Assembly (NCBI GenBank): GCA_041645075.1 | Contig: JBAZQS010000001.1 | Location: 9,147-73,146 of the forward strand | Direction: 5' to 3' | Length of the DNA: 64,000 nucleotides | DNA from: Patescibacteria group bacterium | Lineage (GTDB): Bacteria; Patescibacteriota; Patescibacteriia; 2-01-FULL-39-33 | Program-made: the position numbers and the translations under genes | Part shown: positions 1 to 64,000 of the stretch, in pieces | Position numbering within the stretch: the stretch's first letter is position 1 | How the letters are laid out: every line of letters starts with the position of its first letter | The notes under the pieces: model-generated | The model's input: only the letters and a program-made list of their open reading frames with translations | Databases searched by the model: none | What the model was told of the DNA's origin: nothing

Positions 1-22
1 GCGCGTCTAAGATTAAAAATAT

Positions 23-96
23 GGATCGGTAGCTCAATTGGTTAGAGCGCTGCCCTGTCACGGCAGAGGTCGCGGGTTCAAGTCCCGTCCGGTCCG
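23..96 (+). tRNA. tRNA-Asp (anticodon GTC)
   Basis: Read by eye. Acceptor ggatcgg/ccggtcc (one G-U pair), D-arm gctc...gagc, anticodon stem ctgcc/ggcag with loop ctGTCac, T-arm gcggg-ttcaagt-cccgt, discriminator g. CCA is not encoded. Confidence 0.85.
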
Positions 97-103
97 CGGA
101 CTT

Positions 104-140
104 AAAACAAAAACAGGATTTTAATCCTGTTTTTGTTTTA
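104..140 (+). terminator. Rho-independent terminator after tRNA-Asp
   Basis: Hairpin aaaacaaaaacagga-ttttaa-tcctgtttttgtttt followed by a T-run. Confidence 0.6.
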
Positions 141-305
141 TAATCTGCTGTGCAGATTGGGACTTGAACGGGCAGAAGCGAGACAAATTTTGCGCTGGAT
201 TTTGCCAGCGCAAAATACTGGCGAGCGTAGACAAATGCGACCATAGGAGCATTTGGCTACGCCCAGGGCGAAGAAGCTTGAGCGGAAGCGAGAGCGATGA
301 GAAAT

Positions 306-360
306 GTCCCGTCCGGTCCGAATTCACGAAAACAGAGTTTGATCTCTGTTTTTTGTTTTA
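306..360 (+). repeat. Direct repeat of the tRNA-Asp 3' end (15 nt, 306-320) plus a terminator-like hairpin resembling the one at 104-140
   Basis: gtcccgtccggtccg at 82-96 is identical at 306-320. The hairpin gaaaacagag-tttgat-ctctgttttttgtttta at 328-360 parallels the one at 104-140. Confidence 0.7.
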
Positions 361-422
361 TTTTAAGGTGTATCGGTTGTATTATTCGTATCAATATGAT
401 ACGATTAAGTAGTATAAATGAT

Positions 423-1490
423 ATGAACAAAAGTATGGCCAAAGTAGATAAAAAACAACAAACAATCATTAATCTCATATTGGATGGGGCTGTTTTGTCA
501 TCTTCAAAAATACACCAAAAGATGACAAAAGCAGGAGAAGATGTCTCTCTAATAACAGTCAAAAGAATTTTAACTCAGATGGTTAATGCTGGCCTGCTGG
601 ATAAAAGCGGCGCTGGACGCACGACTATTTATGCGGTAGGCATTAAAGGAAGAATATTATCTGACGTTAAAGCTAAAGAATATTGCAGCGTTGAGCCGGA
701 TAAGCGCACAGGATTAAAAGGACATAATTTTGGATTATTTAAAAATATTCCGGAAGATATTTTCAGTCAGGAAGAATTAAAAATTTTAAATGAAGCCACC
801 GCTCGATACCATCAACGAACTAAAGATTTATCCTCGGTTATTGAAAAAAAGGAATTAGAGCGTTTGATTATTGAGTTGTCTTGGAAATCGTCCAAAATCG
901 AAGGGAATACCTATACCTTGCTTGATACAGAAAAATTGATTTTAGAGAATAAGGAAGCGCCCGGGCACGACCCAAAAGAAGCGCGGATGATTTTAAACCA
1001 TAAAGAGGCCTTTAATTATGTCCGTGAACACGCCGATAAATTTAAAACTTTGACTCGTAAAAATTTAGAAGAGCTGCACTCGATTTTAGTTAAAGGTTTG
1101 AGTGTGGAATTGGGACTGCGAAAAAGGCCGGTGGGTGTTTTGGGTTCGATTTATCGACCACTTGATAATGCCCAGCAAATTTTTGAAGCCGTGGAAGCTT
1201 TAGGCGGGGCGATAATAAAAATGACGGATCCCTATGCCAAGGCGTTAATTGCTATTTTAGGCCTGAGCTATATTCAACCGTTTGAGGATGGCAATAAAAG
1301 AACATCGCGTCTTTTGGCTAACGCCACGCTTTTGGCGTATGGCTGTGCTCCTCTTTCATACCGCAGTGTTGATGAAAACGATTATCGTGAAGCGATTTTG
1401 GTTTTTTATGAGCTCAATTCCGTTATGCCGTTTAAGAAAATATTCATTTCGCAGTATGAATTTGCGGCTAATAATTATGCGGTGAAATAG
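423..1490 (+). CDS. Fic/Doc family protein with N-terminal winged-HTH; degenerate catalytic motif (QPFEDGNKRTSR in place of HPFx[DE]GNGRxxR)
   Basis: ORF 297..1490. The N-terminal extension overlaps the tRNA repeat and hairpin, so the start is more likely M at 396, 423 or 435. Inhibitory-helix-type motif SSKIEGN is present; the Fic core motif lacks the His and has GNKR. Confidence 0.75.
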   Translation: MNKSMAKVDKKQQTIINLILDGAVLSSSKIHQKMTKAGEDVSLITVKRILTQMVNAGLLDKSGAGRTTIYAVGIKGRILSDVKAKEYCSVEPDKRTGLKGHNFGLFKNIPEDIFSQEELKILNEATARYHQRTKDLSSVIEKKELERLIIELSWKSSKIEGNTYTLLDTEKLILENKEAPGHDPKEARMILNHKEAFNYVREHADKFKTLTRKNLEELHSILVKGLSVELGLRKRPVGVLGSIYRPLDNAQQIFEAVEALGGAIIKMTDPYAKALIAILGLSYIQPFEDGNKRTSRLLANATLLAYGCAPLSYRSVDENDYREAILVFYELNSVMPFKKIFISQYEFAANNYAVK

Positions 1491-1511
1491 CGGGTTTTTT
1501 GATATAAAAAG

Positions 1512-1538
1512 AACCAGAAATGAGATTTTCTGGTTCCA
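1512..1538. terminator. Bidirectional terminator hairpin between convergent genes
   Basis: aaccagaaa-tgagatt-ttctggtt flanked by a T-run and an A-run. Confidence 0.55.
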
Positions 1539-1554
1539 GGTAGAAAGGATAAAA

Positions 1555-1788
1555 TTAGATTTGATAATCTGCCTTATCATCTTTCATCCAGCCGATTGGG
1601 ATTTTGTTCCAAATGCGTTCATGAAAATAGTACAAAACAATTTTTGTGAAAATTTCTACCAGACCAATCGTGAGGGCGAGTTTTACGCGGCCGGTGACAA
1701 AAAATGAAATTACCATAGTGTCTAAGGTGCCGGTCAGCCGCCAAGATATGGCTTTGACAATGCTCCGCCAATGTCTTTCTTTGATCAT
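1555..1788 (-). CDS. Small membrane protein, DUF2061-like
   Basis: 77 aa with two hydrophobic helices and motifs SWRLTGT...YYFHERIW typical of DUF2061. Recalled family; not searched. Confidence 0.55.
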   Translation of the reverse strand: MIKERHWRSIVKAISWRLTGTLDTMVISFFVTGRVKLALTIGLVEIFTKIVLYYFHERIWNKIPIGWMKDDKADYQI

Positions 1789-1967
1789 CGCGTCTAAATC
1801 CTCTCTATTGGGAATTATTATACTTACTTGTTTGTCAGTATTTGACCATAAGATAGCACGCCGGTATGCTTTTGTAAAGAAGTGAATTTAAGCCATGGCT
1901 TAAAATAAAAATCCCCCGTCCCAATGTCACATGGGGGCGGGGGTGATTTGTTTAAATGAAGTCCTTT

Positions 1968-2789
1968 TTAGGGCTTAGCCGATGAAAGGGGACCGGAAGT
2001 TTCGTCTTGGATTGAGAGCGCTGGCTTTGGCCCAAAGTCCATAAATTGGTCGGTATCGCCTATCGCCCAATCTTTGGTCGAAATCTGATAGTTGCCTTCC
2101 TCAAGTATTTTTATGGTTTGGTCAATCTGATTAAAGTCAATTTGCATTGCCGCTGATAATCTATCATTTAATTCTTTAACCCTATTGCCAACCGCCTCGG
2201 GAGTCAGTTGGCGCATTTGCGTTTCATCATAGAAGTTGAGCAGGGTCTGGTTTTTTTCCGTGAGCCCTTTTTTAATGGCCGAGCTCCTGGCGACAATCTC
2301 TTTAAGATAATACCTGCGGTTTACGGTTCTAAGGCAGGCCGGGTCGCTTGGGGGCCGGCCGGCTTTTCTCATTTCCGCGTAGGCCTTTATCTCAAATGAT
2401 TCGTTGTGGCGCCATTGCTCGAGCCGGGTTTCGTTGTTTTGAAAATTGATTCGGTTCTGGCGCAACTCGTCAGCAATATTTTTAAGACCGGGTGGTAAAT
2501 TATTAATCGGTGATATTTCAATACCATAACCTGATTCAATGCCCTGGCCTAAATCATTAGGTAGGGGAATATAATTGGCGGAGGTGATTTTGGCGTGTTG
2601 GCCCCAGAATTTTTTCGGCCTAAAGTGCTGCCAGGTGGCCAAGCTGGCGGTGGCGATCAGGGCGATTATCGTTATGGTCATCTTGATGGAAGTTCTCGAC
2701 GGCAACTGCGGTTCCGGTGGCGATGTTACCGGTAACCCCTCGCACATGGCCGGCGGTGGCGGCGGTTCCTCACCATTTAACTGTTTCAT
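1968..2789 (-). CDS. Mosaic-family membrane/secreted protein D (Pro-rich N-terminus, TM, KFWG motif shared with the 4989..6263 protein)
   Basis: 273-aa ORF. N-terminal EEPPPPP...TM...RPKKFWGQHAKITS parallels PKCKFWGKQAASAT in the 4989..6263 protein. Alternative start at M near 2683. Confidence 0.6.
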   Translation of the reverse strand: MKQLNGEEPPPPPAMCEGLPVTSPPEPQLPSRTSIKMTITIIALIATASLATWQHFRPKKFWGQHAKITSANYIPLPNDLGQGIESGYGIEISPINNLPPGLKNIADELRQNRINFQNNETRLEQWRHNESFEIKAYAEMRKAGRPPSDPACLRTVNRRYYLKEIVARSSAIKKGLTEKNQTLLNFYDETQMRQLTPEAVGNRVKELNDRLSAAMQIDFNQIDQTIKILEEGNYQISTKDWAIGDTDQFMDFGPKPALSIQDETSGPLSSAKP

Positions 2790-2924
2790 TGGCTTTCTCC
2801 CTTTTTAATTTGTTTCAAATGGCAACTATTATTTAGGTTTTTAAGGTGCTGATTATTAGTTTATATATATAACAAAAAAGATTTTTTGTCAAATTCAGAT
2901 TTTATTTATTTTAGCAAAAAATTT

Positions 2925-2952
2925 CCCCGCGCGCTTTTATGAGTTTGCGGGG
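2925..2952. terminator. Terminator hairpin downstream of gene 2997..3815
   Basis: ccccgcgcgc-ttttatgagttt-gcgggg. Confidence 0.5.
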
Positions 2953-2996
2953 AAATAGATTATTTTTGCCGGCAGATTTTATTGTTGCCGGCCCGG

Positions 2997-3815
2997 TCAT
3001 TCTTTGGCCGCTATTTTTCCTCGGAGTTTGTCCAAAATCGGTTGAAGAGCAATTTTTAGCTTCTCCCGCTCTTCCTGGCTCATTTGGAAAAATTCTGATT
3101 TGGTTCGGTTTAAAAGAGCGTTGTTTGGAATTGGCAATCCCAGAACGCGATAGTAAATTCCCTGCGGTTCGGGCCGTTCCAAGTCAAACCAAGAGACCAG
3201 ATTATTTTTATCCAACATCGCGGGAAAAGTATTGGCTGGCGGCGTCATTGGTTCCTGGGAAAGAATATCAATTGTCCTTGCCAGTTCGCTGATTAGAAAT
3301 TGTTTTTTCTTGTCTACCGGTGGATTGATGGCGACAGGAACTGGCGTGGATAATGGGTCCGGTTGAGTGGCGACGGTTTTTTTAGGAGCGGGAGTTGGAG
3401 TTGGAGCGGCGAATATTTTTGCCGCCGGTTCCGTTGATTGAGGCGGCCTAAAAAAATCAACTTGGGGCGCTTTGTTTTCTTGAAAGCCGTAGTTATTGCT
3501 TGAGCCGTTCCAGTTATAGCCGTTCCAGCCCTCGCCATAGCCGGTTCTATTTCGGGAAATTTTGACGATGGCTTCAGTGGCCAAATCTCTGGCTTCGGGG
3601 TCTTTAATGGTGGCGGCCGAGAGAATGCCAGCGGTTTCATCTAAATGGCCGCCATAGCGCATCGCCACCTGGCCGGAATCCACTCGGCCGGCCGGGTCGC
3701 CATACTTCAATGTTTCGGCCGGAGAATGAAACCGGCTCGCGCTGGTCTGAAATTGGTTGTCTGTTTGGGCGCAGGCAGCCAAAAAAAACAAGCCGACAAA
3801 CACCGAGAATTTCAT
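2997..3815 (-). CDS. Lipoprotein, mosaic family member A (C-terminal ~110-aa domain shared with the 4228..4785 ORF)
   Basis: Signal peptide with lipobox FFLAAC. P/T-rich linker. C-terminal region QFLISELARTIDILSQEPM...EFFQMSQEEREKLKIALQP is near-identical to the 4228..4785 ORF. Confidence 0.7.
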   Translation of the reverse strand: MKFSVFVGLFFLAACAQTDNQFQTSASRFHSPAETLKYGDPAGRVDSGQVAMRYGGHLDETAGILSAATIKDPEARDLATEAIVKISRNRTGYGEGWNGYNWNGSSNNYGFQENKAPQVDFFRPPQSTEPAAKIFAAPTPTPAPKKTVATQPDPLSTPVPVAINPPVDKKKQFLISELARTIDILSQEPMTPPANTFPAMLDKNNLVSWFDLERPEPQGIYYRVLGLPIPNNALLNRTKSEFFQMSQEEREKLKIALQPILDKLRGKIAAKE

Positions 3816-3971
3816 TTTTGGATACCTCCATTTTTCAAATAAATAGATTTCTTGCCTCTTGGTTAATTTTATTAAGGTGCTGACTGATGATTGTTAACTT
3901 AATTTTATTATAGTTATAGAAATTTGTAAATGGTTTTGAGGTATATGTTTTGGTGTATAAATAAAAAAATC

Positions 3972-4002
3972 CCCCGTAAAGTTTTTAGTGAACTTTACGG
4001 GG
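3972..4002. terminator. Conserved terminator hairpin (copy 1)
   Basis: ccccgtaaagtt-tttagtg-aactttacgggg. A near-identical copy lies at 4925..4956. Confidence 0.6.
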
Positions 4003-4033
4003 TATTTATTGGCGTAGTTTTGATTTGCCTGCT

Positions 4034-4785
4034 CTATTCGCTGGGCGTCTCAATAACCTCATCATCAACGGCCGGAGGAGCGGGAGCAGGTATAATTAGG
4101 CGGGTGCAGGTCTTTCGGCGCTTTCTTGGGGCTTCCAAAGCGGCCGACGGTTTTAAGACGATTGACCGCTCTGTTGTAATACTCCTCTTTGGCGTCTTCT
4201 TCATCGCGCATCTGGCGTAACCCGCCGTTAATGTCGCTTTTCCCACTCTTCGCATATCTTGCGTAACCCGTCGTTAAGTTGCTTTTTCCACTCTTCGTGA
4301 GCGGTTAAGCGTTTTTCTGCCAGCGATTTTTTTGGCAGTTGCTGTTGTAAATTTTTCAAAACCGGCTGGAGGGCAATTTTCAGTTTCTCCCGCTCTTCCT
4401 GGCTCATTTGGAAAAATTCTGATTTGGTGCGACTAAGCAAGGACTGATTTTGAATCGGCAGGCCCAGAACGCGGTAGTAAATTCCCTGCGGTTCGGGCCG
4501 TTCCAAGTCAAACCAAGAGACCAGCTTATTTTTATCCAACATCGCGGGAAAGGCATTGGGCGGCGGCACCATTGGTTCTTGGGAAAGAATATCAATGGTT
4601 CTTGCCAGTTCGTTGATTAGAAATTGCGTCTGCTTTTCCGAGAGATGGCCAATCGCAGTAGTCGTGGTTGTGGTTAAAGTCGCTTTTTTTGCGGCTGATT
4701 TTTTTTGTTGAGCCAAGGCATTGGCGCTAAACAAAAAAATGATAACTAAAAACATCACAACTTGTCTCATTTTAATTTCCTCCAC
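4034..4785 (-). pseudogene. Mosaic family member B, frame-disrupted (signal peptide + shared domain X + Y-tail)
   Basis: ORFs 4228..4785 and 4034..4255 are the same gene in different frames. A 46-bp tandem duplication (4215-4260 / 4261-~4300) and a 2-nt deletion near 4085 relative to paralog C break the frame. The conceptual repaired C-terminus matches ...YYGKAIKRLKTVGRFGSPKK...PAPPTVDDEVIEAPSE of 4989..6263. Confidence 0.6.
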
Positions 4786-4924
4786 CTTTTCAAATTTTTT
4801 TAATGCCGAGTTTATGTTTTATTAAGGTGCCAATTTATTATTTATAGGATATAACAAAAAATAGCTTATGTCAAACCAAGTTTGCGCGCGTGCCTAAAAC
4901 AGAGATATTTTTAGTAAAAAAAGT

Positions 4925-4956
4925 CCCCGTAAAGTTCTTGGTGAACTTTACGGGGG
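4925..4956. terminator. Conserved terminator hairpin (copy 2)
   Basis: ccccgtaaagtt-cttggtg-aactttacggggg. Confidence 0.6.
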
Positions 4957-4988
4957 TATTTGTTGGCGTGGCTCTGATTCCGTCTGCT

Positions 4989-6263
4989 TTATTCGCTGGG
5001 CGCCTCAATAACTTCGTCATCAACGGTCGGAGGAGCGGGAGGAGCAGGCACATTGGGCGGGTACAGGTCTTTCAGCGCCTTTTTGGGGCTACCGAAACGG
5101 CCAACGGTTTTAAGGCGTTTGATTGCCTTGCCGTAATACTCCTGTTTAGCCTTTGTTTCTTCGCGCCTCTGACGTAACGCGCCGTCAAGTTCCTTTTCCC
5201 ATTTTTCGTGAGCGATTAAGCGTTTTTCATGATCAGTCAACTGGCTCTCGATTGGCTTGAGCCGTTCGTTGAGTTGCGCGGGTTGGACGGCGGTCCTGGT
5301 TTTGTCCAGGTTATTCCTCTTGGCGGCTAACTCCTCCTTTAGGTTGCCGTCATGCAGAGCTTTTTCGGCCTCGTCCTCGGTCTTGCCATCGGCGATGAGC
5401 TCGACCTTGTCACGAGCATCCAACCCCGCTTTTACCCGTTTGACTTCCGCCCTCACTTGTTTGACTTCCGTCGCCAGTCCATCAAGCGTAATTATTGTCG
5501 TGATGGTGGTGCCGGCGGAAGCAGTGGTCGCACCCTTTTTCTGTGAGGCGGTGACCAACCCGGTCTTCTTGTCCTTGGCTGGCGTTTCCGATTTGGCAGC
5601 GAGCGAAGCTGAGGTTTGAGCGGCCATAACGGCGGTGGCGAGCTTGGCCGGGAGTTCGGCGATTTCCTTCTGGATATCGCCTTGACCCATAGCAATGTCG
5701 ATGAGCTGTTCGACCTGCTCCTTCCTCAAAGGGATGCCGTTTTCCATCATGGACTTACCTAATCCCTGGATGGCCTCGACGATGTCCTTGTTCGCGTTCG
5801 TCGTGGTCGCATGAGCGGTCGTTGTGGCCGTCGCGGAGGCGGCCTGTTTGCCCCAGAATTTGCATTTCGGCCAGGTAAAGTACCCATAGAGAAAACCGGC
5901 GATGGCGACCAGGACGATCATCGTCCAGACGATTTTGCCGAAAGTTCGTGGCGCCGGTGCCGGTTGCGGCGATGGCCGAAACTCAACTCGTGCCGACCGG
6001 GGCCGCCCAAGGGATGGCGCCGGTTGTGCCGTCGATTGCGGTGGCAACTCTTCTTGTGGCGGCGGCACTGCGTGCGACCGACCGGTCTGCGGCGGCGCCT
6101 CGTCTAAAGGCGGCAGCCGAATCTCCTCGTCCAAGGGCGGTTGAGGATTCGGGTTCGGTCCCTGGTCCTCGTGTTCCGGCGGCAGAGTCGGCTGGAGCGA
6201 TTCGGGCGGTGGCGGTTGATTGGCCCGCGGCCGCGATTGATTTTCCCTCTTTGGCTTTGGCAT
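4989..6263 (-). CDS. Mosaic family member C: Pro-rich cytoplasmic N-terminus, single TM, T/A-rich spacer, coiled-coil, conserved Y-tail
   Basis: 424-aa ORF. Architecture: PPPP/PQP low-complexity N-terminus, TM IVWTMIVLVAIAGFLYGYF, ATATTTAHATTT, long charged coiled-coil region. The C-terminus is shared with pseudogene B. Confidence 0.65.
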   Translation of the reverse strand: MPKPKRENQSRPRANQPPPPESLQPTLPPEHEDQGPNPNPQPPLDEEIRLPPLDEAPPQTGRSHAVPPPQEELPPQSTAQPAPSLGRPRSARVEFRPSPQPAPAPRTFGKIVWTMIVLVAIAGFLYGYFTWPKCKFWGKQAASATATTTAHATTTNANKDIVEAIQGLGKSMMENGIPLRKEQVEQLIDIAMGQGDIQKEIAELPAKLATAVMAAQTSASLAAKSETPAKDKKTGLVTASQKKGATTASAGTTITTIITLDGLATEVKQVRAEVKRVKAGLDARDKVELIADGKTEDEAEKALHDGNLKEELAAKRNNLDKTRTAVQPAQLNERLKPIESQLTDHEKRLIAHEKWEKELDGALRQRREETKAKQEYYGKAIKRLKTVGRFGSPKKALKDLYPPNVPAPPAPPTVDDEVIEAPSE

Positions 6264-6436
6264 AATTATGCCCTCCTTTTTCCTTTCAAATTTTAAAATT
6301 GGTTTTAAAGGTTCGGTTTTTTGACTCTTTTTATATGACTAAGGTCCTTTGTTATCGGACTTATCATTGTATCATATAATCATAATTTTGTCAATAGATT
6401 TAATGAGAGTTAATGAATTTTTTGTTTATTTTATTA

Positions 6437-6466
6437 AAAAAACCGCTAAATTTAGCGTTTTTTTAT
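6437..6466. terminator. Bidirectional terminator downstream of rplT
   Basis: aaaaaaaccgctaaatttagcgttttttt palindrome with flanking A-run and T-run. Confidence 0.55.
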
Positions 6467-6495
6467 CAAGAATTATTCAGGAATTATTGAGAAAT

Positions 6496-6840
6496 TTACT
6501 TAATTTTTTCTATTATTTTAGCAAAAATAATTGGTTGTTTCTGGGCGATTTCGGCTAAGACCTTTCGGTCTAATTCTATCTTGGCCTTCTTTAAACCGCC
6601 GATAAATTTACTATAAGAAAGGCCGTGTTCCCTGACCGCGGCATTAAGCTGGATTTGCCATAATTGTCTGGCCGTTCTTTTTTTTGTCCGGCGGTCTCGG
6701 TAAGCATAAACGCCGGCCTTGGTAACGGCGGTCTTGGCTAATTTGATTAATTTTTTTCGGCCCCATTTATAACCCTTGGCTTGTTTTAAGATATTCCGGC
6801 GGTTTTTGGCATGGGTCATTCCTCGTTTTACTCTCGGCAT
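6496..6840 (-). CDS. rplT: 50S ribosomal protein L20
   Basis: 114 aa, MPRVKRGMTHAKNRRNILKQAKGY... a canonical L20 N-terminus. Confidence 0.92.
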   Translation of the reverse strand: MPRVKRGMTHAKNRRNILKQAKGYKWGRKKLIKLAKTAVTKAGVYAYRDRRTKKRTARQLWQIQLNAAVREHGLSYSKFIGGLKKAKIELDRKVLAEIAQKQPIIFAKIIEKIK

Positions 6841-6910
6841 ATTTTTTAAATCTTTAAATTATTATATTGTTTATATTATTAAACCACTAGACCCGATGGA
6901 TATTTATATA

Positions 6911-7087
6911 ATTTTCAATTTTAGAATTTTGAATTTTGAAATAATGATTTAATGTCATCGCGAGCGAAGCCCGAGCGTCAGGAGGGCGAAGCGTGGCGAT
7001 TTTATTGCAGTTAGATTGCTTCGTCGCCGATTACGGCTTCTCGCAATGACAATTTCAAAATTATTTCAAAATTCAAAATTTTTAATT
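6911..7087. repeat. Long imperfect inverted repeat / nested hairpin element (~175 bp) in the rpmI-rplT spacer
   Basis: Left arm ttttgaattttgaaataatgatttaatgtcatcgcgagcgaagcc and right arm ggcttctcgcaatgacaatttcaaaattatttcaaaattcaaaa are reverse complements. The GC-rich core has its own inner hairpin (ggcgaagc...gcttcgtcgcc). Confidence 0.6.
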
Positions 7088-7279
7088 ATAAGGCATTGAT
7101 TGTCTGATGGTTTTTCGGTCTGACTTGGCGATTTGGACGTCGCGCCTTTTATGGCGCTTGGTCTTGCCCGACTCGCGGGCGTTAAAATGGTCTTGGCCGG
7201 CCATTCTTTTTATTATTTTTTTCTTTTTGGTTATTTTGAATCTTTTAGCAACCGCTTGCCGGGTTTTTATTTTTGGCAT
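7082..7279 (-). CDS. rpmI: 50S ribosomal protein L35
   Basis: 65 aa, MPKIKTRQAVAKRFKITKKKKIIKR... Confidence 0.9.
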   Translation of the reverse strand: MPKIKTRQAVAKRFKITKKKKIIKRMAGQDHFNARESGKTKRHKRRDVQIAKSDRKTIRQSMPYN

Positions 7280-7299
7280 GTTTTTAATTTATAAGTTTA

Positions 7300-7360
7300 T
7301 AAGTTACTAAGTTTATAAGTTTTTTCCCCTTAGCGACTCACCAACTTATAAACTTAGTAA
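7300..7360. repeat. Perfect 20-bp inverted repeat hairpin between infC and rpmI
   Basis: agttactaagtttataagtt ... aacttataaacttagtaact with a 20-nt loop. Possible intercistronic regulatory or processing structure. Confidence 0.55.
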
Positions 7361-7367
7361 CTGAATT

Positions 7368-7925
7368 TTAATAGGAAATAATCGCGGAAAATTTATTGCC
7401 CAATTGTTTTAATTCCTGCTCTATTTTTAAAATTTTATTTTCTGATTTTATCTGGATTTCATTGATGGTCCGGCGAATGGTTTCCCGGGCCAAATCCGCA
7501 TGCTGGTTTTCCCGGCCTCTTAATTGGATTTCTATTTTAACCTTGTCGCCGCCTTTTAAAAATTTAATCGCTTGCTCAATCCTAAATGCCATATCATGCT
7601 GGCCGATTCTGGTTGAGAGCTTAATGGTTTTTATTTCAATGGTTTTTTGCTTGGCTTTGGCTTTTCTTTCCATTTTTTCGCGCTGATATTTGAAACTGCC
7701 GTAATTCATAAATTTGGCGATTGGCGTTTCCGCTTTGGGCGAAACCTCAACCAAGTCCAAGCCCCTGGCCTGCGCTTCGGCCAAGGCCCGCTCTTTGGGC
7801 ATTGGGCCGAGATTTTGGCCGTTTTCATCAATAATAATCAGCTCGCGGGTAAAAATTTTTTCATTGATTCGGAATTCTTTGAAAGATTCTTTTTGGAAAT
7901 TTTTTCCTTTGAAGGATTTTCTCAT
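7368..7925 (-). CDS. infC: Translation initiation factor IF-3
   Basis: 185 aa. IF-3 N- and C-domain sequence (ELIIIDENGQNLG...LVEVSP...KFMNYGSFKYQ). Operon order infC-rpmI-rplT. Confidence 0.9.
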   Translation of the reverse strand: MRKSFKGKNFQKESFKEFRINEKIFTRELIIIDENGQNLGPMPKERALAEAQARGLDLVEVSPKAETPIAKFMNYGSFKYQREKMERKAKAKQKTIEIKTIKLSTRIGQHDMAFRIEQAIKFLKGGDKVKIEIQLRGRENQHADLARETIRRTINEIQIKSENKILKIEQELKQLGNKFSAIISY

Positions 7926-8004
7926 TAAAATTGTTTATTTAATTTATTCATCTATATTATTTAATTATACTACAGGCCATTAGCGATTAGCCATAGGCCA
8001 TTAG

Positions 8005-8381
8005 TGGAGATGAGGAGGGTGAACTCCTGTCTAGAAGCCAGACATAAATCAGGATACAAGTTTAGCTCTTTTTTTAAACCAAGGCCTCAAAAAAGAGCAA
8101 AATGGTCTTGGTTGTTCTTGGTAATTTTAAATGATAATTTCCAAGAAAAATTATCACCGAGCCCGATATATGACACCGCTTCTTGCTTATCAGGCCATCA
8201 GCAAGACGATGGCTGTTAAACCTTGTTAGGCAACAGCAGGGGCTAAAGCCAATCCGCGGAAAGCGAATTTTACTTTAGTCAATAAGTTTTTTGCACTTAT
8301 GTTTTGATAATTAGTTTGCGAGCAATTATCAATCTCGCCTTGCTAATTTATGGCTTAGCTTCTATCGAAACAGACATCCCC
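8005..8381 (-). ncRNA. ssrA: tmRNA (SsrA)
   Basis: On the minus strand the 5' end GGGGATGTCTGTTTCGATAG resembles the E. coli tmRNA 5' end (GGGGCUGAUUCUGGAUUCGAC). The 3' end AGGAG-TTCACC-CTCCT-CATCTCCA forms a T-arm plus acceptor pairing with the 5' GGGGATG. A GCA resume-like codon sits at nt 88-90, as in E. coli. It opens a frame ...FAFRGLALAPAVA-TAA. Immediately downstream of and co-oriented with smpB. Confidence 0.75.
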
Positions 8382-8399
8382 GAATTGAAAATTTATCGT

Positions 8400-8855
8400 T
8401 TATCTTTTCAATGACCTTCGTATTTCCCTGTCCGCTTCTCTCTTTTTAATACTTTCCCGCTTATCAATTTTGGTTTTGCCTTTGGCTAAGGCGATATCAA
8501 CCTTGATTAATCCCTTTATAGTATATACGGCAGTGGGTATAATTGTCAACCCCTTTTGTTTGCTTTTGCCGATCAAGGAATTAATTTCTTTCTTGCGCAA
8601 AAGCAATTTTTTTTGGCGCTCCGGCTGATAATTGGCTTGGACATTTTGCGCCGGCTTATAGCGGGCAATATGGCAATTGACCAGCCAAAGCTCGCTCTGG
8701 CCGTCAATAATGACATAGCTGCCCTTCAAGCTGATTTGCCCGCCCTTGACCGATTTAACTTCCGGCCCGGTTAAAACAATTCCGGCTTGGTATGTTTCAA
8801 TAACTTCATAATTAAAAAGCCCCTCCTTGTTTTGGTTGATGATTTTTTTTGACAT
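8400..8855 (-). CDS. smpB: SsrA-binding protein SmpB
   Basis: 151 aa, ...YEVIETYQAGIVLTGPEVKS...GLTIIPTAVY... typical SmpB. Confidence 0.9.
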   Translation of the reverse strand: MSKKIINQNKEGLFNYEVIETYQAGIVLTGPEVKSVKGGQISLKGSYVIIDGQSELWLVNCHIARYKPAQNVQANYQPERQKKLLLRKKEINSLIGKSKQKGLTIIPTAVYTIKGLIKVDIALAKGKTKIDKRESIKKREADREIRRSLKR

Positions 8856-8927
8856 AGCATTAATATTCTTCCTCTTGACCTCGGCTTATAACTACGGTAT
8901 AATTTAATTAAATTAATATTTATATCC

Positions 8928-9986
8928 GTGGCGGCTCAAAGCAATCAGAAAAACATTACCATTAATATTTCTTCGTTAACCTTGATGAAGGTCTTGTTTA
9001 TCATTGCCTTGGTCGGACTGCTGTTTTATATTAAAAGCGTTTTATTAATAATTTTTGTGGCTTTGATTTTGGCGTCGGCGCTTGACCCGTGGGTGGATTG
9101 GCTGCAAAAACATAAAATTCCCCGATCCTTTAGCATTCTTCTGATTTATTTGGTTTTACTGTCGGTTATCGGCGGCATTATTTATTTAATCATACCACCA
9201 ATAGTCAAGGAAGTGAACCAGTTAACCGCCGACTTTCCGGTCTATTGGCAAAATATAATTAAGACCTTTGCCGATTTTCAAAATTATTCCGACAGTCACG
9301 GCTGGTCAGCCAATATTCAGAGTTCTTTAAAAGTCCTGCAAACCAATATCGGCGGAGTAGCGGGCGATGTTTTTAGCACTATATTTTCTTTCTTTGGCGG
9401 CGTCATTTCATTTCTTATTATTTTAGTGATCACTTTTTATCTCACCGTAGAAGAAAAATCCCTAAAACGACTAATTCGTTCGCTCGTGCCCGTAAAGTAT
9501 CAGCCCTATTTTACCCACTTGGTTAATCGGATACAAGAGAAAATCGGCCAATGGTTGCGCGGCCAGCTAATACTTTCTTTGATAATTTTTGTGGTTGTTT
9601 TTTTGGGGTTGACGATTTTGGGCGTAAAATATGCTTTGGTCTTGGCCTTGTTTGCCGGTATTACTGAATTGATTCCTTATCTGGGGCCGACCATTGGCGC
9701 CATTCCGGCGGTTTTTATCGCTTTCACTCAATCACCCATGCTCGCTCTTTTTGTGATTTTACTTTATATTTTAGTTCAATTTTTGGAAAATCATATTATC
9801 GTGCCCAAAGTCATGCAGAAAGCGGTCGGACTTAATCCGGTGGTGGTAATCGTGGCCATGCTGATTGGCGCTAAATTGGCCGGTATCTTGGGCGTGATTT
9901 TAGCCGTGCCCGTGACCACGGCCCTGGGCGTTATTTTGAGCGACTTTATTGAAATAAAACAGGAAGAGGGGGATATAGAAGTATAA
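8928..9986 (+). CDS. AI-2E family transporter (PerM/UPF0118) membrane protein
   Basis: 352 aa, multiple TM helices, motif GITELIPYLGPTIGAIP characteristic of the family. Confidence 0.8.
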   Translation: MAAQSNQKNITINISSLTLMKVLFIIALVGLLFYIKSVLLIIFVALILASALDPWVDWLQKHKIPRSFSILLIYLVLLSVIGGIIYLIIPPIVKEVNQLTADFPVYWQNIIKTFADFQNYSDSHGWSANIQSSLKVLQTNIGGVAGDVFSTIFSFFGGVISFLIILVITFYLTVEEKSLKRLIRSLVPVKYQPYFTHLVNRIQEKIGQWLRGQLILSLIIFVVVFLGLTILGVKYALVLALFAGITELIPYLGPTIGAIPAVFIAFTQSPMLALFVILLYILVQFLENHIIVPKVMQKAVGLNPVVVIVAMLIGAKLAGILGVILAVPVTTALGVILSDFIEIKQEEGDIEV

Positions 9987-10073
9987 TAGAAGTATAAATG
10001 TTAAAATTTACATATATATAATAAATAAATTTTTGACGGGTTTGGAAAAACCCTCAAAATAAAGGACAAAGAA

Positions 10074-10625
10074 ATGGTTTACAAAAAAAGTCGACAACAA
10101 ATGTCAGAAATGATTGATGATGACCAAGAGGCCAAAGATTTCGGTTCTCGGGGCGGCCATAAGGGCGGGAAATTAGGCCGGGTTATTATTACTCTCGTGG
10201 TAATAATAATTATTGTGGTTGGGGGTTGGTATTTGCTGGGTAGATACACCAACATTAGTTTGCCGGGTCTTGGCGGCCAGGCCTCTAATGATTGGCAAGC
10301 GGTATTTTTATCCAATGGCCAAGTTTATTTCGGGAAAATTAAAGCTGCTTCAAAGAAGCAAGTCGTCTTGGCCGACATCTATTACCTTCAAGTAGTAGAG
10401 GTGCCTCTGCAAACAACTCAAACAGGCGCGGGCGAGGCGCCTAAAACCCAACAGGAATTAAAGCTGATCAAATTGGGCAATGAACTGCACGGGCCGGTTG
10501 ATGAAATGATTATCAATCCCGACCATGTATTGCTCACCGAAAGATTAAAAAATGATTCCCGCGTCGTTCAGGCCATAAACAACTATTTGGCCGAGCAAAA
10601 GAAGGCGGCCGCGCCAAAGAAATAG
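10074..10625 (+). CDS. Hypothetical single-pass membrane protein
   Basis: 183 aa. Charged N-terminus, one TM (VIITLVVIIIIVVGGWYLL), soluble C-domain. A strong terminator follows at 10645-10690. Confidence 0.6.
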   Translation: MVYKKSRQQMSEMIDDDQEAKDFGSRGGHKGGKLGRVIITLVVIIIIVVGGWYLLGRYTNISLPGLGGQASNDWQAVFLSNGQVYFGKIKAASKKQVVLADIYYLQVVEVPLQTTQTGAGEAPKTQQELKLIKLGNELHGPVDEMIINPDHVLLTERLKNDSRVVQAINNYLAEQKKAAAPKK

Positions 10626-10644
10626 GTTAATCGTTTTTTTACCA

Positions 10645-10690
10645 ATCCCGACCCGCCCCCCACTTTATTAAAGTGGGGGGCGGGGTTTTT
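10645..10690 (+). terminator. Rho-independent terminator
   Basis: ccgacccgccccccactttattaaagtggggggcggggttttt. Confidence 0.7.
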
Positions 10691-10730
10691 GGTTATGGGC
10701 GCAATGGTGCGGGATGAATTATTTTATGAT

Positions 10731-10927
10731 ATAATTTCATTGAGCTGGTTACAAAACTATATTTCTCTAAATTTGTCCTTTTCGGCTGCGACTGCGTCGG
10801 GCTGGCGCAAAAAGATTTTCACCGTAGCCGCTGCTACGGCTCAAATCTTTTTCCTGGCCCTCCTTGTCTCGCTCAAAAAGTCCTAAATTTATAGATAAAA
10901 TAGTTTTGTAACCAGCTCATTATAAAT
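10731..10927 (+). repeat. IR-flanked ~197-bp element (20-bp perfect terminal inverted repeats); candidate structured sRNA (6S-like) or MITE
   Basis: atagttttgtaaccagctca at 10741-10760 (as reverse complement) and at 10899-10918. A TATAAT-like box at 10728-10733 lies just upstream. The GC-rich structured interior has a local hairpin ccgtagc-cgct-gctacgg. Confidence 0.45.
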
Positions 10928-10937
10928 ATCGTCTAAA

Positions 10938-11996
10938 ATGGAAGAGAAAAAAATCAGAAAAAAGTCATTAGCGAAGATTGGGAGCGATAAAATAGCTAAA
11001 AGGCAGACGGAAAAGACAGCGGCGGACAAATTAGCTGAAGGAAACGAGCTTTTCTTGGGCAATGGTTTTGGTTACTTAACTTTAAACTCGGCGACGAAAG
11101 GAACTTCATTTAGCGTGAGCTATTTAACGGGTGTGGCTCGCCAGGGAAGGCTCAAGGCCTTTAAGGTGGGCGATGATTGGCTTACGACAAGAGAATGGTT
11201 TGTTGAATTTCAAAAAACCATAAAAGAAAAAGTGGAAAATGAAATTTTAAGCGATGGCTGGGTCGTTGATTCGGGCCGCGCCTTTGAAAATCAATGGGTT
11301 AAACTTTCTCCAAAGAAAAAAAGAATTAAATTTAATTTTAAATTGCCGGTAAAATATTCTTTGGCGGCGGTTTTGTTAGTGGCAATCATCGGCAATAGCG
11401 CCATCTTTACTAAAAGCCAGCCGGATAGAGCGTATAATTTTTTAATTCGCGCCGGTAAAATATCGGACCGCAGATTTATGGTGGCTAATAATTTTTTAAC
11501 TATCACCAACTTGGTTTATGGGTTTCCCTTAAAAGCCGGAATCTCGGCGCAGTTAAAATATTTTTCATTTCTAAATGGCTTTAGCGGGGGAGTATTATAT
11601 TCTTTAAATAACTTTAATCACTCTATTTTAAAAGGCGGCGATTATACGGTGTCGGAAGTCAGACGGGTGGGTCTGGCTTTGGCTTATGCCGGCCGATTAG
11701 CCGGTAATTTAAAATTTTCCGATGAAAAAATAACCGGGTCTTGGCATAATTTTGTCCAGAACGGCCGCTGGTCACGCCAGATGGCTCTTCAATGGGAAAA
11801 AATCGCCGGTTTCAATATGGCTGGGATATTTTCTAGGGGCAGGGTCGCCGGGGCGAGCGCTTCATTTAATAATGATGGCGCCGACGTTAAAAATTATAAA
11901 AATTCGTTATCAAAGGTTTTTTCCCATTGGGCGGTCGGCCAAATTGATAATATTCAGAAAATTCTTGAACAGGTAAAAAACTTATTAGATAAATAA
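10938..11996 (+). CDS. Hypothetical protein with N-terminal excisionase/MerR-type HTH, TM segment and C-terminal domain
   Basis: 352 aa. HTH-like YLTLNSATKG...LTTREWFVEFQ. TM AAVLLVAIIGNSAIF. Confidence 0.6.
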   Translation: MEEKKIRKKSLAKIGSDKIAKRQTEKTAADKLAEGNELFLGNGFGYLTLNSATKGTSFSVSYLTGVARQGRLKAFKVGDDWLTTREWFVEFQKTIKEKVENEILSDGWVVDSGRAFENQWVKLSPKKKRIKFNFKLPVKYSLAAVLLVAIIGNSAIFTKSQPDRAYNFLIRAGKISDRRFMVANNFLTITNLVYGFPLKAGISAQLKYFSFLNGFSGGVLYSLNNFNHSILKGGDYTVSEVRRVGLALAYAGRLAGNLKFSDEKITGSWHNFVQNGRWSRQMALQWEKIAGFNMAGIFSRGRVAGASASFNNDGADVKNYKNSLSKVFSHWAVGQIDNIQKILEQVKNLLDK

Positions 11997-12135
11997 GGCC
12001 GTTAAATCAGCTGTCTTTGGCTTATTGCCAAAATTGAATTTTTCGGATAAGATTTACCCTGTGGAATGGCTATGCCAAAATTTTTGCCACAGCAAAAATT
12101 TTATTCCACAGGGTGAAGGCACTAATTTTTTTATT

Positions 12136-13536
12136 ATGGCGCCGGAAAAAAACGATTTAATGCCGAAAATTATTTCTCTCTGCAAGCGAAGGGGGATAAT
12201 TTTTCAATCGTCGGAAATTTATGGCGGCTTGGCCAACACCTGGGATTATGGCCCGGTCGGCGTGGAATTGAAAAATAATATAAAAAAGGCCTGGTGGAAA
12301 TATTTTGTCCAGGCGCGGGAAGACATGGTCGGCCTAGACGCGGCGATTTTTATGAATCCGGAGGTCTGGAAGGCCTCGGGCCATATAGACGGATTTTCTG
12401 ACGCCCTGATTGATTGCAAAGAATGCCAAGCCAGATTCAGAGCCGACCAATTAATTGAAGAAATATTGAATATGAGAGTTGATGGCAAGACGGTTGAAGA
12501 GCTGAATTCGATTATTGGGGAAAATAAATTAACCTGCCCGGCTTGCGGCGCTAAAAATTTTACCGAAGCCCGCCGTTTTAATTTGATGTTTAAAACATAT
12601 CAGGGCGTGATTGAAGATGACTCGTCAATAATTTATTTACGGCCGGAGACGGCGCAAGGCATCTTTGTGAATTTTAAAAATGTTTTGGCGTCAAGCCGAA
12701 AGAAACTGCCTTTTGGCATCGCGCAAATCGGCAAGTCATTCAGAAACGAGATTACGCCCGGCAACTTTATCTTCCGCACCCGCGAGTTTGAACAGATGGA
12801 AATAGAATATTTTATCAATCCGAAAAGCGATTGGGAGGAAAAGTTTAAAGAACTTCAGGAATTGATGTGGGGATTTTATATGGCCTACGGCGTGAAGGAA
12901 GAAAATTTAAAATGGCGCCAGCATGGCCAAAATGAATTGTCGCATTATTCAAAAATGACTTTTGACCTTGATTATAATTTTCCTTTCGGCTGGAAAGAAT
13001 TGGACGGCATTGCTTATCGCGCGGATTTTGATTTAGCCCAGCACCAAAAGCATTCAGGCGAGGATATGTCATATTTTGACCCGGAAACAAAGGAAAATTT
13101 TATTCCCCATTGTCTTGAGCCGACTTTCGGCGTTGATCGGAATGCGCTGGTTTTTTTATTGGACGCGTATCAAGAAGAGGAAGCGCCGACCGCCGACGGC
13201 GAGATGGAAACGCGAGTGGTTTTAAAATTACATCAAGACATCGCCCCGATTAAAATTGCGGTTTTGCCTTTATCAAAGAAAGATGACTTATCACAACTCT
13301 CCAAAGAGGTCTGGAAGAAATTATCGCCGCATTGGCAAACTGAATATGATGAGACGCAAAGCATCGGCAAAAGATATCGCCGGCAAGATGAGATTGGCAC
13401 GCCTTATTGCGTCACGGTTGATTTTGAAAGTTTGGCCGATAAGGCCGTCACCATCCGAGACCGAGACACCATGAAGCAGGATAGGGTGAAAATAGATGAA
13501 TTGGTCGGTTATTTTAAAGGTAAGTTTGGTTGCTAA
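12136..13536 (+). CDS. glyQS: Glycine--tRNA ligase (alpha2 dimeric type)
   Basis: The ORF is annotated from 12025, but the conserved N-terminus starts at MAPEKND...LCKRRGIIFQSSEIYGGLANTWDYGPVG (ATG at 12136). Class II motifs and a C-terminal anticodon-binding domain are present. Confidence 0.88.
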   Translation: MAPEKNDLMPKIISLCKRRGIIFQSSEIYGGLANTWDYGPVGVELKNNIKKAWWKYFVQAREDMVGLDAAIFMNPEVWKASGHIDGFSDALIDCKECQARFRADQLIEEILNMRVDGKTVEELNSIIGENKLTCPACGAKNFTEARRFNLMFKTYQGVIEDDSSIIYLRPETAQGIFVNFKNVLASSRKKLPFGIAQIGKSFRNEITPGNFIFRTREFEQMEIEYFINPKSDWEEKFKELQELMWGFYMAYGVKEENLKWRQHGQNELSHYSKMTFDLDYNFPFGWKELDGIAYRADFDLAQHQKHSGEDMSYFDPETKENFIPHCLEPTFGVDRNALVFLLDAYQEEEAPTADGEMETRVVLKLHQDIAPIKIAVLPLSKKDDLSQLSKEVWKKLSPHWQTEYDETQSIGKRYRRQDEIGTPYCVTVDFESLADKAVTIRDRDTMKQDRVKIDELVGYFKGKFGC

Positions 13537-13551
13537 AATTGAAAATTATTT

Positions 13552-14817
13552 ATGTATACTAAAATAATTTTAAAAAATAATGTTCGCTTAATTCTGGCGC
13601 CCCTAAAAGAATCCAAAGCCGTGACGCTTTTGGTCTTATTTAAAGTGGGCTCGCGCCATGAGGGCGCCAAAAACAGCGGCATTTCCCATTTTATAGAGCA
13701 TATGATGTTTAAAGGCACCAAGAAAAGGCCCAATACTTTAGCCATTTCCAAAGAGCTTGACGGCGTGGGCGCGGAATTCAATGCGTTTACCGGCAAGGAT
13801 TACACCGGCTATTATATCAAAGCCGATTCTCGGCATTTGGGCCTGGCGGTTGAGGTTTTGTCGGACATGCTTTTAAATTCTAAATTTGACCATAAGGAAG
13901 TGGAAAGAGAAAAGGGCGTTATTATTGAAGAAATAAATATGTACGAGGATAATCCTTTAATGTATGTTGACGATTTATTGGAACAGCTTATGTTCAAAAA
14001 TGAGCCGCTGGGGCGCTCCATCGCCGGCACTCGCGAAACCGTGAGGAATTTGGATAATGAAAAATTAATCGCTTATCGCGATAAATTTTATCAAGGAGCC
14101 AATATTGTCATTGGCTTAGTGGGTAATTTTAAGCAAAATAATGTTCGGGAAATTGAGCGAAGTTTTAAATTTAAAAAAAGCGAGGGCAAGAATAAATTTA
14201 AGCCGGTCGCGCTCAACCAAATAAAACCACAAATTAAATTAAAATATAAGGAAACCGAGCAGACGCAAATCGCCTTGGGATTTTTCGCCTATCCTTATAA
14301 TGACCCGCGCCTTTACGCTTTGCAGATATTATCGGTAATTTTGGGCGGCAATATGAGCTCGCGGCTATTTTTAAAGATTAGGGAAAGGCATGGTTTGGCT
14401 TATTTTATCCGTTCCGGCCTGAGCATTTATGAAGATACCGGCGGACTGATTATTCAATCCGGCCTGGATAAAACCCGACTGGACAAGGCCCTGTCTCTGA
14501 TTTTGGCCGAACTGAAAAAAATAAAAAACGGCGTGAGCTTAGCTGAATTAAAGCGAGCCCAGGAATATTTGGCGGGGAAAATAATTCTTGATTTGGAAGA
14601 CACCTCCCATTTGTGCCAATGGTACGGCCAGCAAGAGCTATTGACAGATAAGATTTTGACGCCCGAGGAAAAAATTAATAAGATAATGGCAGTGACCGGA
14701 AATGAGGTGGAAAAAGCCGCTCAAGAAGTGATTGATTTTAAAAAAGCCAATTTAGCGATTATCGGGCCATTTAAGGACGAGAAACGATTTAATGAAATAT
14801 TGAGGAAAATGGCATAA
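13552..14817 (+). CDS. M16 family zinc peptidase (insulinase-like)
   Basis: HxxEH zinc motif HFIEHMMFKGT near the N-terminus; 421 aa. Confidence 0.85.
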   Translation: MYTKIILKNNVRLILAPLKESKAVTLLVLFKVGSRHEGAKNSGISHFIEHMMFKGTKKRPNTLAISKELDGVGAEFNAFTGKDYTGYYIKADSRHLGLAVEVLSDMLLNSKFDHKEVEREKGVIIEEINMYEDNPLMYVDDLLEQLMFKNEPLGRSIAGTRETVRNLDNEKLIAYRDKFYQGANIVIGLVGNFKQNNVREIERSFKFKKSEGKNKFKPVALNQIKPQIKLKYKETEQTQIALGFFAYPYNDPRLYALQILSVILGGNMSSRLFLKIRERHGLAYFIRSGLSIYEDTGGLIIQSGLDKTRLDKALSLILAELKKIKNGVSLAELKRAQEYLAGKIILDLEDTSHLCQWYGQQELLTDKILTPEEKINKIMAVTGNEVEKAAQEVIDFKKANLAIIGPFKDEKRFNEILRKMA

Positions 14818-14835
14818 TAATAATTTTATAATTTT

Positions 14836-16143
14836 ATGAGAATAGGGATTGATTGCCGCACAATTTTAAACCCCGGCGCCGGCGAACAGGCGGGCGTGGG
14901 CCATTACACTTATTATTTAGTGAAGACCTTATTGGCGATTGATAGGGCTAATACTTATGTTTTGTTTTTTGACAGCCGGTTTAAAAAGGCAAAAGAATTT
15001 GCGGCCGGTAATGTGGAAATAAAATTTTTCCCCTTTTACCAATATAAAAAATATTTGCCGGTTTTTTATTCGCAAATGTTAGTGAGCGCTGTTTTGGAAA
15101 GAGAAAAACTTGATTTATTCCATTCGCCCGCCAATGTGCTGCCGCTTTTTTACCGCAAGCCGGCCGTCATTACCATTCACGATTTGGCCATTTATAAGTA
15201 TCCGCGGTTTTTCCCTCAGAAATTTTTAAATCGCCAGACGCTTTCCACAAAGGTCTTGGTGCCGCGTTCATTGGAAAGAGCGGCGAAAATAATCGCCGTT
15301 TCTAAAAATACCAAAACCGATATTATAGAAGAATTCGGCATTGCCGAGGAAAGAATAGAGGTAATTTATGAAGGCGTCATTAACCAGGACAACGAACGGC
15401 TCAACCAGATTGATTTTGAAAAAATAAAAAATAAATTCGGCATTAAAGATAAATATCTTCTTTTTTTGGGGACGATAGAGCCGAGAAAAAATATCATCGG
15501 CTTAATCAAGGCCTTCAGGGATTTGTCTCTGACTTATGATTCGCCGGCCAAAGATTATCAGTTAATAATCGCTGGTGCTCACGGCTGGAAAGTTAAGCCG
15601 GTATATGAAGCGATTGCCAATGCCAACGCGAGCATCATGGGCGAACAAAAGCATTTAAGAAACGGCCGAGAGCGCCGAAGCGGTTTGGATTTGAGAGGCG
15701 AGGCCAGAATTAAAAAAGAAGGAGAGAGAAGGCAGGGCCGGGAACGGCGCCGGGGCATGCCGATAAAACACATTGGTTATGTTTCTCGTTTGGAAAAGAT
15801 TATGTTATTGCGACACGCGACCTGTTTTGTCTTTCCCAGCTTATACGAGGGATTTGGCTTGCCGGTTTTGGAAGCCATGGACTTGGGCACGCCGGTCATT
15901 ACTTCAAATTTAAGTTCTTTGCCGGAAATTGTCGGCGAAAAAGGAGCGCTGATGGTAAATCCCAATAAGGAATCAGAATTAATTGACGCCTTGCAGCAAA
16001 TTTTAACCGATGTCGGCTTGAGAGAGGTTTTAAGTGTTAGCGGCAAAAACCAAGCCAAAGAATTCACTTGGAAAAAATGCGCGGAAAAAACATTGGCTGT
16101 TTATCAATCAGTGATTGATAAAGCGGTTCATAAAACTATATAG
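14836..16143 (+). CDS. Glycosyltransferase family 4 (GT-B) with an Arg/Glu-rich low-complexity insertion
   Basis: C-terminal EGFGLPVLEAM motif. Insertion GEQKHLRNGRERRSGLDLRGEARIKKEGERRQGRERRRG between the two Rossmann halves. Confidence 0.8.
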   Translation: MRIGIDCRTILNPGAGEQAGVGHYTYYLVKTLLAIDRANTYVLFFDSRFKKAKEFAAGNVEIKFFPFYQYKKYLPVFYSQMLVSAVLEREKLDLFHSPANVLPLFYRKPAVITIHDLAIYKYPRFFPQKFLNRQTLSTKVLVPRSLERAAKIIAVSKNTKTDIIEEFGIAEERIEVIYEGVINQDNERLNQIDFEKIKNKFGIKDKYLLFLGTIEPRKNIIGLIKAFRDLSLTYDSPAKDYQLIIAGAHGWKVKPVYEAIANANASIMGEQKHLRNGRERRSGLDLRGEARIKKEGERRQGRERRRGMPIKHIGYVSRLEKIMLLRHATCFVFPSLYEGFGLPVLEAMDLGTPVITSNLSSLPEIVGEKGALMVNPNKESELIDALQQILTDVGLREVLSVSGKNQAKEFTWKKCAEKTLAVYQSVIDKAVHKTI

Positions 16144-16188
16144 GGATGATTTTAAAAATTACCCCCCACTATAATCATAGTGGGGGGT

Positions 16189-16689
16189 TTAAAATAAAGC
16201 AATCAGCCAGAAAATAATTATAAATGTTATGACTTGCATTAAGACGCCCCATCTTAAGGGAATGTCTTTTTTTATTTTATTAAGCCAGAGATAATGGATT
16301 TTAGAATGCAGGTCAAAAAACCATTTTAAAAATTTGAATTTTCCCACCATATAAATTCCCACCAAAGCATCGGGCAGAATGCCGCCGATAATCGCCCAAG
16401 TCACACTATCGCTGTCGGCGAACTCAAATGTCCTGAATAAATAAAGCAAAAAGCCGATTAGAGCCAACGCGTCAATAATGCCGTATAAGGCCAAAATTCT
16501 AATTCCCTTTTTTTCTCGGGGAATTAAGTTAAAACGGAAGCCGAAAAATTTTTTGCCGAGTTTTTGGTCGCCGTGAGGAATGATATCCAAAATAAAATGA
16601 GAAATTAGGCCGAGGACAAAGGCCAGTGGGACGCTGGCCACTTTTTTGCCGATAAGCGTGGCCGCGGCCGCATGAACGGTGATGAACAT
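16189..16689 (-). CDS. Membrane-bound metal-dependent hydrolase-like protein (YdjM/DUF457-like)
   Basis: The ORF track extends to 16842, but the likely start is MFITVH... (M52 of the track ORF). His/Asp-rich motifs ISHFILDIIPHGD; several TM helices. Confidence 0.55.
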   Translation of the reverse strand: MFITVHAAAATLIGKKVASVPLAFVLGLISHFILDIIPHGDQKLGKKFFGFRFNLIPREKKGIRILALYGIIDALALIGFLLYLFRTFEFADSDSVTWAIIGGILPDALVGIYMVGKFKFLKWFFDLHSKIHYLWLNKIKKDIPLRWGVLMQVITFIIIFWLIALF

Positions 16690-17052
16690 GGTTTTATAGA
16701 TTTTTATTTTGAGATTCCGCCGAATACCTCGCGGTAATCCGCGAGGATGAGGCGGAAGTCTATGATTTAATCTGTGAGCTTTTGCCGATTCGCCAACAGG
16801 CGAAAAAGGCAAAAGCGAACACTGATCAAAAGAGGATTCCAAAGGGGCGCCCCCTTTGGTCGGTGGGCGGGAATCTAAATACCCCGCCCACCGAAGCCTA
16901 CTTTATAATTTAAAAATCAATCAGGAACAGTATTAATTTTATCATAGTTGATTGGTTAAGGCAATGAGATTGAATTAAGGCGCGAATATTGAGGATTTTT
17001 TCGAGCGAAAAACAAGCGATTCGCCATTTTTATTATCTTATGGAGTGTGGTT

Positions 17053-18657
17053 TCATAATGTGATGTCCATAGGGGCGGTAACTGCAATCTCGGTTGCATC
17101 AGCCGCCGCCGGCTTATGGCTATTCATCAACAACTTATAGGTGTAACTATCCAGCAATGCGTTCCAGCAGGCCTCAATGATGTTTTCGTGGACCCCCATC
17201 GTTGTCCAAGTTTTACTGCCATCAGTGAAATCGACCAGCACTCTCACTTTAGCGGCCGTCCCTCTGACGGCATCAATAATCCGAACCTTAAAGTCGATCA
17301 ATTTTACTAATTCAAGGTCAGGATAGATTTTGCGCAATTTACGTCGCAACACCTCATCCAGGGCATTGACCGGACCATCACCAGCGGCATTATGCCATTG
17401 GTCTTCGCCCGCCACTTTCATTTTAAGATTAGCTTCAGTTTGGATCGGCTGATTTTCCCACTTATTAATAGTAATCCGTAGCCCGACAAACTCGAAAAAT
17501 TTTGGTAATTGACCCAGTTCTCGAAGAACAAAAAGGAGAAAAGAAGCGTCAGCGGCGCCAAAATTCGCCCCCATGTCAACTAGCTCCTGATGGCGAGCCG
17601 CGATGGCAGTCAATTTATCATCAGGAATATCAATTCCCAGGTGTTTAGCTTTGGCGGTAATATTTGCCCGACCAGATTGATCGGTTACTCCTCCTCGCAT
17701 ACGATTGCCGATCAACTCGGGGTTAGCATGAAAATAGCTGCCTGGATCACGTTCTAGCCCGGACTCATGCATACCGGCCTCGGTATAAAAAGCCGAATCG
17801 CCAACCCAGGGTTTCTTGGGATCCGGAGTAATATTAAGGGCATCGCAAACCAGCAGGTAAACTCGCGTCAGTCGCTTAAGTTGGTTGGGGTTAAAACTCT
17901 TGTTGCCATAATTAAAGCAAATATTGGGGATGAAGGTGGTTAAGTCCATATTGCCCGTGCGTTCGCCAACACCGCCGATTGTCCCTTGGATATGACACAC
18001 CCCCTCACTGAAAGCGGCTTCGGCGTTAGCCAAAGCTAAACCTCGATCATTGTGGGTGTGAATTCCCAATTTTTTAATAGGAATTAATTCCTTAACGTTA
18101 GTAATCGTCTGAATAATCTTTTGCGGTGTCATTTTCCCGTTAGTGTCGCATAAAACGATCCAGTGAGCCCCTGATGTTAGGGCGGCTTCTAAGGCCTGGA
18201 GGGCATAATCACGGTCATCTTCCCAAAATGCCTGGAAAAAGTGTTCGGCATCAAAGATAACCTCTAAGTCAGCATTGGCAAGAGTAGTAATAGAATCTCT
18301 GATTAACTGCAGATTTTGCTCGGGGGTTTTGCGCAGGGAAATTTCCGCGTCACGTTTTCGGGATTTACCAACTAATACGGCTACCGGTACTTTCAGGCCT
18401 AAAATTGCCTTCACGTCATTAGGATGAGTTCGGCCAAATGCCGATACCTTAGCTTTTAAATTAAGATCAAGCGCCTTGGTAATTCTTAACCTCGCCGCCT
18501 CATTAGCCGTGGCGAATCCAAGTTCTAAATAAGAAACCCCTAAAGAGTCAATCGCTTGGATGGCCTGAATGATTTCCTGGCGATTAGCGGCTTCCACATT
18601 TTCCCCTTGGATGCCATCACGAAACGTCGTATCAAGAATTGATAATTTTAAATTCAT
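17053..18657 (-). CDS. 2-isopropylmalate synthase / citramalate synthase family protein (LeuA/CimA-like)
   Basis: 534 aa. N-terminal TIM-barrel DRE-TIM motifs (DTTFRDGIQ, HTHNDRGLALANAEAA) and a C-terminal LeuA-dimer-like regulatory domain. Confidence 0.8.
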   Translation of the reverse strand: MNLKLSILDTTFRDGIQGENVEAANRQEIIQAIQAIDSLGVSYLELGFATANEAARLRITKALDLNLKAKVSAFGRTHPNDVKAILGLKVPVAVLVGKSRKRDAEISLRKTPEQNLQLIRDSITTLANADLEVIFDAEHFFQAFWEDDRDYALQALEAALTSGAHWIVLCDTNGKMTPQKIIQTITNVKELIPIKKLGIHTHNDRGLALANAEAAFSEGVCHIQGTIGGVGERTGNMDLTTFIPNICFNYGNKSFNPNQLKRLTRVYLLVCDALNITPDPKKPWVGDSAFYTEAGMHESGLERDPGSYFHANPELIGNRMRGGVTDQSGRANITAKAKHLGIDIPDDKLTAIAARHQELVDMGANFGAADASFLLFVLRELGQLPKFFEFVGLRITINKWENQPIQTEANLKMKVAGEDQWHNAAGDGPVNALDEVLRRKLRKIYPDLELVKLIDFKVRIIDAVRGTAAKVRVLVDFTDGSKTWTTMGVHENIIEACWNALLDSYTYKLLMNSHKPAAADATEIAVTAPMDITL

Positions 18658-18727
18658 AACTAATTTAGATGATTTAACCCGTAGGTTGTTTTTCTTTCTG
18701 CGCCCGCCAGGCCGATAATATTTTTTA

Positions 18728-18811
18728 TGCCGAAGGAGAGAATCGAACTCTCATGACCGTAAGGCCACACGATTTTGAGTCGTGCGCGTCTACCAATTCC
18801 GCCACTTCGGC
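18728..18811 (-). tRNA. tRNA-Leu (anticodon CAA)
   Basis: Minus-strand sequence GCCGAAG-TG-GCGGAATTGGTAGACGC-GCACGA-CTCAAAA-TCGTG-long variable arm-AGAGTTCGATTCTCT-CCTTCGGC-A. Confidence 0.85.
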
Positions 18812-18823
18812 TTATTAATTTTA

Positions 18824-18896
18824 GTAGCAGGGGCGGGAGTTGAACCCGCGACCAATGGCTTATGAGTCCACTGCTCTACCACTGAGCTACCCTGCC
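18824..18896 (-). tRNA. tRNA-Met (anticodon CAT; elongator-type, could be tRNA-Ile2 if lysidinylated), copy 1
   Basis: GGCAGGG-TA-GCTC-AGTGGTA-GAGC-A-GTGGA-CTCATAA-GCCAT-TGGTC-GCGGG-TTCAACT-CCCGC-CCCTGCT-A. It lacks the three G-C pairs of initiator tRNA. Confidence 0.8.
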
Positions 18897-19020
18897 GCAT
18901 TATCACTAAAACACAAAAGCACAGAAAACACAGAAAGCACAAAAACGTAGACCAGATAGTTGTTTCTATGTTTTTGTGTTTTTGTGCTTTAGTGCTTTTG
19001 TGATTTCTGTTGCGGGGGCC
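18897..19020. repeat. Imperfect hairpin / repeat block (cacaaaagcacagaaa motifs) upstream of tRNA-Met copy 1
   Basis: aaaacacaaaagcacagaaaacacagaaagcacaaaaac ... gtttttgtgtttttgtgctttagtgcttttgtg are approximately reverse-complementary. The block is ~75% identical to 21076-21185. Confidence 0.6.
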
Positions 19021-19029
19021 GGATTCGAA

Positions 19030-19102
19030 CCGGCGACCTGCGGGTTATGGGCCCGCCGAGCTGCCAACTGCTCTACCCCGCGTCATTTTTAAACTTTTAT
19101 TA
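19030..19102 (-). tRNA. Initiator tRNA-fMet (anticodon CAT)
   Basis: CGCGGGG-TA-GAGC-AGTTGGCA-GCTC-G-GCGGG-CCCATAA-CCCGC-AGGTC-GCCGG-TTCGAAT-CCGGC-CCCCGCA-A. C1-A72 mismatch and GGG/CCC anticodon stem as in E. coli tRNAfMet. Confidence 0.85.
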
Positions 19103-19385
19103 TTTTAGCATAGAATTGCCGCTTTGGCAAGAAACGGTCACAAAAACAAAAAAACACAAAAGCACAAAAAAACATGGAAACAGGAAAATGAAAATTACAG
19201 AAAAAATAAAGTATTAATTAAATTAATTTTTTTGTTTTAATATTTTCGTGTTCCAATGTTTTGATTTTATTTTAAAATAGAGGTATAATTTAAAGTAGTT
19301 TATCGTCGATTTGAATTATTATTTCCTATAACTATCAGCTTCAGTAAATAATTAATTTAAACATTTAATTACTTATTTATTAACC

Positions 19386-20954
19386 ATGGATAAAAAAATA
19401 AAATTAAAAACTCTATCTGGCCAAAAAATTGCTATCGGTTTTTTGCTGTTTGCTTCCGCCTTCTCACTTCTTGGTACTGCCGTGATGATGGCCATAGCTC
19501 CTAATCCCGTCATTGTTAGTTTTATTTCTCTTATTGACCCTAATAAAGCCACTATTTGGCGTGTCGGTGATACCGTGCAAATCAAATGGAACGCCTCTGC
19601 TGAAGTAAGGTATGTAGCCATGACTTGGACGAAGATTAATAATACGACCAACCGTATTGCCGGTTGGATTACTCCGCCCATGACCGGAGTAGTCAACACA
19701 GGCTCATATTCTTGGAAAATACCCTCAGTAGAACCCAATGGATATCGCTGGAATAATTCGCTTAATAAATATGACAATCCCGTGACCTTAAAAATGGAAT
19801 CCGGTTCCGATTATATTATTCAAATTTTTAATCATGACGGTCTTGATCATACCAGCGATCCCACGGGTAATACTGGAGCCCTGCTTCCATTTGTGGGGAG
19901 TGATTACTTTAATATAATAGCAGATAAAAGCTTTTTAGATTGTCCAATCAGTTATAAGCTGATATTGGTTTCCCAAGCCCATGTTGGCAATTTTAAAGAT
20001 GGTTCGGTTAGCAGTCCATTTAATACTTTAGATGAGGCCAAGGCGGCCGCTCAGGCGGATAGTAAATTAACCAGCGCCGCGCCCGGGTATTGCATTTTTT
20101 TGAATGGAGGAGAAGTGTTTACTAATTTTACTTCTCATAAATATGAAAATGATGCTAAAAGCAAATATGCTTTCGTCTGGGATTTAAACAAGCCCTTGGT
20201 TATGAGCAGTTATGGCACGGGTAAGGCGATTATCAGACAAAAGGATACGTCTATGCCGCCCTCGGCCCTTCTTATCGTCGGTCCGGATACCAAAACCTAT
20301 AATACTGAAGTTAAAATTCAGAAACTTCAATTTGAAAAATGGCAGGCACGGGTTATTTCCATTCGGTATCGTTCCAACGTTAAAATTGTAAATAATGTTA
20401 TTGATAGCGTCGGTACCAAATTTTTAGGGGATGAGGGTACCTCTGGTAATGGTGATAGCGATAGAATTTATGGTGATGGCATAATTTATCCCAAGGATTC
20501 AGATAATCTTATTTTTGACGGTAATATTATGACAAATATGATTAATAATACCAATGGCTCAGACAATAAGTATGATGATGTCCACGCTTTTTATTTGACT
20601 CGAGTTAGTAATGTTACCATTTCAAATAATACTATCAAAAATACCAGTGGCTCGGCCATAAAACCGAGTAAGGGCAGTAGTGATATCAGAATTTTAAATA
20701 ATATCCTAAGTTATGTCGCTCCCTATGTTGGTCAGGGCAGTTATGATCAATTGGGTTTTATTCGCTTGGATGGCGATAGTGGTTGTCCTAGTAACATTAC
20801 CGCTCAAAACAATATTTTTAATTATCCTTATTGTACTGGTTCTAGTTGCTCCGGTAATAAAAAAGCGCAACTTTGTTCCCAGGTTCATTGTAGCGGCTCA
20901 TGTAGTAGTAATATTAATTGGGTTAATAATACAGTGAACCTAAACTGGCAATAG
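19386..20954 (+). CDS. Secreted right-handed parallel beta-helix (pectin-lyase-fold) protein; paralog of the C-terminal domain of the 4092-aa giant protein
   Basis: Signal peptide. C-terminal ~330 aa align with the end of ORF 39303..51581 (GYCI(F/L)L(N/K)GG(E/D)(V/T)FT(N/T)FTSH, KWQARVI, DGNxxTN, NNTIKNTSG/NNTITNISG, YPYCTGSSCS). Confidence 0.75.
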   Translation: MDKKIKLKTLSGQKIAIGFLLFASAFSLLGTAVMMAIAPNPVIVSFISLIDPNKATIWRVGDTVQIKWNASAEVRYVAMTWTKINNTTNRIAGWITPPMTGVVNTGSYSWKIPSVEPNGYRWNNSLNKYDNPVTLKMESGSDYIIQIFNHDGLDHTSDPTGNTGALLPFVGSDYFNIIADKSFLDCPISYKLILVSQAHVGNFKDGSVSSPFNTLDEAKAAAQADSKLTSAAPGYCIFLNGGEVFTNFTSHKYENDAKSKYAFVWDLNKPLVMSSYGTGKAIIRQKDTSMPPSALLIVGPDTKTYNTEVKIQKLQFEKWQARVISIRYRSNVKIVNNVIDSVGTKFLGDEGTSGNGDSDRIYGDGIIYPKDSDNLIFDGNIMTNMINNTNGSDNKYDDVHAFYLTRVSNVTISNNTIKNTSGSAIKPSKGSSDIRILNNILSYVAPYVGQGSYDQLGFIRLDGDSGCPSNITAQNNIFNYPYCTGSSCSGNKKAQLCSQVHCSGSCSSNINWVNNTVNLNWQ

Positions 20955-21003
20955 AATTTGAACATAAAAATACTCCAGATTAAATCCGGAGTATTTTTAT
21001 TTG

Positions 21004-21075
21004 TAGCAGGGGGCGGAGTTGAACCGCCGACCAATGGCTTATGAGTCCACTGCTCTACCACTGAGCTACCCTGCC
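21004..21075 (-). tRNA. tRNA-Met (anticodon CAT), copy 2
   Basis: Same as copy 1 except T-stem GGCGG/CCGCC. Followed by a block homologous to 18897-19020. Confidence 0.8.
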
Positions 21076-21190
21076 AGGATATCACTAAAACACAAAAACA
21101 CAGAAAGCACAAAAACGCAGATCAGATGGTTGTTTCTATGTTTTCGTGTTCCAATGTTTTCGTGCTTTCTGTGTTCCCGTGCTATAATAT
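21076..21190. repeat. Repeat block homologous to 18897-19020, containing a promoter-like cgtgttccaatgtttt...tataat also seen at 19238-19290
   Basis: atcactaaaacacaaaaacacagaaagcacaaaaacgcagatcagatggttgtttctatgttttcgtgttccaatgttttcgtgc. Confidence 0.6.
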
Positions 21191-21194
21191 ATTT

Positions 21195-21962
21195 ATGGGA
21201 CAAATAATTTCTGTCGTCAATCAAAAGGGCGGAGTCGGCAAGACCACCACCTCAATTAACCTCGCGGCTTATCTAAGTAAATTAGGTAAGTTTGTTTTGT
21301 TGGTGGACTTAGACCCGCAGAGCAACGCCACTTCCCATCTGGGCATTTCCCGCGAATTGGACCGGGGCGTTTATGAGGTTTTGACCGGCCCGTATTCTTT
21401 CAGGGATATTGTGGTGGACACCCAGCATGATTTTTACAAATTAGCGCCGTCCACTCAGTCCTTGGCTGGCGCCAATGTGGAATTTGTCAATTTGGACCGC
21501 CGCGAATTCCGTTTATATGATAATTTATTGGAAATAAGAAATGATTTTGATTATATCATTATTGATTGCCCGCCCTCTCTCGGCCTCTTGACTATCAATG
21601 GCTTAGTGGCGTCTGATAGAATATTAATACCGGTTCAAGCCGAATATTTTTCTTTGGAAGGGCTTGGCCAATTAATGTCTACGATTAATCTAATTCAGGA
21701 AAACGTCAAGCCCGAGCTTGATATTTTAGGCGTGGTTTTAACGATGTATGACCGCCGTTGTCGTTTAGCCAATGATGTCTTACAAGAAGTTTATCGTCAT
21801 TTCCCAAATAAAATTTTCCGCTCGGTTATTCCTAGAAATGTCCGCTTATCCGAGGCGCCGAGTTATGGCCAGACGATTTTAAATTATGACCCGAAGTCAA
21901 AAGGCGCCAAGGCGTATGAACGTTTAGCCAGAGAATTTGTCCAATATACCACTTCCCACTAA
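21195..21962 (+). CDS. parA: Chromosome partitioning ATPase ParA/Soj
   Basis: Start at MGQIISVVNQKGGVGKTTT (Walker A KGGVGKTT); the ORF track start at 21126 is an upstream extension. Confidence 0.9.
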   Translation: MGQIISVVNQKGGVGKTTTSINLAAYLSKLGKFVLLVDLDPQSNATSHLGISRELDRGVYEVLTGPYSFRDIVVDTQHDFYKLAPSTQSLAGANVEFVNLDRREFRLYDNLLEIRNDFDYIIIDCPPSLGLLTINGLVASDRILIPVQAEYFSLEGLGQLMSTINLIQENVKPELDILGVVLTMYDRRCRLANDVLQEVYRHFPNKIFRSVIPRNVRLSEAPSYGQTILNYDPKSKGAKAYERLAREFVQYTTSH

Positions 21963-21972
21963 CTTTAATTTT

Positions 21973-22896
21973 ATGCAAAAAATTTCCGGATTGGGCCGCG
22001 GTCTTGGCTCATTGATTCCCCATAAAAAAAGCTTGTCCCCAACCACGATTGGGGATAAGCTTGTCCCCAACCACGATTGGGGAATTGCGTCGGAAAATAA
22101 TAATGAATTTGCCTCTCTTGCCGATGGCCAGGAAAAAATTATTCCCTTGCCGGTTGATAAAATTTCGCCCAATCCCCATCAGCCTAGAAATAATTTTTCC
22201 GAAGAGAGTTTGCGGGAATTAATGGACTCAATCAAAGAGCATGGCATTATTCAGCCATTGATCGTTACCAAAGAAGGGGATGGTTGGCAATTAATCGCCG
22301 GTGAAAGAAGGTGGCGCGCGGCCAAGGCCTTAAAAATGGCAACCGTGCCGGCCATTATCCGCGATATGACCGAACAGAAAAAATTAGAAATTGCTTTGAT
22401 TGAAAATTTACAGCGCCAGGATTTAAATGCCTTAGAAACGGCGGCCGCCTATCGAAAATTAATTGACGAGTTTAATTTGACGCAGGAGCAATTGGCCAAG
22501 AGAATCGGCAAGAGCCGTCCGGCCGTGTCCAATACGATTCGTATTTTATCGGCGGCCGAAGAAGTAAAACAGGCAATTTTACAAGAAAAAATTACCGCCG
22601 GGCACGCGCGGGTCTTGGCCGGCTTGCCCAAAGAGGACCAACTGCTCTTGCTGCAAAAGATTATTGAGAGCACCATGAATGTCCGCGAGGCCGAGCGGGC
22701 CAGCCGAAATATCGTTATCCAAAAGCATATTCGCAATCTTCCGTTTTATCCGGATATTGAAGCGAAAAAGGATTTGCTCCAAGAGGTCTTGGCCACAAAA
22801 GTGGAAATAAAAAAATCCGGCGGCAGTGGCCAGATTATTATTAAATTTTATTCCGAGGAGGAATTGGAAAGTATTTTTAAGAAAATAGTTAATTAG
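21973..22896 (+). CDS. parB: Chromosome partitioning protein ParB (N-terminal region contains a 28-bp tandem direct repeat)
   Basis: MQKISGLGRGLGSLIP N-terminal motif. ParB box ...QPLIVTKEGDGWQLIAGERRWRAAKAL..., HTH. Tandem copies of aagcttgtccccaaccacgattgggg at 22029-22054 and 22057-22082. Confidence 0.88.
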   Translation: MQKISGLGRGLGSLIPHKKSLSPTTIGDKLVPNHDWGIASENNNEFASLADGQEKIIPLPVDKISPNPHQPRNNFSEESLRELMDSIKEHGIIQPLIVTKEGDGWQLIAGERRWRAAKALKMATVPAIIRDMTEQKKLEIALIENLQRQDLNALETAAAYRKLIDEFNLTQEQLAKRIGKSRPAVSNTIRILSAAEEVKQAILQEKITAGHARVLAGLPKEDQLLLLQKIIESTMNVREAERASRNIVIQKHIRNLPFYPDIEAKKDLLQEVLATKVEIKKSGGSGQIIIKFYSEEELESIFKKIVN

Positions 22897-22977
22897 TAAT
22901 TAGTAACTATTAACTAGTAACTGGTAATTTAATTTTTACTGATTACTGATTACTAATTACTAATTACTGATTACCGA
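22897..22977. repeat. Palindromic array of 7-bp repeats (ttactaa/ttactga) between convergent parB and rel
   Basis: taattagtaattagtaactattaactagtaactggtaa ... tactgattactgattactaattactaattactgattaccgatta; the two halves are reverse complements. Confidence 0.6.
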
Positions 22978-24438
22978 TTATTTCCTCATTTTATTTAACG
23001 CCGTCCTGATTTTGTTTTTAGCCATAGAGGTTTTGACATATTCCAGCCAATCCACGCTCGGCCCCCTGCGGTTTTTGTCGGTGATGATTTCCATGACATC
23101 GCCGCTTTTTAATTTATAATTTAAATTCACCATTTGGCCGTTGGCTCTGGCGCCCACATATTGATTGCCCAGAGAAGTATGGACATGGTAGGCGAAGTCA
23201 ATGGGTGTTGAGCCATCAGGCAAATCAAACACATCGCCTTTGGGGCTGAAGACAAAAATACGGTCCTGAAAAATTTCCATCTTTATGTCTCGTAAAAATT
23301 GCTCATTATCCCTGATTTGCTTTTGCCATTCTACTAATTCATTAATCCAGGGCAAATTTGGTTTGGCGATACTGCCATGTTCCTTATAATGCCAATGGGC
23401 GGCAATACCATATTCGGCTTCATCATGCATTTTGTCGGTCCTGATTTGAATTTCTATGATTTCGCCGTCATCGGCAAAGACCGTCGTATGGAGCGATTGA
23501 TAGCCGTTGGGTTTGGGCTGGGCAATATAATCTTTAATCTGGCCGGGCAATGGCTTATATAATTCATGGATAATACCCAAGACATAATAGCAATCACTGA
23601 CCGTCGGGACAACAATCCTTAAAGCGATTAAGTCATAGATTTTTGACAAATCCCGGTCGATCTCGGGCTTTAATAATTTTTTGTATAAACTGTAAATATG
23701 TTTGGTTCGCCCGTGCATAGATAATATTTTAATCGGGATATTTTCTGCCGCTAATTTTCTGCTGATTTCTTTTCTGGTTTTGTTGAGGTGTTTTTCTTTG
23801 CTTTTATATTTTTTCGGTAAAATTTGCCTGATCCAATCATACTCATTAGGATAAACATATTTAAAAGCAATATCTTCCAGTTCGCCTTTGATTTGGCCCA
23901 TGCCCAAGCGATCGGCGATGGACGCGTAAATTTCCAATGATTCGCGGGCAATGCGCAGTCGTTTGTCTGGGGGCAAGGCATCCAAGGTTTTTAAATTATG
24001 AAGACGGTCGGCGAATTTAATCAGCACCACCCTGATATCGTCGCTCATGGCCACAAACATTTTTCTTAAATTTTCCGCGTAACGTTCTATGCCGCGATAT
24101 TTTATTTTTCCTAATTTAGTAATGCCATTTACTAGCGTGGCCACTTCTTTGCCAAAATTTTTCTTTATTTCTTCAATCGGAAATTTGGTATCTTCTGGCA
24201 CATCATGAAGCAGGCCGGCAATAATTGTGGGTAAATCAAGACGGGTTTCGGCCAATTTTTGCGCCACGGCCAATGAATGGAGTATGTATGGTTCGCCCGA
24301 GGCGCGCCGTTGCCCGCGGTGCGCTTCCTCGGCAAAATCATAAGCCAATCTAACCATATCCAAATCATTTTCCGAATAGTTTTCTTTGATGGTTTGGATT
24401 AGTTTTTCCCATTCTTTTTGCGGCGTGGTCGGTTCCAT
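22978..24438 (-). CDS. rel: RelA/SpoT-family (p)ppGpp synthetase/hydrolase (HD + synthetase domains, short form)
   Basis: HD motif LHDVPEDT. Synthetase-domain residues (RxKxxxSxxxK-like), 486 aa; lacks the long C-terminal regulatory region. Confidence 0.85.
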   Translation of the reverse strand: MEPTTPQKEWEKLIQTIKENYSENDLDMVRLAYDFAEEAHRGQRRASGEPYILHSLAVAQKLAETRLDLPTIIAGLLHDVPEDTKFPIEEIKKNFGKEVATLVNGITKLGKIKYRGIERYAENLRKMFVAMSDDIRVVLIKFADRLHNLKTLDALPPDKRLRIARESLEIYASIADRLGMGQIKGELEDIAFKYVYPNEYDWIRQILPKKYKSKEKHLNKTRKEISRKLAAENIPIKILSMHGRTKHIYSLYKKLLKPEIDRDLSKIYDLIALRIVVPTVSDCYYVLGIIHELYKPLPGQIKDYIAQPKPNGYQSLHTTVFADDGEIIEIQIRTDKMHDEAEYGIAAHWHYKEHGSIAKPNLPWINELVEWQKQIRDNEQFLRDIKMEIFQDRIFVFSPKGDVFDLPDGSTPIDFAYHVHTSLGNQYVGARANGQMVNLNYKLKSGDVMEIITDKNRRGPSVDWLEYVKTSMAKNKIRTALNKMRK

Positions 24439-24524
24439 ATTTTGAGGGTATTATAGAATAGTTTGCATTTTAAATCAAAAAACGGGCAATTGGCCCGTTT
24501 TAGTAATTTTTTACGATTTACAAC

Positions 24525-26729
24525 CTAACCCCCGCATTCCTTATTACTGCATTTTATCCCTCCCTTTTTGTCTTCGGTCATGGGATAGCCGCAATCCGGA
24601 CATTTTTCGCCCGTGGGCTTGCCCCAAAAAGCAAAATCGCATTTGGGATATTGGTCGCAGCCGTAAAACATTCCCTTGCGGCTTCTCTTGCTTACCACCT
24701 TGCCGGTTTTGCATTTTGGGCAAGCCAAATTTAAATCCTCGGCCGCTTCTTTTTTAATGTATTTGCAATCGGGATATTTTGAACAGCCCTTGAACGAGCC
24801 ATATCGTCCTTGGCGCATTACCAAATTGGCGCCGCACTCCGGACATTTTTCTTCTAAAAGCACCGGCGCTTTTTTTTCTTCTATTTCACCGTTGCCATTT
24901 ATTTTTTTGGTATTTTTGCAGGCCGGATAATTTGAGCAAGCCAGGAATCTGCCGAAACGCCCCACTTTTATTATCATTTCACTGCCGCATTTTTCGCATT
25001 TTTCATTGGTTTTTTCTTCAGTGATTTCTTTTTTGCTTAATTCTTTTTCTTTGAGCATAAGATTTTTATTAAAAGGTTCATAAAATTCTTTTAGAATTTT
25101 TTGCCATTTTTGTTTGCCCTCGGCGATTTCATCCAAGTCATTTTCCATTTTGGCGGTAAAATTATAATCAACAATATTTGGAAAATGTTCCATTAAGAGG
25201 TCATTGACGATAAAGGCGATATCAGTCGGTTTGAGCCGTTTATTTTCCACTCTCTCGGCGTATCTCCGTTCAATAACCGTGGCAATGGTGGGCGCGTAAG
25301 TAGAGGGCCGGCCGATGCCCTTTTCTTCCAAAATTTTTACTATACCCGCGTCCGAATAACGCGCGGCCGGCTGGGTGAATTTTTGCATTGGATTTATTTT
25401 GAGGCATTTTATGGCCTCGTCTTTTTCCAGGGCCGGCAGAATTTCATCTTTAGTTGAAGAAGGATAAATTTTTAAAAAGCCGTCAAATTTTATGATTTGG
25501 CCGCTTATTTTGAAAGTGTATTTATCATCTTTGGTATTAATATCAACCGAAGTCGCGTCAAGACGCGCCGGACTCATTTGGCTCGCCACGGCTCTTTGCC
25601 AGATTAATTGATATAATTTAAATTGATTTCTATTTAATATTTTTTCCAGTTCTGGCGGAGTGCGGTGGGCCTCGGTCGGCCTAATGGCTTCGTGGGCTTC
25701 TTGCGCGCCCTTGCTTTTAGTTTTAAAATTTCTGGTTTCTAAATAATTATTGCCCATGGTGTTTTTGATATAATCAGCCGCTTCGCCGATAAATTTTTGC
25801 GACAAATTCAAGGAGTCGGTCCTCATATAAGTAATCAAACCAACCGAATCATCGCCACCCAGATCAATGCCTTCATAAAGCTGTTGGGCAAGCATCATGG
25901 TTTGTTTGGCGGAAAATCCCAAACGCCTATTTGCTTCCTGTTGAATAGTTGAGGTCGTAAATGGCGGCAAAGGATGGCGGCTAACCTCTTTTTTAATAAT
26001 GTCAGCCACATAATAATTCTGCTTGGCTAAAGTATATAAAAGATTATCCGCTTCTTTTTTTGATTTAATTTCCAATTTATCTAATGTTTTGCCGTCTATT
26101 TTTTGGAGCTTGGCCGTGAACTTTTCTTTTTGTTTTGTTTGAAAATCGCCAAGGATTTCCCAGTACTCTTCAATTTTAAAATTTTGGATTTCCCGCTCTT
26201 TTTCTACGATTAAGCGGACAACCACGGATTGGACGCGGCCGGCCGAAAGCCCGCGCGCCACCTTTTTCCATAATAGGGGCGAAAGCTTATAGCCGACCAG
26301 TCGGTCTAAGATTCTTCGGGCTTGCTGGGCGTCAACCAAATCAAGGTCAATCTGGCGGGGATTTTTCAGGGCCTCGTTAATCGCTTCTTTGGTGATTTCG
26401 TGGAAAGTTATTCTTTGGGTTTCGCCGATTGGCGTTTTGAAAATCTGCGCCAAATGCCAGGCAATGGCCTCGCCTTCCCGGTCTTCGTCAGTGGCAAAGT
26501 AAATTAAATCGGCCTTTTCCGCCAATTTTTTTAACTCGGTAACGCGCTTTTTTGCCCTGGTTGGTATTTCATAAGTTGGTTCAAAATTATGTTCAAAATC
26601 CACTCCCATTTTTTTTGTCGGCAAATCCCTGACATGGCCGAAAGACGACTCCACCTTGAAATCATTATTTAAAAATTTTGAAATTGTTTTGGCTTTGGTC
26701 GGGGATTCAACAATTACTAAGTTTTTCAT
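24525..26729 (-). CDS. topA: DNA topoisomerase I with C-terminal zinc-ribbon repeats
   Basis: MKNLVIVESPTKAKTISKFL... Toprim/TOP1A domains; multiple C-terminal CxxC...CxxC fingers. Confidence 0.92.
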   Translation of the reverse strand: MKNLVIVESPTKAKTISKFLNNDFKVESSFGHVRDLPTKKMGVDFEHNFEPTYEIPTRAKKRVTELKKLAEKADLIYFATDEDREGEAIAWHLAQIFKTPIGETQRITFHEITKEAINEALKNPRQIDLDLVDAQQARRILDRLVGYKLSPLLWKKVARGLSAGRVQSVVVRLIVEKEREIQNFKIEEYWEILGDFQTKQKEKFTAKLQKIDGKTLDKLEIKSKKEADNLLYTLAKQNYYVADIIKKEVSRHPLPPFTTSTIQQEANRRLGFSAKQTMMLAQQLYEGIDLGGDDSVGLITYMRTDSLNLSQKFIGEAADYIKNTMGNNYLETRNFKTKSKGAQEAHEAIRPTEAHRTPPELEKILNRNQFKLYQLIWQRAVASQMSPARLDATSVDINTKDDKYTFKISGQIIKFDGFLKIYPSSTKDEILPALEKDEAIKCLKINPMQKFTQPAARYSDAGIVKILEEKGIGRPSTYAPTIATVIERRYAERVENKRLKPTDIAFIVNDLLMEHFPNIVDYNFTAKMENDLDEIAEGKQKWQKILKEFYEPFNKNLMLKEKELSKKEITEEKTNEKCEKCGSEMIIKVGRFGRFLACSNYPACKNTKKINGNGEIEEKKAPVLLEEKCPECGANLVMRQGRYGSFKGCSKYPDCKYIKKEAAEDLNLACPKCKTGKVVSKRSRKGMFYGCDQYPKCDFAFWGKPTGEKCPDCGYPMTEDKKGGIKCSNKECGG

Positions 26730-26824
26730 AACTTAATTATTTAATATGCGATGCTAATATACGAATTCATTCTAATGATACTAATATTCGTATAATTCGC
26801 ATGCATTAGTATATTGGCATCGCG

Positions 26825-27922
26825 TTAATTCTTAATATAATTCTTCCCCCCCAAATCCTTTATCGCGTCCCTCATCTCTAAAATGGTGAGCGCGCTTGAG
26901 AGAGCATTAATTTTAAGTTTACTAAATTGGCTTATTTTGTCAATATGAATCGGCTCCTTGGACAATATTTTTAAAATAATTTCTTCCTCGGCGGTTTCGG
27001 CCCTGGCTTGATTTTCGCTTTCCGCTCCTATAATTTGTTTTAGATTTAATTCTTCTAAAATATCGTTAGCATTAATGACCAGCTTCGCGCCCTGCTTGAT
27101 TAAATTATTAGTGCCTTGGGAATTTTTATTATAAATACTGCCGGGCACGGCAAAGACCTCTCGATTTTGGTCCAGGGCATATTTGGCAGTTATCAACGAA
27201 CCCGAGCTTTCTTTGGCTTCTATGACCAAGGTTCCCAAAGACAGTCCGGAAATAATTCGGTTTCTTAAGGGAAAATTCTGTTTGGCCGGAATGGCGCCGA
27301 TGGGATATTCGGAAATAATGGCGCCGCCGTTTTCTATGATTTTTTTGGCCAAATACCGGTTGGTAGAGGGATAAATGCTTTGCCAATCGGCGCCCGAGCC
27401 AAGAATGGCGGTCGTGAGTCCGTTGTTTTCCAGACAGGCCTCGTGGGCGAGAGCGTCTATGCCCAAGGCCAAACCGGAAACAATAGTAATTTTTTGGCGC
27501 GATAAATCGGCCACGATTTCCGAGACGGCTTGTTTGCCATAAAGGGAAAATTTTCTCGTGCCCACCACGGCCAGGCAAAAATTTTGCAGGCCGTTTAAAG
27601 ACCCGTGATAATACAATAAGGCGGGCGGGTCAAAAATTTGTTTTAAGAGAGTCGGATAATCTTCATCAATAAATCGGCACGCCTTTAAATTTTCCTTTTC
27701 CAATTTTTCTAATTCCTGGTCCGGATTTATCTGGCTTCGGGCAATGATAATTTCATGAGCCAAATTTTCTTCAAAGCCCGCGTCCATTAAAGCCAGCAAA
27801 TCGGCGCGCCAGGCGCTTTCTAAGCCATGGAAACGTTTAATTAGTTTTTGAAAGCGAGTCGCGCCGATAAGGCGTATTTGTGAAAAGGCGAGCCAATATT
27901 TTAAATTACTGTTATTTACCAT
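26825..27922 (-). CDS. dprA: DNA processing protein DprA (Smf)
   Basis: 365 aa. Rossmann-like DprA core (GSxxGxD-type region AVVGTRKFSLYGKQ, ALGIDALAHEA) and a C-terminal wHTH. Confidence 0.85.
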   Translation of the reverse strand: MVNNSNLKYWLAFSQIRLIGATRFQKLIKRFHGLESAWRADLLALMDAGFEENLAHEIIIARSQINPDQELEKLEKENLKACRFIDEDYPTLLKQIFDPPALLYYHGSLNGLQNFCLAVVGTRKFSLYGKQAVSEIVADLSRQKITIVSGLALGIDALAHEACLENNGLTTAILGSGADWQSIYPSTNRYLAKKIIENGGAIISEYPIGAIPAKQNFPLRNRIISGLSLGTLVIEAKESSGSLITAKYALDQNREVFAVPGSIYNKNSQGTNNLIKQGAKLVINANDILEELNLKQIIGAESENQARAETAEEEIILKILSKEPIHIDKISQFSKLKINALSSALTILEMRDAIKDLGGKNYIKN

Positions 27923-27950
27923 AGCTTTAATTGTTTTTTATCGCATGATA

Positions 27951-27984
27951 TTGACAGAAAATTTTTGGTATGATAGTATCTCTT
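27951..27984 (+). promoter_or_regulatory. Sigma70-like promoter TTGACA-17-TAGTAT upstream of a 240-nt leader and two tRNA genes
   Basis: cattgacagaaaatttttggtatgatagtatc. Confidence 0.5.
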
Positions 27985-28225
27985 AAAGAATATAGCCGCT
28001 ATTTTTCTGTCTGATAGTTGACGAAAAAGTTGTTCCCCCTCCTGACGGCTTTTTTATCAGCAAGTTATGGTCCTTTCCTTTTGGACGGGGCTATAAGCTA
28101 TCGGACAGTAAAATAGCGACTATAATTGTTCTGAAAAATTAGTTTGGTTCCGGGGTAATGGAGGCAGGGACTGCAGTACGCAGTCATTCATTTAGAGATT
28201 TTTATCTCCCCCGTAACCCATGAGG

Positions 28226-28326
28226 GGTTGGTGTAGCTCGCTGGCAGAGCGGCGCAAAACCGTTGTCGGAGTATTTTGCTCCGTGTTATGCGAAGGTCAT
28301 TGGTTCGAATCCAATCACCAACCCCA
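28226..28326 (+). tRNA. Atypical tRNA-like gene (~100 nt, encoded CCA) with a 32-nt anticodon loop carrying an internal hairpin; His-like identity elements (G-1 paired with C73)
   Basis: Acceptor GTTGGTG/CACCAAC extended by G-1:C73. TA, D-arm GCTC-GCTGGCA-GAGC, T-arm ATTGG-TTCGAAT-CCAAT, CCA at 28324-28326. Anticodon stem CGCA/TGCG encloses aaaccgttgtCGGAGtattttgCTCCGtgtta instead of 7 nt. Possible intron-containing tRNA, expanded-loop tRNA or pseudogene. Confidence 0.5.
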
Positions 28327-28352
28327 AAATATTATAATCGGTCTTTTTAAGT

Positions 28353-28430
28353 CGGGGTGTAGCTCAGTCCGGTAGAGCACCCGCCTTGGGCGCGGGGGGT
28401 CGCAGGTTCAAATCCTCGCCACTCCGACCA
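28353..28430 (+). tRNA. tRNA-Pro (anticodon TGG), CCA encoded
   Basis: CGGGGTG-TA-GCTC-AGTCCGGTA-GAGC-A-CCCGC-CTTGGGC-GCGGG-GGGTC-GCAGG-TTCAAAT-CCT(C)GC-CACTCCG-A-CCA; one bulged C in the T-stem. Confidence 0.75.
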
Positions 28431-28432
28431 AA

Positions 28433-28999
28433 TTAATTAAATTTGTTCATCGCCCTTTCCAAGGAATCTTCAATTATAGCCGTCACCACGTTGGCGGCTT
28501 TTTTTATTGTTTCATTTGTTTCCATTTTTTTATCTTTGCCGATTTTTTCCAAGACATATTTTAAGGCGCCGATTTTTTCGGCCCTGGCGGTTTTGACGCC
28601 GATTTTTAGCCGGATGAAATCTTGAGTGCTCAGCGATTGAATAATTGACCTTATACCATTGTGTCCGCCCGCCGAAGAATTCTTTGCCAGGCGGATTTTC
28701 CCCAGAGGCAAATCAACATCATCGTGAACGATGATTATATCCGCAATTTTTATTTTAAAATAATTTTTTAATAAGGCCGCGGCCAGGCCCGATTCGTTCA
28801 TAAAAGTTTGCGGCTTGACTAAAATGATTTTTTCCCGGCCGATTTTGCCGATAGAAATTTCTGACTTTAATTTTTTATGCTCTTTAAAATTTTCAAATCC
28901 CAATTCATTCGCCATTTTTTCAATGGTTAAAAATCCCATATTATGCCAGGTGTTTTTGTATTGTTCGCCCGGATTGCCCAGACCTATAACTAATTTCAT
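28433..28999 (-). CDS. pth: Peptidyl-tRNA hydrolase
   Basis: MKLVIGLGNPGEQYKNTWHNMGF... canonical Pth. Confidence 0.9.
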   Translation of the reverse strand: MKLVIGLGNPGEQYKNTWHNMGFLTIEKMANELGFENFKEHKKLKSEISIGKIGREKIILVKPQTFMNESGLAAALLKNYFKIKIADIIIVHDDVDLPLGKIRLAKNSSAGGHNGIRSIIQSLSTQDFIRLKIGVKTARAEKIGALKYVLEKIGKDKKMETNETIKKAANVVTAIIEDSLERAMNKFN

Positions 29000-30360
29000 A
29001 TTTTTTTATCTTCTTTCCACCTTTTAACTTCTATCTGTATCGGCGTGCCGATAATATCAAACGTTTCTCTCAAATTATTCTGAATAAATCTGATATAAGA
29101 AAAATGCAGAATTTTCGGGTCATTGACAAAAATATCAAAGCGCGGGGGGTTGGTCCCACTCTGCTGGATTTTAAAAATATAAGGATTTTTAAGCCCTTGG
29201 CCGCGCGACGGCTTGTGTTTTTTAATTTGGCTTATTAGAAATTTTTGTAAGTCTTCATCGGAAATTCTGACTTGTCTTGATTTTTGGATTTCCAAAATCA
29301 AATCAAGGATTTTTTTGGTTCTCAAATCATCTTTGGCGGAAATAAATATGATTGGCGCCCACCACAAATAGGGAAGATTCCCGTGATAATAATCCATATA
29401 TTTATTGACGGTGTTAGTATCTTTTTCCGGTATCAAGTCCCATTTATTCACGGCGATAATCAGCGATTTTGAATTTTCTAAAATTTCTTGGGTAATTTTT
29501 TTGTCCTGCGTCTCTATTTTTTCCGGCGCTTCCACCACCAAGACCACCACATCCGCCCGCTTAATGGTAGAAATTGATTTGTCAACGGATTTTCGTTCTA
29601 AACTTCTTGGCTCAATTTTACCTTTTTTTCGCATTCCGGCCGTGTCAATCAAAAGAAACTTTTTATCCTTATATTCAAATTCCGTGTCATGCGATTCACG
29701 GGTGGTATGGGGGATATCGGTGACGATCACCCTTTCTTCGCCCAAAATAGAATTGAGCAGAGATGATTTGCCCACATTGGGTTTGCCCACGATGGCCACC
29801 TTAATCGCCTCTTCACCCTCTTTTTCTTTTTGTTGGCTGATTTTTTTCGGCAATTTTTTAATGATTAAATCCAAGAGGTCGCCGCAGCCCGAGCCGTTGG
29901 CCGCCGAAACCATTTGCGGCTCGCCCAAATTTAATTTGTAGATTTCCGCATCGGGATTTCGCCATTTTAAAGAATCGGCCTTATTGACCACCAAAATAAT
30001 TTTATTTTTTAAATGCTGTTTTATTAACTCGCGCGCTAATTCCTTATCGCTTCGCAGGACGCCCTCTTTAGCATCAATTATAAATAAAATTAAATTCGCA
30101 TTGGCAATCGCTTTACGCGCCTGCTTGACAATATTTTCTTCTATAATACCGGGATATTTTTTGTCTATATCAAGACCACCCGTATCAACTAAAATGAATT
30201 CGCGGTCGCGCCATTTTACATTATCAATATTTCGGTCGCGCGTGGTGCCGGAGACCATAGAAACAATCGCTTTGTTTTTTTCAATTAAGCGATTAAATAA
30301 AGTTGATTTGCCGACATTGGCTCGGCCGATAATGGCGACTTGCGCTAATTTTGTTTTCAT
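28996..30360 (-). CDS. der: Ribosome-associated GTPase Der/EngA (two tandem GTPase domains + KH-like)
   Basis: GRANVGKSTLFN and GKPNVGKSSLLN P-loops. Likely start at MKTKLAQVAIIG (30360); the ORF track extends to 30447. 4-nt overlap with pth. Confidence 0.88.
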   Translation of the reverse strand: MKTKLAQVAIIGRANVGKSTLFNRLIEKNKAIVSMVSGTTRDRNIDNVKWRDREFILVDTGGLDIDKKYPGIIEENIVKQARKAIANANLILFIIDAKEGVLRSDKELARELIKQHLKNKIILVVNKADSLKWRNPDAEIYKLNLGEPQMVSAANGSGCGDLLDLIIKKLPKKISQQKEKEGEEAIKVAIVGKPNVGKSSLLNSILGEERVIVTDIPHTTRESHDTEFEYKDKKFLLIDTAGMRKKGKIEPRSLERKSVDKSISTIKRADVVVLVVEAPEKIETQDKKITQEILENSKSLIIAVNKWDLIPEKDTNTVNKYMDYYHGNLPYLWWAPIIFISAKDDLRTKKILDLILEIQKSRQVRISDEDLQKFLISQIKKHKPSRGQGLKNPYIFKIQQSGTNPPRFDIFVNDPKILHFSYIRFIQNNLRETFDIIGTPIQIEVKRWKEDKKI

Positions 30361-30510
30361 ATTAGATATGATAGCGGAAAAATCGCTTATTGGCAATTTT
30401 GATAAATAAAAAAATTTGTCGCTTTTTTGATTTTTTAAATTTGACAATTATAAAATTAATTGTTATTATGATTAATAATCTTAGCTCATTGCTCATTAAG
30501 GAGGGCAACA

Positions 30511-30840
30511 ATGAATAACCGCAAAAGCATCGTCTGTATCTGGTTTGTCGAGCCGCTGGATAAAGACACCAATGCCGTTATCGGCCGGATGATTGACCCG
30601 TGCGATAACTTGGAAAATTATCTTGAGGCCGTGGAAGGCGCTGACGGGCAAAACCACAATTTGTGGCAATTGCCCAATTTTCAAATGGTCGGTTCGCTTA
30701 ATGCTAGCGCCAAAGGTCTTCGTTTACGTTTCAAAATTTGGGTCCGAGAGGGGAATGGCCAAATTCGCGAGTGGTTTAAATTGCGTCCGAAAGCCCAAAC
30801 TAAAAACGCCGGCGAAACACGGCCGGCGCCGGCAAATTAA
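30511..30840 (+). CDS. Hypothetical small protein
   Basis: 109 aa. Strong SD aaggaggg 7 nt upstream of ATG. Terminator hairpin ccggcttatcgcgcgataagccggctttttt at 30858-30888. Confidence 0.6.
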   Translation: MNNRKSIVCIWFVEPLDKDTNAVIGRMIDPCDNLENYLEAVEGADGQNHNLWQLPNFQMVGSLNASAKGLRLRFKIWVREGNGQIREWFKLRPKAQTKNAGETRPAPAN

Positions 30841-30923
30841 TTTTAAAAAAATATTCCGGCTTATCGCGCGATAAGCCGGCTTTTTTATTTAATGAGACGG
30901 TGTGGTATTGGCCGGAGGAATTA

Positions 30924-32495
30924 TTATTTTTGCCCCAAAATAATTACAAAATTTGCCGTGGAGATTAGGCCGGTTGGCGCCGCCACGGCTTCCGCCTCAT
31001 ATAATTTTTCCAATTCTCGGGCCGTGGCCGGATATTTGCCTTTAGCCAAATCGTAAATCACGGTTCGCGCGTATTCGTGATTATCGGCGTTGGCGGTTTG
31101 AATCACTTTTAAGCCCAGCGCTTCCAGCCGCGTTTTTTCCTGGTTGGCATAGCCGTTTATCCAAGTGCCGTTTCTGATTTCAATTTTCGCCGTTTCATCT
31201 TTAAAAGTTTTTTCTATTACCGGTAAAGTATTAATTGGTTTTTCCTCGGTGGTGGTCGCCGCTTTTTCCGTATTATTTTTTGTGGTTGAGGCAGAATTAT
31301 TATTTGCGGTTTTTGGCGGCGGACGTTGGCTGGCAATCGTGTTTTCCACTATGTCTTTGTAGAAAATATATTGCCAGACATTTTTTATATCCTCAAAATT
31401 TCCGGCCGTCGGCAAAAGCAAATAAGAACCGTTAATCATGGCGGAATAAAGCAGCGGCTTGGCGCCGTCAGTCAAGCTTTGGTGAATAATCGCCGCGCTA
31501 TCAACTTTTTTGGCAATATCCATTATTCGGAGCATTTCCCAGATTGCCAAATTGGTTTTAATGTGCTCATTATAAGCGGTCAGAAGATTATTTATTTTTT
31601 TCGGATTAACAAAGGTCTCAATGGTAAATATTTTTTCTTTCAGGGCCATGATAATTTTTTGCTGTCTTTTGGCGCGGGCGAAATCCGAGCCCTCCGAGCC
31701 CAGCGCGTGCCTTGACCGCGCGTATTTGAGCGCCAACTCGCCGTCCATATGTTGTATACCTTTCTTAATACTCAATTTTTCATAGCGGTTTTCAATGGGA
31801 TAAACATATTCTTTGCCGCGGATGGGATATTCATAATCCACCAGGTCGTTTTCTACCTCAATATCCACGCCGCCGAATTCGTCAATAATTTTTTCAAAGC
31901 CGTCAAAATCAACGACTATATAATAATGGATATCCGCGCCCAATAGTTTGCTTAATTCCCGCGCCAGCGCTTCGCCGCCCGCGCCCGTTTTTTTTTGTTC
32001 GGCGAAAGCGCTAATGGCATTTATTTTATAGCAGTTGCCGCCGCCCGCCTCGCAATACTGGGTGTCGCGTGGTATAGACATCATGGCCACCTGATTGGCG
32101 CTCGGCTTATAACTAGCTAAAATAATGGTATCGGCCAAGGTCCCGCCCTCGTGGTTTTTCCCGCCTTGGCCCATAATCAAGAAATTTACCCGGTCATCAT
32201 TTTCGCCGTCTAATTTTTTGTCTTGGCTGGCGATCAGCCGTCCCATCTGCTGGAATAAGTTTAATTTAGAAAGGTTTTTCACCAAGCTTTCGCCGCTGAA
32301 AATGACTGATGACGAGAAAACCAATAGAGAAATGATAATCACGACAATTAAGCCGACGACGATTTTTTTCCAGCCGCGCCTTGATTTTGGGCGCCCCGGC
32401 TCATTAAATTCCGGAACTTCCGGTTCGGGCAGAAAATTGACTTGCATTTTTGACATGATAACGAATATTATTGTTTTAATAATTTTTATGGGCAA
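30924..32495 (-). CDS. LytR-CpsA-Psr (LCP) family cell-envelope phosphotransferase with C-terminal extra domain
   Basis: N-terminal TM. LCP core (LIMGQGG...TLADTIILASY...MSIPRDT). The start may be at internal M (MSKMQ...). Confidence 0.8.
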   Translation of the reverse strand: MPIKIIKTIIFVIMSKMQVNFLPEPEVPEFNEPGRPKSRRGWKKIVVGLIVVIIISLLVFSSSVIFSGESLVKNLSKLNLFQQMGRLIASQDKKLDGENDDRVNFLIMGQGGKNHEGGTLADTIILASYKPSANQVAMMSIPRDTQYCEAGGGNCYKINAISAFAEQKKTGAGGEALARELSKLLGADIHYYIVVDFDGFEKIIDEFGGVDIEVENDLVDYEYPIRGKEYVYPIENRYEKLSIKKGIQHMDGELALKYARSRHALGSEGSDFARAKRQQKIIMALKEKIFTIETFVNPKKINNLLTAYNEHIKTNLAIWEMLRIMDIAKKVDSAAIIHQSLTDGAKPLLYSAMINGSYLLLPTAGNFEDIKNVWQYIFYKDIVENTIASQRPPPKTANNNSASTTKNNTEKAATTTEEKPINTLPVIEKTFKDETAKIEIRNGTWINGYANQEKTRLEALGLKVIQTANADNHEYARTVIYDLAKGKYPATARELEKLYEAEAVAAPTGLISTANFVIILGQK

Positions 32496-32645
32496 ATTTT
32501 AAAGCTAATATTTTATAGGCGGGGTATTTATCCCCCGCCCCATGACAACATTTTTTATTATAACTGATTACTTGCAATTTGCCAACATATTATGTTATAA
32601 ATAAACCTTGTAAAATTTTAATTTTGTGTTATAATCAATAACATA

Positions 32646-33272
32646 ATGTCTATGAGTAATCCGGAGAGCAATTTAGGCCTTGGTAATTACAATTCTCAAA
32701 AATCCCGCTTTGTTCGGACGAAAGAATTCGTCTGGGAAATGTTTAAGGTCGCGGTTGTTTCGCTGGCGATCATTCTCCCGGTTCGTTATTTTTTAATCCA
32801 GCCCTTTTATGTCAAGGGAGCGTCCATGGAGCCGAATTTTTATGATCATGAGTATTTGATCATTGATGAGATTGGTTATCGTTTTAATGAGCCCCAAAGA
32901 GGCGATATAGTGGTTTTTAAATATCCGAAAAATCCCAGGCAATATTTTATAAAAAGAGTTATCGGCCTGCCCGGGGAGCATATAAAAATAGAAAATGGCC
33001 GGATTTACCTATTGAAACCAGGCACTTCTTTTATCCCCTTGGCGGAAAATTATTTGGCGCCGGGCCTGGCGACCGACTTGCCGGCTCGCGGTTATGGCGA
33101 CATCACTTTGGGCGCCGACGAATATTTTTTATTGGGCGATAATCGGGGAGAAAGTTTGGATTCCAGGGTGTTCGGGCCGGTAAAAAGGAGTTTTATTATC
33201 GGCCGCACCTGGTTGCGTGGCTGGCCATTCACCCGGTTGACCATTTTTAATACGCCAAAGTATAACTTTTAA
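32646..33272 (+). CDS. lepB: Signal peptidase I
   Basis: S26 motifs GASMEPN (Ser), VIGLPGE, KRVIG (Lys box), GDNRGESLDSR. Confidence 0.88.
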   Translation: MSMSNPESNLGLGNYNSQKSRFVRTKEFVWEMFKVAVVSLAIILPVRYFLIQPFYVKGASMEPNFYDHEYLIIDEIGYRFNEPQRGDIVVFKYPKNPRQYFIKRVIGLPGEHIKIENGRIYLLKPGTSFIPLAENYLAPGLATDLPARGYGDITLGADEYFLLGDNRGESLDSRVFGPVKRSFIIGRTWLRGWPFTRLTIFNTPKYNF

Positions 33273-33298
33273 CCTTTAACTTTTTACTTTTAACTCTA

Positions 33299-34852
33299 AT
33301 GTCCAGACCAAAGAAAAACTACAACAATTATAATAAAGATAAAAAAGCGGCTAAAACCGAAAATAAGCCCGCTTCGACTTCGCCAAAGCGAGGCGAGCCG
33401 GAAAAACGAAGCCGGAAAAAAGAATTGTCTACCATCACGGGCATGAGAGATATTCTGCCCCAAGACCAGAAGTATTGGGAGGCCGTGAGAAATGTGGCCA
33501 AGGCCATGGCTTTGGCTTACGGCTATGACCAGATTGATACGCCCATTTTGGAATATACGGATTTATTTATTCGGGGCGTGGGCAAGCAGACCGATATCGT
33601 GGAAAAAGAGATGTTCAGCTTTATTGACCAAGGCGGCGATAATTTGTGCCTAAGGCCGGAAGCGACGGCGGCCGTAGTCAGGGCCTATATCCAGCACGGC
33701 ATGCTTAATCAGACGCAGCCGGTTAAGTTTTTTTACCTCGGCCCGATGTTTCGCCACGAAAAGCCGCAATCCGGCCGTTTCCGCCAGCTTTATCAATTTG
33801 GTTTTGAGGCCATTGGCGAGATTAATCCGGCTTTGGACGCCCAGCTTATATTAATGGGCTGGAACTGCCTGAATGAATTGGGCTTAGAGTCGTTAATTCA
33901 GGTCAACAGCATCGGCTGTCCCGAATGCCGCGAAAAATATAAGCAGGAATTGATAAAATATTACAAAAGCAAGAGTAAATTGCTTTGCGAGAATTGCAAA
34001 AAGCGTTTGGCGAAAAATCCTTTGCGCCTATTGGATTGCAAAGAGGACGGCTGCCGCCAATTGCGCGATGAAGCGCCGCAGATTTTGGATTTTTTGGACG
34101 AGGAATGCAAGGACCATTTTATGAAAGTCGTGGAATATTTGGACGAATTGGATTTGCCCTATGTTTTAAATCCGCATATTGTCCGGGGCTTGGATTATTA
34201 TACTAAAACCATTTTTGAATATTGGGCGGCTGACGATATTGAGGGCAAGAGCGCTTTGGGCGGTGGCGGCCGTTATGACGGCTTGGTGGAAACCCTGGGC
34301 GGACGGGAACAAATTCCGGCCTGCGGTTTGGCCATGGGCATGGACCGGATGGTGGCAAAATTAAGGGAAAAAGAAATTGCCGTGCCCAAGCCCTATAAGC
34401 CGGATATATTTATTGCCCAATTAGGCGAAGCCGCCAAAAAGAAAGCCCTGGTTTTGTATGAAAAATTGCGGAAAATAGAGGGATTGGCCCTGGCCCAGGC
34501 ATTTTATAAAGACAGTTTGAAAAGTCAGCTGGAATTGGCCAATAAATTGGAAGTCAAATTCACTCTGATTTTAGGCCAAAAAGAAATTGGCGACGGCACG
34601 ATTTTGTTCAGGGACATGGAAGGCGGGGTTCAAGAAGTTATTAATTTTAATAAAATAGAAGAAGAATTACAGGCCCGACTGGAAAAATATTATAAAAGTC
34701 GGACGACCATTCTAAGAGAAGCAGAAACAGAAGAATCAGAAAACACGGCAGAAACATTGCCTTTGCCAAAAAGAAGAAAGAGGCATCAAGACATTATTAG
34801 AGAAGAAGAGGAAGATGAAGGAGAAAGGTTGGAAAAAGAACCGGAAGAATAG
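33299..34852 (+). CDS. hisS: Histidine--tRNA ligase with Lys-rich N-terminal and Glu-rich C-terminal extensions
   Basis: Class II HisRS motifs (GMRDILP, CLRPEATAAVVRAY, GGGRYDGL). Appended low-complexity tails. Confidence 0.88.
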   Translation: MSRPKKNYNNYNKDKKAAKTENKPASTSPKRGEPEKRSRKKELSTITGMRDILPQDQKYWEAVRNVAKAMALAYGYDQIDTPILEYTDLFIRGVGKQTDIVEKEMFSFIDQGGDNLCLRPEATAAVVRAYIQHGMLNQTQPVKFFYLGPMFRHEKPQSGRFRQLYQFGFEAIGEINPALDAQLILMGWNCLNELGLESLIQVNSIGCPECREKYKQELIKYYKSKSKLLCENCKKRLAKNPLRLLDCKEDGCRQLRDEAPQILDFLDEECKDHFMKVVEYLDELDLPYVLNPHIVRGLDYYTKTIFEYWAADDIEGKSALGGGGRYDGLVETLGGREQIPACGLAMGMDRMVAKLREKEIAVPKPYKPDIFIAQLGEAAKKKALVLYEKLRKIEGLALAQAFYKDSLKSQLELANKLEVKFTLILGQKEIGDGTILFRDMEGGVQEVINFNKIEEELQARLEKYYKSRTTILREAETEESENTAETLPLPKRRKRHQDIIREEEEDEGERLEKEPEE

Positions 34853-34920
34853 TCGTGTTTGTCAATATTAATTTATTATAACGAGATGGCTATAAAGCCG
34901 TCTTAATTAAAGAAAGCGAG

Positions 34921-35166
34921 GTGAACCAAGTGGTAGAAGTAAAAAGAAAAAAGGGCGAGACCTTTGAGGCCTTAGTCAGGCGGTTTAGCAAAAAAATCCA
35001 GCAGAGCGGGCGATTAATCCAATCCAGAAAGATTAGGTATTATGAAGCGAAGAAAAATAAGACCGCCGTCAGAACCGCCGCGGCCCGTCGGCAAGAGATC
35101 AATGTAAAAAGGGACTATTTGAAAAAAATAGGCAAATTAGTGGAAGAACCGAGAAGTAATCGATAA
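34921..35166 (+). CDS. rpsU: 30S ribosomal protein S21 (GTG start)
   Basis: 81 aa, basic, ...ALVRRFSKKIQQSGRLIQSRKIRYYEAKKNKT... S21-like. Confidence 0.75.
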   Translation: MNQVVEVKRKKGETFEALVRRFSKKIQQSGRLIQSRKIRYYEAKKNKTAVRTAAARRQEINVKRDYLKKIGKLVEEPRSNR

Positions 35167-35201
35167 ATTTTTTAATTTCTCCCCCGAAAAATAAAAAAAT
35201 C

Positions 35202-35660
35202 ATGACCCTGCAGCCGCAAATTGAACAGGATTTTTTAAAGGCCCTTAAAAGAGGGGATAAATCCGTAGTGGACACGCTACGGATGCTTAAGGCCGCCGTC
35301 CAGAACAAAAAAATTGAAAAATTAATGGCCAAGGAAGCGGCCTTGCCTGATGAGGAAATGGTTGGCTTAATCAAATCGGAAATTAAAAAACGGCGGGACT
35401 CGATTGATTCATATCGGCAAGGCAACCGGAACGATTTGGCGGACAAGGAGGAAGCCGAAATAAAAATTTTAGAAAAATATCTGCCCGAGCCATTATCCGA
35501 AGATAAGTTAATTGAGATAATTAAAAATGTTATCGGTGAGTTGGGCGCGGCTGGTCCGGCTGATTTCGGCAAAGTAATGGGCGCGGTGGTGGCTCGGGTT
35601 AAGGGGCGGGCGGATGGACAGGTGGTAGCACGGTTGGTTAAAGAGGAACTTGGGAAATAA
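35202..35660 (+). CDS. GatB/YqeY domain-containing protein
   Basis: 152 aa; C-terminal ...DFGKVMGAVVARVKGRADGQVVARLVKEEL typical of YqeY. Confidence 0.8.
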   Translation: MTLQPQIEQDFLKALKRGDKSVVDTLRMLKAAVQNKKIEKLMAKEAALPDEEMVGLIKSEIKKRRDSIDSYRQGNRNDLADKEEAEIKILEKYLPEPLSEDKLIEIIKNVIGELGAAGPADFGKVMGAVVARVKGRADGQVVARLVKEELGK

Positions 35661-35701
35661 AATTAAAAATTAATCAATCTTTATAAAATAACTTAAAATC
35701 T

Positions 35702-38700
35702 ATGTTCAAGTCACGCCCTTCCCTCATGCAAAGGTCGTCCATCACCAAAATATTATTGGTTGTGTTTTTGGTGATTTTTTTGTTTTTAATTTTGCCGACC
35801 ACGACCTGGGCGCAAAACCTTGATCTTGGCTTGGAAAGCGCTCGGGGCATCGGCTTGGCCGAAACCCCGCTCAAGGTGATTATCGCTCGCATCATCCAGA
35901 TTGTTTTGGGTTTTTTGGGCATCTTGACCGTGATTTTGATTATGTACGCCGGCTTTATTTGGATGACGGCGGGCGGTGACGAAAAAAAAATTGAAACGGC
36001 GAAAAAAATACTTCGTGACGCCATCATCGGCCTGATTATAATTTTGGCCGCCTTTATCATCGTCTCCTTTATTTTGCGCGGCTGGGAGACGGGTGGCGGC
36101 GGCCCCGGCGGTCGCGGCCCCGGCGGCGGTCCTGATCTTTGGGGCCTGGGCCAGGATCCGGTGGAAAGCGTTTATCCGGCCAATAGACAAAGGGATGTGC
36201 CCATTAATACGATGATCGCGGTTACTTTTAAGGAGAAAATCAAGCCGAGCACCATCTGCCAAATAGCGGACACGGCGACCCGATGCAATGGCGAAGCCAT
36301 AAAAAGAGATGCAAGAAACAATCTTAATGTGGAGATTTGTAAATTAACCGCCGGTACAACGGCTTGCGAGACGACCGGTGAATTTAGGAAAGAAGATTTT
36401 GCCGCAACCAAGGTCTATAACAACGATGACTATACTTTCGTTTTCATTACTTATCAAAATGACAACAGGAAATATTTGGGCTTGGAAGACAAGCAGAATC
36501 GTGTTTTTCAGGTGACATTAAATCAAGGGATTATGAAAGCTGACGGCAGTGAGACCGTATTTAAAAATTCTACCAATCGGATGTATCGCTGGAGCTTTAC
36601 CACCAACGGCGAGCTGGATTTGGACCCGCCCGAAGTCCAGAGCACGAACGCGGTTTTAAATCCCGAGAGCATTGATAATGTGAGCGGGATTTGGCCCAGC
36701 CCGGATGAAAGGGCCGACACTTATGTATCGGCTGGCGTGGCGACGCGGACTCAATTGATGTTTACCGTCGGGTCGGGTAGCTTTAATCAGGAAATCGTCG
36801 CTTCCGCGACACCGCCCGCGCCCGTAAGCCCAAATACCACAAACGCCACCCTAAGCGGGACATATAGCGGCATAGGTGATGGCACAGTCACCGTGAATAT
36901 TATTGGCAATGCTGTTTCTGTTGCTTGGCCCGGTGTGACTCAACAGTATACCAGCGCTTATGATAGCGGTCTCAATGTAAATATCGGTCCTTATGGTTTA
37001 AATTTCAGATTAAATGAAGTGGTAGCAGGCAGTAATAGCTGGACTTTTAATGTTGTGGCGCCTAAAACCGGCGATCGGGTGCAATTTTTAGATGATAATA
37101 GAGTAATCAGAACATATACCATAGGCAGGGACACAATAGTTTCAGCCGTGGCCGTGAATGGTGATGGCGGAAGATTAAATACCCTAAAAAATATCGTGAC
37201 GAAAATTTTGACGGATTATGGCACGATTTTTCAACGTTGCGCCGTTGATCCAGATCTGTTGTGTCTGGAAACAAAAACCACCGGTTCAGCGACTAATCGC
37301 TATGCCGTAAAATTTTTAATCCAGAATACCACTGCTATTAGTACTGTGTTTAATGCGGCGGTTACGGCCGGTCAAAATATTTTGGAAAGAATAACGGTTA
37401 ATGGCATCAGAGACGCGTATCGCAATACCAAATTTCAGATTAATTTTAATGAGGCGGTGAATCCCTTGGTGATTGATAAAATTTTAGTTAAATATGATAA
37501 AGATTATAATGTCGCGAATGCCACTGAAGCCGCTAATACCGCCGAGACCTCAATCCTAAATACCGCCACCACAACAAAGATAAAATATAAGATTACTAAT
37601 AAATATCGCACCGTTGAATTAACCGGCAATATTGAATGCGGGGTGAATGCTTGCGGCGATAAAATTTATTGCTGGCCGGTAAATAATAAGATAGACACCA
37701 ATGAAGATGGCACTATAGATGTTCTTAATGATTTTGCTCACAAAGCCACTTATTATGAAGTAGAAACACCGGCGGCTAATTTAAAAAAATGCGGTACGGC
37801 TAATGAGGGCTGGTGCAGGACTTGGGGCGGGACTTGCGCCATAGATGGGCCATGCGGTAAAGCCGTGCCCAATGCTGCCAATCAAATAGTTTATTATCCC
37901 AAATCCATACCAACTTGCGTAGGCGATAATGATTCTTGGTGTGAAGGTAGTTGGGGCGGTACCTGTAATGCGGCCTTGGGCAATAAATGCACCAGAGTGG
38001 TCAGTGGAAATTTAGAAATTTATAAGCCCTCGGACAAACCCGAGGATTGGGGTATTTGCCCAACCGTTAATGCCGGTTGGTGTCTGGCTTGGGGCGGTTC
38101 CTGCCTGGCGAACGCGCCTTGTACCAAAATTTTAGCTTCAAACAAATTTTATTATCCTTCATTAGAAACGCCTTTTAGCAACGGCATGACGGACATGGCC
38201 TTAAATTCTTTTAACGGCAGTTTTAATTATTTTCAAGACCCGACTAATCAGAGATATTATGGCTTGGCCAATGGCCAGGAAAAAAACGCCTATATTTTAA
38301 ATTTAGCCAAGCCCTATTATAATCCCTTGGACCCGAGCGGCAGCGGTTTTGGCGATAATTTTCAGTGGAGTTTCTGGCTCTCGGATAAAATTGACTTGCA
38401 GCCGCCCCTTTTGATGAACATTGACCCGATAAAGGATAAGGAGGTAGATAATTTATTATATAAGCCCAAGCTTAATTTCAATAAGGTAATGAGTTACGGC
38501 ACTTTAAGGGCGGGCTGGCTTTATGGCCAAACCATAGAAGAAAGAAATAAGAGATATATTTTACTGACGCCGTTGAGAAACGGTTGGGCGGTCGGCTATA
38601 ACACTAATAGCAGTAATGATGTTGATCGCCGAGATGGCGAGCCCAAATATACCCACACTTTCGTTGAACATGACAGTCCGTTTTCCGTGCCCGCCAGTTA

Positions 38701-39193
38701 CGCGCCCTTGGCCGGCTCGGGCCTAGAATCCATTACCCAGAATTGCTTTTTGCCGGGTAGCGGGCCGAAAAATGCCGGTAGCGGCGCTTGCGTTTATCAA
38801 AATCAAAATAACCCGGAAGCCACGCTCACCACCGGCTGTGTCACCGATGCTGATATTGCTCTCGCGAATCGGGTAAAATTGCCCAATCCCGCTTCTTATG
38901 CCACGCTTTATTGCGATAGAGATGAAATTAACGGCGCTAAAAAATGCGGTCTTAATGATAACGGCACTAATAATCCCAAAGTATATTGTATGGCTTTTCA
39001 CGCGACTTCTACCAAGCCCGAAGTTAATGGCCGGTCGCAAAAAGGCAGCTGGGTTATCAGCCAAGACCATTCGGCTGTTCTATCCGATTTAACCGATGAT
39101 AATGAGAATATAGGTAAAACCGGCTGTTGTTTTGGCAAATGTTTTGATAATAATGGCACGCTTCTTAATTATAATGATGATATAGCCAAATAG
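35702..39193 (+). CDS. Giant surface protein 1 (1163 aa): signal peptide + helical-hairpin membrane anchor module, Gly-rich linker, Cys-rich tandem repeats
   Basis: The N-terminal ~125 aa are paralogous to the N-terminus of ORF 39303..51581 (YAGF(I/L)WMTAGGDEKKIETAKKI). Three tandem ~40-aa repeats C..N.GWC..WGG(T/S)C...C at DNA 37790-38160. A terminator hairpin at 39228-39252 follows. Confidence 0.8.
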   Translation: MFKSRPSLMQRSSITKILLVVFLVIFLFLILPTTTWAQNLDLGLESARGIGLAETPLKVIIARIIQIVLGFLGILTVILIMYAGFIWMTAGGDEKKIETAKKILRDAIIGLIIILAAFIIVSFILRGWETGGGGPGGRGPGGGPDLWGLGQDPVESVYPANRQRDVPINTMIAVTFKEKIKPSTICQIADTATRCNGEAIKRDARNNLNVEICKLTAGTTACETTGEFRKEDFAATKVYNNDDYTFVFITYQNDNRKYLGLEDKQNRVFQVTLNQGIMKADGSETVFKNSTNRMYRWSFTTNGELDLDPPEVQSTNAVLNPESIDNVSGIWPSPDERADTYVSAGVATRTQLMFTVGSGSFNQEIVASATPPAPVSPNTTNATLSGTYSGIGDGTVTVNIIGNAVSVAWPGVTQQYTSAYDSGLNVNIGPYGLNFRLNEVVAGSNSWTFNVVAPKTGDRVQFLDDNRVIRTYTIGRDTIVSAVAVNGDGGRLNTLKNIVTKILTDYGTIFQRCAVDPDLLCLETKTTGSATNRYAVKFLIQNTTAISTVFNAAVTAGQNILERITVNGIRDAYRNTKFQINFNEAVNPLVIDKILVKYDKDYNVANATEAANTAETSILNTATTTKIKYKITNKYRTVELTGNIECGVNACGDKIYCWPVNNKIDTNEDGTIDVLNDFAHKATYYEVETPAANLKKCGTANEGWCRTWGGTCAIDGPCGKAVPNAANQIVYYPKSIPTCVGDNDSWCEGSWGGTCNAALGNKCTRVVSGNLEIYKPSDKPEDWGICPTVNAGWCLAWGGSCLANAPCTKILASNKFYYPSLETPFSNGMTDMALNSFNGSFNYFQDPTNQRYYGLANGQEKNAYILNLAKPYYNPLDPSGSGFGDNFQWSFWLSDKIDLQPPLLMNIDPIKDKEVDNLLYKPKLNFNKVMSYGTLRAGWLYGQTIEERNKRYILLTPLRNGWAVGYNTNSSNDVDRRDGEPKYTHTFVEHDSPFSVPASYAPLAGSGLESITQNCFLPGSGPKNAGSGACVYQNQNNPEATLTTGCVTDADIALANRVKLPNPASYATLYCDRDEINGAKKCGLNDNGTNNPKVYCMAFHATSTKPEVNGRSQKGSWVISQDHSAVLSDLTDDNENIGKTGCCFGKCFDNNGTLLNYNDDIAK

Positions 39194-39227
39194 GCCATTA
39201 ATTAATATTCTAATAGTGTATTTAAAT

Positions 39228-39252
39228 ACCCTCTCCTCTATTGAGGAGAGGG
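39228..39252 (+). terminator. Terminator hairpin between the two giant genes
   Basis: ccctctcctc-tattg-aggagaggg, followed by SD-like gaggagg and the next ATG. Confidence 0.5.
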
Positions 39253-39302
39253 TAGGGTGAGGAGGATTAAATTTCCTATTCCCATAATTTTCTAAATTCA
39301 CG

Positions 39303-42300
39303 ATGACCGCGATTGTCAAAAAGAAAAAATTCATAGCGTTTGTCCTGATTTTGGTTTTGGCCGGAATTTTTATTCTATTCAATCCGATTTTGGCCCAAGA
39401 CCAATTCGGCTTAAACAGCGCCGCGGGCATCGGCTTGGCGCAAAATGACCTTAAAACCACCATTGTCAATATCGTCAGGATATTTTTGGGATTTTTGGGA
39501 TTGGTGGCCGTGATTTTGATTATTTACGCCGGCTTTTTGTGGATGACGGCGGGCGGTGACGAAAAAAAAATTGAAACGGCAAAAAAAATAATTTTAGGCG
39601 CGGTCATTGGCTTAATTATTATTCTGTCGGCGTTTGCCATTGTTTCTTTTGTTTTAACCAGGTTGGCGCCACCGCCGGCCGAGCCATGCGTGTCCGGGAC
39701 AATCGTTAGTTGCGGACCGCAGGGCTGCGGCAGTAAAATTTGCGTCAATGGGAGTTGGGGCGTTTGTAATATCAACACCTCCGCCTGCGACTTTATTCTT
39801 AATAACAAATTAAGCTACATAAAATATTTCCGCTCCGATAAAATACCGGCGGCCGGAAACACTTTTTCAAATTGGACCAGAAACATCAGTTATAATTTTA
39901 GCGGCGTGGTCGGCGTGCCAAAAATAGATGATTTGTCGGTCGGCGCTTACGCGCGAAATAGAGGCGGCTTCATAACCGATACGCGATTATATAAAGTGGA
40001 GGGCTTTGACGGCACAGTTTTTACCGACTACGGCCCATTTAATCCAAATCAAACCCCCAACGAAGAATTTGACACCCAAATTGCTTGGGACACTTCGGCT
40101 TTGAATTTGCAATCAGAATGGAAAATAAAAACTCATGTTGTGCCAAGCGGTATTGCCACGCCATTTGAGTCGCCGGCTATTAAAACAAAAATTAGAGCGC
40201 CCAACTGCTTCAACGGCATCCAGGACTCACAATCGCCTTATGGCGAAACCGGCATTGATTGCGGCGGCAACCCGGCCAGCCAATATTATTGCGGGGCGTG
40301 CGGGGGAGAAAGTTGCAGCAACGGCGGCGACAGCAGCCAATGTCTTGACGAAAATTGCGCCACCAGCGTCTGCCTGCCAATTAATTGCCTGTGCGCCCAA
40401 AATCCGATTATTGATTGGATTGAGCCCGATAATGGCGCGGCCGGGAATTATGTCACCATCGGCGGCCGCTATTTCGGCAATTTAAAGGGCGCGGTTTATT
40501 TTGGCAATACCCGGGCTAATTTGGAATTAAATCCCGAATGCAACAGCACTTGGACCAGCAACCAGATTATCGTGGAGGTGCCGGCCATCGCGCAAAACAC
40601 TTATCAGGTGACGGTCCAGACCCATCAGGATTTTGGCGGTTTAACCAGCAACAGCAAGGACTTCATTCTTAATAATATTGTCCGGCCCGGCCTTTGTAAT
40701 GTTTATAATTTGGATATTTATACGGATAGAAATGTAAAAATAAACGCCGGCTCGGCGAATCAAACAGGCCAGCTTATCGGCGCGAATTTTCCGACCACCG
40801 GCCTCAAAAATGTTGTCTGGAAATTTCTTCCCACCAACACCACCAGCACCGGTTCCAATTGGGCCATAGATAGAGCCCGCGACTTGGTGCCGGAGAACAA
40901 GAGGGGGATGACCAATTTAAATGTTTATAACGGCGCGCAGTATAGTAATCCGTTTAGATTTTTAGTCAGTCCGGGCGGGATCGGCGACCCCTGCGGTTTT
41001 GCCGATGATTCGCCCGGCATTTGTTCGGCGGCAGAGGTTTGCCAGACCGGCCTGGAATGTAATATTTTGGCTACTCCCACTAAGCCGGCTTGTACTTGCC
41101 AATCAGCCGCCAATTTTTGCAATAATAACGGCCAAGTGGAAGGCACGGAAGAGTGCGACGGCACGGCTTTTAAAGACAATAAAAATCAATGTTCAAATTA
41201 TCCCGGCTTTACCGGCGGCGCGCTATCCTGCAACCGACAATGCCGACCAGACACCTCGCAATGTGTCAGTGTTTCCACCACTAACATACCGGCGGGCATG
41301 GGTATATTCACTTGGTCGTTCAATACGATAATCAGCCCGCCCACGCCGTATAGTTGCGGCTATGACCAATATGGCGCCTGCAGTATAAGCGGCTGCGCCA
41401 CGGGCCAGAGATGCGAGGTTCAGGGCAATAGTGACGAATTTATTGAATTTTATAATCCGACTGGCTACACCGTTAATAATTTCGGCGCCTGGTTATTGGT
41501 TATCAATAAAACAAATACTTCTACCATCTCAAATTTTTTGCCGGCGGGCGCCAGCGCTTCAATTCCGGCCAGGGGCTTTTTTGTTTTGCCGCGAAGCGCT
41601 CAATTTGGCTTGCCGCCCGCTTACTCGGGAGCCGTAACCATTAAATTGGTGCGGTCAGCCAACACGGCTTATGATGATAAAATTACCTATGGCGGTCCCG
41701 GCAAATTGCCCTTAGCCATTGCCCCAACTTCTTTGGGCCGGAAAATTGACGGCCTTGAAAGTAGAAGCATATTTTCCGATCCCCTTGTTTTTACTGATTT
41801 TTCTGTTTTTGCCCGTTCCACTAAAGGCGTCTCTAACAGCGCGGAACCAGCCAAAACAGGCGCTCGTCTACTTATTAATGAAATTTCCGTGGGCATTGAC
41901 CCTTGCACTTGCCGGCCAGCCGCGCTCGCTACCTGCGCCAACGGCCTATTGGATGTGGGCGAGATTTGCGATCGGGTGGGCAATGAGGACGTATTCCAGC
42001 GCGGCACTGGCCTTTGCTCGGATTATAATATCGGCTCAACCGGCCGGTTATCCTGCCGGAATTGCCAGATTGATAAGAGCAGTTGCCAAGGTCCTTTAGT
42101 CGATATCACCCAAGCGGCCATTGGTATGTACACCTGGTCGTTTAATACGATTAGCCAATCGCCATTTCAACGGCCTTATGTGGTGGAGGACTGCAGTCGG
42201 ACAAGAAGTTGTGATGTCGGCGCTAAAATGGCCAGCCCCACCCCCTGGAGCGAAGAATGGAATCAAGTCAAGCACCCCAATTTATATATTCCTCAACCAT

Positions 42301-45300
42301 TGGCTTGCGTGGACGCGGTTATCTCGGCCAGGTTCAGCAATCGTATGAATCCAGCCACCATAAATAATAACACGGTTATTGTTTTAAAATGCGATAATAC
42401 TAACGGCAAAGATTGCCGGAAAGTTAGCGGCGCGGTTGAGGTATATAAAGATAATAACAATTTAGATTATGATATTTTTAAGTTTACGCCGACCGCTGAT
42501 TTGACGCCCAATGCCTGGTATAAAGTGGTTTTAAAGAGCGAAGAAATCAAGGATTATGTTGGTTTAAAATTGGATAATAAAACAACTTTATTAAGTTTAT
42601 CAGAGAGGTATTGCGCCGAAATTACTTATAACGGCGGGATTACCACGGACAAGGATTATTGCTGGAATTTCCAGACCAGGCCAAGTAACGTCAAATGTAA
42701 TCCGGGTTGCGTGGAATGTTCGCCCGACCCAGAGCGATTTCGTTATAGGTTTGAAGCCAAACCATTTAAGGCCAATTTGGACAGCGAGGACAATGTTTGC
42801 TTAATGCTTAATTCTTGGAATTATCTGTGGAATTGGAGCACTGATAAAAGCGATAAAATTTTTGTTTATAATTTGGCAAATCAACCGGTCGCCACGGGCA
42901 TTGCCTTAAAAGAAACGATTTATGATGCGCCCGATAAATTTGCCAAAGTTATTACCCAGTTAGAAGTTAATCCAAACAAAACCGATTATTGCCGCGCCTA
43001 TATTGATTTGACTAATTTGGTGGTGATTGAGGACCAGTCCTGCGACAAGGGCACGACTCAAAGCCCCAGCCCTTGGATTATGTCAGAAGACGCCTGTTTA
43101 AACGGTTTGATTTCGGCGCGCTTTAATTTGCCCGTAGCCGATGAGACGGTTAAATCCTCGGGGAATTTAATTGTGGAAAAATGCGGCGGCGTAAAAGACG
43201 AGGCGCTCGCGGGCGTAGGATGCGAGAGACAGTCAGTTAACTCGGCGCAGATACATATTTTCCCTTACAGCCATCTTCCGCTTAGTGAAAACTTAAGAAA
43301 CTTAATTTTTGAGCAAGGCCTTTCGCCCGCTTTTCCCGAGGGCTTTCTCATTAATCAAAGTGAGAATTTTAATCCCAACACCTGGTATCGGGTGATTCTT
43401 CTTGGTGGCGATAATGGCGTGCGGGCCTCAAAGATAATAACCTTAGCCGATGGCACAGAAAGTGATACCAACGAACCGCAGGGGAAACTCTTAACGCCCA
43501 ACCCCAATACCCGCACCGATTATAATCAAGATGGTGAAGATGATTATATCTGGCTATTTAAGACCGGCAGCCAAATCTGCGAGGTAGATTCAGTTGAAGT
43601 TGCGCCGGCCGATAAATTTATGAAATATACTTACGAAACCCAGGTTTATAATGCTTTTGCCCAGGCCGCGAATTGCAATGTGCTTAATTCCTGTAAATAC
43701 AATTGGCAGTGGCGTTCAGTTATAGAGCCAACCGACAACAGCAACTCGGGCGATAGTATTGCCACCATTAAAAACGAAAAGGATCAGCCGAGTATTTGCG
43801 TGGGCAAGGGCGGTGAGAAAATCGGGCCTACTTTGGTTGACCCAGTCCAACTCGCTTCCGCGGTAGCAGAAGGTGAGACCAATATTAAGGCCATAGAACC
43901 GGGGAAAGACCTCGTTCATCCAAATCAACCGGCTTATGGCGCGAAATGGGATTACGGCCATTTGCAAATCGGTTTTCCTAAGTTACGGATAACGGATTAT
44001 AAACCCAAAGGCAAGATATTATGCACTAATGAGAATATTAAAATTACTTTTAATGAGGATGTCAAAAGCAGTTCAATCCGCGTCACCAATCCAGCTTTAA
44101 GCGCTGATAATATTAAAGTGTATAAATGTGTGGGTGATGGGGTTTGTGTAAAAAAAGGATTAATCGGTTACTGGAATTTTGACGACGGAGATGCAAAAGA
44201 TTCTTCTGGAGCAGGCAATGATGGTATTAAGAAAAATGGGGTAGTTATATCTCCTTATGCAGAGAAAGGGATGGTTGCGATTTTTGACGGGGTGGATGAT
44301 TATATTGAAATACCAAATACAAATACTAGTCCATTAACTGATAAAATAACAGTTTCTGCATGGATATATTTTAATGATTCATCTTTTACAACTCAGCAAT
44401 GGGTGGTGAATCAAGGAAGAGATTATTATGGTTCTGGATGGGGAATATTGTTATATAATGGAGCATTGAGATTCAGTGTTAATACAAATAATGCAGATGA
44501 TGGAAGGGAAATTACTATCGCATCTCCGGTTTCTTCAAGAAGATGGTATTATGTTACGGCTGTTTATGATTCAATTAATGGGGCTAAACTTTATATTGAT
44601 GGTGTTGAGAAAGCAAATGCATCTGCGAAAGGCAAGATTGTCTATAAGTATAATGAAAAAATAACTTTTGGTGTAATGGCATTTTATTCTCCTACGTATT
44701 TCAAATTTAGCGGGATGCTTGATGATGTGAGAATTTATAATCGTGTTTTGAGTGACACCGAGATAAAGGAATTGGCAGGGTCAACGCAACAAAACGCAAC
44801 TTGCTACACTAATGATGATTGCCCCACCTCTCTTGATGATATGCCTTTGAATTTAAAGGTAAATTATCCGGCTTATGTTTACGGTTATTCTTCCGGTGTT
44901 TGGACGCCTGTTTGGACGCCGGAGCTTTCGAAAGAATTGGACTTATCTATTGTCAATGCGCTTGAGCCCAAGGCCAAATATCGAGTGGTGGTAAATGGCG
45001 GTCCGGCCGGCCCGATTGCCTGGAATACAAATCAATTGGGCGATTTGAATTATAATGTCGGCAATGGCCGCGGCGAAGAATGCGAACCCGGGCTCTATCC
45101 TTGGAAGGTTTTATCCGGCTCTTGCGAAAACGCCTTTTACGCGCTCCAGAAATGTGTTTTACCTTATTATTACAATTCGTGTCCCGATCCAGCCAATCCC
45201 AATGATTTAAAAAATTTAATCAAAGAATGCAACCGGGGTGAAGCTTATTGCGACCAAAATTGCCATAATACGGGTAACACCAATATTGCTTCCTGCGGCG

Positions 45301-48300
45301 ATGGCATTAAAGAGTCGTCGCTTGAAGAGTGCGATGATCGCAACACCATAAACGGCGACGGCTGCAGTAGTAATTGCCTTTTAGAGGGTTCGGATCAAAA
45401 ATATGGCTCTCTTTGCGGCAACCAAAGAATACAAACAGGCGAGAGTTGCGATGACGGCAACACCGCAAACGGCGACGGCTGTTCTGATAAATGCTTGCCA
45501 GAATCCGGCCGGCCAAACGGTTCACGGCCAAACGCGCCCATTTGTGGCAATGGCAAGATAGAAATCGGCGAGGATTGCGATGATGGCAATAAAGTTAATG
45601 ACGATGGTTGCAATTTCCGCTGTTTAAATGAGGGTTCAAGCGGTGGCGCCAGGTGCGGCAATAATGTGGTGGAAAAGGGCCAGCCCACTAGTTTCTCTTG
45701 GACTTTTGCAGTAGACCAAAGCGCTGAAACTTGCGTGCCAGTAGTATTTAATATTAGTAATTGTCCTAATGGCATTTGGGAGGCGGTGGTGGGCGTTAAC
45801 ACTACCATGAATTTAAATAATTTTGCGATTTGCGAGCATGATAATACAGTTTTTAATAATGTCGCTTTTGGCAATAGTTTATGGGGTAAGATTTTAGGCA
45901 AGATAAAATTAGTCGTAAATAAATTTACCAATAGAAAATCCGTCTTTGCCGGAGTTGGCGATCTTTGTGGTAATGGCTGGACGATTCGACCCAATGGTGA
46001 ATTTGATATTTTGGAATATAGCAGTACGGATAATCAGAAAATTTTTGATTTTATTAAAAAAGCGGATTGGGCTGGTGGTCATGAGTATAAAATTGTGGGA
46101 GATATAAACCGCAACGGCGGGTTTGATGAAGGAATTGACACCCAGGCCTCGGTAATAATGAGAACGCATGGCCGTTGTTGGATTGAAGGCGCAAAGATAA
46201 ACGTCTGGCCCATGGGCGAGGAAAAATATAATGATACTTTTTTCTGCTACGGCGAAAATTGCGGTAAGCGAACCGTAAGCTTATATGATGATGATATTTC
46301 CGCCGATTGGAACACTCTTTTTCCTTATTTGAAATATAATGATATTGCCGTTAGCGACCCCCTCAAACCGGGTAACCAGCATTTGTATCAGGCCTGGGCT
46401 TTAAGCACCAGTAGTGATTTATTGAAATCAAATATCGCATGGAGTATGAGCAATCCGAGTTATGTCAGTCAGCAGGATTTTAATTATTCTACCGGAGTTG
46501 GCGATGGCAATAGAAACAAATGGTTCACGGGCGGTAATGTGGGTGGCGACGGCTACATAACCGCCAAAGTCACCTCTGATTCTAATATAGACATCGGTAA
46601 AGCCACAGCCACGACCACAGTCAAAGTGTTTTTATGCGAAAATCCCTGGCCGTCGCCCGAGAATTTTCCTTATTATGATTCTGCTAATAATTGCAAGACC
46701 AATAGCGGTGGCTGTGTTAATACCAATTTTGAACTTTATTATTGCCGTGATAGCGGGGCGGCCGGACCAGATGGCGATTTGCCGGCGGTTTATGACCCGG
46801 TGGTTATCGGTTATAGCGCTCTTACCCCGGCCAGAAATGTCAACGATTTAATAAAAGAATTTATATTTACCAGGCAGTTTTCCCTAGCCGAAGCGACAAG
46901 AAATATCAAGCAGACGATTACGGGCGATAAGACCATTACCGATGTCGGAGATGGTAGAAACGGGTGTTATATTCAACCTGGCTACGCCGTGACATTTATC
47001 GAAAGTGATAGGTGTGATTTTGTTTATGAAATTAATTTTCCCAAATCAGGGGATTATTATTTGCTTTTAAAGACCGCCAACGACAATAACTCGCTTGAAA
47101 AAGCGGGTTTGGATATCAATCATGAAATGGACATCAGGGTAGATGGCGTGATTAAGGGGACAATTATCGCCAAAGCCAGCCTGCCAAATAATCCCCAGAC
47201 CAATATAGTCAAATTATCCAATATTTCGGCTGGGAAGCATGCCATAAAAATTGACTGGACAAATGATTTTTATTGTTCCGGTCCCGGTGGCGCTTCGTGC
47301 CCGTCCTGGACTCCTATAGATACGGTCACCGGTGAATATAAATATTTTGATTCTAATTTAAGAATTTACAGCCTGGCTTTGGCCGAGGGTTCAAATGACG
47401 ACGCCATTGGCGTCAGAGTCGTGGCTAACAGTAATCATTTTTCACCGCTATTTTGGTATCGGAAATATTTTGACCCAAATAATCAGGGCAGTCCCAGCGG
47501 CCTGCTCGCCAATGATTATCAGGGCGTCAGAGAGGGCCGGACGGTTTATGTCAATGCCGCCGATTTAAATGATAATAAGAAAGAGATTTATAGCAATGTG
47601 TACTTGCTTTCTTATAGCGCCGCTGCCGATGCCATTACCAAAGATATTTATAATGGCCTGCTGGCTAATTTTCATTTTAATGTACAAAATCCGTTTGGCG
47701 TCTGCAGCGCTGACGCCACCTATAAATGCTTGACCGACACCAACTGCCAGCAAGCCAATAAGGGCTATTGCTTATTAAATTACAGCCAAGGCGGTTTGCC
47801 CGACTTCGGCGTCTGCAGTGATGATGCCACCTATGAATGTTTGACTGACACCAATTGCCAAAAAGCCAACAAGGGCTATTGCTTGTCGGATAAAGCCAAG
47901 TTAACCCGAGACACCAAACGGCTGGCCGACTTGCAATTCATTAATTCACTTTTGGCTACTTATAATAATACCAAGAGATGCAATAACGACCATTCGCGCT
48001 TATGTGCCGGCGACTCCGGTTGCTATGGCGGCGGTTCTTGCGGCAACTATTATCCGAATTTATTAGCCGGTTCTTATATTGTCGGCCGAACCTTTAGCGC
48101 TTGGCCGTCTTGGCAGGCGACTTTGGGCAACACCATTGGCTCGGCTTTGCCCATTGACCCCCTAAACGGTTTTAAGGGCTGTGGCGACCAATATGACAAA
48201 ATCACCTGCTGGGATAATTTAAATAAATTAATGCGGTGTCCGGACGAGACGACGTATGTTTATACTTATTCCTCAACGGCGATAAACGGCAAAAGCGAAA

Positions 48301-51300
48301 CCAAGAACATATTTGCCCATCGGGAATATGCTCCGACGCCAGCCGCTTCCTGGCAGCCGGTTTGGAGCCAGGTTGAGTACATGAAGGATAATCCCGATCC
48401 ATTCAAAGATCCGTTTACGAATTTCAGCGTTGCCCAGATGTGCCAACCCACGCCGACTTGCGGCAATAACACAATTGAGGCGGGAGAAAATTGTTACAAT
48501 TGCTGGGCCGATGCCGGCTGTGGCAATAGCGCGCTAAATGCGGGCGAAAGCTGTCAACGAAGCGTTGTTGCCGGTGTAGAAAATTGGTCGTGCCGTTGTC
48601 CGGATAGCGACCGTATTCCCTATGCAAATGATAAAACCAAATTAATATCTGATGGATTTCCGGACGTGGCTTGCGGCGGTAAAGCGAGAGATAATTGTCC
48701 TTATGTTTTTAATCTTGATCAAACGGATAGCGATAGCGATGGCATTGGTAATGCTTGTGATAGCTGTCCGACAAGTGCCAATGTCGATCAAAAAGACAGC
48801 GATCGCGACGGCGTGGGCGATGCCTGTGATAATTGTGTCAGTAAATATAATTTGCGAGTAAATGGAAATCAGCCGAATTCTGATGGCGATAATTTTGGCG
48901 ATGCCTGTGATAATTGTTCGACCGTGGCCAATAATGATCAGACGGATGCCGACAGCGATGGCGTGGGTAATGTGTGCGACAACTGTCCGACCATTAAAAA
49001 TCAAAATCAAAATGATATTAATCGCAATGGCCGGGGCGACGCTTGCGAGGTTTATGTTGCGAGTTATTGCGGCAATAGCGTTGTGGAAAATATAAATACG
49101 GGCGGTTATGGCAGTGAGGTTTGCGATGAAGGAGCCGATAATGGCAAGCCCAATCGTTGCAACAGCACTTGCACCGGAATTTTTTCCACTTTCTGCGGCG
49201 ATGGCCAAATGGTAACTGGTGATAATGAACAGTGCGACTGCGGCATTGACCCGGCGCGTTTGCCCGTGGGACCGGCCTGTACGACTTCATGGCCGGCAGG
49301 AGCGGGCTCGCGTCCGACCTGGGATACAGTCAGTTTTACTACGATTAATGGCGTGCCGCCGGATTTGTATTCCACCGATCAAAAAACATTATGGTATTGC
49401 AGCGCCGGTTGCCAACAAACCCGCCAAGACAGCCGTTATTGCGGCGATAGCCGGGTTGATAGCTTAAACGGCGAGCAATGCGATTTAGGAGTACAAACCG
49501 GTCTGACAGACACCACCTATAATTATGACTATGGTACCTGCAATACTCAATGCCAGAGGACTTATTGCGGCGATGGCAAAAAACAGGACCCTAATGGCAT
49601 GGGCCGGGGCGGTCCAAATAATGACGGCAAAGAAGCGTGCGACGGCAGTGATTATGGTTCCGGTGGCCAGCCAATTGGTAAGACGTGCAATAATAATTGT
49701 CAAATTGTGGCAAACACCGTAAATGTAAATTTAGGCGTTTGTGGCGATGGCGTCAAACAAACACCGAATACCAGCGGACTCAATGAAACTTGCGATGAGG
49801 GGGCTTTAAACGGCCAACCTGGCCACTGCAATTCAACTTGTACCGGAGTTTTATTAGATCAATTTTTATATTATGGCCGTATTCATTTTGGAGAAATGTG
49901 TGATGGCACGGTTCATGCTTATTTAGCTACTTATAGCCCATTAATATTAGATAGCGGTTGGTTAAGTATGGCTTCAAAACTTGATAACGCCATGTTTTTG
50001 GTTAATCAAAAAAGCGATGATCCTTGCTCTAAGGGTTCGGATACCCCGGTGCCGGCAGGATATAATGTCGTGGGTGGCATTCATTTGGGCGACAAGGAAA
50101 GAGACGTGGCTTCGGACAATTCTTACTGCTCTTTTATTGCGGCTGTTGGTTATAACGGCACGGCTTGGAATACGGCCATGGGAACGGCCGGGACGAATTT
50201 AGAAGGACCTGGTTGGGTGAAAATCGCGGCTAAAGACGATTCTATTAAATTAGCTATGGTTTATGGGGTAAATCCCGAAAGTCCGCGCGCATCATGTCCG
50301 TCGGGCTATACCGAACAAGGGGCCATATTTGTTGGCTTAACGACTGTGACTGATAATCTGCCTCGGGCGTACATTGGTGGGACTTCCATAAGCAAGGGCT
50401 GGGTTTCTTTCTGTGTGAAAAATAATATTCCGGCGCAGACGAAATTCGAAGTGGGTCAAAGAGATGATTGCAGCATTGTCCAGGCAAATCGTTATTCTTG
50501 CCCGGCCGATTATAAAATGATTTTCGTGTCCACTTCGGGCAGTAGTAGTAATGATGGTTTAAGTGAAGCCGACCCCAGAGCCACCTTAGACCAAGCGCAA
50601 GCCGTGGTCGCGGCCAATCCTTCAGAGCCGGGTTATTGTATTTTATTAAAAGGCGGAGATACATTTACTACTTTTACCTCTCATGGTACAGCAGTTGAAA
50701 CGGGCGAAACTGATGTTAATTCGCATTATGCATTTTTGTGGAATATTAATAAGCCGTTGGTTATGAAGTCTTATGGCGCGCCAAACGCGATTTTACAGCA
50801 ACCATCTGCCCAGTCGGCAACTATGCCGCCCGCGGCCATTGCTATCGCGCGACCAGAATCAAGCCCGTTGACTAGCAAGGTTATTATTTCTAACCTAACT
50901 TTTAAAAATTGGCAGGCCCGGGTTATTTATATGTCTAGTGTGAGGAACGTGGAGATAAATAATAATATTATTGAAGGTGCGGGCACAAAACAATTAGGTG
51001 ATAATGGCGGAGTTTATGGAGATGGAGTTATCTACCCCGAAGATTCTAGTGGCATAGTTGTTGATGGCAATCAAATAACCGATTCACTTAATAGGACTGG
51101 TGATAAGTATGATGATATCCATGCGGTGTATATAAACAGATCTTCCAATATTGAAATAAAAAACAATACGATTACCAATATTTCTGGGCCGGCTCTCAAG
51201 ATGGTTAGAAACCAGACATCCGATATATCAATCCATGATAATACTCTGAATTATATTGGTCCTTATATCGGACAATCGGAAGTCCAATTTGGATTTGTGA

Positions 51301-51581
51301 GGTTGGCCGATAAGGGGGGCGGTTGTCCTACCGGCATAAGAATTTATAGTAATACATTTTGGTATCCGTATTGTACTGGCAGTTCTTGTTCTAATAAGCA
51401 GGTTAATCGCTGTTCGTCCGAGGGCTGTAGCAGTTTTTGCGGATCTAATGATACGCCGAATTCAAGCGGAACGTATGATAATGTAAATGGTAATTTTGGC
51501 GACAATCAGCCGACAGTATTATGGAAAAATGGCGTTTCTGGGGCGTGGGGTACAAATAATTTCAGAGGCGGATGGCAGTAA
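39303..51581 (+). CDS. Giant surface adhesin-like protein 2 (4092 aa): anchor module, Cys-rich regions, LamG/concanavalin-like lectin domain, Myxococcus-type Cys-rich repeats, thrombospondin type-3 Ca-binding repeats, C-terminal parallel beta-helix
   Basis: - Uninterrupted 12.3-kb ORF.
- LamG-like: GLIGYWNFDDGDAKDSSGAGNDG...FDGVDDYIEIP...VSAWIY...LDDVRIYNRVLSDTEIKEL.
- Myxo Cys repeat x3: CGDGIKESSLEECDDRNTINGDGCSSNCLLE.
- TSP3 repeats: DQTDSDSDGIGNACDSC, DQKDSDRDGVGDACDNC, DQTDADSDGVGNVCDNC.
- Beta-helix tail homologous to 19386..20954. Confidence 0.85.
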   Translation: MTAIVKKKKFIAFVLILVLAGIFILFNPILAQDQFGLNSAAGIGLAQNDLKTTIVNIVRIFLGFLGLVAVILIIYAGFLWMTAGGDEKKIETAKKIILGAVIGLIIILSAFAIVSFVLTRLAPPPAEPCVSGTIVSCGPQGCGSKICVNGSWGVCNINTSACDFILNNKLSYIKYFRSDKIPAAGNTFSNWTRNISYNFSGVVGVPKIDDLSVGAYARNRGGFITDTRLYKVEGFDGTVFTDYGPFNPNQTPNEEFDTQIAWDTSALNLQSEWKIKTHVVPSGIATPFESPAIKTKIRAPNCFNGIQDSQSPYGETGIDCGGNPASQYYCGACGGESCSNGGDSSQCLDENCATSVCLPINCLCAQNPIIDWIEPDNGAAGNYVTIGGRYFGNLKGAVYFGNTRANLELNPECNSTWTSNQIIVEVPAIAQNTYQVTVQTHQDFGGLTSNSKDFILNNIVRPGLCNVYNLDIYTDRNVKINAGSANQTGQLIGANFPTTGLKNVVWKFLPTNTTSTGSNWAIDRARDLVPENKRGMTNLNVYNGAQYSNPFRFLVSPGGIGDPCGFADDSPGICSAAEVCQTGLECNILATPTKPACTCQSAANFCNNNGQVEGTEECDGTAFKDNKNQCSNYPGFTGGALSCNRQCRPDTSQCVSVSTTNIPAGMGIFTWSFNTIISPPTPYSCGYDQYGACSISGCATGQRCEVQGNSDEFIEFYNPTGYTVNNFGAWLLVINKTNTSTISNFLPAGASASIPARGFFVLPRSAQFGLPPAYSGAVTIKLVRSANTAYDDKITYGGPGKLPLAIAPTSLGRKIDGLESRSIFSDPLVFTDFSVFARSTKGVSNSAEPAKTGARLLINEISVGIDPCTCRPAALATCANGLLDVGEICDRVGNEDVFQRGTGLCSDYNIGSTGRLSCRNCQIDKSSCQGPLVDITQAAIGMYTWSFNTISQSPFQRPYVVEDCSRTRSCDVGAKMASPTPWSEEWNQVKHPNLYIPQPLACVDAVISARFSNRMNPATINNNTVIVLKCDNTNGKDCRKVSGAVEVYKDNNNLDYDIFKFTPTADLTPNAWYKVVLKSEEIKDYVGLKLDNKTTLLSLSERYCAEITYNGGITTDKDYCWNFQTRPSNVKCNPGCVECSPDPERFRYRFEAKPFKANLDSEDNVCLMLNSWNYLWNWSTDKSDKIFVYNLANQPVATGIALKETIYDAPDKFAKVITQLEVNPNKTDYCRAYIDLTNLVVIEDQSCDKGTTQSPSPWIMSEDACLNGLISARFNLPVADETVKSSGNLIVEKCGGVKDEALAGVGCERQSVNSAQIHIFPYSHLPLSENLRNLIFEQGLSPAFPEGFLINQSENFNPNTWYRVILLGGDNGVRASKIITLADGTESDTNEPQGKLLTPNPNTRTDYNQDGEDDYIWLFKTGSQICEVDSVEVAPADKFMKYTYETQVYNAFAQAANCNVLNSCKYNWQWRSVIEPTDNSNSGDSIATIKNEKDQPSICVGKGGEKIGPTLVDPVQLASAVAEGETNIKAIEPGKDLVHPNQPAYGAKWDYGHLQIGFPKLRITDYKPKGKILCTNENIKITFNEDVKSSSIRVTNPALSADNIKVYKCVGDGVCVKKGLIGYWNFDDGDAKDSSGAGNDGIKKNGVVISPYAEKGMVAIFDGVDDYIEIPNTNTSPLTDKITVSAWIYFNDSSFTTQQWVVNQGRDYYGSGWGILLYNGALRFSVNTNNADDGREITIASPVSSRRWYYVTAVYDSINGAKLYIDGVEKANASAKGKIVYKYNEKITFGVMAFYSPTYFKFSGMLDDVRIYNRVLSDTEIKELAGSTQQNATCYTNDDCPTSLDDMPLNLKVNYPAYVYGYSSGVWTPVWTPELSKELDLSIVNALEPKAKYRVVVNGGPAGPIAWNTNQLGDLNYNVGNGRGEECEPGLYPWKVLSGSCENAFYALQKCVLPYYYNSCPDPANPNDLKNLIKECNRGEAYCDQNCHNTGNTNIASCGDGIKESSLEECDDRNTINGDGCSSNCLLEGSDQKYGSLCGNQRIQTGESCDDGNTANGDGCSDKCLPESGRPNGSRPNAPICGNGKIEIGEDCDDGNKVNDDGCNFRCLNEGSSGGARCGNNVVEKGQPTSFSWTFAVDQSAETCVPVVFNISNCPNGIWEAVVGVNTTMNLNNFAICEHDNTVFNNVAFGNSLWGKILGKIKLVVNKFTNRKSVFAGVGDLCGNGWTIRPNGEFDILEYSSTDNQKIFDFIKKADWAGGHEYKIVGDINRNGGFDEGIDTQASVIMRTHGRCWIEGAKINVWPMGEEKYNDTFFCYGENCGKRTVSLYDDDISADWNTLFPYLKYNDIAVSDPLKPGNQHLYQAWALSTSSDLLKSNIAWSMSNPSYVSQQDFNYSTGVGDGNRNKWFTGGNVGGDGYITAKVTSDSNIDIGKATATTTVKVFLCENPWPSPENFPYYDSANNCKTNSGGCVNTNFELYYCRDSGAAGPDGDLPAVYDPVVIGYSALTPARNVNDLIKEFIFTRQFSLAEATRNIKQTITGDKTITDVGDGRNGCYIQPGYAVTFIESDRCDFVYEINFPKSGDYYLLLKTANDNNSLEKAGLDINHEMDIRVDGVIKGTIIAKASLPNNPQTNIVKLSNISAGKHAIKIDWTNDFYCSGPGGASCPSWTPIDTVTGEYKYFDSNLRIYSLALAEGSNDDAIGVRVVANSNHFSPLFWYRKYFDPNNQGSPSGLLANDYQGVREGRTVYVNAADLNDNKKEIYSNVYLLSYSAAADAITKDIYNGLLANFHFNVQNPFGVCSADATYKCLTDTNCQQANKGYCLLNYSQGGLPDFGVCSDDATYECLTDTNCQKANKGYCLSDKAKLTRDTKRLADLQFINSLLATYNNTKRCNNDHSRLCAGDSGCYGGGSCGNYYPNLLAGSYIVGRTFSAWPSWQATLGNTIGSALPIDPLNGFKGCGDQYDKITCWDNLNKLMRCPDETTYVYTYSSTAINGKSETKNIFAHREYAPTPAASWQPVWSQVEYMKDNPDPFKDPFTNFSVAQMCQPTPTCGNNTIEAGENCYNCWADAGCGNSALNAGESCQRSVVAGVENWSCRCPDSDRIPYANDKTKLISDGFPDVACGGKARDNCPYVFNLDQTDSDSDGIGNACDSCPTSANVDQKDSDRDGVGDACDNCVSKYNLRVNGNQPNSDGDNFGDACDNCSTVANNDQTDADSDGVGNVCDNCPTIKNQNQNDINRNGRGDACEVYVASYCGNSVVENINTGGYGSEVCDEGADNGKPNRCNSTCTGIFSTFCGDGQMVTGDNEQCDCGIDPARLPVGPACTTSWPAGAGSRPTWDTVSFTTINGVPPDLYSTDQKTLWYCSAGCQQTRQDSRYCGDSRVDSLNGEQCDLGVQTGLTDTTYNYDYGTCNTQCQRTYCGDGKKQDPNGMGRGGPNNDGKEACDGSDYGSGGQPIGKTCNNNCQIVANTVNVNLGVCGDGVKQTPNTSGLNETCDEGALNGQPGHCNSTCTGVLLDQFLYYGRIHFGEMCDGTVHAYLATYSPLILDSGWLSMASKLDNAMFLVNQKSDDPCSKGSDTPVPAGYNVVGGIHLGDKERDVASDNSYCSFIAAVGYNGTAWNTAMGTAGTNLEGPGWVKIAAKDDSIKLAMVYGVNPESPRASCPSGYTEQGAIFVGLTTVTDNLPRAYIGGTSISKGWVSFCVKNNIPAQTKFEVGQRDDCSIVQANRYSCPADYKMIFVSTSGSSSNDGLSEADPRATLDQAQAVVAANPSEPGYCILLKGGDTFTTFTSHGTAVETGETDVNSHYAFLWNINKPLVMKSYGAPNAILQQPSAQSATMPPAAIAIARPESSPLTSKVIISNLTFKNWQARVIYMSSVRNVEINNNIIEGAGTKQLGDNGGVYGDGVIYPEDSSGIVVDGNQITDSLNRTGDKYDDIHAVYINRSSNIEIKNNTITNISGPALKMVRNQTSDISIHDNTLNYIGPYIGQSEVQFGFVRLADKGGGCPTGIRIYSNTFWYPYCTGSSCSNKQVNRCSSEGCSSFCGSNDTPNSSGTYDNVNGNFGDNQPTVLWKNGVSGAWGTNNFRGGWQ

Positions 51582-51622
51582 AAATTTTATTTTTGACAAA
51601 TTAAATAAAATAAATCAATAAT

Positions 51623-52333
51623 ATGTTTAATCAACAACAAGCTCAACAAAATTCAAATCCAGATTTAAGTTCATCCGGTAATGCCTTGCCCATTGAGCCG
51701 GCTTTGCCGCCCCAGCCGCCTACGCCGCCGCCTCAAGTAGAGGATATGTTTGCCGAAACCGATAAAGGTAATCCGCAAGTAATCAGGCCGCTCCAGCCAG
51801 GACAAGTCCAAAATATATTGCCCGATACTCAAGGCGAGGATATTTTTGGCGGCCGTTCAATTTGGCAAAATAAATTGTTAGTCGTTGTTTTAATGGCGGC
51901 GGGCGTATTGATTTTGGGTGGCGCGGGCTGGCTGACTTTTAGTTTTTTTGCCAAATCAGGAAAGCCCAATCAAAATATTAACAATAACAGCGCGGCGGCC
52001 AATATCAACAACGTCAATACGGCGAATGTAAATAATGTGAATAATAATGCCGACGCGACCAACAATGCCAATACCAATCAAGCGGCGATTCCCATTGACA
52101 GCGATAATGACGGTTTGACTGATGAAGAAGAAAGAAATCTGGGTACTGATCCGAATAATTTTGACAGCGATAATGACGGCTTGACCGATAGCGCCGAGGT
52201 AAAAATTTATAAGACCGACCCACTTAACCCGGATACGGACGGCGACGGCTATAAAGACGGCCCGGAAGTCAGCAGCGGTTATGATCCGACTAAATCGGGC
52301 GGGGCCAGATTATTTAATGTCCCAACGCAATAA
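51623..52333 (+). CDS. Membrane-anchored protein with EF-hand/TSP3-like Ca-binding DxDxDG loops
   Basis: 236 aa. Q/P-rich N-terminus, one TM, N-rich spacer, then IDSDNDGLTDEEE, DSDNDGLTDSAE, DTDGDGYKDGPE loops. Confidence 0.7.
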   Translation: MFNQQQAQQNSNPDLSSSGNALPIEPALPPQPPTPPPQVEDMFAETDKGNPQVIRPLQPGQVQNILPDTQGEDIFGGRSIWQNKLLVVVLMAAGVLILGGAGWLTFSFFAKSGKPNQNINNNSAAANINNVNTANVNNVNNNADATNNANTNQAAIPIDSDNDGLTDEEERNLGTDPNNFDSDNDGLTDSAEVKIYKTDPLNPDTDGDGYKDGPEVSSGYDPTKSGGARLFNVPTQ

Positions 52334-52366
52334 TTAAAAATCAAAATTAATTATTTAAATTATTAT

Positions 52367-53830
52367 ATGTTTAACTCAAACAATTCGCCCTCACCCATCA
52401 GTCAGCCGCCGGAAAATAAACCGCCGAGCCCAAACTTTTCCTTGAATAATAATCCGCCGGAACCGCTAAAGGACGAAGTTTATGTGATGCCGGAAAAATT
52501 CCATCCCCAGCCAGCCAAATCATCGGCCGGTAAGCCCTTGATTATCGCTTTGATTATTTTAATTTTAGTCGTGGCGGCCACGGCCACTTATTTTTTGTAT
52601 GATATGTGGCAAAAGAGCCAGAATGGTCTGGCGTTAGCCAATCAAAATCTTAATGTGAATAATAGTCAAAATCAGAATCAGAATGAAAACCAGAATGAAA
52701 ATGTAAACAGCGATATAAATAATAGTTTAAATAGTAATGCCGAAATAAATTTAAATGCCGAAACCAATACCGATATCAGCACCAGCACGCCGCCGGAAAA
52801 TATCGGCGTCTATACGGCCCAAATACCGCCTCAAATAAGCAGTGACAGCGACAATGACGGTTTGACTGACGCGGAGGAAGCCGTGGTCGGCAGTTCGCCG
52901 ATTGAACAGGACAGCGATAAAGACGGTTTTATTGACGGCCAGGAATTAGCCAAGGGCTATAGCCCGACCGCGCCAGCCGGCGACAACGGCAGATTGCCGG
53001 CGGCCAGTTTTATCGCCTCGCTTTCCACGAATTTTATCAAGGATAATTTTAAAATACTTTATCCCAAAAACTGGCAAGCAACGACAATCCCGGCCACCAA
53101 TCAGGTGGTGATTACCACCAATACAGGTGAGATTATAAAAATATCCGCGCGCGATAATAATGACCGTGTTTCCGCCGCTAATTGGTATTTGAATAATAAT
53201 CCGCAGGCCTCTTTAAGCCAATTAAAAAGCCTCACGGCCGGCGACTTAAGCGGCGTGTTTTCTCCCAATGGTTTAGCCGCCTATCTGGCCGATGCCGATA
53301 AAAATCGGTTTTATTCTTTTGAGTATATGATGGATGCCAACGCTCAATTCCGCTATCCCGCTTTATTTTTAATGGTTATTAAAAATTTTGCGCCGATTAT
53401 TGGCAGTGAGACAACCGCCAATTGGCAGGCCTTTAGCAATGAAGTCAATAATTACACCGTAAAATATCCTAAGGACTGGAAAACCGTGACGGACAATAGC
53501 AATGTCGTCGGCTTTGCGCCAATTACTATGGCTCTAGATTATCAATGGGCGATATTGGTGTTTGACGCGAGCCAGAAAACCAAGGAAGATATTATCAGGG
53601 AAATGGGCAGCCAGTTCGGCCAGTCCAGAACGGAAAATCGGGCGAATATAACCATGGGCAATATACCGGCCACCAAAGTAGCGGTCACCACGGCAACCAT
53701 TCCATCTTGGTATTTTGAATCCATTTTTATTGAAAAAAATAGTAAGATATATCAGATATCAAATGGCGCCATAAACAGCGATTTATTTGAGCCATTTTAC
53801 AGGAGTTTTCAATTCATAGCCAATAATTAG
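52367..53830 (+). CDS. Membrane-anchored protein with N-rich low-complexity spacer, two DxDxDG Ca-binding loops and a C-terminal globular domain
   Basis: 487 aa. P-rich N-terminus, TM (LIIALIILILVVAATATYFLY), NQN repeats, SDSDNDGLTDAEE, DSDKDGFIDGQE. Confidence 0.7.
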   Translation: MFNSNNSPSPISQPPENKPPSPNFSLNNNPPEPLKDEVYVMPEKFHPQPAKSSAGKPLIIALIILILVVAATATYFLYDMWQKSQNGLALANQNLNVNNSQNQNQNENQNENVNSDINNSLNSNAEINLNAETNTDISTSTPPENIGVYTAQIPPQISSDSDNDGLTDAEEAVVGSSPIEQDSDKDGFIDGQELAKGYSPTAPAGDNGRLPAASFIASLSTNFIKDNFKILYPKNWQATTIPATNQVVITTNTGEIIKISARDNNDRVSAANWYLNNNPQASLSQLKSLTAGDLSGVFSPNGLAAYLADADKNRFYSFEYMMDANAQFRYPALFLMVIKNFAPIIGSETTANWQAFSNEVNNYTVKYPKDWKTVTDNSNVVGFAPITMALDYQWAILVFDASQKTKEDIIREMGSQFGQSRTENRANITMGNIPATKVAVTTATIPSWYFESIFIEKNSKIYQISNGAINSDLFEPFYRSFQFIANN

Positions 53831-53844
53831 TTAATTCCCATTAG

Positions 53845-54300
53845 GTGTTAAATTTTGAACTAAATAAACAAGTTAGGGCTGACGTTGAAGAAAAATTTTT
53901 GAAAAAGGCGGTGGCGGTTTTTAATCAGGAAAGCGCGCTTAAGGGAAAATTTAATTTTTCTTTGGCTTTCATTGACGCAAAAAATATTAAAAAATTAAAC
54001 CAAGATTATCGCGGCAAAAGTCGGGTTACCGACGTCTTGAGTTTTGCCGAAGATAAAAACGATTTTATAGAGATGCCCTCGGCGGAAAAGTATTTAGGCG
54101 AGATTTTAATCTGCGTTTCTCAAGCGGAAAAACAGGCCAAGCAATTCAAGCAGCCCTTAAAAAAGGAAATTGCCCGTTTATTAATTCATGGCTTGGCTCA
54201 TTTAGTCGGTTATGAGCATGAAGGGGTGTCGCTGAAGAGGGCAGGGGAGATGAGGGCGCTTGAGGAGAGGGTGAGGGCGAGGATAAATTCTAAATTTTAA
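53845..54300 (+). CDS. ybeY: rRNA maturation endoribonuclease YbeY
   Basis: HGLAHLVGYEH zinc motif. Coordinates as in the ORF track; the start codon looks non-ATG. Confidence 0.85.
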   Translation: MLNFELNKQVRADVEEKFLKKAVAVFNQESALKGKFNFSLAFIDAKNIKKLNQDYRGKSRVTDVLSFAEDKNDFIEMPSAEKYLGEILICVSQAEKQAKQFKQPLKKEIARLLIHGLAHLVGYEHEGVSLKRAGEMRALEERVRARINSKF

Positions 54301-54404
54301 TGATGAACACATATTTTGTTCATTTACTGTTTTATTAACAGTTTGATAGTTGACTGATTTTTTATTATAATATAGGGGCGAGGTAATTTTTAATTTATAT
54401 TCCC

Positions 54405-55646
54405 ATGCCGAGAGATAATATCATAACCGGATTAGATGTTGGCTCAACCGCCATTAGGATTGTGGTTGGCCAAAAATCCAGAAACGATGAGCGTCTTCAT
54501 ATTGTGGGCGCGGTTGAGGCGCCGGCCCAAGGCATCAGCAAAGGAGTGGTTAATAGCGTGGAAGATGCCGTCTCCTCAATTTCTCTGGCTTTGGAAAAAA
54601 TTGAACGGATGGTGGGCCAGCCCGTTGACCATGCTTGGATTGGCATTTCCGGGAGCCACATTATCGCTCAAGAAAGCCGCGGCGTCGTGGCGGTTTCCAA
54701 GCCCGACGGCGAAATCAGAGCCGAAGACGTGGAGCGGGCGATCGGAGCGGCCCGCGCCGTTTCCATCCCGCCCAATTATGAGATAATCCATGTTATTCCC
54801 AAAAGTTTTACGGTTGATTCCCAAATCGGCATTAAAGACCCGATTGGCATGACCGGCATCCGTTTAGAAGTGGAGACGCAGATTATTCAGGGTTTAACCG
54901 CCCAAATTAAAAATTTAACCAAATGCATTTATCGCACGGGCTTGGATATTGATGACCTCGTCCTCTCGGTCTTGGCTTCGGCCGAAAGCGTTTTGACTAA
55001 TCGCCAGAAGGACTTGGGCGTGGTGGTCATGAATTTAGGCGGCGCCACCACCAGCTTATCGGTTTTTGAAGAGGGCGATGTCTTGCATACCGCGGTTTTG
55101 CCGGTTGGCTCTGAATATATTACCAACGACATCGCGATTGGTTTAAGGATATCTATTGAGACGGCGGAAAAAATTAAGGTCCGAGAGGGCAGCTGCGTCT
55201 TAAAGGATTTGAAAAAAAACGAGGAAATAAAATATTCGGAAGTTGGCGGCATTGAAGAGGGCAGTTTTTCTAAAAAACAAGTCGCTGAAATCATTGAAGC
55301 GCGGGTAGAGGAAATTATGGAAAAGGTGGATAAGGAATTGAAAAAAATTGGCAAATCGGGCATGCTTCCGGCGGGCGCGGTTTTGACCGGCGGCGGCGCC
55401 AAACTGTCCGGCCTCGTTGAAGCCGCTAAGACCTATTTGCGTCTGCCGGCCTCTCTCGGCTATCCGCAAGAGTTGGTTTCCAATTTAGACAAGGTGAGCG
55501 ATTTGTCATTTACCACCGCCATCGGCTTGGTCTTGTGGGGCAGCGAGTTGCAAAAAACGGCCAGCCATTTTCCATTTTCCCAATTTAAAACCGTTGATAA
55601 GGCCACCCACCAATTAAAAAAATGGTTTAAATCATTATTACCGTAA
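54405..55646 (+). CDS. ftsA: Cell division protein FtsA
   Basis: Actin-like ATPase, ITGLDVGSTAIRIVVG N-terminus, 413 aa. Confidence 0.9.
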   Translation: MPRDNIITGLDVGSTAIRIVVGQKSRNDERLHIVGAVEAPAQGISKGVVNSVEDAVSSISLALEKIERMVGQPVDHAWIGISGSHIIAQESRGVVAVSKPDGEIRAEDVERAIGAARAVSIPPNYEIIHVIPKSFTVDSQIGIKDPIGMTGIRLEVETQIIQGLTAQIKNLTKCIYRTGLDIDDLVLSVLASAESVLTNRQKDLGVVVMNLGGATTSLSVFEEGDVLHTAVLPVGSEYITNDIAIGLRISIETAEKIKVREGSCVLKDLKKNEEIKYSEVGGIEEGSFSKKQVAEIIEARVEEIMEKVDKELKKIGKSGMLPAGAVLTGGGAKLSGLVEAAKTYLRLPASLGYPQELVSNLDKVSDLSFTTAIGLVLWGSELQKTASHFPFSQFKTVDKATHQLKKWFKSLLP

Positions 55647-55659
55647 ATAAGGCAAAATG

Positions 55660-55770
55660 TAAAATGTAAATATCAAATATCAAAATGACAATGTAAAATT
55701 AAAAATTTTAAATTTTGAACTGTCATTTTCCATTTTGATTTTTACATTTTCAATTATTTATCATTAAAAT
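55660..55770. repeat. AT-rich long inverted repeat in the ftsA-ftsZ spacer
   Basis: atgtaaaatgtaaatatcaaatatcaaaatgacaatgtaaaatt ... tgtcattttccattttgatttttacattttcaat are roughly reverse-complementary. Confidence 0.45.
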
Positions 55771-55776
55771 AAAATT

Positions 55777-56973
55777 ATGCCCGAAATAAAACCGGAAATA
55801 GAAACATTTGCCAAAATAAAAGTCGTGGGAATCGGCGGATCTGGCTGCTCGGCGATCAATCGGATGATCGCGTCCAAGATTAAGGGGGTGGAATTTATTG
55901 CCATCAATACCGATGTGCAGGCGCTTCATCATAATGACGCGAAAATAAAATTACACATCGGCCAAGCTACGACCAAGGGTTTGGGCGCGGGCATGAATCC
56001 GGAAATTGGTTTCCAATCCGCCCAAGAAAACATCAATGACATTCGGGACTTGCTTAAGAATGCTGACATGGTTTTTATTACCTGTGGCATGGGCGGCGGC
56101 ACGGGCACGGGCGCGGCGCCGATCATCGCGGCCGTGGCTAAAGAGCTTGGGGCATTAGTGGTCGCGGTGGTGACCAAGCCGTTTTCTTTTGAGGGCGCGC
56201 AAAGAGCGGAAATCGCCGAACGCGGACATCGGGAACTGTGCGACCGGGTGGATACGATCATTACCATTCCCAATGATAAAATTTTACAGATAATAGACAA
56301 AAAAACCTCTCTATTGGACGCTTTTACGGTGGTGGACGATGTTTTGAGGCAGGGGGTTCAGGGCATTTCCGAACTAATTACCATACCCGGCTTGATTAAT
56401 GTGGATTTTGCCGATGTCAAGTCAATTATGAAGGATTCGGGCTCGGCTTTAATGGGTATTGGCGAGATGGGTGGCGACAATCGGGCCGTGGCGGCAGCCA
56501 AAAAGGCCATTTCCTCGCCCCTGCTGGATGTTTCCATTGACGGCGCTAAGGGCATTTTATTTACCATTACCGGCGGTTTGGGTTTGACTATGGATGAAGT
56601 CAATGAAGCCGCTAATGTGATTACGGAAAGCGCTGACGACAATGCCCGCATAATTTTTGGCGCGGTTATTGATGAAGGTTTAAAAGATAAAGTCAGAATC
56701 ACGGTCGTGGCCACCGGTTTTGGCGGCCAGGAAGCAGGCGCCAAGGCCTCGTTTGAGGAGCCGAAATATTCAATGAACAGATTGTTTTCCAAAAAAATTA
56801 TAGAGGATAAAATGGCTGACGGCAAAGGCCCCAATTTTAATAGATATCCTTCGGAGGTCTCCGACCGGGAGCCGTTTAGGCCGGCCATGATGCCCCAGTC
56901 CGCCAAACCCCGACAAACCGCCGAGGAAGAGGACTTGGAAATTCCGGCTTTCATCAGAAAGAAAATGAAATAG
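55777..56973 (+). CDS. ftsZ: Cell division protein FtsZ
   Basis: Tubulin signature [13 protein letters not shown]; 398 aa. Confidence 0.93.
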
Positions 56974-57180
56974 AAATTTATTTATCCACAAGAGCCATAA
57001 ATTTTTAAAAAATCCCATAAAATCCGCGCTTTGACACCTGTCTTGGGAGTGGTATAATTAATATTGCTGGCGGAGAGGTAGAGAAACAGATCTAGTAATT
57101 AATTTGGATTTTAAAATTCAAGTTTAAACCCCTAGGTCTTTTTTTATTACGAAATTTTAGGCGCCATTATCTAAAATCCT

Positions 57181-60100
57181 ATGGAACCAAATGTCATCAA
57201 GCAAGTCAGAAAAAGAGAGGGTGATATCGTTGATTTTAGCCAAGATAAAATTACCCAGGCCGTATATAAGGCGCTCAAAGCCGTGGGGCGTGATGATGAA
57301 GCCCTGTCCCTGGAATTATCAGATAAGGTGGTTCGCATTTTAAACAACAAATTTCACTATCGTTCAATTCCGGCCATTGAGGAAATCCAGGATATGGTGG
57401 AAGAGGTTTTAATCAAAGAGGATTTAGTCAAAGCGGCCAAGGCCTATATTATTTATCGGGAACAGCACAGCCGTTTGCGCGATTTGAAAAAATTAATTGA
57501 CTCGGATGATGTCATCAACGGCTATTTAAAACAATTGGACTGGCGGGTTAAGGAAAACGCCAATATGGCCTACTCTTTGCAGGGTTTGAATAACCATGTG
57601 GCGTCGGCGGTGAGTTCGCATTATTGGCTTAACCGGGTTTATCCGCCGGAAATCAGAGAAGCCCATGTGAGCGGCGCTATTCATCTTCATGATTTGCAAA
57701 TTTTGGCGGTTTATTGCTGCGGTTGGGATTTGCAGGCCTTGCTTCGGCTTGGCTTCGGCGGGGTGGAGGGCAAGATTCACAGCAAGCCGGCCAAGCATCT
57801 TCGCGTGGCTTTAAGCCAGATGGTTAATTTTTTCTATACTCTGCAGGGCGAAGCGGCCGGCGCCGAGGCTTTTGCTAATTTTGACACTCTTTTGGCGCCT
57901 TTTGTCCGCTATGACGGCTTAGGTGAAAAAGAAGTCAGGCAAGCCATGCAGGAATTTATTTTCGGCATGAATGTGCCGACTCGAGTAGGATTTCAGACCC
58001 CATTTACAAATTTAACTTTTGATTTGATCTGCCCGTCGATTATGGCCAATGAGGTCGTCATTATCGGCGGCTTGCCCCAGAAAGAGACCTACAAAGAATT
58101 CCAGCCGGAAATGGATATGATTAATCGGGCTTTTGCCGAGGTAATGATGGCCGGCGACGCCAATGGCCGGGTCTTTACTTTTCCCATCCCGACCTATAAT
58201 ATTTCAGTCGATTTTAATTGGGACAATAAAGTCCTTGACCCGATTTGGGAAATGACGGCCAAGTACGGGATTCCTTATTTCGCTAATTTTGTAAATAGCG
58301 ATATGAAGCCCGAGGATGCGAGGAGTATGTGCATTTCACCGAAAGAAGAAGTCCTGGTCCGCAATCGCGCCAATATAAAACGTTTAAGCTTCGGCCAGAT
58401 GGTGGATAAATATCGAAAGACCGAATTTGACCAAGACGGCTGGGCCGACTGCGATTTAAACAAGAATCTTGAACTGCTTTCCTTAAATCCCGAAACCGGT
58501 AAAATGGAATGGGCGAGGGCAAAAAGATTTCTTAAAGTGGAAGACAACCGGCAAATTCGGATTATCGCCGAAGACGGCAAGAGTTTCGAGGTTTCCTCAA
58601 AGCACATTGTCCCGGTTCTGACCGAAAACGGCATCATTAATAAATTCGCCAAAGATATTAAAAACGGCGATTATCTGCTTAACTTAAAAAAAGCCGATGA
58701 GATATTAAACACCGCCTATCAACATATTGATGATTTTGTTCTTAACGAAGATCTAGCGAAAATTTTGGGATTTTTTACGGCTGACGGCAATTACCTTTTT
58801 GAAAACAGAAAAAATATGAAGGCCTTGGGTCAGCCGAGAGGGATGCAATTTACTTTTAACGCGCAGACGAAAAAGGATTTGGCTGAAGTCAAGGAATTAA
58901 TAGAAAAAGTTTTTAAAACGGCGGTTAAAGAAAAAAAAGATCCGCGTTACAACAGTTATTATTTGTATATTTATAATACCGGCTTGGCGAGAAAATTATT
59001 TGACGCGGGATTTAAAAAATACGGCCATCTGCCCGATATTATTTTCAATTCGCCAATCGCGGTGATTGAGAGTTTTTTGGATTATCATTTTCGAGGCGAC
59101 GGACACGAAAAGAGAAAAGAAATTCATATTAATGATAAAGAATTAGCCCGCGACTTGGTGATTCTTTATTCGTTAATCGGTCGGCCTGTAACTTATCGGG
59201 AAAGAAAGAAAAGCCAAGTTGTTTACATTCAGCACCAAAAATCAAAAATAAATAAAAAAGGAATTTTAAGTAATCCCGTGATCGCCGAAAGAGTGCCCGG
59301 ATTTTTAGCCAAGTCCACTTATTTGGTCCCCGGTTTGAATAAATCAAGAATGGTCGGGTTCGACGCCTTGGACAAATATCAGGCGCAAACAAAATTCAGT
59401 TTAAGTATTAAAAACAGCGATTATTACATTGTTAGAGTGAAAAAAGTGGTTCAGAAAATTTTTACAAAAGCGCGCGCGTTTTTTGACGTGGAATTGGAAA
59501 CAAATCATCTTTTTGTTCATTCTTTGGGAGTGATTACTCATAATTGTTGCCGGCTTCGGCTCGACAACCGCGAACTGCGCAAGCGCGGCGGCGGCCTTTT
59601 CGCGGCCAACCCTCTCACCGGTTCTATCGGCGTGGTCACCATTAATATGTCGCGTATCGGCTATTTATCAAAAACCCGGGACGAATATTTTAACCGTTTG
59701 GGCCAGACCATGGATTTGGCCAAGCAAAGTTTGCAGTTAAAGCGGGAAATACTGGAAAGTTTTACCGAGCAGGGGCTTTATCCCTACAGTAAATATTATT
59801 TAAAAGATATTAAGGAGAGATTTGGCGAGTATTGGCGAAATCATTTTAATACCATTGGCCTTAATGGCATGAATGAGTCGTTGCTCAACTTTATGAAGCG
59901 GCCGCTTTCCACCAAAGAAGGGCAGGAATTTGCCCTGGAAGTGATGGATTTTATGCTTCAAAGATTGGGAAAATATCAGGAGGGCGACAATCAATTATAT
60001 AATTTAGAAGCCACGCCGGCCGAAGGCGCCACTTATCGTTTTGCCAAAAAAGATAAAGAATTGTATCCGGATATAATTGTGGCCAATGAGGAGGCCTACC

Positions 60101-60444
60101 AAGAAAGCGGCGCCGCGCCTTATTATACGAATTCCACGCATCTGCCCGTTAATTTTTCCACGGATATTTTTGAGGTTTTGGAAAAGCAGGATGTTTTACA
60201 GACAAAATATACGGGCGGCACGGTTGTCCACGGTTTCTTGGGCGAGCGGATGCCGGACGCCGAGAGCACGAAAAATTTAGTCAGAAAAATCGCGGAAAAT
60301 TTCCATTTGCCTTATTATACTTTGACGCCGACTTTTTCCATTTGTCCCAAGCACGGTTATCTGGCCGGCGAGCATAGATTCTGCCCGATTTGCGATGAAG
60401 AGATTGGTTATATCAGGGAGCAGGAAGAAAAATTGCCTCTTTAA
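57181..60444 (+). CDS. nrdD: Anaerobic ribonucleoside-triphosphate reductase NrdD (class III) containing an intein and lacking the glycyl-radical C-terminal peptide, which is on a separate ORF
   Basis: N-terminal ATP-cone. Class III RNR body. C-terminal Zn-ribbon-like CPKHGYLAGEHRFCPIC, then stop. Exteins flank the intein as ...EDARSM | CCRLRLDNREL. Confidence 0.85.
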   Translation: MEPNVIKQVRKREGDIVDFSQDKITQAVYKALKAVGRDDEALSLELSDKVVRILNNKFHYRSIPAIEEIQDMVEEVLIKEDLVKAAKAYIIYREQHSRLRDLKKLIDSDDVINGYLKQLDWRVKENANMAYSLQGLNNHVASAVSSHYWLNRVYPPEIREAHVSGAIHLHDLQILAVYCCGWDLQALLRLGFGGVEGKIHSKPAKHLRVALSQMVNFFYTLQGEAAGAEAFANFDTLLAPFVRYDGLGEKEVRQAMQEFIFGMNVPTRVGFQTPFTNLTFDLICPSIMANEVVIIGGLPQKETYKEFQPEMDMINRAFAEVMMAGDANGRVFTFPIPTYNISVDFNWDNKVLDPIWEMTAKYGIPYFANFVNSDMKPEDARSMCISPKEEVLVRNRANIKRLSFGQMVDKYRKTEFDQDGWADCDLNKNLELLSLNPETGKMEWARAKRFLKVEDNRQIRIIAEDGKSFEVSSKHIVPVLTENGIINKFAKDIKNGDYLLNLKKADEILNTAYQHIDDFVLNEDLAKILGFFTADGNYLFENRKNMKALGQPRGMQFTFNAQTKKDLAEVKELIEKVFKTAVKEKKDPRYNSYYLYIYNTGLARKLFDAGFKKYGHLPDIIFNSPIAVIESFLDYHFRGDGHEKRKEIHINDKELARDLVILYSLIGRPVTYRERKKSQVVYIQHQKSKINKKGILSNPVIAERVPGFLAKSTYLVPGLNKSRMVGFDALDKYQAQTKFSLSIKNSDYYIVRVKKVVQKIFTKARAFFDVELETNHLFVHSLGVITHNCCRLRLDNRELRKRGGGLFAANPLTGSIGVVTINMSRIGYLSKTRDEYFNRLGQTMDLAKQSLQLKREILESFTEQGLYPYSKYYLKDIKERFGEYWRNHFNTIGLNGMNESLLNFMKRPLSTKEGQEFALEVMDFMLQRLGKYQEGDNQLYNLEATPAEGATYRFAKKDKELYPDIIVANEEAYQESGAAPYYTNSTHLPVNFSTDIFEVLEKQDVLQTKYTGGTVVHGFLGERMPDAESTKNLVRKIAENFHLPYYTLTPTFSICPKHGYLAGEHRFCPICDEEIGYIREQEEKLPL
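58330..59544 (+). mobile_element. Intein (405 aa) with LAGLIDADG homing-endonuclease domain inside nrdD
   Basis: Starts at Cys (CISPKEEVL...) and ends ...SLGVITHN, followed by +1 Cys (CCRL). Internal LAKILGFFTADGNY and ESFLDYHFRGDGH LAGLIDADG-like blocks. Length is a multiple of three (1215 nt). Confidence 0.8.
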
Positions 60445-60477
60445 ATTCGTAATTTTTAATTCGTAATTATATATTTT

Positions 60478-60639
60478 ATGGAAGGTGAACAAACAAAATC
60501 GGAAAGACAGCCCTGCGAGGTTTATTCGCGGGTTGTCGGTTATCTCCGCCCGGTGGACCAATGGAATCCGGGCAAGCAGTCGGAATTTATAGACCGTAAG
60601 TCCTTTGCGGTTTGCGGTTGCGCGGCTGAGCCGTTATAA
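60478..60639 (+). CDS. Small ORF (53 aa) encoding the NrdD glycyl-radical C-terminal peptide (RVVGYL motif)
   Basis: MEGEQTKSERQPCEVYSRVVGYLRPVDQWNPGKQSEFIDRKSF... parallels the E. coli NrdD C-terminus ...TRRVCGYLGSPDARPFNAGKQEEVKRRV. It lies 32 nt downstream of the nrdD stop and in a different frame; it is below the ORF-track size cutoff. Confidence 0.7.
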   Translation: MEGEQTKSERQPCEVYSRVVGYLRPVDQWNPGKQSEFIDRKSFAVCGCAAEPL

Positions 60640-60646
60640 ATCCGTT

Positions 60647-61342
60647 ATGAAAATAGGCGGATTACAGCCGGTAACCCTACTGGATTATCCCCAGAAAGTG
60701 GCAGCGATAATATTCACCCTTGGTTGCGATATGCGCTGTCCTTTTTGTTATAATCCGAATTTGGTCTGGCCCGATTTAATCAAGAAAGCAAATTTGTTGC
60801 CGGAAACGGACTTGTTTTCTTTTTTAAAGCGCCGCCGGAAATATTTAGACGGCGTTTGCCTGACAGGCGGCGAGCCGCTGCTCCAGCCGGACCTGATTTC
60901 TTTTTTGGAGAAAATAAAAAAACTTGGTTATTCAGTTAAATTAGACACCAATGGCTTGAGGCCGGATATTTTGAAAAAATTAATGGCCGGCGGGTTGATT
61001 GATTACGCGGCCATGGACATCAAGGGCCCGTTAGAACAATATGAAAAATTCTGCGGCGTAAAAATAAACGGCGGTGAGATTAAAAAAAGTATCGGCCTGA
61101 TTATAAAGAGCGGTCTGGATTATGAATTTAGAAGCACTTTAGTCAAGGGATTGCATAAAAAATCTGATATTGTTAAGATGGCAAAGTTAATTAAAGGCGC
61201 CGGTAAATATTTTTTACAAAATTTTAATCCGCAAGCGGTTTTGGTGGGCGGAAAATTTAAGGGCGCAAGTTTTACGCAAAAAGAAATGGCGGAGTTTTGC
61301 CGCTTGGCGGGAAAATATGTCAATATGTGTAAAGTTAGGTAG
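60647..61342 (+). CDS. nrdG: Anaerobic ribonucleotide reductase activating protein NrdG (radical SAM)
   Basis: CxxxCxxC cluster GCDMRCPFCYNP. Likely start MKIGGLQPVTLLDYP (60647); the ORF track starts at 60605. Confidence 0.85.
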   Translation: MKIGGLQPVTLLDYPQKVAAIIFTLGCDMRCPFCYNPNLVWPDLIKKANLLPETDLFSFLKRRRKYLDGVCLTGGEPLLQPDLISFLEKIKKLGYSVKLDTNGLRPDILKKLMAGGLIDYAAMDIKGPLEQYEKFCGVKINGGEIKKSIGLIIKSGLDYEFRSTLVKGLHKKSDIVKMAKLIKGAGKYFLQNFNPQAVLVGGKFKGASFTQKEMAEFCRLAGKYVNMCKVR

Positions 61343-61362
61343 GATGGTGTTATAATTAATTT

Positions 61363-62473
61363 ATGAAAGAAATATTTTCACAAATCAAAGATTTACAAGG
61401 CAAAATCTCTGGAAGCTGGAGGTTGCTTTGACTTGGATAAATCGCAAAAAGAAATAAGCAAACTGGAACAGGAAATTTTCCAGCCGGATTTTTGGCAAGA
61501 GGCAAATCGGGCGAAAGCGATAAGCAAAAAATACGAGGATTTGAAAAAGGAATTTGACCAGTGGCGGATTTTAAAAAACGAAATTGATGATTTATCGGAA
61601 TTGGCGGAGGTAGCCGAAAATGATGAAAATTTGGCTAAGGAAATTAATGAAAAATTTACCAAAGCGGAAAAAAAGTTTTCCAAATTAGAATTTCAAGTTT
61701 TATTTTCCGGAGTCCACGATAAAAATAATGCTATTTTGTCTATTCACGCGGGCACGGGCGGGGTAGACGCGCAGGACTGGGCCGAGATACTTTTGCGAAT
61801 GTATTTAAGATTTTGCGAAATACACGGTTTTGAGGCGAGAGTGATTGATAAGAGCGCGGGCAGTGAAGCCGGCGTAAAAAGTGTCGTGGTAGAGGTTATT
61901 GGCCGCCATGCTTATGGTTGGCTTCGGTCGGAAAATGGCGTTCATCGCCTGGTGCGCATTTCGCCCTTTGACGCGGAAAAAATGAGACACACCTCCTTTG
62001 CTTTAGTGGAAGTGCTTCCTGAATTGGCCGAAGAGAAAGACCCGTCGGCGCCGGCAGGAATCGGACTTAAAGATTCGGATTTAAGAATCGAGGTCATGCG
62101 CGCGGGCGGCCACGGCGGCCAAAGCGTTAATACCACGGATTCAGCGGTGCGTATCACTCATATTCCCACGGGCATTGTCGTCAAGTGCCAGAATGAGCGG
62201 TCGCAACTGCAGAATAAAAATAACGCCTTTAAAATTTTAAAAGCCAAACTGCTTAAAATCAGCGAGGAAAAAGAAAGCGAAGAAATTAAAAAAATAAAAG
62301 GCGATTATCAGAAAGCCGAATGGGGCAATCAGGCGCGGTCTTATGTGATGCAACCGTATAAATTAGTCAAAGACCACCGCACTAATTACGAAACGCCGGA
62401 TATTGACCGCGTGCTTAACGGCGAAATTGATGATTTTGTGGAAAATTATTTGAGATATAAAATTGCAAAATAA
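61363..62473 (+). CDS. prfB: Peptide chain release factor 2 with programmed +1 ribosomal frameshift
   Basis: Frame 0 is MKEIFSQIKDLQGKISGSWRLL-TGA. The shift site ggagg-ttg-CTT-TGA-C at 61415-61432 continues in +1 as DLDKSQKE... The body has SPF (RISPFD) and GGQ (HGGQSVN) motifs. Confidence 0.85.
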
Positions 62474-62482
62474 TAATTAAAA

Positions 62483-64000
62483 ATGCAGTGGAGGGCATTG
62501 ATAAATTCCAAATCAAAAATATTTTTAATTTGTTTATTGGGTTTTATGGCCGGCGTGGCTATAAGTAATTTTTTTAAAATAGGCGATTTCATAATTTTTT
62601 GCCTGGTTTTATTCTTAATAATCTTGCTGATTATTTTTTGGCAAAATAAAAATTGGCGGCTCATAATTTTATGGGGCGTTTTTTTATTTTTGGGAATTTG
62701 GCGCTTTCAAATCGGACTGCCGGATTATAATGAGGCCGGCCAGATTTATCATTATAATAACCAGCCGCTTAAATTCTCCGGCATAATTGCCAATATTGAC
62801 GAAAGAATAAGCAATCAGAAATTAACCATCAAGGCGGAAAAACTGATTAATGGCCAAAAAATCAAGGGCAAGGTTTTGATTACCACCGGCCTATATCCCA
62901 AATATCATTATGGCGACCGATTAGAGATTGATTGCCAATTAAAAAAGCCGGAAAATTTTCAAGACTTTGATTACGAAAAATATCTGGCCCGATATGATAT
63001 TTATTCTATTTGCCGTTTTGCCAGAATTTCCCTCCTCCCCCTTACCAAGGGGGAGGTTGGGAGGGGGTTAAATAATGCGGCCATAAAATCCAACCGCGCT
63101 ATTTTAACCTTTAAAAATAAATTATTGGACGGTTTAAGCCAAGCCATAAACGAACCGCAGGCCTCTATTTTGCAGGCCATGATTTTGGGAAATCGCGGCG
63201 GAATTCCCCGGGAATTATTAGACAAATTTTCTAATAGCGGCATCAGCCACATCATTGCCATCTCGGGCATGAATATCACGATTATTGTTTTCTTATTTAT
63301 GCAGGTGTTAATCAACCTCGGCGTTATCAGGCAAAAAGCGTTCTGGCTGGCTTCGGCCGGCATTTTGATTTTTGTTTTAATGATCGGCGACCAGGCCTCG
63401 GCTTTGCGCGCCGCCATTATGGGCATCGTGGTTTTATACGCGCAAAAAATCGGGCGGCTGAATAATTCTTTAAACGCCGTTATTTTTGCCGCCTCGCTTA
63501 TGCTTTTGATTAATCCCAAATTATTATTGTCCGATGTCGGCTTCCAGCTTTCCTTTATGGCGATTTTGGGCTTGCTTTATCTGCCGCCGATTTTTGAAAA
63601 ATATTTTGCAAAAATTTCCGACCGCGGGCAAATCAAAACCATGGCCATCACCACCATCTCCGCCCAAATTATGACCCTGCCCCTAATTATTTTTTATTTC
63701 CATAAATTGTCTTTGGTCTCGGTTTTTACCAACGCGCTGATCTTGCCCCTGGTTCCGTTTTTGACTATCTGGGGCTTAACCAATGCCGCGGCCTCCCTTT
63801 TTTCTTTATGGCTCGGGCAAGTCATGGGATTTGTGAGCTGGCTGGGCGTTGGCTATATTCTCCGGATAGTTGAGTGGTCTTTAAAAATTCCCTTTGCTTA
63901 TCTGGAAAATTTTTATATTAATATATTGGCGCTGGCTGGATTATACGGCTTAATTTTTTGGTGGATTTTTAGATCAAGGGCGAATAATGTTATAATTAAA
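62483..64000 (+). CDS. comEC: ComEC/Rec2-family competence membrane protein (partial, continues past the window end)
   Basis: ATG at 62483, open to the window end. DUF4131-like N-terminus and competence domain (GISHIIAISGMNITII, ALRAAIMGIVV). Confidence 0.75.
   Translation, partial: MQWRALINSKSKIFLICLLGFMAGVAISNFFKIGDFIIFCLVLFLIILLIIFWQNKNWRLIILWGVFLFLGIWRFQIGLPDYNEAGQIYHYNNQPLKFSGIIANIDERISNQKLTIKAEKLINGQKIKGKVLITTGLYPKYHYGDRLEIDCQLKKPENFQDFDYEKYLARYDIYSICRFARISLLPLTKGEVGRGLNNAAIKSNRAILTFKNKLLDGLSQAINEPQASILQAMILGNRGGIPRELLDKFSNSGISHIIAISGMNITIIVFLFMQVLINLGVIRQKAFWLASAGILIFVLMIGDQASALRAAIMGIVVLYAQKIGRLNNSLNAVIFAASLMLLINPKLLLSDVGFQLSFMAILGLLYLPPIFEKYFAKISDRGQIKTMAITTISAQIMTLPLIIFYFHKLSLVSVFTNALILPLVPFLTIWGLTNAAASLFSLWLGQVMGFVSWLGVGYILRIVEWSLKIPFAYLENFYINILALAGLYGLIFWWIFRSRANNVIIK

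Follow-up and report, generated by a model that had tools for sequence, protein, structure and literature searches.

Elements integrated at tRNA genes are framed by attL/attR repeats, and the sites of tyrosine integrases include a sublocation in the T loop. RNAs that resemble tRNA include the tRNA-like domain of tmRNA, viral tRNA-like structures, and bacterial YrlA; split and permuted tRNA genes are known from archaea and red algae; and a further point of comparison is offered by non-autonomous IS200/IS605-type elements and the omega RNAs of TnpB and IscB. A large part of bacterial diversity belongs to the Patescibacteria, which have tiny genomes and are known for odd RNA biology, with introns in rRNA and tRNA genes. 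The group I introns of their tRNA genes lie in the anticodon loop, at position 35/36, and are recognized by Rfam group I models (PMC13011429).

The locus described here lies in a 64-kb window—the whole stretch of Patescibacteria DNA that was analyzed, 64,000 nt. It shares with attL/attR elements a direct repeat running from the T loop to the 3' end of a tRNA, an intact tRNA at one end, tandem arrays at the same tRNA, and an occupancy that varies among relatives. It differs from them in having only ~110–210 nt between the repeats, with no integrase and no cargo, an interior that is one conserved structured module whatever the tRNA, and an extra, inverted copy of tRNA sequence. Positions 159–320 of the window are one copy of a previously uncatalogued structured, RNA-like family in Patescibacteria, which we call X.

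The tRNA-Asp 3' End Recurs around a Structured Module

The initial annotation had reported that the last 15 nt of tRNA-Asp recur exactly downstream, and this proved correct: GTCCCGTCCGGTCCG lies at 82–96 (the tRNA-Asp 3' end) and again at 306–320, with ~210 nt (209 nt) between the copies, and a search of both strands of the 64 kb allowing up to two mismatches returned just these two matches. Shuffling gave an expectation of 0.05, with two or more matches in none of 100 shuffles. An independent assembly of the same organism (L047, whose position 3579 is window position 1) differs by 2 mismatches in 5,490 nt and carries the identical repeat structure, which is therefore not an assembly artifact. 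The similar terminator hairpins annotated behind the two copies are likewise present, each with its T-run, the hairpin regions being 73% alike over 33 nt.

An exact inverted repeat had been overlooked: the 11-mer GTTCAAGTCCC at 76–86 (T loop and T stem) reappears as its reverse complement GGGACTTGAAC at 159–169, and the match is unique in the window. The features of the locus are as follows:

17–41, +, 25-nt direct repeat AAATATGGATCGGTAGCTCAATTGG, copy 2: tRNA-Asp nt 1–19 preceded by 6 nt of leader
23–96, +, intact tRNA-Asp (GTC), no CCA encoded (ARAGORN 23–97; Rfam RF00005, 71.3 bits)
76–96, +, part of the tRNA copied into X: G53, T loop, T-stem 3' strand, acceptor 3' strand, discriminator
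76–86, +, template of the inverted 5' arm
82–96, +, direct-repeat copy 1
103–140, +, hairpin 1, 18-nt fully complementary arms with an A-tract 5' and a T-tract 3' (inverted-repeat search)
139–144, +, TATAAT, a −10-like hexamer 14 nt 5' of the 5' arm (read from the sequence)
142–158, +, small local hairpin AATCTGC-TGT-GCAGATT, not conserved in the family (MFE fold)
159–320, +, X module (~160 nt), starting 62 nt after tRNA-Asp
159–169, +, X 5' arm GGGACTTGAAC, exact reverse complement of tRNA nt 53–63 (window 76–86)
170–175, +, P2 5' strand GGGCAG (RNAalifold, pair counts)
176–186, +, conserved purine-rich junction AAGCGAGACAA (alignment A2), partly fixed by the search pattern
187–216, +, variable hairpin Pvar, 12-bp stem ATTTTGCGCTGG / CCAGCGCAAAAT (inverted repeat, fold)
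217–228, +, conserved junction ACTGGCGAGCGT, family consensus GCAGNCGAGCGU (alignment A2)
229–258, +, P3 hairpin, with covarying lower stem and internal A-G (231/256)
259–264, +, P2 3' strand ACGCCC
265–275, +, conserved linker AGGGCGAAGAA of the long-type 3' extension, family consensus CAGGGCAACGAAG
276–295, +, P-ext hairpin GCTT-GA-GC-GGAA-GC-GA-GAGC
296–305, +, linker GATGAGAAAT from P-ext to the 3' arm, family consensus GAGGCGGAA
306–320, +, X 3' arm, equal to direct-repeat copy 2 and to tRNA-Asp nt 59–73
328–363, +, hairpin 2 and T-run (328–353 plus TGTTTTATTT), terminator-like site (terminator scan)

Hairpin 1 has the form of a bidirectional intrinsic terminator, putatively that of tRNA-Asp; its frame AAAACAAAAA...TTTTTGTTTTA is common to the related locus L040, its loop is only 2 nt, and it did not pass a simple terminator scan. 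Hairpin 2 may be either a terminator-like end of the element or the original tRNA terminator. The TATAAT at 139–144 is a putative promoter of X, to judge from its sequence and position; other copies have GATAAA, GATAAT, or TATAAA hexamers 2–10 nt 5' of the 5' arm, and a promoter scan gave no full −35/−10 match.

The core of X is a three-way junction in which helix P2 encloses the variable hairpin and hairpin P3. Outside it, GGGAC of the 5' arm would pair with GTCCC at 306–310 (helix P1), and the TT of the same arm may pair with A303–A304 over a 1-nt bulge; P1 in the window copy amounts to only about 5–7 bp. P2 forms only 4 of its 6 pairs here (mismatches A174–C260 and G175–A259). The tip of P3 reads GC-GA-C[CATA]G-AG-GC, with tandem G-A/A-G, and P-ext consists of a 4-bp covarying stem, tandem G-A/A-G, 2 bp, and a GNRA tetraloop. 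The 3' arm comprises the end of the T loop, the T-stem 3' strand, the acceptor 3' strand, and the discriminator. For the window copy, the fold energy is −76.4 kcal/mol (z = −5.8).

X Is a Family with Both Ends Templated on the Adjoining tRNA

How widespread is X? A core pattern taken from the window copy retrieved 44 metagenome loci, one of them apparently by chance, leaving 43 that are related; a covariance model (R1) gave 48 matches, or 38 non-redundant copies, with sizes of ~105–200 nt. A tRNA gene lies upstream on the same strand in 27 of the 38, and 17 anticodon classes are represented. In these 27 copies X is always on the tRNA strand (27/27), 42–225 nt away and usually 42–90 nt. Within the window itself, only one of the six tRNAs has a copy.

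Both arms follow the tRNA next door. The 3' arm is a direct copy of the tRNA from about nt 56–59 to the discriminator or CCA; the longest match to its own tRNA is typically 17 nt (median), compared with a median of 6 and a 95th percentile of 9 for mismatched pairings of arm and tRNA, and the repeat ranges from 6 to 25 nt across copies. The 5' arm is the reverse complement of the tRNA from nt 53 to about nt 63 or beyond, and always ends on the complement of G53. It tracks variant T loops (TTCAAGT, TTCGAGT, TTCAACT, TTCAATT, TTCGACT, TTCGATT, TTCGAAT, TGCAACT, and TGCAATT), with one mismatch in the TTCGACT copy and one for TGCAATT, and follows the unusual loops TGCAACT (L020) and TGCAATT (L003) even at positions that are unpaired within X. 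Mismatches in the 5' arm show no G-U bias (1/5 G-U), which argues against strong selection on pairing. The arms also follow the genome's own tRNA allele (...GTCCGGTCCG in the window, ...GTCCAGTCCG in L040); some arms have decayed or stem from a foreign allele (L025).

Copy number and arrangement vary. One contig has three copies at two tRNA-Met genes (L020), another has copies at the Lys and His tRNA genes (L008), and tandem arrays with truncated or miniature copies occur at five loci (L027, L035, L021, L004, and L043). An orphan copy with no tRNA nearby retains a tRNA-His-type arm (L007), and some copies bear 5' tRNA fragments instead. The paralogous cores in L020 appear substantially diverged by eye while their arms are still perfect; cores that look so diverged give no sign of recent transposition.

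All-against-all BLASTP of ORFs within 5 kb at 42 loci found no recurrent neighbor and returned only spurious ORFs overlapping X itself, and no recombinase, transposase, or reverse transcriptase was linked to X. Three core or extension patterns had 0 matches in viral contigs, scans that lend no support to a phage origin. With Rfam 15, at gathering and permissive thresholds, no family overlapped X in the window or in 13 loci: only tRNA and tmRNA were found, with isrK, miRNA, and leader models as subthreshold matches on terminator hairpins. A literature search that included sequence strings found no description of X.

Several specific identities were considered and rejected. A MITE does not fit, since the inverted and direct arms are target derived and change with the tRNA, and the 6- to 25-nt repeat has no fixed length. 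For RNase P, SRP, and 6S RNA no model matches and the signature motifs are absent; a tmRNA-like role is contradicted by the normal tmRNA already present in the window (8002–8381) and by the missing T arm. A T-box-like attenuator would need arms complementary to the downstream terminator, which they are not, and there is no conserved downstream gene. The N*GUC site of a hairpin ribozyme occurs only with T loops ending in GT, the integron attC core-site consensus does not fit, and the 5' arm usually stops short of the tRNA 3' terminus that a retroviral-type primer-binding site would include. An RNA from the minus strand would lose the G-U pairs, GNRA loop, and G-A tandems.

Covariation and RNA-like Character

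In alignment A3, which was fitted to the model, 98.6% of cells in the core helices are paired, with compensatory changes at 16 of the 19 pairs. None of 500 shuffles reached these values, and sliding the partner by 1–3 columns reduces paired cells to 28–40%. Within P3, pair 80/132 is UA in 21 copies and CG in 15, pair 77/135 is CG in 27 and AU in 10, and the tip changes from CC/GG to GC/GC in L020 and L040. Pvar is a hairpin in every copy, with differing sequence and length. The 3' extension hairpin with its GNRA loop and tandem G-A pairs is frequent, and among the 12 long-type copies P-ext has seven different compensating stem variants. The retrieval pattern itself dictated three sequence blocks, the conservation of which is therefore circular.

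G-U pairs are common in X (24 cells), and only the + strand has the GNRA loop and the G-A tandems. Within the limits of a model-fitted alignment, X thus has the compensated helices and strand asymmetry generally expected of structured noncoding RNA. We infer that it is structured as RNA rather than as single-stranded DNA.

The tRNA-Asp Locus in Relatives and Its Neighbors

Comparison with relatives, which the initial annotation had proposed, did reveal variable occupancy at tRNA-Asp. X stands on each side of the tRNA in L040 and in the window genome, only upstream in L002, and in L001 neither upstream nor in the 635 nt visible downstream. The upstream copy in the window genome (X', at L047 3431–3528; 38.9 bits, E 4e-8 with model R1) is a second, diverged one, and it is fused to the first copy of AAATATGGATCGGTAGCTCAATTGG, which lies 200 nt upstream of the second and outside the window (L047 3395–3419). 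In L002 a large serine recombinase (confirmed with Pfam) and a methylase gene lie directly 3' of tRNA-Asp, and in L001 a partial homologous ORF occupies that place; the tRNA-Asp site thus receives mobile DNA. The content between rplT and tRNA-Asp differs between the window and L002. No clean empty site was found among L001, L002, and the window, because the three are not syntenic around tRNA-Asp.

The adjacent gene, annotated as Fic/Doc mobile-element cargo, does encode a Fic domain (PF02661, E 9.4e-13; Pfam), probably starting at 423 or 435 rather than 297. The role as cargo did not stand: homologues 81–83% identical are found in other contexts without tRNA and without X, and the gene is an unrelated neighbor, unlinked to X. 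The catalytic motif HxFx(D/E)GNGRxxR is replaced by QPFEDGNKRTSR in the window and in all five homologues inspected. Exact-sequence look-ups of the window Fic protein (with two start codons) and of a DUF2061 protein gave no match, the public copy differing by one residue.

Origin of X and Alternative Explanations

What kind of element is X? We read it most readily as a non-autonomous structured-RNA element that is associated with tRNA genes in Patescibacteria; it would be either selfish and insertional or a small RNA that mimics tRNA. The full account that we favor, and consider somewhat probable, is an uncatalogued family of tRNA-armed modules that are transcribed, arise by insertion or capture, and are non-autonomous and selfish. 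X would be transcribed from its own −10-like element, with transcription ending at the hairpin after the 3' arm. The arms would pair in the RNA as P1, which would restore the T stem of the tRNA, with the core where the T loop would otherwise be and the acceptor 3' strand as a tail. The module may have originated by insertion at, or capture of, the 3' part of a tRNA gene with the intact tRNA retained, and would persist and spread as a selfish element. Its 5' arm is laid out as an internal guide might be, with an inner part that matches tRNA nt 53–56, upstream of the junction, and an outer part that would pair with X's own 3' arm. Contigs with multiple copies, tandem and truncated arrays, orphans, patchy presence at tRNA-Asp, and the lack of a recurrent protein are expected of such an element. 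Simple insertion does not explain the inverted target copy. The two P2 mismatches and short P1 of the window copy, the 5'-arm mismatches that show no G-U bias, the apparent divergence of the L020 cores, the failure to find a clean empty site, and the lack of a linked recombinase, transposase, or reverse transcriptase also count against this account.

That X is a small RNA gene of the host and not selfish, its RNA being in part a mimic of tRNA or else antisense to it, is possible but unlikely. Such an RNA might act in tRNA maturation, quality control, or protection (e.g., as a decoy for enzymes or toxins that recognize 3' ends) and might have arisen by partial tandem duplication of tRNA genes; an X RNA would show a copy of the tRNA T stem and acceptor 3' strand, hence the reading as mimic or antisense. 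The strongly conserved, covarying core is in keeping with this, as are the consistent tRNA strand (27/27), the −10-like hexamer and the terminator-like hairpins that bracket each unit, the arms that remain perfect while the L020 cores look diverged, and the tRNA-His-type arm kept by the L007 orphan with no adjacent tRNA. Presence is patchy, however, with tandem arrays that include truncated copies and a copy at only one of six window tRNAs; in most copies nothing pairs with the acceptor 3' strand; arms that are decayed or come from a foreign allele occur (L025); and there is no candidate partner protein.

It is less probable still that X acts at the DNA level, as a miniature integrative or cassette-like recombination site (an attP-only minicircle, or an attC-like folded single strand) moved in trans by a recombinase encoded elsewhere. 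Its hairpins would then be DNA structures, and the direct repeat an att identity block that restores the tRNA. The repeat does start in the T loop and end 0–5 nt from the tRNA end, as such blocks do; ~210 nt resembles the size of a lambda-type attP; tandem arrays occur; the stems conserve structure more than sequence; and a serine recombinase island adjoins tRNA-Asp in L002 (and, by the partial ORF, in L001). GNRA tetraloops and long, purine-rich conserved junctions, however, are more typical of RNA; a single core would need a tRNA-specific identity block for each of 17 tRNA classes; the inverted arm, 100–150 nt from the direct arm, is unlike core-type sites; and there is neither a recurrent recombinase within 5 kb of the copies nor a match in viral contigs.

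Slightly more doubtful again, and decidedly improbable, is the idea that X acts on its partner tRNA as an RNA that bears a guide and is either catalytic or assisted by protein. The 5' arm could hybridize to the tRNA from nt 53 on, or to a 3'-damaged tRNA, and the 3' arm of X would then replace the tRNA's own 3' end. Engineered trans-splicing "repair" ribozymes are built in this way, with antisense guide, core, and replacement 3' exon. Alternatively, the guide logic might direct X's own insertion at tRNA genes.

The initial annotation had read the repeat as the footprint of site-specific integration, left by a decayed or excised island. Part of that stands: the repeat is tRNA derived, runs from the T loop to the discriminator, and has the geometry of insertion or integration. 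A functionless attL/attR scar with Fic as leftover cargo is nonetheless very improbable. In its favor are the direct repeat of a tRNA 3' end, the difference from L002 in rplT–tRNA-Asp content, and the recombinase island at tRNA-Asp in L002 (probably also L001). Against it, the interval is itself a conserved, covarying module of ~160 nt found beside 17 kinds of tRNA in 38 non-redundant copies; decay at separate sites would not arrive at one and the same 150 nt, and divergence and covariation exclude a single, recently spread sequence. Fic homologues occur without tRNA or X, and the search for an integrase in wider flanks came back empty over 3.5 kb upstream (4 ORFs, L047) and the first eight ORFs downstream. 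Relatives do not all show equal spacing with no variable content; the remnant reading fails on these other grounds. A chance match or assembly artifact has a negligible probability, given the shuffle result, the identical independent assembly, and an architecture that recurs family-wide.

X is a widespread, covarying, RNA-like module, both ends of which are templated on the adjoining tRNA, and none of the catalogued RNA families or mobile-element types tested accommodates it. If selfish, it would represent a new route by which tRNA genes are colonized harmlessly and with no linked protein. A role in the host would point to unknown tRNA-specific, RNA-based control or repair, and a working guide to small RNA machines of a new class, restricted to the reduced genomes of the candidate phyla radiation. 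For annotation, tRNA 3' repeats of this kind in these genomes should no longer be read as island scars. With the covariance model, surveys and simple in vitro tests can be taken up directly.

Comparison with Known Systems

Like the group I introns of the same phylum, X is a structured RNA tied to tRNA genes, including tRNA-Asp, and has a guide-like 5' arm, part of which is complementary to sequence upstream of the junction while part pairs with the downstream "exon." That arm, complementary to tRNA nt 53–63, spans the start of the repeat, which may merely reflect copying from the tRNA. Unlike these introns, X follows an intact tRNA, has a 100- to 150-nt core, and lacks a conserved terminal G; the Intron_gpI model gave no match at E up to 10 in window 1–1600 or at E up to 1 in 11 loci.

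With non-autonomous IS200/IS605-type elements and omega RNAs, X has in common a small protein-less module in which a scaffold is joined to a 15- to 25-nt segment identical to the flanking target. It differs in having no TnpA, TnpB, or IscB nearby and no HEARO-type match in Rfam, and in its inverted target copy; a "guide" in X would match the intact neighboring tRNA and so would target X's own locus.

tRNA-like RNAs resemble X in being larger RNAs that include the top half of a tRNA (T stem and acceptor strand). X, however, lacks a T loop and, in most cases, an acceptor 5' strand, and its tRNA parts copy the adjacent gene instead of forming a fixed mimic; tRNA and tmRNA detection (ARAGORN and Rfam) called nothing at 159–320, only 23–96. 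Split and permuted tRNAs differ in that X is found in bacteria and beside a complete tRNA gene, with a two-piece layout only at tRNA-Asp (L047, and in degenerate form L040). What they share with X are partial tRNA pieces joined to non-tRNA sequence that pairs across the junction, and in the window genome the tRNA is flanked by X' as the 5' piece and X as the 3' piece, the acceptor strands of which are complementary.

A tRNA-Asp tail repeat encloses a structured module

The tRNA-Asp(GTC) gene at 23-96 is intact (ARAGORN; Rfam tRNA, 71.3 bits), and its 3'-terminal 15 nt, GTCCCGTCCGGTCCG (82-96), recur exactly at 306-320. No third match was found on either strand of the 64 kb with up to two mismatches; two matches compare with a shuffle expectation of 0.05 and were reached in 0 of 100 shuffles. 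A hairpin and a T-run come directly after both copies: the first (103-140) has perfect 18-nt arms, the second (328-353) is the sole terminator-like site from our scan, and the two hairpin regions are 73% alike over 33 nt. The same repeat structure is present in L047, an independent public assembly of this organism that differs from the window by 2 mismatches in 5,490 nt. The tail repeat and the similar terminator-type hairpins described in the initial annotation are thus correct. A third tRNA-derived piece had been overlooked: GGGACTTGAAC (159-169), unique in the window, matches the T loop and T stem (76-86) exactly in reverse complement. This piece and the second 15-mer are the two ends of a conserved structured RNA-like module, which we call X.

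Features of X in the window (159-320, plus strand)
159-169: 5' arm, reverse complement of tRNA nt 53-63
170-175 with 259-264: helix P2, enclosing the junction, Pvar and P3
176-186: junction, AAGCGAGACAA
187-216: Pvar, a variable hairpin
217-228: junction, ending in CGAGCGT
229-258: hairpin P3, with tandem G-A/A-G at its tip
265-275: conserved linker
276-295: P-ext, GCTT-GA-GC-GGAA-GC-GA-GAGC
296-305: linker
306-320: 3' arm, the repeated 15-mer

X belongs to a family of covarying elements

How widespread is this module? A scan of species-representative genomes with the tRNA 3' 47-mer returned two relatives, L001 and L002. In L002, ~100 nt upstream of tRNA-Asp are homologous to window 167-268, sharing the blocks ACGGGCAGAAGCGARACAA, GAGCGT, AATGCGACC, GGAGCATT and GCCCRGG; two hairpins among these blocks differ from those of the window by compensatory changes. 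A gapped pattern drawn from the blocks yielded 44 metagenome loci, one of which, L034, consists of GC-rich coding sequence and appears fortuitous. The covariance model R1, built on 31 sequences (alignment A2), gave 48 matches in the loci retrieved here, 38 of them non-redundant, and recovered copies that the pattern had missed in L020, L027, L040, L008 and L047. A covariance-model search of the window and selected loci against Rfam 15 gave no match to X, and our literature search found no description of it. X is a new family of tRNA-templated, structured RNA-like elements of Patescibacteria.

In alignment A3, which was fitted to the model and in which the three retrieval blocks are invariant by construction, standard pairs occupy 98.6% of cells and 16 of 19 pairs show compensatory changes. 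These pairing and covariation values were reached by 0 of 500 shuffles, and shifting the 3' partner by 1-3 columns lowers pairing to 28-40%. Across 12 long-type copies, the P-ext stem occurs in seven compensating variants. G-U pairs are common in the helices (24 cells), and since the GNRA loop and G-A tandems appear on the plus strand only, the structured strand is that of the tRNA. Folding of the window copy gives -76.4 kcal/mol (z = -5.8); this copy is slightly imperfect, with mismatches at two of the six P2 pairs. Two copies from different X subfamilies (L013 ~8167-8200, minus strand; L030 ~8985-9030) carry the same optional hairpin, CCCGCC(C/T)GCCATGAC(T)GGCA(A/T)GTCGGGCAG, between P3 and the 3' strand of P2; it looks like a modular expansion segment.

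The arms of X are templated on the adjacent tRNA

A same-strand tRNA gene lies upstream of 27 of the 38 copies, at a distance of 42-225 nt (mostly 42-90 nt). These partners span 17 anticodon classes (Gln, His, Asp, two Met, Gly, two Lys, two Glu, Trp, Cys, Ser, Tyr, Pro and three Leu). Measured by the longest exact match, the 3' flank of X agrees with the 3' end of its own tRNA over a median of 17 nt (range 6-25), against 6 nt (95th percentile 9 nt) when tRNA and X are mismatched. The repeat begins at about nt 56-59, in the T loop, and continues to the discriminator and 0-5 nt beyond, taking in CCA wherever it is gene-encoded, and the 5' arm ends at the complement of G53 in every case. The 5' arm tracks the variant T loops that we read, TTCAAGT, TTCGAGT, TTCAACT, TTCAATT, TTCGACT, TTCGATT, TTCGAAT, TGCAACT and TGCAATT, with one mismatch each in the TTCGACT and TGCAATT copies; in L020 and L003 this holds even for 53-56, positions that are unpaired within X. 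In L027 and L035 the long arm is the 5' arm (16-25 nt); since that of L027 includes 2 nt of the trailer, its template was the gene or precursor, not mature tRNA. Arms also match the allele of their own genome (window ...CCGGTCCG versus ...CCAGTCCG at L040, another tRNA-Asp locus). Three copies lie at contig ends. Five are orphans that retain a tRNA-like 3' arm; one (L007) is preceded by a protein gene and keeps the tRNA-His arm and upstream spacer of L018. Together, these data show that X is a conserved, strand-specific, covarying module with both ends templated on the adjacent tRNA.

Three copies at tRNA-Gln (L025, L037 and L045) have a 3' arm, CGAATCCCTGTTCCGGAGCCA, with five acceptor-stem differences from the adjacent gene, CGAATCCCTCCTCCCCAGCCA (e.g., L025 4449-4470), as if copied from another tRNA-Gln allele; their 5' arm is eroded as well. 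Upstream of X in L043 (~1230-1460) are two further units, each with a tRNA-Gln-like 3' end and terminator; the interior of one is GC-rich and structured but of another kind, and R1 does not match it. Other families with this tRNA-tail design may exist.

X copies also occur upstream of tRNA-Asp in L002, L040 and the window's own genome, their 5' side fused to a copied 5' or middle part of the tRNA. In L047, an exact 25-nt repeat (3395-3419 and 3595-3619, the latter being window 17-41) comprises 6 nt of the tRNA-Asp leader and nt 1-19 of the gene. Its first copy precedes a GA-tandem hairpin and a diverged core, X' (38.9 bits), with TAGAGCG (the 3' side of the D stem) and a 7-bp hairpin 3' of the core; the whole region (L047 3395-3560) lies 18-184 nt upstream of window position 1. 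The window's tRNA-Asp is thus flanked on both sides, by X' upstream and X downstream, and L040 has the same double arrangement. X' carries the acceptor 5' strand and X the acceptor 3' strand, and these two strands are complementary.

Neighboring genes and mobile DNA

Which genes accompany X? Comparison of the 5 kb around its copies showed no recurrent protein family. An integrase, which the initial annotation proposed to seek in the extended flanks, was found neither in the 3.5 kb upstream (L047) nor among the first eight ORFs downstream; the four upstream ORFs are one TrbC/T4SS pilin and three with no informative Pfam match. The Fic gene (423-1490; PF02661), earlier described as common mobile-element cargo, has thousands of homologues, the best 64-83% identical and several labelled Patescibacteria or Candidatus Wildermuthbacteria, in line with an organism of that phylum. 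Those in L048 and L049 (81-83% identical) sit amid glycosyltransferase or MerR/DUF4325 genes with neither tRNA nor X, and because such close homologues occur without them, we regard Fic as an unrelated neighbor.

The Fic motif (~1279-1314) reads QPFEDGNKRT(S/A)R, whereas the catalytic form is HxFx(D/E)GNGRxxR; the catalytic His and second Gly are thus replaced, as they are in all five inspected homologues (64-100% identical), which share the motif. The domain is unlikely to be a canonical AMPylase. The N-terminal, winged-helix-like region has weak FUR and Penicillinase_R matches. A palindrome, (A)TCGTATCAATATGATA(C/T)GAT(T), lies ~15-80 nt 5' of the Fic start (window 382-408; L048 ~3900-3920; L049 ~3951-3972) and is kept before Fic homologues in unrelated genomic settings; it looks like a candidate operator for autoregulation by the wHTH-Fic protein.

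In L002 (1774-6638), tRNA-Asp is directly followed by a large serine recombinase gene (Resolvase, Recombinase, Zn_ribbon_recom), antisense and running into the tRNA 3' end, and then by an N6-methylase/HsdR-N fusion gene. This is an integrated mobile element, so the site does attract mobile DNA. A partial ORF at the same position in L001 (7327-7992, minus strand) looks homologous by eye. The window and L002 share the block of tmRNA (8002-8381), infC (7368-7925), rpmI (7082-7279) and rplT (6496-6840). In the window, ~5 kb separates rplT from the inverted X'-tRNA-X segment and holds four minus-strand ORFs without Pfam matches (1968-6263), a DUF2061 gene and Fic. GC over this stretch (within 1555-8381) reaches 45-50%, versus ~40% elsewhere, and ORFs 2997-3815 and 4228-4785 have a near-identical C-terminal module. 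Farther on, a single ORF (39303-51581; 4,092 aa) is of a size typical of giant surface proteins of candidate-phyla bacteria.

What X may be

We infer from its flanks that X is transcribed: many copies have a -10-like hexamer 2-14 nt ahead of the 5' arm, and a terminator-like hairpin follows the 3' arm in most of the copies read by eye. In short-type copies the stretch from tRNA to X lacks a hairpin, and the two could be co-transcribed. Pairing of the arms in the RNA (P1) would rebuild the T stem, with the core replacing the T loop, and leave the acceptor 3' strand protruding.

We lean toward X being a selfish, non-autonomous element, one that settles at tRNA genes and leaves the tRNA intact, a statement whose descriptive part is far more secure than its mechanism. 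X is multi-copy, occurs in tandem arrays in which some units are truncated or miniature (L027, L035, L021, L004, L043 and L020) and is patchy among relatives, with orphans; one core subfamily is found at Ser, Tyr and Lys, another at Trp, Glu, Gln and Gly. However, an empty site was looked for and not found, no recently duplicated copies are apparent, the origin of the inverted arm lacks a mechanism, and 5'-arm mismatches show no G-U bias. Less likely, in our view, is a host small RNA acting as a mimic or pairing partner of its own tRNA. The att-like reading of the initial annotation holds for the geometry, a tRNA-tail repeat, but not for the content, a conserved covarying module between the repeats, and an attP/attC-like site acting at the DNA level and moved in trans seems improbable. 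The decayed or excised island remnant proposed earlier, a functionless scar, is very hard to reconcile with an interval whose covarying module has 38 non-redundant copies and 17 anticodon classes, and chance or artefact is scarcely credible. If X is a selfish element, its 5' arm could serve target recognition: its layout resembles that of a group I internal guide, in that the 3' part matches the tRNA immediately upstream of the repeat start and the 5' part pairs with the element's own 3' arm.

Follow-up and report, generated by a model that had tools for sequence, protein, structure and literature searches.

Gene cluster and the D-domain family

Four tandem genes are located on the minus strand of the window (the whole 64-kb stretch of DNA that was analysed), namely, 1968..2789 (273 aa), 2997..3815 (272 aa), 4034..4785 (hereafter locus A), and 4989..6263 (424 aa). 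The region carries the locus tags WC610_00065 to WC610_00085 of the Patescibacteria MAG. The cluster sits between core genes of the rplT/rpmI/infC/smpB type and a gene for a Fic-domain protein, and its G+C content (window 2000-6300) is 0.45-0.50 vs. ~0.40 in the flanks. In contig L001, which originates from another assembly, T4SS pilin-like genes (TrbC) were found just beyond the window start. Scans of the four cluster proteins against Pfam and NCBIfam revealed nothing above threshold. The cluster is predicted to encode lineage-specific secreted or membrane proteins. The genes and the main parts of locus A are as follows:

1968..2789, minus strand: 273-aa protein, the conserved downstream partner of D-domain genes in contigs L002, L003, and L004
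2997..3815, minus strand: 272-aa predicted lipoprotein with a LAAC lipobox and a C-terminal D domain, a paralog of the locus A core
3972..4002, minus strand: intrinsic terminator hairpin and T-run, duplicated together with the tail (counterpart at 4925-4955)
4034..4227, minus strand: tail remnant of the 424-type C-terminal tail, ...QMRDEEDAKEEYYNRAVNRLKTVGRFGSPKKAPKDLHPPN / PAPAPPAVDDEVIETPSE and stop, now effectively a 3' UTR
4228..4770, minus strand: retained ORF of 180 aa (MRQVV...EEWEKRH, stop TAA at 4230..4228), taken from the ORF list
4348..4635, minus strand: D domain, 96 aa, orphan, mostly helical, 85% aa identity to the copy at 3024-3311
4711..4770, minus strand: predicted Sec signal peptide MRQVVMFLVIIFLFSANALA with an AxA cleavage motif, deduced from the translation
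4846..4874, minus strand: promoter-like site TTGACA-17-TATCCT upstream of locus A
4989..6263, minus strand: 424-aa paralog with a Pro-rich N-terminus, one predicted TM helix, a coiled-coil-like region, and the intact tail; source type of the locus A 3' end

The 180-aa ORF of locus A is deposited in NCBI as the hypothetical protein WC610_00080 (MFA4871456.1), and both the NCBI and ENA annotations give this truncated ORF. Its ATG at 4770 is preceded, eight nt upstream, by the ribosome-binding site GGAGG (4783..4779). The signal peptide is conserved in the related contig L002 and has no match elsewhere in the cluster. For the 180-aa product, AlphaFold modelled a mostly helical structure (pLDDT 71.5, with values <50 at residues 1-40), and no PDB fold matched this model with E<=0.001. 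The 5' coding region of locus A also contains a T7 run at 4684-4690 and a T8 run at 4699-4706 (A7 and A8 on the coding strand), which encode QQKKSAAKKA. The lengths of these runs are the same in the window and in contigs L001 and L006, and are A6 and A7 in L002.

A profile search with the D domain in the HMMER program against 1.84 billion representative proteins yielded 11 representatives with E<1e-10, and a word-indexed search of 5.8 billion proteins found five D relatives. Most of the representatives are SGC-lipobox lipoproteins with a length of 190-420 aa. The D domain is C-terminal in every complete representative, the exception being the truncated fragment P0017. An alignment of 12 members gave the conserved pattern FL..EL....L..E.M...L....L.SWFDLERPE.Q..YY......RTKSEF. 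Locus A shows the layout of the family, i.e., an N-terminal signal and D as the C-terminal domain, and its product ends 40 aa after D. The D gene is directly followed by a homolog of the 273-aa gene in the case of the 272-aa gene and in L002, L003, and L004 (Candidatus Staskawiczbacteria). Such a partner is absent immediately downstream of locus A, where the 272-aa gene is located instead.

A comparison is offered by L002, a Hainich groundwater contig of 1300 nt. Its ortholog of locus A encodes 144 aa, is intact, ends 8 residues after D, and represents the only D copy there. This gene resembles locus A through the D domain and then continues with the short C-terminus and downstream sequence of the 272-aa gene. 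The L002 gene thus indicates that a tail-less protein consisting of a signal peptide and D is a natural, viable form. When L002 was compared with window 2444-5041, a single hybrid D gene was seen and window 3028-4352 was missing; this is consistent with recombination (deletion) between two D copies.

Tandem repeat and frame-breaking lesions in locus A

Analysis using TRF revealed a tandem array at 4210-4297 (period 46, 1.9 copies, 88% matches, 2% indels, score 139), which has the top score in the window. Arrays with a period >=20 and a score >=100 appeared in 0 of 30 composition-preserving Markov shuffles. The tandem repeat reported in the first-pass annotation is therefore borne out. Its period of 46 bp holds to the left of 4232 on the plus strand, but not to the right of 4232, where the copies are spaced by 45 nt according to repeat family D7 and frame translation. 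The repeat units and the lesions are as follows:

4252..4296, minus strand: duplication unit 1, 45 nt, translated as EEWKKQLNDGLRKIC (TRF, frame translation, and unit comparison)
4206..4251, minus strand: duplication unit 2, 46 nt, i.e., 45 nt plus an extra base at 4232, containing the stop 4230..4228
4232, minus strand: inserted base, A on the coding strand and T on the plus strand; a +1 shift by which TAA enters the frame (comparison of unit 1, unit 2, and the paralog)
4086..4096 (approximately), minus strand: second lesion, net -2 nt relative to the paralog, in a Pro/Ala-rich linker (paralog alignment and frame translation)

The 424-aa paralog contains a single 45-nt unit, EKWEKELDGALRQRR, without the extra base. 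Since the unit of the paralog is 45 nt long and lacks that base, the most economical parse is an in-frame duplication of 45 nt (15 codons) and a separate 1-nt insertion in unit 2. Through the insertion at 4232, CGA CTT AAC becomes CGA CAT TAA, which gives rise to the stop at 4230..4228; without the extra base, unit 2 would translate as EEWEKRLNGGLRQMR. The first-pass annotation had ascribed the frame shift to the duplication itself. The stop is indeed made within the repeat, but the duplication most simply preserves the frame, and the stop comes from the separate insertion. The two units differ at 6 of 45 positions (13% diverged, 87% identical), which indicates that the duplication is not recent. 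In unit 1, the unit that is translated, all five unit-specific substitutions are non-synonymous (5/5, counted by eye from the three unit sequences).

Frame translation of the minus strand reproduced the three-frame behaviour described at first pass. Frame 0 of locus A (ORF 4228..4785) ends with ...KRLTAHEEWKKQLNDGLRKICEEWEKRH and a stop, the next frame continues as ...LNGGLRQMRDEEDAKEEYYNRAVNRLKTVGRFGSPKKAPKDLHPPN, and the third frame ends with ...IIPAPAPPAVDDEVIETPSE and a stop. When aligned to the 3' end of 4989..6263 (window 4895-5245), locus A has 46 nt in excess of the paralog and a gap of 2 nt. The second deletion of 2 nt, previously placed near 4085, was recovered as the net loss of two nucleotides at ~4086-4096. 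The length of the Pro/Ala-rich linker differs also in a tail fragment at the edge of contig L002, the sole other known tail copy. The sequence context is GAC[A]TTAAC for the extra base and AATTATACC for the second lesion; neither is a homopolymer or a simple repeat.

Other repeats were observed elsewhere in the window. A perfect 28-nt tandem repeat in two copies, AAGCTTGTCCCCAACCACGATTGGGGAT, is present at 22029-22084 within the plus-strand ORF 21937..22896, in the 5' linker of a ParB-like gene. Although 28 is not divisible by 3, it is only with both copies in place that the N-terminal motif GLGRGLGSLIP of this gene and the downstream IIPLPVDKISPNPHQPR share a frame. The 28-nt unit holds a 7-6-7 palindrome, TCCCCAA-CCACGA-TTGGGGA, found nowhere else in the window, which may be a parS-like site. 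In addition, a putative minus-strand tRNA gene (recognised by eye) lies at 18900-19175 between inverted A/C-rich repeats of the type CACAAAAACACAGAAAG, and a similar A/C-rich repeat is found at 21087-21121.

The state of locus A in other assemblies was assessed by contig comparison. L001 (ENA ERZ27249422, MEGAHIT k141_165608, 39 kb) differs from window 1-14755 by 20 SNPs and 0 gaps, with no SNPs within 806-7499. L008 (ENA ERZ27247322, MEGAHIT k141_17038) is 100% identical over 4308..2185, a stretch that covers both lesions, and Logan contig L006 (SRR8449827) covers 6673..4522 with 0 gaps. T4232 is carried by both L001 and L008. No length differences were found at the consensus level among the window, L001, L006, and L008 where they overlap. 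The agreement of three assemblies (the NCBI/JGI MAG contig and two from ENA), which possibly represent related samples or one study, argues against an assembler artefact and against length variation at the consensus level. Both lesions thus appear to be fixed in locus A at this level.

The SNPs between L001 and the window are strongly clustered, at 803-805, 7500-7587, 8137-8140, and 13917-13923, with 12 of the 20 falling inside an 88-nt stretch of the infC-like gene (7368..7925). This distribution suggests recombination patches or consensus differences of strain mixtures and not uniform divergence.

An error of assembly or sequencing, such that the real gene would contain a single unit and be free of frame breaks, deserves consideration, since the paralogous repeats around the locus (D copies 86% identical, tails ~80% identical) make it prone to assembler errors. 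It is nevertheless highly improbable: the MAG contig and the two MEGAHIT contigs from two ENA accessions agree across both lesions, the indels lie outside homopolymers, and the differences between the units at 6 positions exclude a collapsed or duplicated k-mer.

A phase-variable contingency gene, as the first-pass annotation had proposed among its alternatives, would gain and lose a unit or a single base reversibly and thereby toggle the C-terminal tail. The tandem repeat is located at the very point where the frame breaks, the product is predicted to be secreted or exposed on the surface and is encoded in a multigene cluster that undergoes recombination, and the A8 and A7 runs are present at 4684-4706 in the 5' coding region. 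In addition, contig L008 ends only 10 nt away from the duplicated segment, perhaps because the assembly graph branches there. However, two units that are 13% diverged and carry an internal indel are a poor substrate for slippage, and the frame-changing sites are outside homopolymers and arrays of identical short units. The frame would stay broken after loss of a unit, given that a unit comprises 45 nt and that the shift is due to a single base in the non-repetitive GAC[A]TTAAC; the second lesion would have to revert too. The consensus lengths are the same across the assemblies covering each site, A-runs included, and the two further assemblies are free of gaps at both lesions. A literature search on phase variation in Patescibacteria found nothing relevant. 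The non-repetitive lesions, the diverged units, and the need for two reversions make classical phase variation very unlikely, and this part of the earlier proposal was not upheld.

Programmed recoding was also considered, i.e., two +1 ribosomal frameshifts or transcriptional slippage yielding a protein with D and tail alongside the short one. Both lesions are equivalent to +1 shifts, the first of them puts a stop exactly at the shift point, as in prfB, and the omega of the tail is still low (see below). The sequences at the two sites, AAG CGA CAT TAA CGG and AAT TAT ACC TGC, speak against such a mechanism: CAT TAA C and TAT ACC are unable to re-pair in +1, neither site has a slippery P-site codon or an A/T run >=7, and an AGGGGG-type or Shine-Dalgarno-like stimulator is absent at the right distance. 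Moreover, two consecutive events would be required, and the search of 5.8 billion proteins yielded no other gene with D and tail in which the arrangement might be conserved. Recoding can hardly be credited on this evidence.

Mosaic composition and selection

Locus A combines sequences of different origin. Its last ~80 codons and its terminator are of the 424-aa gene type: the tail of 4989..6263, which has an uninterrupted frame in the 424-aa gene, aligns over 4034-4317 with 78-90% nucleotide identity, and the tail and terminator repeats of the two genes (D2, D3, D5, D8, and D12) are 78-90% identical, 3' spacer included. The D domain is absent in the 424-aa protein. It is shared with the 272-aa gene through the D1 repeat (3028-3314 and 4352-4638, 86% nucleotide identity). 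The description of locus A as a family member paralogous to 4989..6263 consequently holds for the last ~80 codons and the terminator, but not for the core domain, which is from another family and is common to 2997..3815.

As for the 5' side, a permutation test revealed similarity between the upstream regions of locus A and the 273-aa gene (z=9.3, 68% identity), while the comparison with the upstream region of the 272-aa gene was not significant (z=0.6). The homologous upstream regions, 2790-2935 and 4771-4914, both contain TTGACA, a 17-nt spacer, and a TAT-type -10 element, followed by GCACCTTAA. This promoter-like module is conserved in the Hainich relative (L002 130-320 and 800-980); the 272-aa and 424-aa genes do not have it.

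The dS values of the borrowed halves are 0.50 for D and 0.52 for the tail, and their near equality suggests that the halves were assembled at about the same time. A single tandem duplication of ~1.3 kb that begins midway through the 424 tail and extends as far as the end of D was evaluated as the origin of the chimera. It is favoured by the equal dS of the halves and by the collinear terminator and start codon, but is not supported as it stands, since the upstream region of locus A resembles that of the 273-aa gene (z=9.3) and not that of the 272-aa gene (z=0.6).

Relatives of the tail are scarce. When the C-terminal 275 aa of the 424-aa protein were used as a query against 5.8 billion proteins, only the protein itself was returned, so that it is an orphan. 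Pattern searches of metagenome contigs (EKRL[IT]AHE and others, GRFGSPKK / APP[TA]VDDE) gave no tail relatives. An intact ortholog with D and tail was found neither in the search of 5.8 billion proteins nor in scans of JGI metagenome and GTDB genome contigs. In the Rfam scan of 1800-6600, the only match was a sub-threshold one of a miRNA model on the terminator hairpin, which is due to chance.

The 156 nt of the tail in restored frames show dS of 0.52 and omega of 0.26 relative to the paralog; this pairwise value, obtained without an outgroup, mixes the constrained 424 branch with the branch of locus A. Differences at the three codon positions number 8/4/16, the excess at third positions being significant (P=0.008). 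In the 14-residue tail core RLKTVGRFGSPKKA, there are 7 synonymous and 0 non-synonymous changes (counted by eye). The low omega, the third-position excess, and the 7/0 core, part of which signal comes from the 424 branch, suggest that the tail may have been translated and constrained for most of the time since copying and that the frameshifts would be comparatively late; the evidence for full translation of the fusion is the codon-position statistics from these 156 nt.

An antisense ORF on the plus strand (3945-4220) overlaps the decayed tail; in the ENA contig, it is annotated as a gene of 91 aa. The intact 424 tail is overlapped by a comparable antisense ORF, 4890..5177. The 91-aa call is probably spurious because the two antisense ORFs differ in frame across the 2-nt indel.

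In the 5' part of locus A, codons 1-138 show dS of 0.25, dN of 0.04, and omega of 0.16 in comparison with the L002 ortholog, and omega of the D domain vs. the 272-aa paralog is 0.19. By these ratios, the retained 5' 543 nt (the 180-aa ORF) is under purifying selection. Complete loss of function of locus A, with the 180-aa ORF merely not yet disrupted, would agree with an extra D copy that has no adjacent 273-type partner of its own and with omega ~1 in the retained stretch of tail homology. It is, however, unlikely in view of omega of 0.16 for codons 1-138 (L002) and 0.19 (paralog), of the intact promoter-like site, Shine-Dalgarno sequence, start codon, and predicted signal peptide, and of the intact gene for the same signal peptide and D as the only D copy of L002. 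The earlier suggestion of a decaying paralog can accordingly be kept for the 3' ~195 nt (4034-4227), but not for the 5' 543 nt, which retain an intact ORF, a ribosome-binding site, a signal peptide, and a complete domain with omega of 0.16 (L002) and 0.19 (272-aa paralog).

Proposed history and comparison with known systems

Taken together, these data indicate, with a probability of roughly 0.8, that locus A is a mosaic gene with a fixed C-terminal truncation, the tail of which is a decaying remnant and not the subject of switching. The gene is composed of a 273-type promoter region, an unmatched signal peptide, a 272-type D domain, and the last ~80 codons and terminator of the 424 type. After the fusion, the tail was probably in frame and constrained for most of its history. 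An in-frame tandem duplication of 15 codons in a helical linker would then have been tolerated, and the 1-nt insertion at 4232 in the distal unit would have introduced the TAA stop later. The net -2 indel at ~4090 would have broken the frame again. The present product is predicted to be a 180-aa secreted protein consisting of the signal peptide, D, and a 40-residue helix, and this truncated product is probably the functional form. The truncation would have restored the usual layout of the family, with D at the C-terminus, leaving the former tail untranslated ahead of the retained terminator.

For annotation, the appropriate description of locus A is that of a chimeric gene which is truncated and followed by a 3' remnant. 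The locus defines an orphan domain family that is very narrow and has a conserved partner gene, and it provides a small, clean example of how surface-protein genes of Patescibacteria may be built and trimmed by module duplication, fusion, and recombination. The truncation itself is ordinary and of a kind already known, and it opens no new mechanism.

A more far-reaching reading, which we regard as quite improbable, is that the cluster might serve an episymbiotic lineage of Patescibacteria as a recombinational cassette system for its surface proteins, operating slowly. Its modules (promoter, D, and tail with terminator) would be swapped among tandem genes, as in the L002 recombinant. If so, gene conversion with the intact 424 tail, at a distance of 950 bp, as the donor could repair the silent tail, which would then be toggled on a population time-scale.

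Under the preferred reading, that of a mosaic gene with a fixed truncation, locus A is similar to frameshift-truncated paralogs and gene remnants in that the ancestral frame can be read from the intact paralog, the locus is disrupted by small indels, and the homology is still recognisable. It is also similar to chimeric genes arising from segmental duplication and fusion, since it joins the 5' part of one family to the 3' part and terminator of a neighbour. Unlike usual gene remnants, locus A loses only the borrowed 3' module; its 5' ORF is constrained and returns to the architecture of the family, which is not gene death.

Contingency loci such as the CTCTT repeats of Neisseria opa and the tetranucleotide repeats of Haemophilus consist of homopolymers or of short identical units in high number, and their length is heterogeneous. 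Locus A shares with them a repeat inside a surface-protein gene at the place where the frame changes. It differs in having two diverged 45-nt units, a shift caused by a non-repeat base, a second lesion, and no length variation between assemblies.

In the programmed +1 frameshift of prfB (RF2), an in-frame stop lies at the shift site within a slippery context of the CUU-UGA type, and an upstream SD sequence acts as a stimulator. Locus A likewise has an in-frame stop at the shift site and needs a +1 shift to continue. In contrast to prfB, it lacks both the CUU-UGA-type context and the SD stimulator, would require two shifts, and was seen in no relative.

Finally, Mycoplasma vlp/vsa and Borrelia vls are recombining multigene families of surface lipoproteins. 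The cluster described here differs from them in that neither high-frequency switching nor silent cassettes nor site-specific recombinases are in evidence, and its modules are 78-87% identical and not near-identical. It resembles these families in that its tandem surface-protein genes share exchangeable modules (promoter, D, and tail with terminator), and in that a natural relative, L002, carries a recombinant between the two D copies.

Follow-up and report, generated by a model that had tools for sequence, protein, structure and literature searches.

Lineage-specific rearrangement at a tRNA-Leu/Met/fMet-parAB junction in a Candidatus Buchananbacteria genome

Genomes of the CPR/Patescibacteria are tiny and normally carry one copy per tRNA. 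The 64,000-nucleotide stretch analyzed here (hereafter the window) belongs to a genome of Candidatus Buchananbacteria (Patescibacteria), a tiny, uncultured bacterium, and it holds two near-identical tRNA(CAT) genes, named X and X′, on either side of a gene for a putative β-helix protein and next to the chromosome-partition genes parA and parB (Table 1). How did this arrangement arise? The rearrangement at this tRNA-Leu/Met/fMet-parAB junction is real and fairly ordinary, and the best explanation, which we consider probable, is that a conserved tRNA cluster of the chromosome was rearranged locally in this lineage. The locus had been singled out in an initial annotation of the sequence, whose five factual points all hold, with the corrections given below.

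An assembly artefact can be excluded, since the two tRNA copies differ from each other and the same sequence recurs in an ENA MEGAHIT contig (L001), in a Logan contig of another run (L002), and in an NCBI MAG.

Table 1 Features of the locus, with positions counted from the first nucleotide of the window.
Feature	Position	Strand	Basis
tRNA-Leu(CAA), first member of the conserved cluster	18728..18811	-	ARAGORN; Rfam 60.1 bits; adjoins parA in most relatives
tRNA(CAT) X, ancestral copy, probable elongator tRNA-Met	18824..18896	-	ARAGORN; Rfam 69.7 bits
Palindromic block hpA, spacer between fMet and X	18897..19008		~5 CACAAAAR units, 15-nt loop, ~5 inverted units
Initiator tRNA-fMet	19009..19082	-	ARAGORN; Rfam; sequence features
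Sigma-70-like promoter of the fMet-X-Leu tRNA operon, TTGCCA-17-TAAAAT with TG (function inferred)	19102..19130	-	10/12 match
Block C, third, degenerate palindrome copy, in the divergent fMet/β-helix promoter region	19139..19262		Repeat alignment
Promoter-like site of the β-helix gene, TTGATT-17-TATAAT	19261..19289	+	10/12, consensus match only
Gene of the 522-aa β-helix protein	19386..20954	+	Pfam Beta_helix; AF2; Foldseek
Bidirectional terminator-like hairpin between the β-helix gene and X′, 18-nt arms 94% complementary, flanking A and T runs	20964..21000		Inverted-repeat search
tRNA(CAT) X′, derived second copy	21003..21075	-	ARAGORN; Rfam 67.5 bits
Palindromic block hpB, right arm carrying the parA promoter	21076..21194		Alignment, folding
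Extended -10 (TGcTATAAT), 6 nt ahead of the parA ATG	21180..21188	+	Read from sequence
parA (21195-21962) and parB (21937-22896), conserved right-hand neighbors of the tRNA cluster	21195..22896	+	Pfam; synteny
Tandem-unit palindrome, 7-nt TAACTAG / TTACTGA units	22884..22980		z -6.3 / -7.0
C-terminal β-helix domain of the 4092-aa protein (gene 39303-51581), old paralogue	50499..51449	+	Sequence match; tree

Two tRNA(CAT) genes and three palindromic blocks

X and X′, described in the initial annotation as near-identical tRNA-Met(CAT) genes, agree at 69 of 73 positions, the second copy starting at 21003 and not at 21004. The four differences amount to two compensatory base-pair swaps in the T stem (GCGGG/CCCGC in X versus GGCGG/CCGCC in X′), so that the stems are perfect and the cloverleafs intact in both. 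The T-stem allele of X is common to five relatives (L004, L005, L100, L128, and L144), and the X′ arm (GGCGG/TTCAACT/CCGCC) was found in this organism alone, which identifies X as the ancestral copy and X′ as the derived one. Judged from its sequence, X′ looks like a functional second copy and may be expressed; a promoter scan found no sigma-70-like site of at least 9/12 upstream of it.

The acceptor stem of X reads G1-U72, G2-C71, C3-G70, A4-U69, and G5-C68. Position 3 is a C in every X orthologue seen, and C never occurs at positions 4 or 5. In bacterial tRNAs with this anticodon, C3-G70 points to elongator Met, G3, A3, C70, or U70 points to Ile2, and C4-G69 and C5-G68 are frequent in Ile2 (PMC1635315). 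The presence of C3-G70 and the absence of C4-G69 and C5-G68 thus favor an elongator tRNA-Met for X and X′ over a tRNA-Ile2 (CAU, lysidine), which is the less probable identity. The Ile2 of E. coli also carries C3-G70. When X was compared by BLAST with annotated E. coli tRNAs, the best match was tRNA-Lys, and a comparison with phage tRNAs returned mixed labels, the matches labeled tRNA-Ile having GAT anticodons. A codon-usage link between the extra tRNA(CAT) and the β-helix gene was considered and dropped, as neither AUA nor AUG is enriched among the codons of that gene.

The interval between the two copies measures 2106 nt and holds the tRNA-fMet and the 522-aa open reading frame, as the initial annotation had stated for its 2.1-kb segment. 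By its sequence features, the former qualifies as a bacterial initiator: the end of its acceptor stem has a C1xA72 mismatch (5′ CGCGGGG ... CCCCGCA-A 3′), its anticodon stem is closed by three consecutive G-C pairs (GCGGG-CCCAUAA-CCCGC), and its D stem (GAGC/GCTC) has the A11-U24/G12-C23 pairs known as D-stem discriminators for initiator tRNA (PMC1635315). Its C33 is unusual, and no other initiator tRNA was seen in the window. The TTGCCA...TAAAAT promoter also occurs upstream of fMet in one relative (L007). A TATAAT lies 6–10 nt ahead of the parA ATG in L003, L004, L005, and L007 as well, and the position of the -10 element in the window suggests that the parA mRNA may be leaderless or near-leaderless.

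Each tRNA(CAT) copy has on its 5′ side a palindrome of 112–119 nt made of 8-nt CACAAAAR units, in agreement with the hairpin blocks of ~110 bp first noted. The two blocks, hpA and hpB, are ~86% identical with one 9-nt indel and fold into hairpins of ~40 bp (-40.5 and -43.3 kcal/mol; z -7.0 and -7.9, respectively). The periodic motif CACARAAR has 11 matches versus 0.07 expected, and these are confined to three places (18904–19002, 19139–19169, and 21083–21105). The second of them lies in block C, whose part 19169–19262 is 72% self-complementary. While the left arm of hpB matches hpA, its right arm alternates, mosaic-like, between hpA and block C: the first 18 columns follow hpA, the next 16 are exactly those of block C, and the remainder is hpA-like again. 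A promoter-like motif had been reported to recur upstream of the β-helix gene and of parA. It does recur (19232–19262 and 21130–21160, 90% over 31 nt), but as the right arm of the degenerate third palindrome and not as an independent promoter box.

hpA begins at the base right after the 3′ end of tRNA-fMet, inside the fMet-X-Leu operon, which is where an intrinsic terminator would be expected (directly 3′ of a gene); hpB is not at a 3′ end. The stems of hpA and hpB are AT-rich, ~40 bp long, and without a separate U-tail, unlike the G+C-rich stem followed by a U run that characterizes intrinsic terminators, and a scan for such terminators made no call at 18897–19008 or 21076–21194. The scan had a threshold of 3 G-C pairs, under which the hairpin preceding X′ (20964–21000) fell. 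The folding of hpB is asymmetric (-43.3 kcal/mol for the minus strand versus -31.8 for the plus strand; 9 G-U pairs). RNA-level selection was rejected as a reading of this G-U asymmetry, since hpB alone is asymmetric and eight other hairpins have no consistent sense/antisense folding bias across lineages.

The tRNA cluster in relatives

The synteny comparison proposed in the initial annotation was carried out on 69 relatives' loci with at least 1.2 kb of sequence upstream of parA. In the 3 kb ahead of parA, 35 of the 69 have a single X with a single fMet, and 8 have one X only; a second X copy occurs in none of them. A tblastn search (E ≤ 1e-5) detected no homologue of the β-helix gene in the fetched relatives' loci, the only matches (L001, L002, and L083) being copies of this same sequence. 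The closest arrangements have tRNA-Leu, X, and tRNA-fMet followed by parA, either including or lacking a hairpin spacer (L004, L007, and L144; likewise L128). The 69 relatives without a second copy or a β-helix gene therefore support a derived insertion or duplication that comprises X′, hpB, and the β-helix gene and is present in this lineage only. For the closest relative (L003, 90% identity in ParB), the sequence reaches only 90 nt ahead of parA, which leaves the state just before the event out of view, and exact look-ups of the neighboring proteins for variant alleles without the insertion returned the same contig alone.

In its outline, the locus resembles segmental or tandem duplications in bacterial tRNA clusters: an intact tRNA and its flanking spacer are repeated in direct orientation ~2.2 kb apart, and both cloverleafs are kept. 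It differs from them in its setting, a very small CPR genome with a single copy in 69 relatives, in having a foreign-looking protein gene at the junction, and in the compensatory stem changes by which the copies have diverged.

The segment of 2.1 kb could also be, or descend from, a tRNA-targeting integrative element, the tRNA copies being target duplications of the attL/attR type and the β-helix gene the cargo. As in tRNA-targeted genomic islands, direct repeats containing a tRNA gene enclose a lineage-specific gene that relatives lack. In the same cluster of L005, L091, L012, and L013, small inserts are flanked by partial duplications of tRNA fragments, which indicates that some insertion process targets these tRNAs. 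Even so, we consider such an element very improbable. The segment is small, at only 2.1 kb, and encodes neither an integrase nor a recombinase or transposase; there, the only open reading frame of at least 80 aa besides the β-helix gene is an antisense one nested within it (19373–19777). Sequences of the att type are short and identical, whereas the repeat here is a whole tRNA with ~110 nt on its 5′ side, 86–95% identical with an indel and compensatory changes, and not a 3′-end att core. Excision between the tRNA copies would moreover delete the essential initiator tRNA, the sole one seen in the window. One Logan contig does correspond to a single repeat period with a 30-nt terminal overlap, but this overlap is expected from a k=31 graph for any 48-nt exact repeat.

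An origin of replication at the locus was ruled out by the lack of both a DnaA-box cluster and a skew switch: no DnaA box (TTWTNCACA) was found between 1 and 43 kb, and the cumulative GC skew climbs on both flanks of 19–21 kb. In an Rfam scan of the window only tRNAs passed, miRNA-like matches being far under the gathering scores, and the structured GC-rich spacers of relatives had no Rfam match.

The β-helix gene and the course of the rearrangement

The 522-aa protein consists of an N-terminal hydrophobic segment, a domain of ~140 aa that matches nothing in Pfam or in the window, and a right-handed β-helix at the C terminus (aa 186–522); its N-terminal 185 aa have no paralogue in the window. 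Its sole Pfam match is Beta_helix (PF13229, 28.1 bits versus a cut-off of 25.9), which bears out the fold first assigned to it. The AF2 model (pLDDT 77.7, pTM 0.85) has stacked short strands, and its best Foldseek matches are β-helix folds of polysaccharide lyases and glycosidases (E 2e-5); a PDB sequence search gave a best E of ~0.04. The protein is thus like the β-helix carbohydrate-active proteins (polysaccharide lyases, glycosidases, and phage depolymerases) in passing the PF13229 threshold and in the PL and GH structures that its model matches, but differs in its distance from solved structures and in the rarity of its family (36 cluster representatives at E ≤ 1e-3 among 1.84 billion). 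We regard it as a putative surface or carbohydrate-active β-helix protein, with an identity to solved structures of 10–15% (TM-score ~0.5). Homologues are fused to PG_binding_1, CBM96, GH115_C, and T9SS sorting domains.

The C-terminal 334 aa of the protein are 46% identical (E 4e-84) to residues 3733–4049 of the 4092-aa protein, in line with the ~50% that had been estimated by eye for its last domain. The β-helix gene could accordingly be a recent intragenomic copy, or the donor, of the C-terminal domain of this giant adhesin, moved by recombination at tRNA-Met; the two domains are clearly homologous and, within a rare family, share one small CPR subclade. The details make such an exchange hardly credible. 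Vogelbacteria proteins with PG_binding_1 are nearer to the standalone domain (57–60%) than is the giant protein of its own genome (46–50%), so that neither a recent capture from the giant gene nor an export to it is supported. In a neighbor-joining tree, the phylogeny that the initial annotation had called for, the standalone domain groups with the Vogelbacteria proteins and not with the domain of the giant, which branches outside that pair. Nucleotide similarity between the two genes is limited to 64% over 303 nt, and neither a tRNA nor a CACAAAAR block lies near the 3′ end of the giant gene. Of the earlier suggestion that duplication or recombination at tRNA-Met had captured or exported a tip-domain gene, the derived insertion or duplication therefore stands and the recent exchange with the giant gene does not.

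The β-helix gene appears to be of horizontal origin and to circulate horizontally, as its rare family, its nearness to Vogelbacteria proteins, and its GC content would suggest. X′ might have arrived with it from another strain or lineage by tRNA-anchored homologous recombination, rather than by local duplication of X. This would be consistent with the 4 nt that separate X′ from X, when X and its orthologues in other species differ by 2–3 nt, with the low GC content of the gene (0.388 versus 0.432 for the window), and with its nearest homologues being in another class-level lineage. We find a joint arrival decidedly unlikely, however. The block on X′ is the species-specific CACAAAAR palindrome, ~86% identical to hpA, and a motif search found its unit in 0 of 80 ParB-anchored relatives' loci, which argues for a local origin of the X′-hairpin unit. 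Additional metagenome loci had no similarity to the block at E ≤ 1e-8, and the anticodon stem of X′ is the window-specific GTGGA/GCCAT.

For the local rearrangement that we prefer, the following course can be proposed. The ancestral order, kept in relatives, would be tRNA-Leu(CAA), X, a spacer that is often a hairpin, tRNA-fMet, divergent promoters, and parA-parB. Some 1.9–2.2 kb would then have been gained in this lineage between tRNA-fMet and parA, made up of the β-helix gene together with a terminator of its own, X′, and a duplicate palindromic spacer. hpA, block C, and hpB would be three local copies of one member of a genome-wide palindrome class and, being long, self-complementary, and internally repetitive, would lend themselves well to slippage, unequal recombination, and gene conversion. 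The mosaic right arm of hpB fits a duplication resolved by recombination among the blocks, through which the new gene would have obtained a copy of the parA-type promoter arm. A single derived sequence gives no unique reconstruction of the mechanism or of the order of events (duplication or insertion first). The rearrangement bears on no long-standing open question; with its duplicated, compensatorily diverged tRNA beside a new surface or carbohydrate-active gene, it offers a clean and datable case of accessory surface functions gained without obvious mobile-element machinery.

Palindromes of tandem units in the genome and the clade

Nothing ties the repeat block to tRNA-Met in particular. It belongs to a class of AT-rich palindromes made of 7–9 nt tandem units, each site with its own unit, many of which are found genome-wide, and in relatives too, in short intergenic gaps, usually right after gene 3′ ends. 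The palindrome at 22884–22980 fills the gap between the stop codons of the convergent parB and relA/spoT genes, and comparable ones lie elsewhere in the window (7280–7365 and 55653–55755). Outside the tRNA cluster, all 12 such palindromes are intergenic, and 10 of the 12 lie ≤~10 nt from a stop codon. The spacer between fMet and X is likewise a hairpin of 80–140 nt with periodic units in L004, L128, L144, L015, L132, L031, and L198, the unit differing by lineage.

We infer that the tandem-unit palindromes are transcript-end or insulator hairpins (terminator-like or RNA-stabilizing), with a DNA-level role, or no function, as further possibilities; they are probably recombination-prone. A DNA-level role would be given if the CACAAAAR arrays were protein-binding sites (iteron-, operator-, or centromere-like) for parAB or the tRNA promoters, duplicated as elements that regulate the new gene and parA. 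Plasmid partition systems are known to carry short-repeat arrays ahead of their par operons, such as heptads bound by ribbon-helix-helix proteins, and these operator/centromere arrays too have direct and inverted units of 7–9 bp upstream of parA that overlap the promoter. Here, units of 8–9 bp, direct and then inverted, extend over the parA promoter and over the sequence immediately preceding the fMet -35 element, and the palindromes are near-perfect at the DNA level without a consistent strand bias. Canonical parS (the 16-bp palindrome TGTTNCACGTGAAACA) has no match at ≤3 mismatches in the 64-kb window, nor at ≤2 mismatches in 83 of 84 scanned sequences. We nevertheless hold binding-site arrays to be unlikely: no relative, L003 among them, has a CACAAAAR array ahead of parA, and the ParB encoded here is of the standard HTH/ParB_N chromosomal type (Pfam). 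Palindromes of unrelated units at unrelated gene ends of the same genome would, in addition, each need a separate binding protein.

A joint reading of these observations can be offered tentatively, and as a whole it is rather doubtful. The tandem-unit palindromes (units of 7–9 nt, arms of 30–45 bp, and a unit that differs by site and lineage) may be an undescribed, clade-wide intergenic element of Patescibacteria, acting as factor-independent, bidirectional transcript-end or insulator hairpins with concerted turnover of their units. Frequent inversions, duplications of tRNA fragments, and insertions of genes at the tRNA-Leu/Met/fMet-parAB junction, the present event included, might likewise trace back to recombination at these palindromes. 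In this clade, such palindromes occupy the gaps between genes, and the tRNA cluster next to parAB is a hot spot of rearrangement; both observations could aid the annotation of transcript boundaries and help to explain contig breaks in these uncultured genomes.

The blocks share with TIGR arrays (TIGR-Tas) the short-period tandem arrangement and the palindromic stems in CPR genomes. TIGR units give rise to 36-nt RNAs with two spacers of 8–12 nt and box C/D motifs, and a Nop-domain Tas gene adjoins them (PMC12045711). The units here differ in measuring 8–9 nt and having no spacers, and Pfam scans of the neighboring proteins gave no Nop-domain match. An identity with TIGR arrays was rejected on account of the wrong unit size and the missing Tas gene.

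The palindromes can also be compared with intercistronic stem-loops, REP/BIME-type elements, and bidirectional intrinsic terminators, whose general features are well known. Like these, they are long, stable intergenic hairpins that lie mostly just after stop codons, including between convergent genes. They differ in that each site has its own unit of 7–9 nt, so that there is no dispersed family with a single consensus, in their AT-rich stems of 30–45 bp without a separate U-tail, and in the change of units between sister lineages at one locus.

The tRNA cluster and its repeat blocks

Four minus-strand tRNA genes make up the cluster upstream of parA, with ARAGORN and Rfam in agreement, and these searches, together with alignments, confirmed the arrangement described in the initial annotation, namely two tRNA(CAT) copies (X and X') with repeat blocks (hpA and hpB) and an enclosed beta-helix gene. 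The features are collected in the table.

Coordinates of the tRNA genes, palindromic blocks and GC-rich inserts (L005 and L091 are related loci; all other positions are in the window)
Feature	Position	Strand	Support or length	Remark
tRNA-Leu(CAA)	18728-18811	-	ARAGORN, Rfam
tRNA(CAT) X	18824-18896	-	ARAGORN, Rfam 69.7 bits
hpA	18897-19008		112 nt	5' side of X
tRNA(CAT), initiator	19009-19082	-	ARAGORN, Rfam
Block C	19139-19262			degenerate third copy, between tRNA-fMet and beta-helix gene
tRNA(CAT) X'	21003-21075	-	ARAGORN, Rfam 67.5 bits
hpB	21076-21194		119 nt	5' side of X'
Other tandem-unit palindromes	7280-7365; 22884-22980; 55653-55755; also 33263-33295			intergenic
GC-rich inserts, L005	6388-6545; 6700-6830
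GC-rich inserts, L091	8489-8620; 8770-8897; 9005-9100

Using the discriminators of Silva et al. (PMC1635315) for initiator tRNA and for Met versus Ile2, the tRNA at 19009-19082 is, by its sequence features, the initiator (C1xA72 mismatch, three G-C pairs closing the anticodon stem, A11-U24/G12-C23). ARAGORN does not discriminate between elongator Met and Ile2(CAU), and nor does BLAST against annotated tRNAs; as X and all its orthologues carry C3-G70 and never C4-G69/C5-G68, the same criteria favour elongator tRNA-Met for X. X and X' are identical at 69 of 73 positions, and since the four differences amount to two T-stem base-pair swaps (GCGGG/CCCGC vs GGCGG/CCGCC), both genes retain perfect T-stems.

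Several unusual positions were seen in these tRNAs. The initiator has C33 (anticodon loop CCCAUAA) in place of the near-universal U33, as do the initiators of many relatives (e.g., L005 and L012-L014), while U33 is kept in L008, L073, and L082. In the non-initiator CAT tRNA, a G1-U72 wobble pair is invariant in X and all orthologues (e.g., L004 6777-6849 and L010 6926-7002), and the 31-39 pair is non-Watson-Crick (A31 opposite G, C, or A) throughout the clade.

The blocks hpA and hpB are ~86% identical with one 9-nt indel and share one architecture, a palindrome in which four to seven 8-9-nt CACARAAR units are followed by inverted units; their predicted folding energies are -40.5 and -43.3 kcal/mol, respectively (z about -7 to -8). 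The periodic motif has 11 matches in the window, where 0.07 would be expected, confined to hpA, hpB, and block C. A three-way alignment showed the right arm of hpB to be a mosaic: columns 1-18 follow hpA, the 16 after them (CGTGTTCCAATGTTTT) are identical to block C, and the remainder is hpA-like again. The promoter-like motif whose recurrence the initial annotation pointed out is the right arm of the palindrome.

The beta-helix protein and the giant protein

The product of the enclosed ORF (19386-20954, 522 aa) has a hydrophobic segment at its N-terminus and a beta-helix at its C-terminus; a stretch of ~140 aa between them matches no Pfam family and has no paralogue within the window. The proposed paralogy to the end of the 4092-aa giant protein was borne out, with residues 186-509 aligning to residues 3733-4049 of the giant at 46% identity (E 4e-84). 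The family is rare, an exhaustive HMMER search returning only 36 cluster representatives at E <= 1e-3 among 1.84 billion. The nearest homologues are Vogelbacteria proteins (57-60% identity) that carry a peptidoglycan-binding domain; remoter members bear T9SS sorting domains, CBM96, and GH115_C. An AF2 model (pLDDT 77.7) matched polysaccharide lyases and glycosidases (E about 2e-5, TM about 0.5), and the most likely role of the domain is to bind or cleave glycans as a secreted module.

In a neighbor-joining tree, the standalone domain clusters with the Vogelbacteria proteins and that of the giant branches outside them, which does not support the earlier suggestion that the giant adhesin was donor or recipient of the gene. 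Its relation to the tip of the giant is that of an old paralogue rather than of a recent duplicate.

The giant (39303-51581) and the adjoining large protein (35702-39193, 1163 aa) both have a T4SS-pilin/TrbC-like N-terminal domain, and TIG, Big_5, Laminin_G_3, and TSP3 repeats precede the beta-helix tip of the giant.

Ancestral state and origin of the second copy

Related loci were gathered as a ParB-anchored set, which places the organism in Candidatus Buchananbacteria / Patescibacteria, and tRNA-anchored metagenome loci supplied closer relatives. In 69 loci the sequence upstream of parA reaches at least 1.2 kb; scored for tRNAs within 3 kb, 35 of these had exactly one X and one fMet, eight a single X alone, and 26 neither, and none had two copies of X. 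A tblastn search of all fetched loci found no beta-helix homologue except in three copies of the window's own sequence. The earlier proposal of a duplication or insertion holds. The window shares the T-stem allele of X with five relatives; the allele of X' occurs nowhere else, and L091 and L129 have an intermediate T-stem (GCCGG). By the relatives' loci and this allele sharing, X in its Leu-X-hp-fMet context is ancestral and X', hpB, and the beta-helix gene are derived. The cluster in the closest relatives reads Leu-X-fMet or X-fMet-Leu (both opposite to parA) or is inverted, and this variation in order and orientation indicates that its junction with parA is prone to rearrangement.

A duplication created by misassembly is unlikely, as the same sequence is found in independent assemblies and the two copies differ. 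That the 2.1-kb segment is an integrative element is also unlikely, because it has no recombinase and its repeat is a full-length diverged tRNA extending on the 5' side. Readings of the locus as a replication origin, parS, TIGR, or a known RNA were tested and rejected. In the scenario we propose, this lineage would have gained a horizontally circulating beta-helix gene by insertion, with X and the palindromic spacer attached to it being duplicated locally. The event would have been resolved by recombination or gene conversion between copies of the palindromic block, a process that would also have supplied the new gene with an upstream promoter arm of the parA type.

Two other kinds of insert were seen at these tRNAs. 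A Falkowbacteria relative (L028, 3507-3800) has an ORF for a 97-aa GIY-YIG domain between X and tRNA-fMet. In L005 and L091, GC-rich inserts of ~100-130 nt (CCTGGGCAGCG...CTTCTGCCCG), several per locus and with no Rfam match, lie within partial copies of both tRNAs, which are broken at the T-loop or D-loop; the inserts may represent either a small insertion element that targets tRNAs or the remains of pseudo-tRNAs.

Tandem-unit palindromes and signals around parA

As a rearrangement, the event is neat but ordinary; the tandem-unit palindromes are a curiosity of wider reach. The fMet-to-X spacer is an 80-140-nt hairpin of periodic units, with a different unit each time, in seven relatives (L004, L128, L144, L015, L132, L031, and L198), and measures 7-16 nt in other relatives. 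Elsewhere in the window, the palindromes at 7280, 22884, 55653, and 33263 consist of 7-8-nt tandem units that differ from site to site (among them GTTTATAA, TAACTAG/TTACTGA, and AAAATGT); every one of them begins only a few bases from a stop codon, and the one at 22884 occupies the space between the stop codons of the convergent parB and relA/spoT genes. All palindromes found outside the tRNA cluster are intergenic, and 10 of 12 adjoin a stop codon. By a terminator scan they are not classical terminators, and their folding has no consistent strand bias. We read them as putative transcript-end or insulator hairpins evolving by unit turnover; alternatively, they may have a DNA-level role or no function.

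Promoters were called as consensus matches, which are not proof. On the minus strand, tRNA-fMet is preceded by a good sigma-70-type match with a TG (TTGCCA-17-TAAAAT), also seen in L007, which suggests that fMet-hpA-X-Leu is one operon; no promoter scoring at least 9/12 in the sigma-70 consensus scan was found for X'. The beta-helix gene has a promoter-like TTGATT-17-TATAAT and a bidirectional terminator-like hairpin (20964-21000).

No canonical parS (TGTTNCACGTGAAACA) occurs in the window at up to three mismatches, and at up to two it occurs in one of 84 sequences (the window and 83 related loci); this clade's ParB may bind another sequence, or the site may be located elsewhere. Within parB, towards its 5' end, there is a perfect 28-nt x2 tandem repeat (22029-22083), each unit with the inverted repeat TCCCCAA-N6-TTGGGGA, a motif found twice in the closest relative, L003 (926-943 and 978-995), and in no other locus.

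In the window (21180-21197), the parA ATG at 21195 lies six bases past TGcTATAAT, and the TATAAT-to-start spacing is 6-10 nt in four relatives (L003 80-92, L004 7207-7227, L005 7190-7210, and L007 7214-7235). Such short spacing suggests a leaderless or near-leaderless parA mRNA conserved in the clade.

Follow-up and report, generated by a model that had tools for sequence, protein, structure and literature searches.

The window analysed here is a stretch of 64,000 nucleotides from a Patescibacteria group bacterium. It carries a cluster of RNA features on the plus strand between dprA, its divergent neighbour, and pth, its convergent neighbour; the other neighbours are topA and der. Homologues of DprA are found in Candidatus Falkowbacteria, Buchananbacteria, and other Patescibacteria. 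The features on which the analysis depends are listed below, with positions counted from the first letter of the window.

26825-27922, minus strand: dprA
27951-27979, plus strand: sigma-70-type promoter, TTGACA-17-TG-n-TAGTAT, matching 10 of 12 consensus positions, with an extended -10
27990-28124, plus strand: conserved three-way-junction sRNA of ~135 nt (alignment, covariation, covariance model)
28146-28218, plus strand: lineage-specific structured spacer, "domain 2" (folding, relatives)
28226-28326, plus strand: tRNA-like gene, with G-1 at 28226, cloverleaf at 28227-28323, and CCA at 28324-28326
28257-28288, plus strand: 32-nt segment replacing the 7-nt anticodon loop of the tRNA-like gene (sequence, folding)
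28353-28430, plus strand: tRNA-Pro(UGG), last gene of the RNA operon (ARAGORN; Rfam, 44.9 bits)
28478-28506, plus strand: terminator-like hairpin, 8-bp stem with 5 GC pairs, followed by TTTTTTT
28433-28999, minus strand: pth
33299-34852, plus strand: hisS (TIGR00442, 451 bits), canonical over residues 45-448
8002-8381: tmRNA (Rfam scan of the window)

The promoter, whose TTGACA-17-TAGTAT core the initial annotation had correctly placed at 27951, additionally contains the TG of the extended -10. In 14 of 15 loci the sRNA is preceded, at a distance of 8 to 30 nt, by the arrangement TTGAC(A/T)-17-TGnTAnnnT; no other promoter-grade site is listed at the locus in the window. This promoter drives the sRNA, and it probably drives the whole RNA operon, including the tRNA-like gene 246 nt downstream. 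No terminator-grade signal lies between the sRNA and tRNA-Pro; a weak terminator-like hairpin (28169-28185, 6-bp stem, tail ATTCATTTAG) is contained within the fold of the spacer. The first strong terminator is the hairpin at 28478-28506, which falls within the 3' end of pth and is the probable end of the operon. Judged from this sequence arrangement, the sRNA, the tRNA-like gene, and tRNA-Pro would be co-transcribed. The tRNA-Pro gene has a canonical anticodon loop and an encoded CCA; a C is bulged out on the 3' side of its T stem. The spacer folds into a 9-bp closing stem around two hairpins (-25.6 kcal/mol, z = -2.8); L045, the closest relative in which this region is readable, does not have it. 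Unrelated long hairpins occupy the spacer position in L040, L043, L052, and L054.

Two open reading frames at the locus were rejected as genes. One of 51 amino acids (28220-28375) has no Shine-Dalgarno sequence, overlaps the tRNA-like gene, and is missing as a sequence from the closest relative; the other, of 32 amino acids and within the sRNA, also has no Shine-Dalgarno sequence and overlaps structured RNA.

A conserved small RNA upstream of dprA

The promoter had been described as preceding a 240-nt noncoding leader of the tRNA gene. The promoter is real, but the leader is not a leader: positions 27990-28124 form a separate conserved sRNA, which occurs at the same site in relatives that have no tRNA-like gene. 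BLAST and synteny in relatives revealed its conservation. In 15 CPR lineages it occupies a site upstream of dprA, always divergent, at the following positions (locus coordinates) where these are given.

L003 2220-2352, minus strand
L004 3770-3905, minus strand
L005 3385-3522, minus strand
L006 3414-3550, minus strand
L016 3693-3831, minus strand
L040, L041, L043, L045, L052, and L054-L057, minus strand

Three elements make up the RNA: a P1-P2 helix of 27 bp, a P3 hairpin whose loop, CCCUCCU, is invariant, and a P4 hairpin. Folding of 27985-28326 gave z = -6.2. RNAalifold, applied to an alignment of 12 lineages (A1), returned 44 pairs, 29 of them with compensatory changes. Paired cells amounted to 91% in this alignment versus 32-54% when the partners were slid, and pairs with double changes numbered 29 versus 8-11; none of 500 shuffles reached the observed values. 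A covariance model built from A1 (R1) scored the window at 122 bits in the sense orientation versus 44 antisense, and it found the sRNA at the equivalent site in three more distant lineages (L005, L006, and L016; 50-63 bits). By hand tally, G-U pairs outnumbered A-C mismatches in the pair table by about 75 to 14. The plus strand is thus favoured, because G-U pairs exceed A-C mismatches and the sense R1 score is far above the antisense score.

Neither the window nor the loci of the relatives yielded an Rfam family for the sRNA, and within the supposed leader there was no Rfam cis-regulatory match at E ≤ 10, only chance matches to snoRNA and lncRNA families. 5S rRNA, 6S RNA, SRP RNA, RNase P RNA, and riboswitches were each considered and rejected, as there was no Rfam match and the architecture differs from that of these RNAs. 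The genes that follow the sRNA vary: a tRNA or tRNA-like gene comes next in the window, L045, L054, L055, L056, and L057; no tRNA gene lies between the sRNA and pth in L004, L040, L041, L052, and L006; and an ORF follows in L005 and L016. In L041 and L006 the sRNA is the sole recognisable gene of the spacer, and so it exists independently of any tRNA.

The ORFs of L005 and L016 begin directly after the sRNA, at about 3360-3385 and about 3640-3690, respectively (both minus strand). From our own reading of their sequences they are not homologous, one being lipoprotein-like and the other a membrane protein. Their ribosome-binding sites (UAGGAGGG and AGGAGG, respectively) are complementary to the CCCUCCU loop of the sRNA, which may hint at pairing of the sRNA with Shine-Dalgarno sequences. 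Complementarity of the same loop to the 32-nt insert or to the spacer in the window is no longer than GGAG/GGAGG. The L016 contig (JBLMZH010000019.1) bears the MAG label Acidobacteriaceae, yet it carries a CPR-type sRNA beside dprA, with pth-like sequence downstream beyond the intervening ORF; it may be mis-binned.

The sRNA appears, from these alignments, to be a new candidate CPR RNA family. It combines a well-supported structure and its own promoter with a fixed site in many CPR lineages, and it has no Rfam family. Hardly anything is known of RNA regulators in CPR bacteria.

The tRNA-like gene and the intron question

The initial annotation had proposed a tRNA-shaped gene of about 100 nt. 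The Rfam tRNA model (RF00005) agrees, scoring it at 42.2 bits (gathering threshold 29, E = 1.4e-7) and placing the 32 nt as an insertion in the loop. The search behind this score covered only 651 nt, a length at which the speed filters are relaxed; neither plain ARAGORN nor two cmscan runs against Rfam over the whole window detected the gene, in the latter case because of these filters. An independent rule-based cloverleaf scan also recovered it. The gene is real and goes beyond a chance match.

Much of the molecule is that of an intact tRNA. The acceptor strands GTTGGTG (28227-28233) and CACCAAC (28316-28322) pair perfectly, and an inverted-repeat search extended the helix to 10 bp through G-1:C73, G-2:C74, and G-3:C75. 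The proposed extension to a His-type G-1:C73 pair (G at 28226, C at 28323) with an encoded CCA is thereby borne out and exceeded. The D arm has a GCTC/GAGC stem and the loop GCTGGCA, the T arm reads ATTGG-TTCGAAT-CCAAT, and across the acceptor, D, and T stems all 16 pairs are Watson-Crick. U8, G18G19, and UUCGAAU are present. Both arms had been called good, and this applies fully to their stems but not to the D loop, where G14 and C15 (with C48) replace the A14 and purine 15 that are near-universal and that six of six other tRNAs of the window have. U8-A14 and 15-48 are core pairs of the tRNA fold, and with these nucleotides they would not form.

The anticodon arm departs furthest. Its stem, GCGCA/TGCGA, has four Watson-Crick pairs and a G27.A43 mismatch, and it encloses 32 nt rather than 7. 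As originally described, this segment contains a 5-bp hairpin, CGGAG-TATTTTG-CTCCG (28267-28283), and a GTG at its 3' side (28283-28285). Relative to the 3' strand of the stem, the GTG is shifted out of register by one position, and it lacks the context of a 5' partner. Folding indicates that the segment can lengthen the anticodon stem, first by AAC/GUU and then by CGGAG/CUCCG under a UAUUUUG cap; this extended arm has a predicted energy of -13.1 kcal/mol, which is not significant relative to shuffled sequences (z = -1.5). A decoding tRNA has U33 and a purine at 37 in a 7-nt loop. Here the 7-nt loop, U33, and an in-register anticodon are all missing, so the gene cannot decode.

One explanation would be that the gene is a functional tRNA-His with a short intron or processed segment of a novel type, whose removal would leave a decoding tRNA. 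The idea is reasonable because Patescibacteria carry group I introns at position 35/36 of tRNAs with GUN anticodons (PMC13011429), and it draws further on the His-type acceptor end, the GTG at 28283-28285, and the statement, upheld here by ARAGORN, the Rfam scans, and the rule-based scan, that the 64-kb window contains no other tRNA-His. We enumerated all single excisions between positions 26 and 48, and none gave at least four of five stem pairs, a 7-nt loop with U33, and a variable loop of 4-5 nt, in agreement with the earlier remark that simple excision produces no canonical loop. Relaxed excisions (loops of 6-9 nt, U33 not required) gave only non-canonical loops such as CGUGUUA and AAACCGU. 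Group I introns need a catalytic core, which 32 nt cannot hold. A group I intron was accordingly rejected: the insert lies far under group I size, RF00028 has no match in the locus at E ≤ 10, and there is no canonical exon product. A bulge-helix-bulge intron was also rejected, the predicted fold being a 6/1-nt internal loop with a terminal hairpin and no opposed bulges. The question of whether software might yet fold the locus as a standard tRNA was put to ARAGORN with intron detection, which offered nothing but a tRNA-Ser(GCT) interrupted by a 20-nt intron; its G-U-rich stems and missing long variable arm make this call implausible, and it was rejected as an artefact. Other genes occupy this position in relatives. 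Of the roughly 60 complete Patescibacteria genomes in a portion of Table S2 of PMC13011429, every one has at least one tRNA-His found by standard tools; for this reason the tRNA-like gene is unlikely to be the sole tRNA-His of its genome, and we infer that a canonical one lies elsewhere in the source genome. Taken together, an intron-bearing tRNA-His is very improbable: no excision restores U33 or an in-register GUG. The other options once offered, an expanded-loop tRNA or a pseudogene, fit the gene.

A second explanation takes the insert as a scar. An Asn- or His-like tRNA gene would have suffered an integrase-type or template-switch event within the anticodon loop, or would still bear what is left of a group I intron after its deletion. 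The gene would then be dead and transcribed only by virtue of lying in the operon. BLAST against phages matched the 3' part of the gene (UGUUA-UGCGA-AGGUC-AUUGG-UUCGAAU) to a phage tRNA-Asn at 88.6% over 35 nt, and this likeness of the loop's 3' part and stem (UGUUA-UGCGA-AGGUC-AYUGG-UUCGA) speaks for the scar, as do two partial GUU/GUG loop-like copies around the perfect 5-bp hairpin, an 11-nt tandem duplication at the same place in a Pro-like gene of L054, and cassette content that varies among lineages. Short tRNA-Asn-like matches were, however, all that the phage search returned, and they cover mostly generic tRNA positions. The window holds no second copy of the 32-nt insert, no flanking repeats, and no integrase. 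We consider such a scar quite improbable.

tRNA genes behind the sRNA in relatives

Further copies of the tRNA-like gene were found only in L001 and L047, both identical. A walk along DprA and Pth synteny found it in no relative with a readable spacer, and it is absent from 11 further loci with the same sRNA. The closest such relative, L045 (DprA 93% identical, Pth 75%), shares the sRNA, but an unrelated spacer and a canonical-looking tRNA(CAU) come after it where the window has its own spacer, the His-like gene, and tRNA-Pro. On this distribution the tRNA-like gene is lineage-specific and dispensable on a short evolutionary scale. In the tRNA(CAU) of L045 (3390-3465, minus strand), too, C73 faces a G at position -1 (G-1:C73), a feature that is uncommon with a Met/Ile-type anticodon. 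A scan with a pattern of the D arm (G14), a long gap, and the T loop gave no homologue in viral contigs or metagenomes. An sRNA-pattern scan of metagenomes gave six loci, none with the His-like gene; four duplicated known loci, L052 was new, and L048 matched by chance. By Pth, the closest relatives are L059 and L060 (90% and 83% identical), whose contigs both end within tRNA-Pro.

L059 1732-1744: 3' end of tRNA-Pro beside pth
L060 1599-1616: 3' end of tRNA-Pro beside pth

These contig ends suggest that assemblies tend to break in the RNA island.

The number of RNA genes behind the sRNA ranges from 0 to 5 per relative, and the set varies by lineage. About half of the tRNA genes in this position have abnormal anticodon loops, as follows.

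L003 1960-2230, minus strand: tRNA-like gene with a 46-nt insert; tRNA with a 6-nt loop; stray acceptor/T minihelix
L043 2318-2595, minus strand: gene with an 8-nt (or 6-nt) loop; Val-type gene with G33
L054 2004-2089, minus strand: Pro-type gene with the 11-nt tandem duplication CATGGATGGTA in the loop, A33, and T loop UCCAAAU
L055 2089-2161, minus strand: Pro-type gene with C33, U37, and T loop UCCAAAU
L057 1897-1972 and 2088-2163, minus strand: Pro-type gene (C33, U37, T loop UCCAAAU); further gene with a 6-nt loop

The Pro-type genes of L055 and L057 have the anticodon loops CCCGGUG and CCUAGUG, and in the Pro-like genes of L054, L055, and L057 the stems are kept by way of G-U changes. Canonical tRNAs scored 55-71 bits with the Rfam model, and the abnormal island genes, together with the His-like gene (42.2) and tRNA-Pro (44.9), scored 37-47. 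Outside the island, none of 14 tRNAs in the same loci was abnormal. The tRNA genes behind the sRNA show an unusually fast turnover.

Within the window, CCA is encoded in both island tRNA genes (2/2) versus none of the other tRNA genes (0/5). A cluster at 18728-21075 (minus strand) comprises tRNA-Leu(CAA) and three tRNA(CAU) genes, none with an encoded CCA; two of the latter, at 18824-18896 and 21003-21075, are near-identical. A sub-threshold match to RsaF at 62997-63124 (plus strand; 32.8 bits versus 60, E = 0.015) is probably due to chance.

Relic or mimic, and known systems for comparison

The tRNA-like gene is best read as a co-transcribed, non-decoding, lineage-specific tRNA derivative, either relic or mimic. 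The locus is a small RNA operon of a CPR bacterium (Patescibacteria, Falkowbacteria-like) between the divergent dprA and the convergent pth, in which the conserved strong promoter at 27951-27979 starts transcription of the sRNA and read-through would continue across the spacer, the tRNA-like gene, and tRNA-Pro(UGG) to the terminator at about 28500. The anticodon loop has been replaced by 32 nt that lengthen the arm, and the acceptor, D, and T stems are intact. The RNA would probably be released by RNase P and 3' trimming in the manner of a tRNA, because the acceptor/T minihelix, G-1:C73, and CCA are intact. G-1:C73 is the main His identity set of bacteria, and for this reason the canonical HisRS, encoded 5 kb away, may recognise and charge the RNA. 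Entry into the ribosome would be precluded. The HisS protein itself carries extensions of ~44 amino acids (N-terminal) and ~69 amino acids (C-terminal) outside its canonical residues.

We think that the gene is a recently arisen, dispensable tRNA copy decaying toward a pseudogene, with a probability of roughly 0.55. This reading is based on the absence of the gene from a close relative, the change to G14/C15, and the decay seen across the island, as well as on an extended arm that is no stabler than shuffled sequences and on the absence of a canonical excision product. Against it, the 16 of 16 pairs, the CCA, and G-1:C73 are all intact, which would be unexpected for an old pseudogene and argues for retention of the tRNA-like shape.

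That retention is what a functional tRNA mimic would explain, one that is processed and charged like tRNA-His and barred from decoding by its long anticodon arm. Candidate roles would be an amino-acid donor in a non-ribosomal reaction, a decoy or sink for a tRNA-binding enzyme or nuclease, or processing punctuation, in which RNase P cleavage would set where, on the 3' side, the upstream sRNA and spacer end. The perfect stems and the CCA, encoded in the window only in the two island tRNAs, are consistent with a mimic, as are the presence of a canonical hisS and the recurrence in the island of tRNA-likes with disabled anticodons and maintained stems (L054, L055, and L057). Weighing against it, the gene is missing even from the relative with 93% identical DprA, G14/C15 break U8-A14 and R15-Y48, the arm is not significantly stable, and no partner gene is nearby among dprA, pth, der, and topA. 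From these features a mimic seems possible, if on the unlikely side.

A broader proposal would make the pth-dprA spacer of Parcubacteria-type CPR a dedicated island, in which the sRNA, with its anti-Shine-Dalgarno-like loop, is co-expressed with a changing set of tRNA mimics whose anticodons are deliberately disabled. The His-type gene would be one member of a class that has CCA encoded, the acceptor intact, loops of 32, 20, 8, or 6 nt, and C33, G33, or A33. We find this joint claim doubtful. If true, it would mean tRNA-like charging or binding without decoding, in amino-acid carriers, decoys for tRNA-targeting enzymes, or processing punctuation.

Taken alone, the tRNA-like gene is a curiosity, a single-lineage derivative overlooked by standard annotators, and surveys of CPR genomes could miscall it as an intron-bearing or "missing" tRNA-His. 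The anticodon-disabled tRNA-likes of the island would be a new class of tRNA mimic in minimal genomes if they are functional, and a record of tRNA gene decay if they are not.

The closest comparison is with bacterial tRNA-His, with which the gene shares an extra encoded 5' G pairing with C73, an encoded CCA, a standard T loop, G18G19, and a canonical HisRS in the genome. Unlike tRNA-His, it has no 7-nt loop, U33, or in-register GUG, it has G14/C15, and its T stem (AUUGG/CCAAU) and anticodon stem are closer to tRNA-Asn bodies. The tRNA-like domain of tmRNA and bacterial YrlA are tRNA-like modules in which a long helix replaces the anticodon arm, and MALAT1/mascRNA provides an example of tRNA-like signals for 3'-end processing. 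These RNAs and the gene described here have in common that the acceptor/T-arm minihelix is kept and the decoding part is gone, and, as with mascRNA-type signals, cleavage by RNase P could define the end of the upstream RNA. In contrast to tmRNA and YrlA, the gene has neither an mRNA-like nor a Ro-binding module, and the window has its tmRNA at 8002-8381. A YrlA match at the locus was rejected, since it scored 27.4 bits versus a threshold of 69 and bridges the T arm of the tRNA-like gene and the D arm of tRNA-Pro.

Archaeal and eukaryal bulge-helix-bulge introns resemble the insert in being short and extending the anticodon stem. They differ in that the present gene belongs to a bacterium (tmRNA, pth, dprA), has no 3-nt bulges separated by 4 bp, and offers no 37/38 junction that restores a canonical loop. 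The group I intron-bearing tRNAs of Patescibacteria (Asn, Asp, and Tyr, interrupted at 35/36; PMC13011429) share the phylum, the interruption of the anticodon loop of a GUN-family-like tRNA, and the tendency to be overlooked by standard tools. Those introns are self-splicing and are detected by RF00028 or a related model, whereas here an insert of 25-32 nt has no RF00028 match. Finally, bacterial tRNA clusters and arrays (e.g. PMC4758250) likewise have co-oriented genes, rapid gain and loss, and a mixture of canonical with degenerate or unassignable members; the island differs in its small size of 1-5 genes, its fixed chromosomal site behind an sRNA, and its freedom from any recognisable mobile element. 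Among known systems, the gene fits best with the non-canonical tRNA-like genes or pseudogenes that sit in tRNA clusters.
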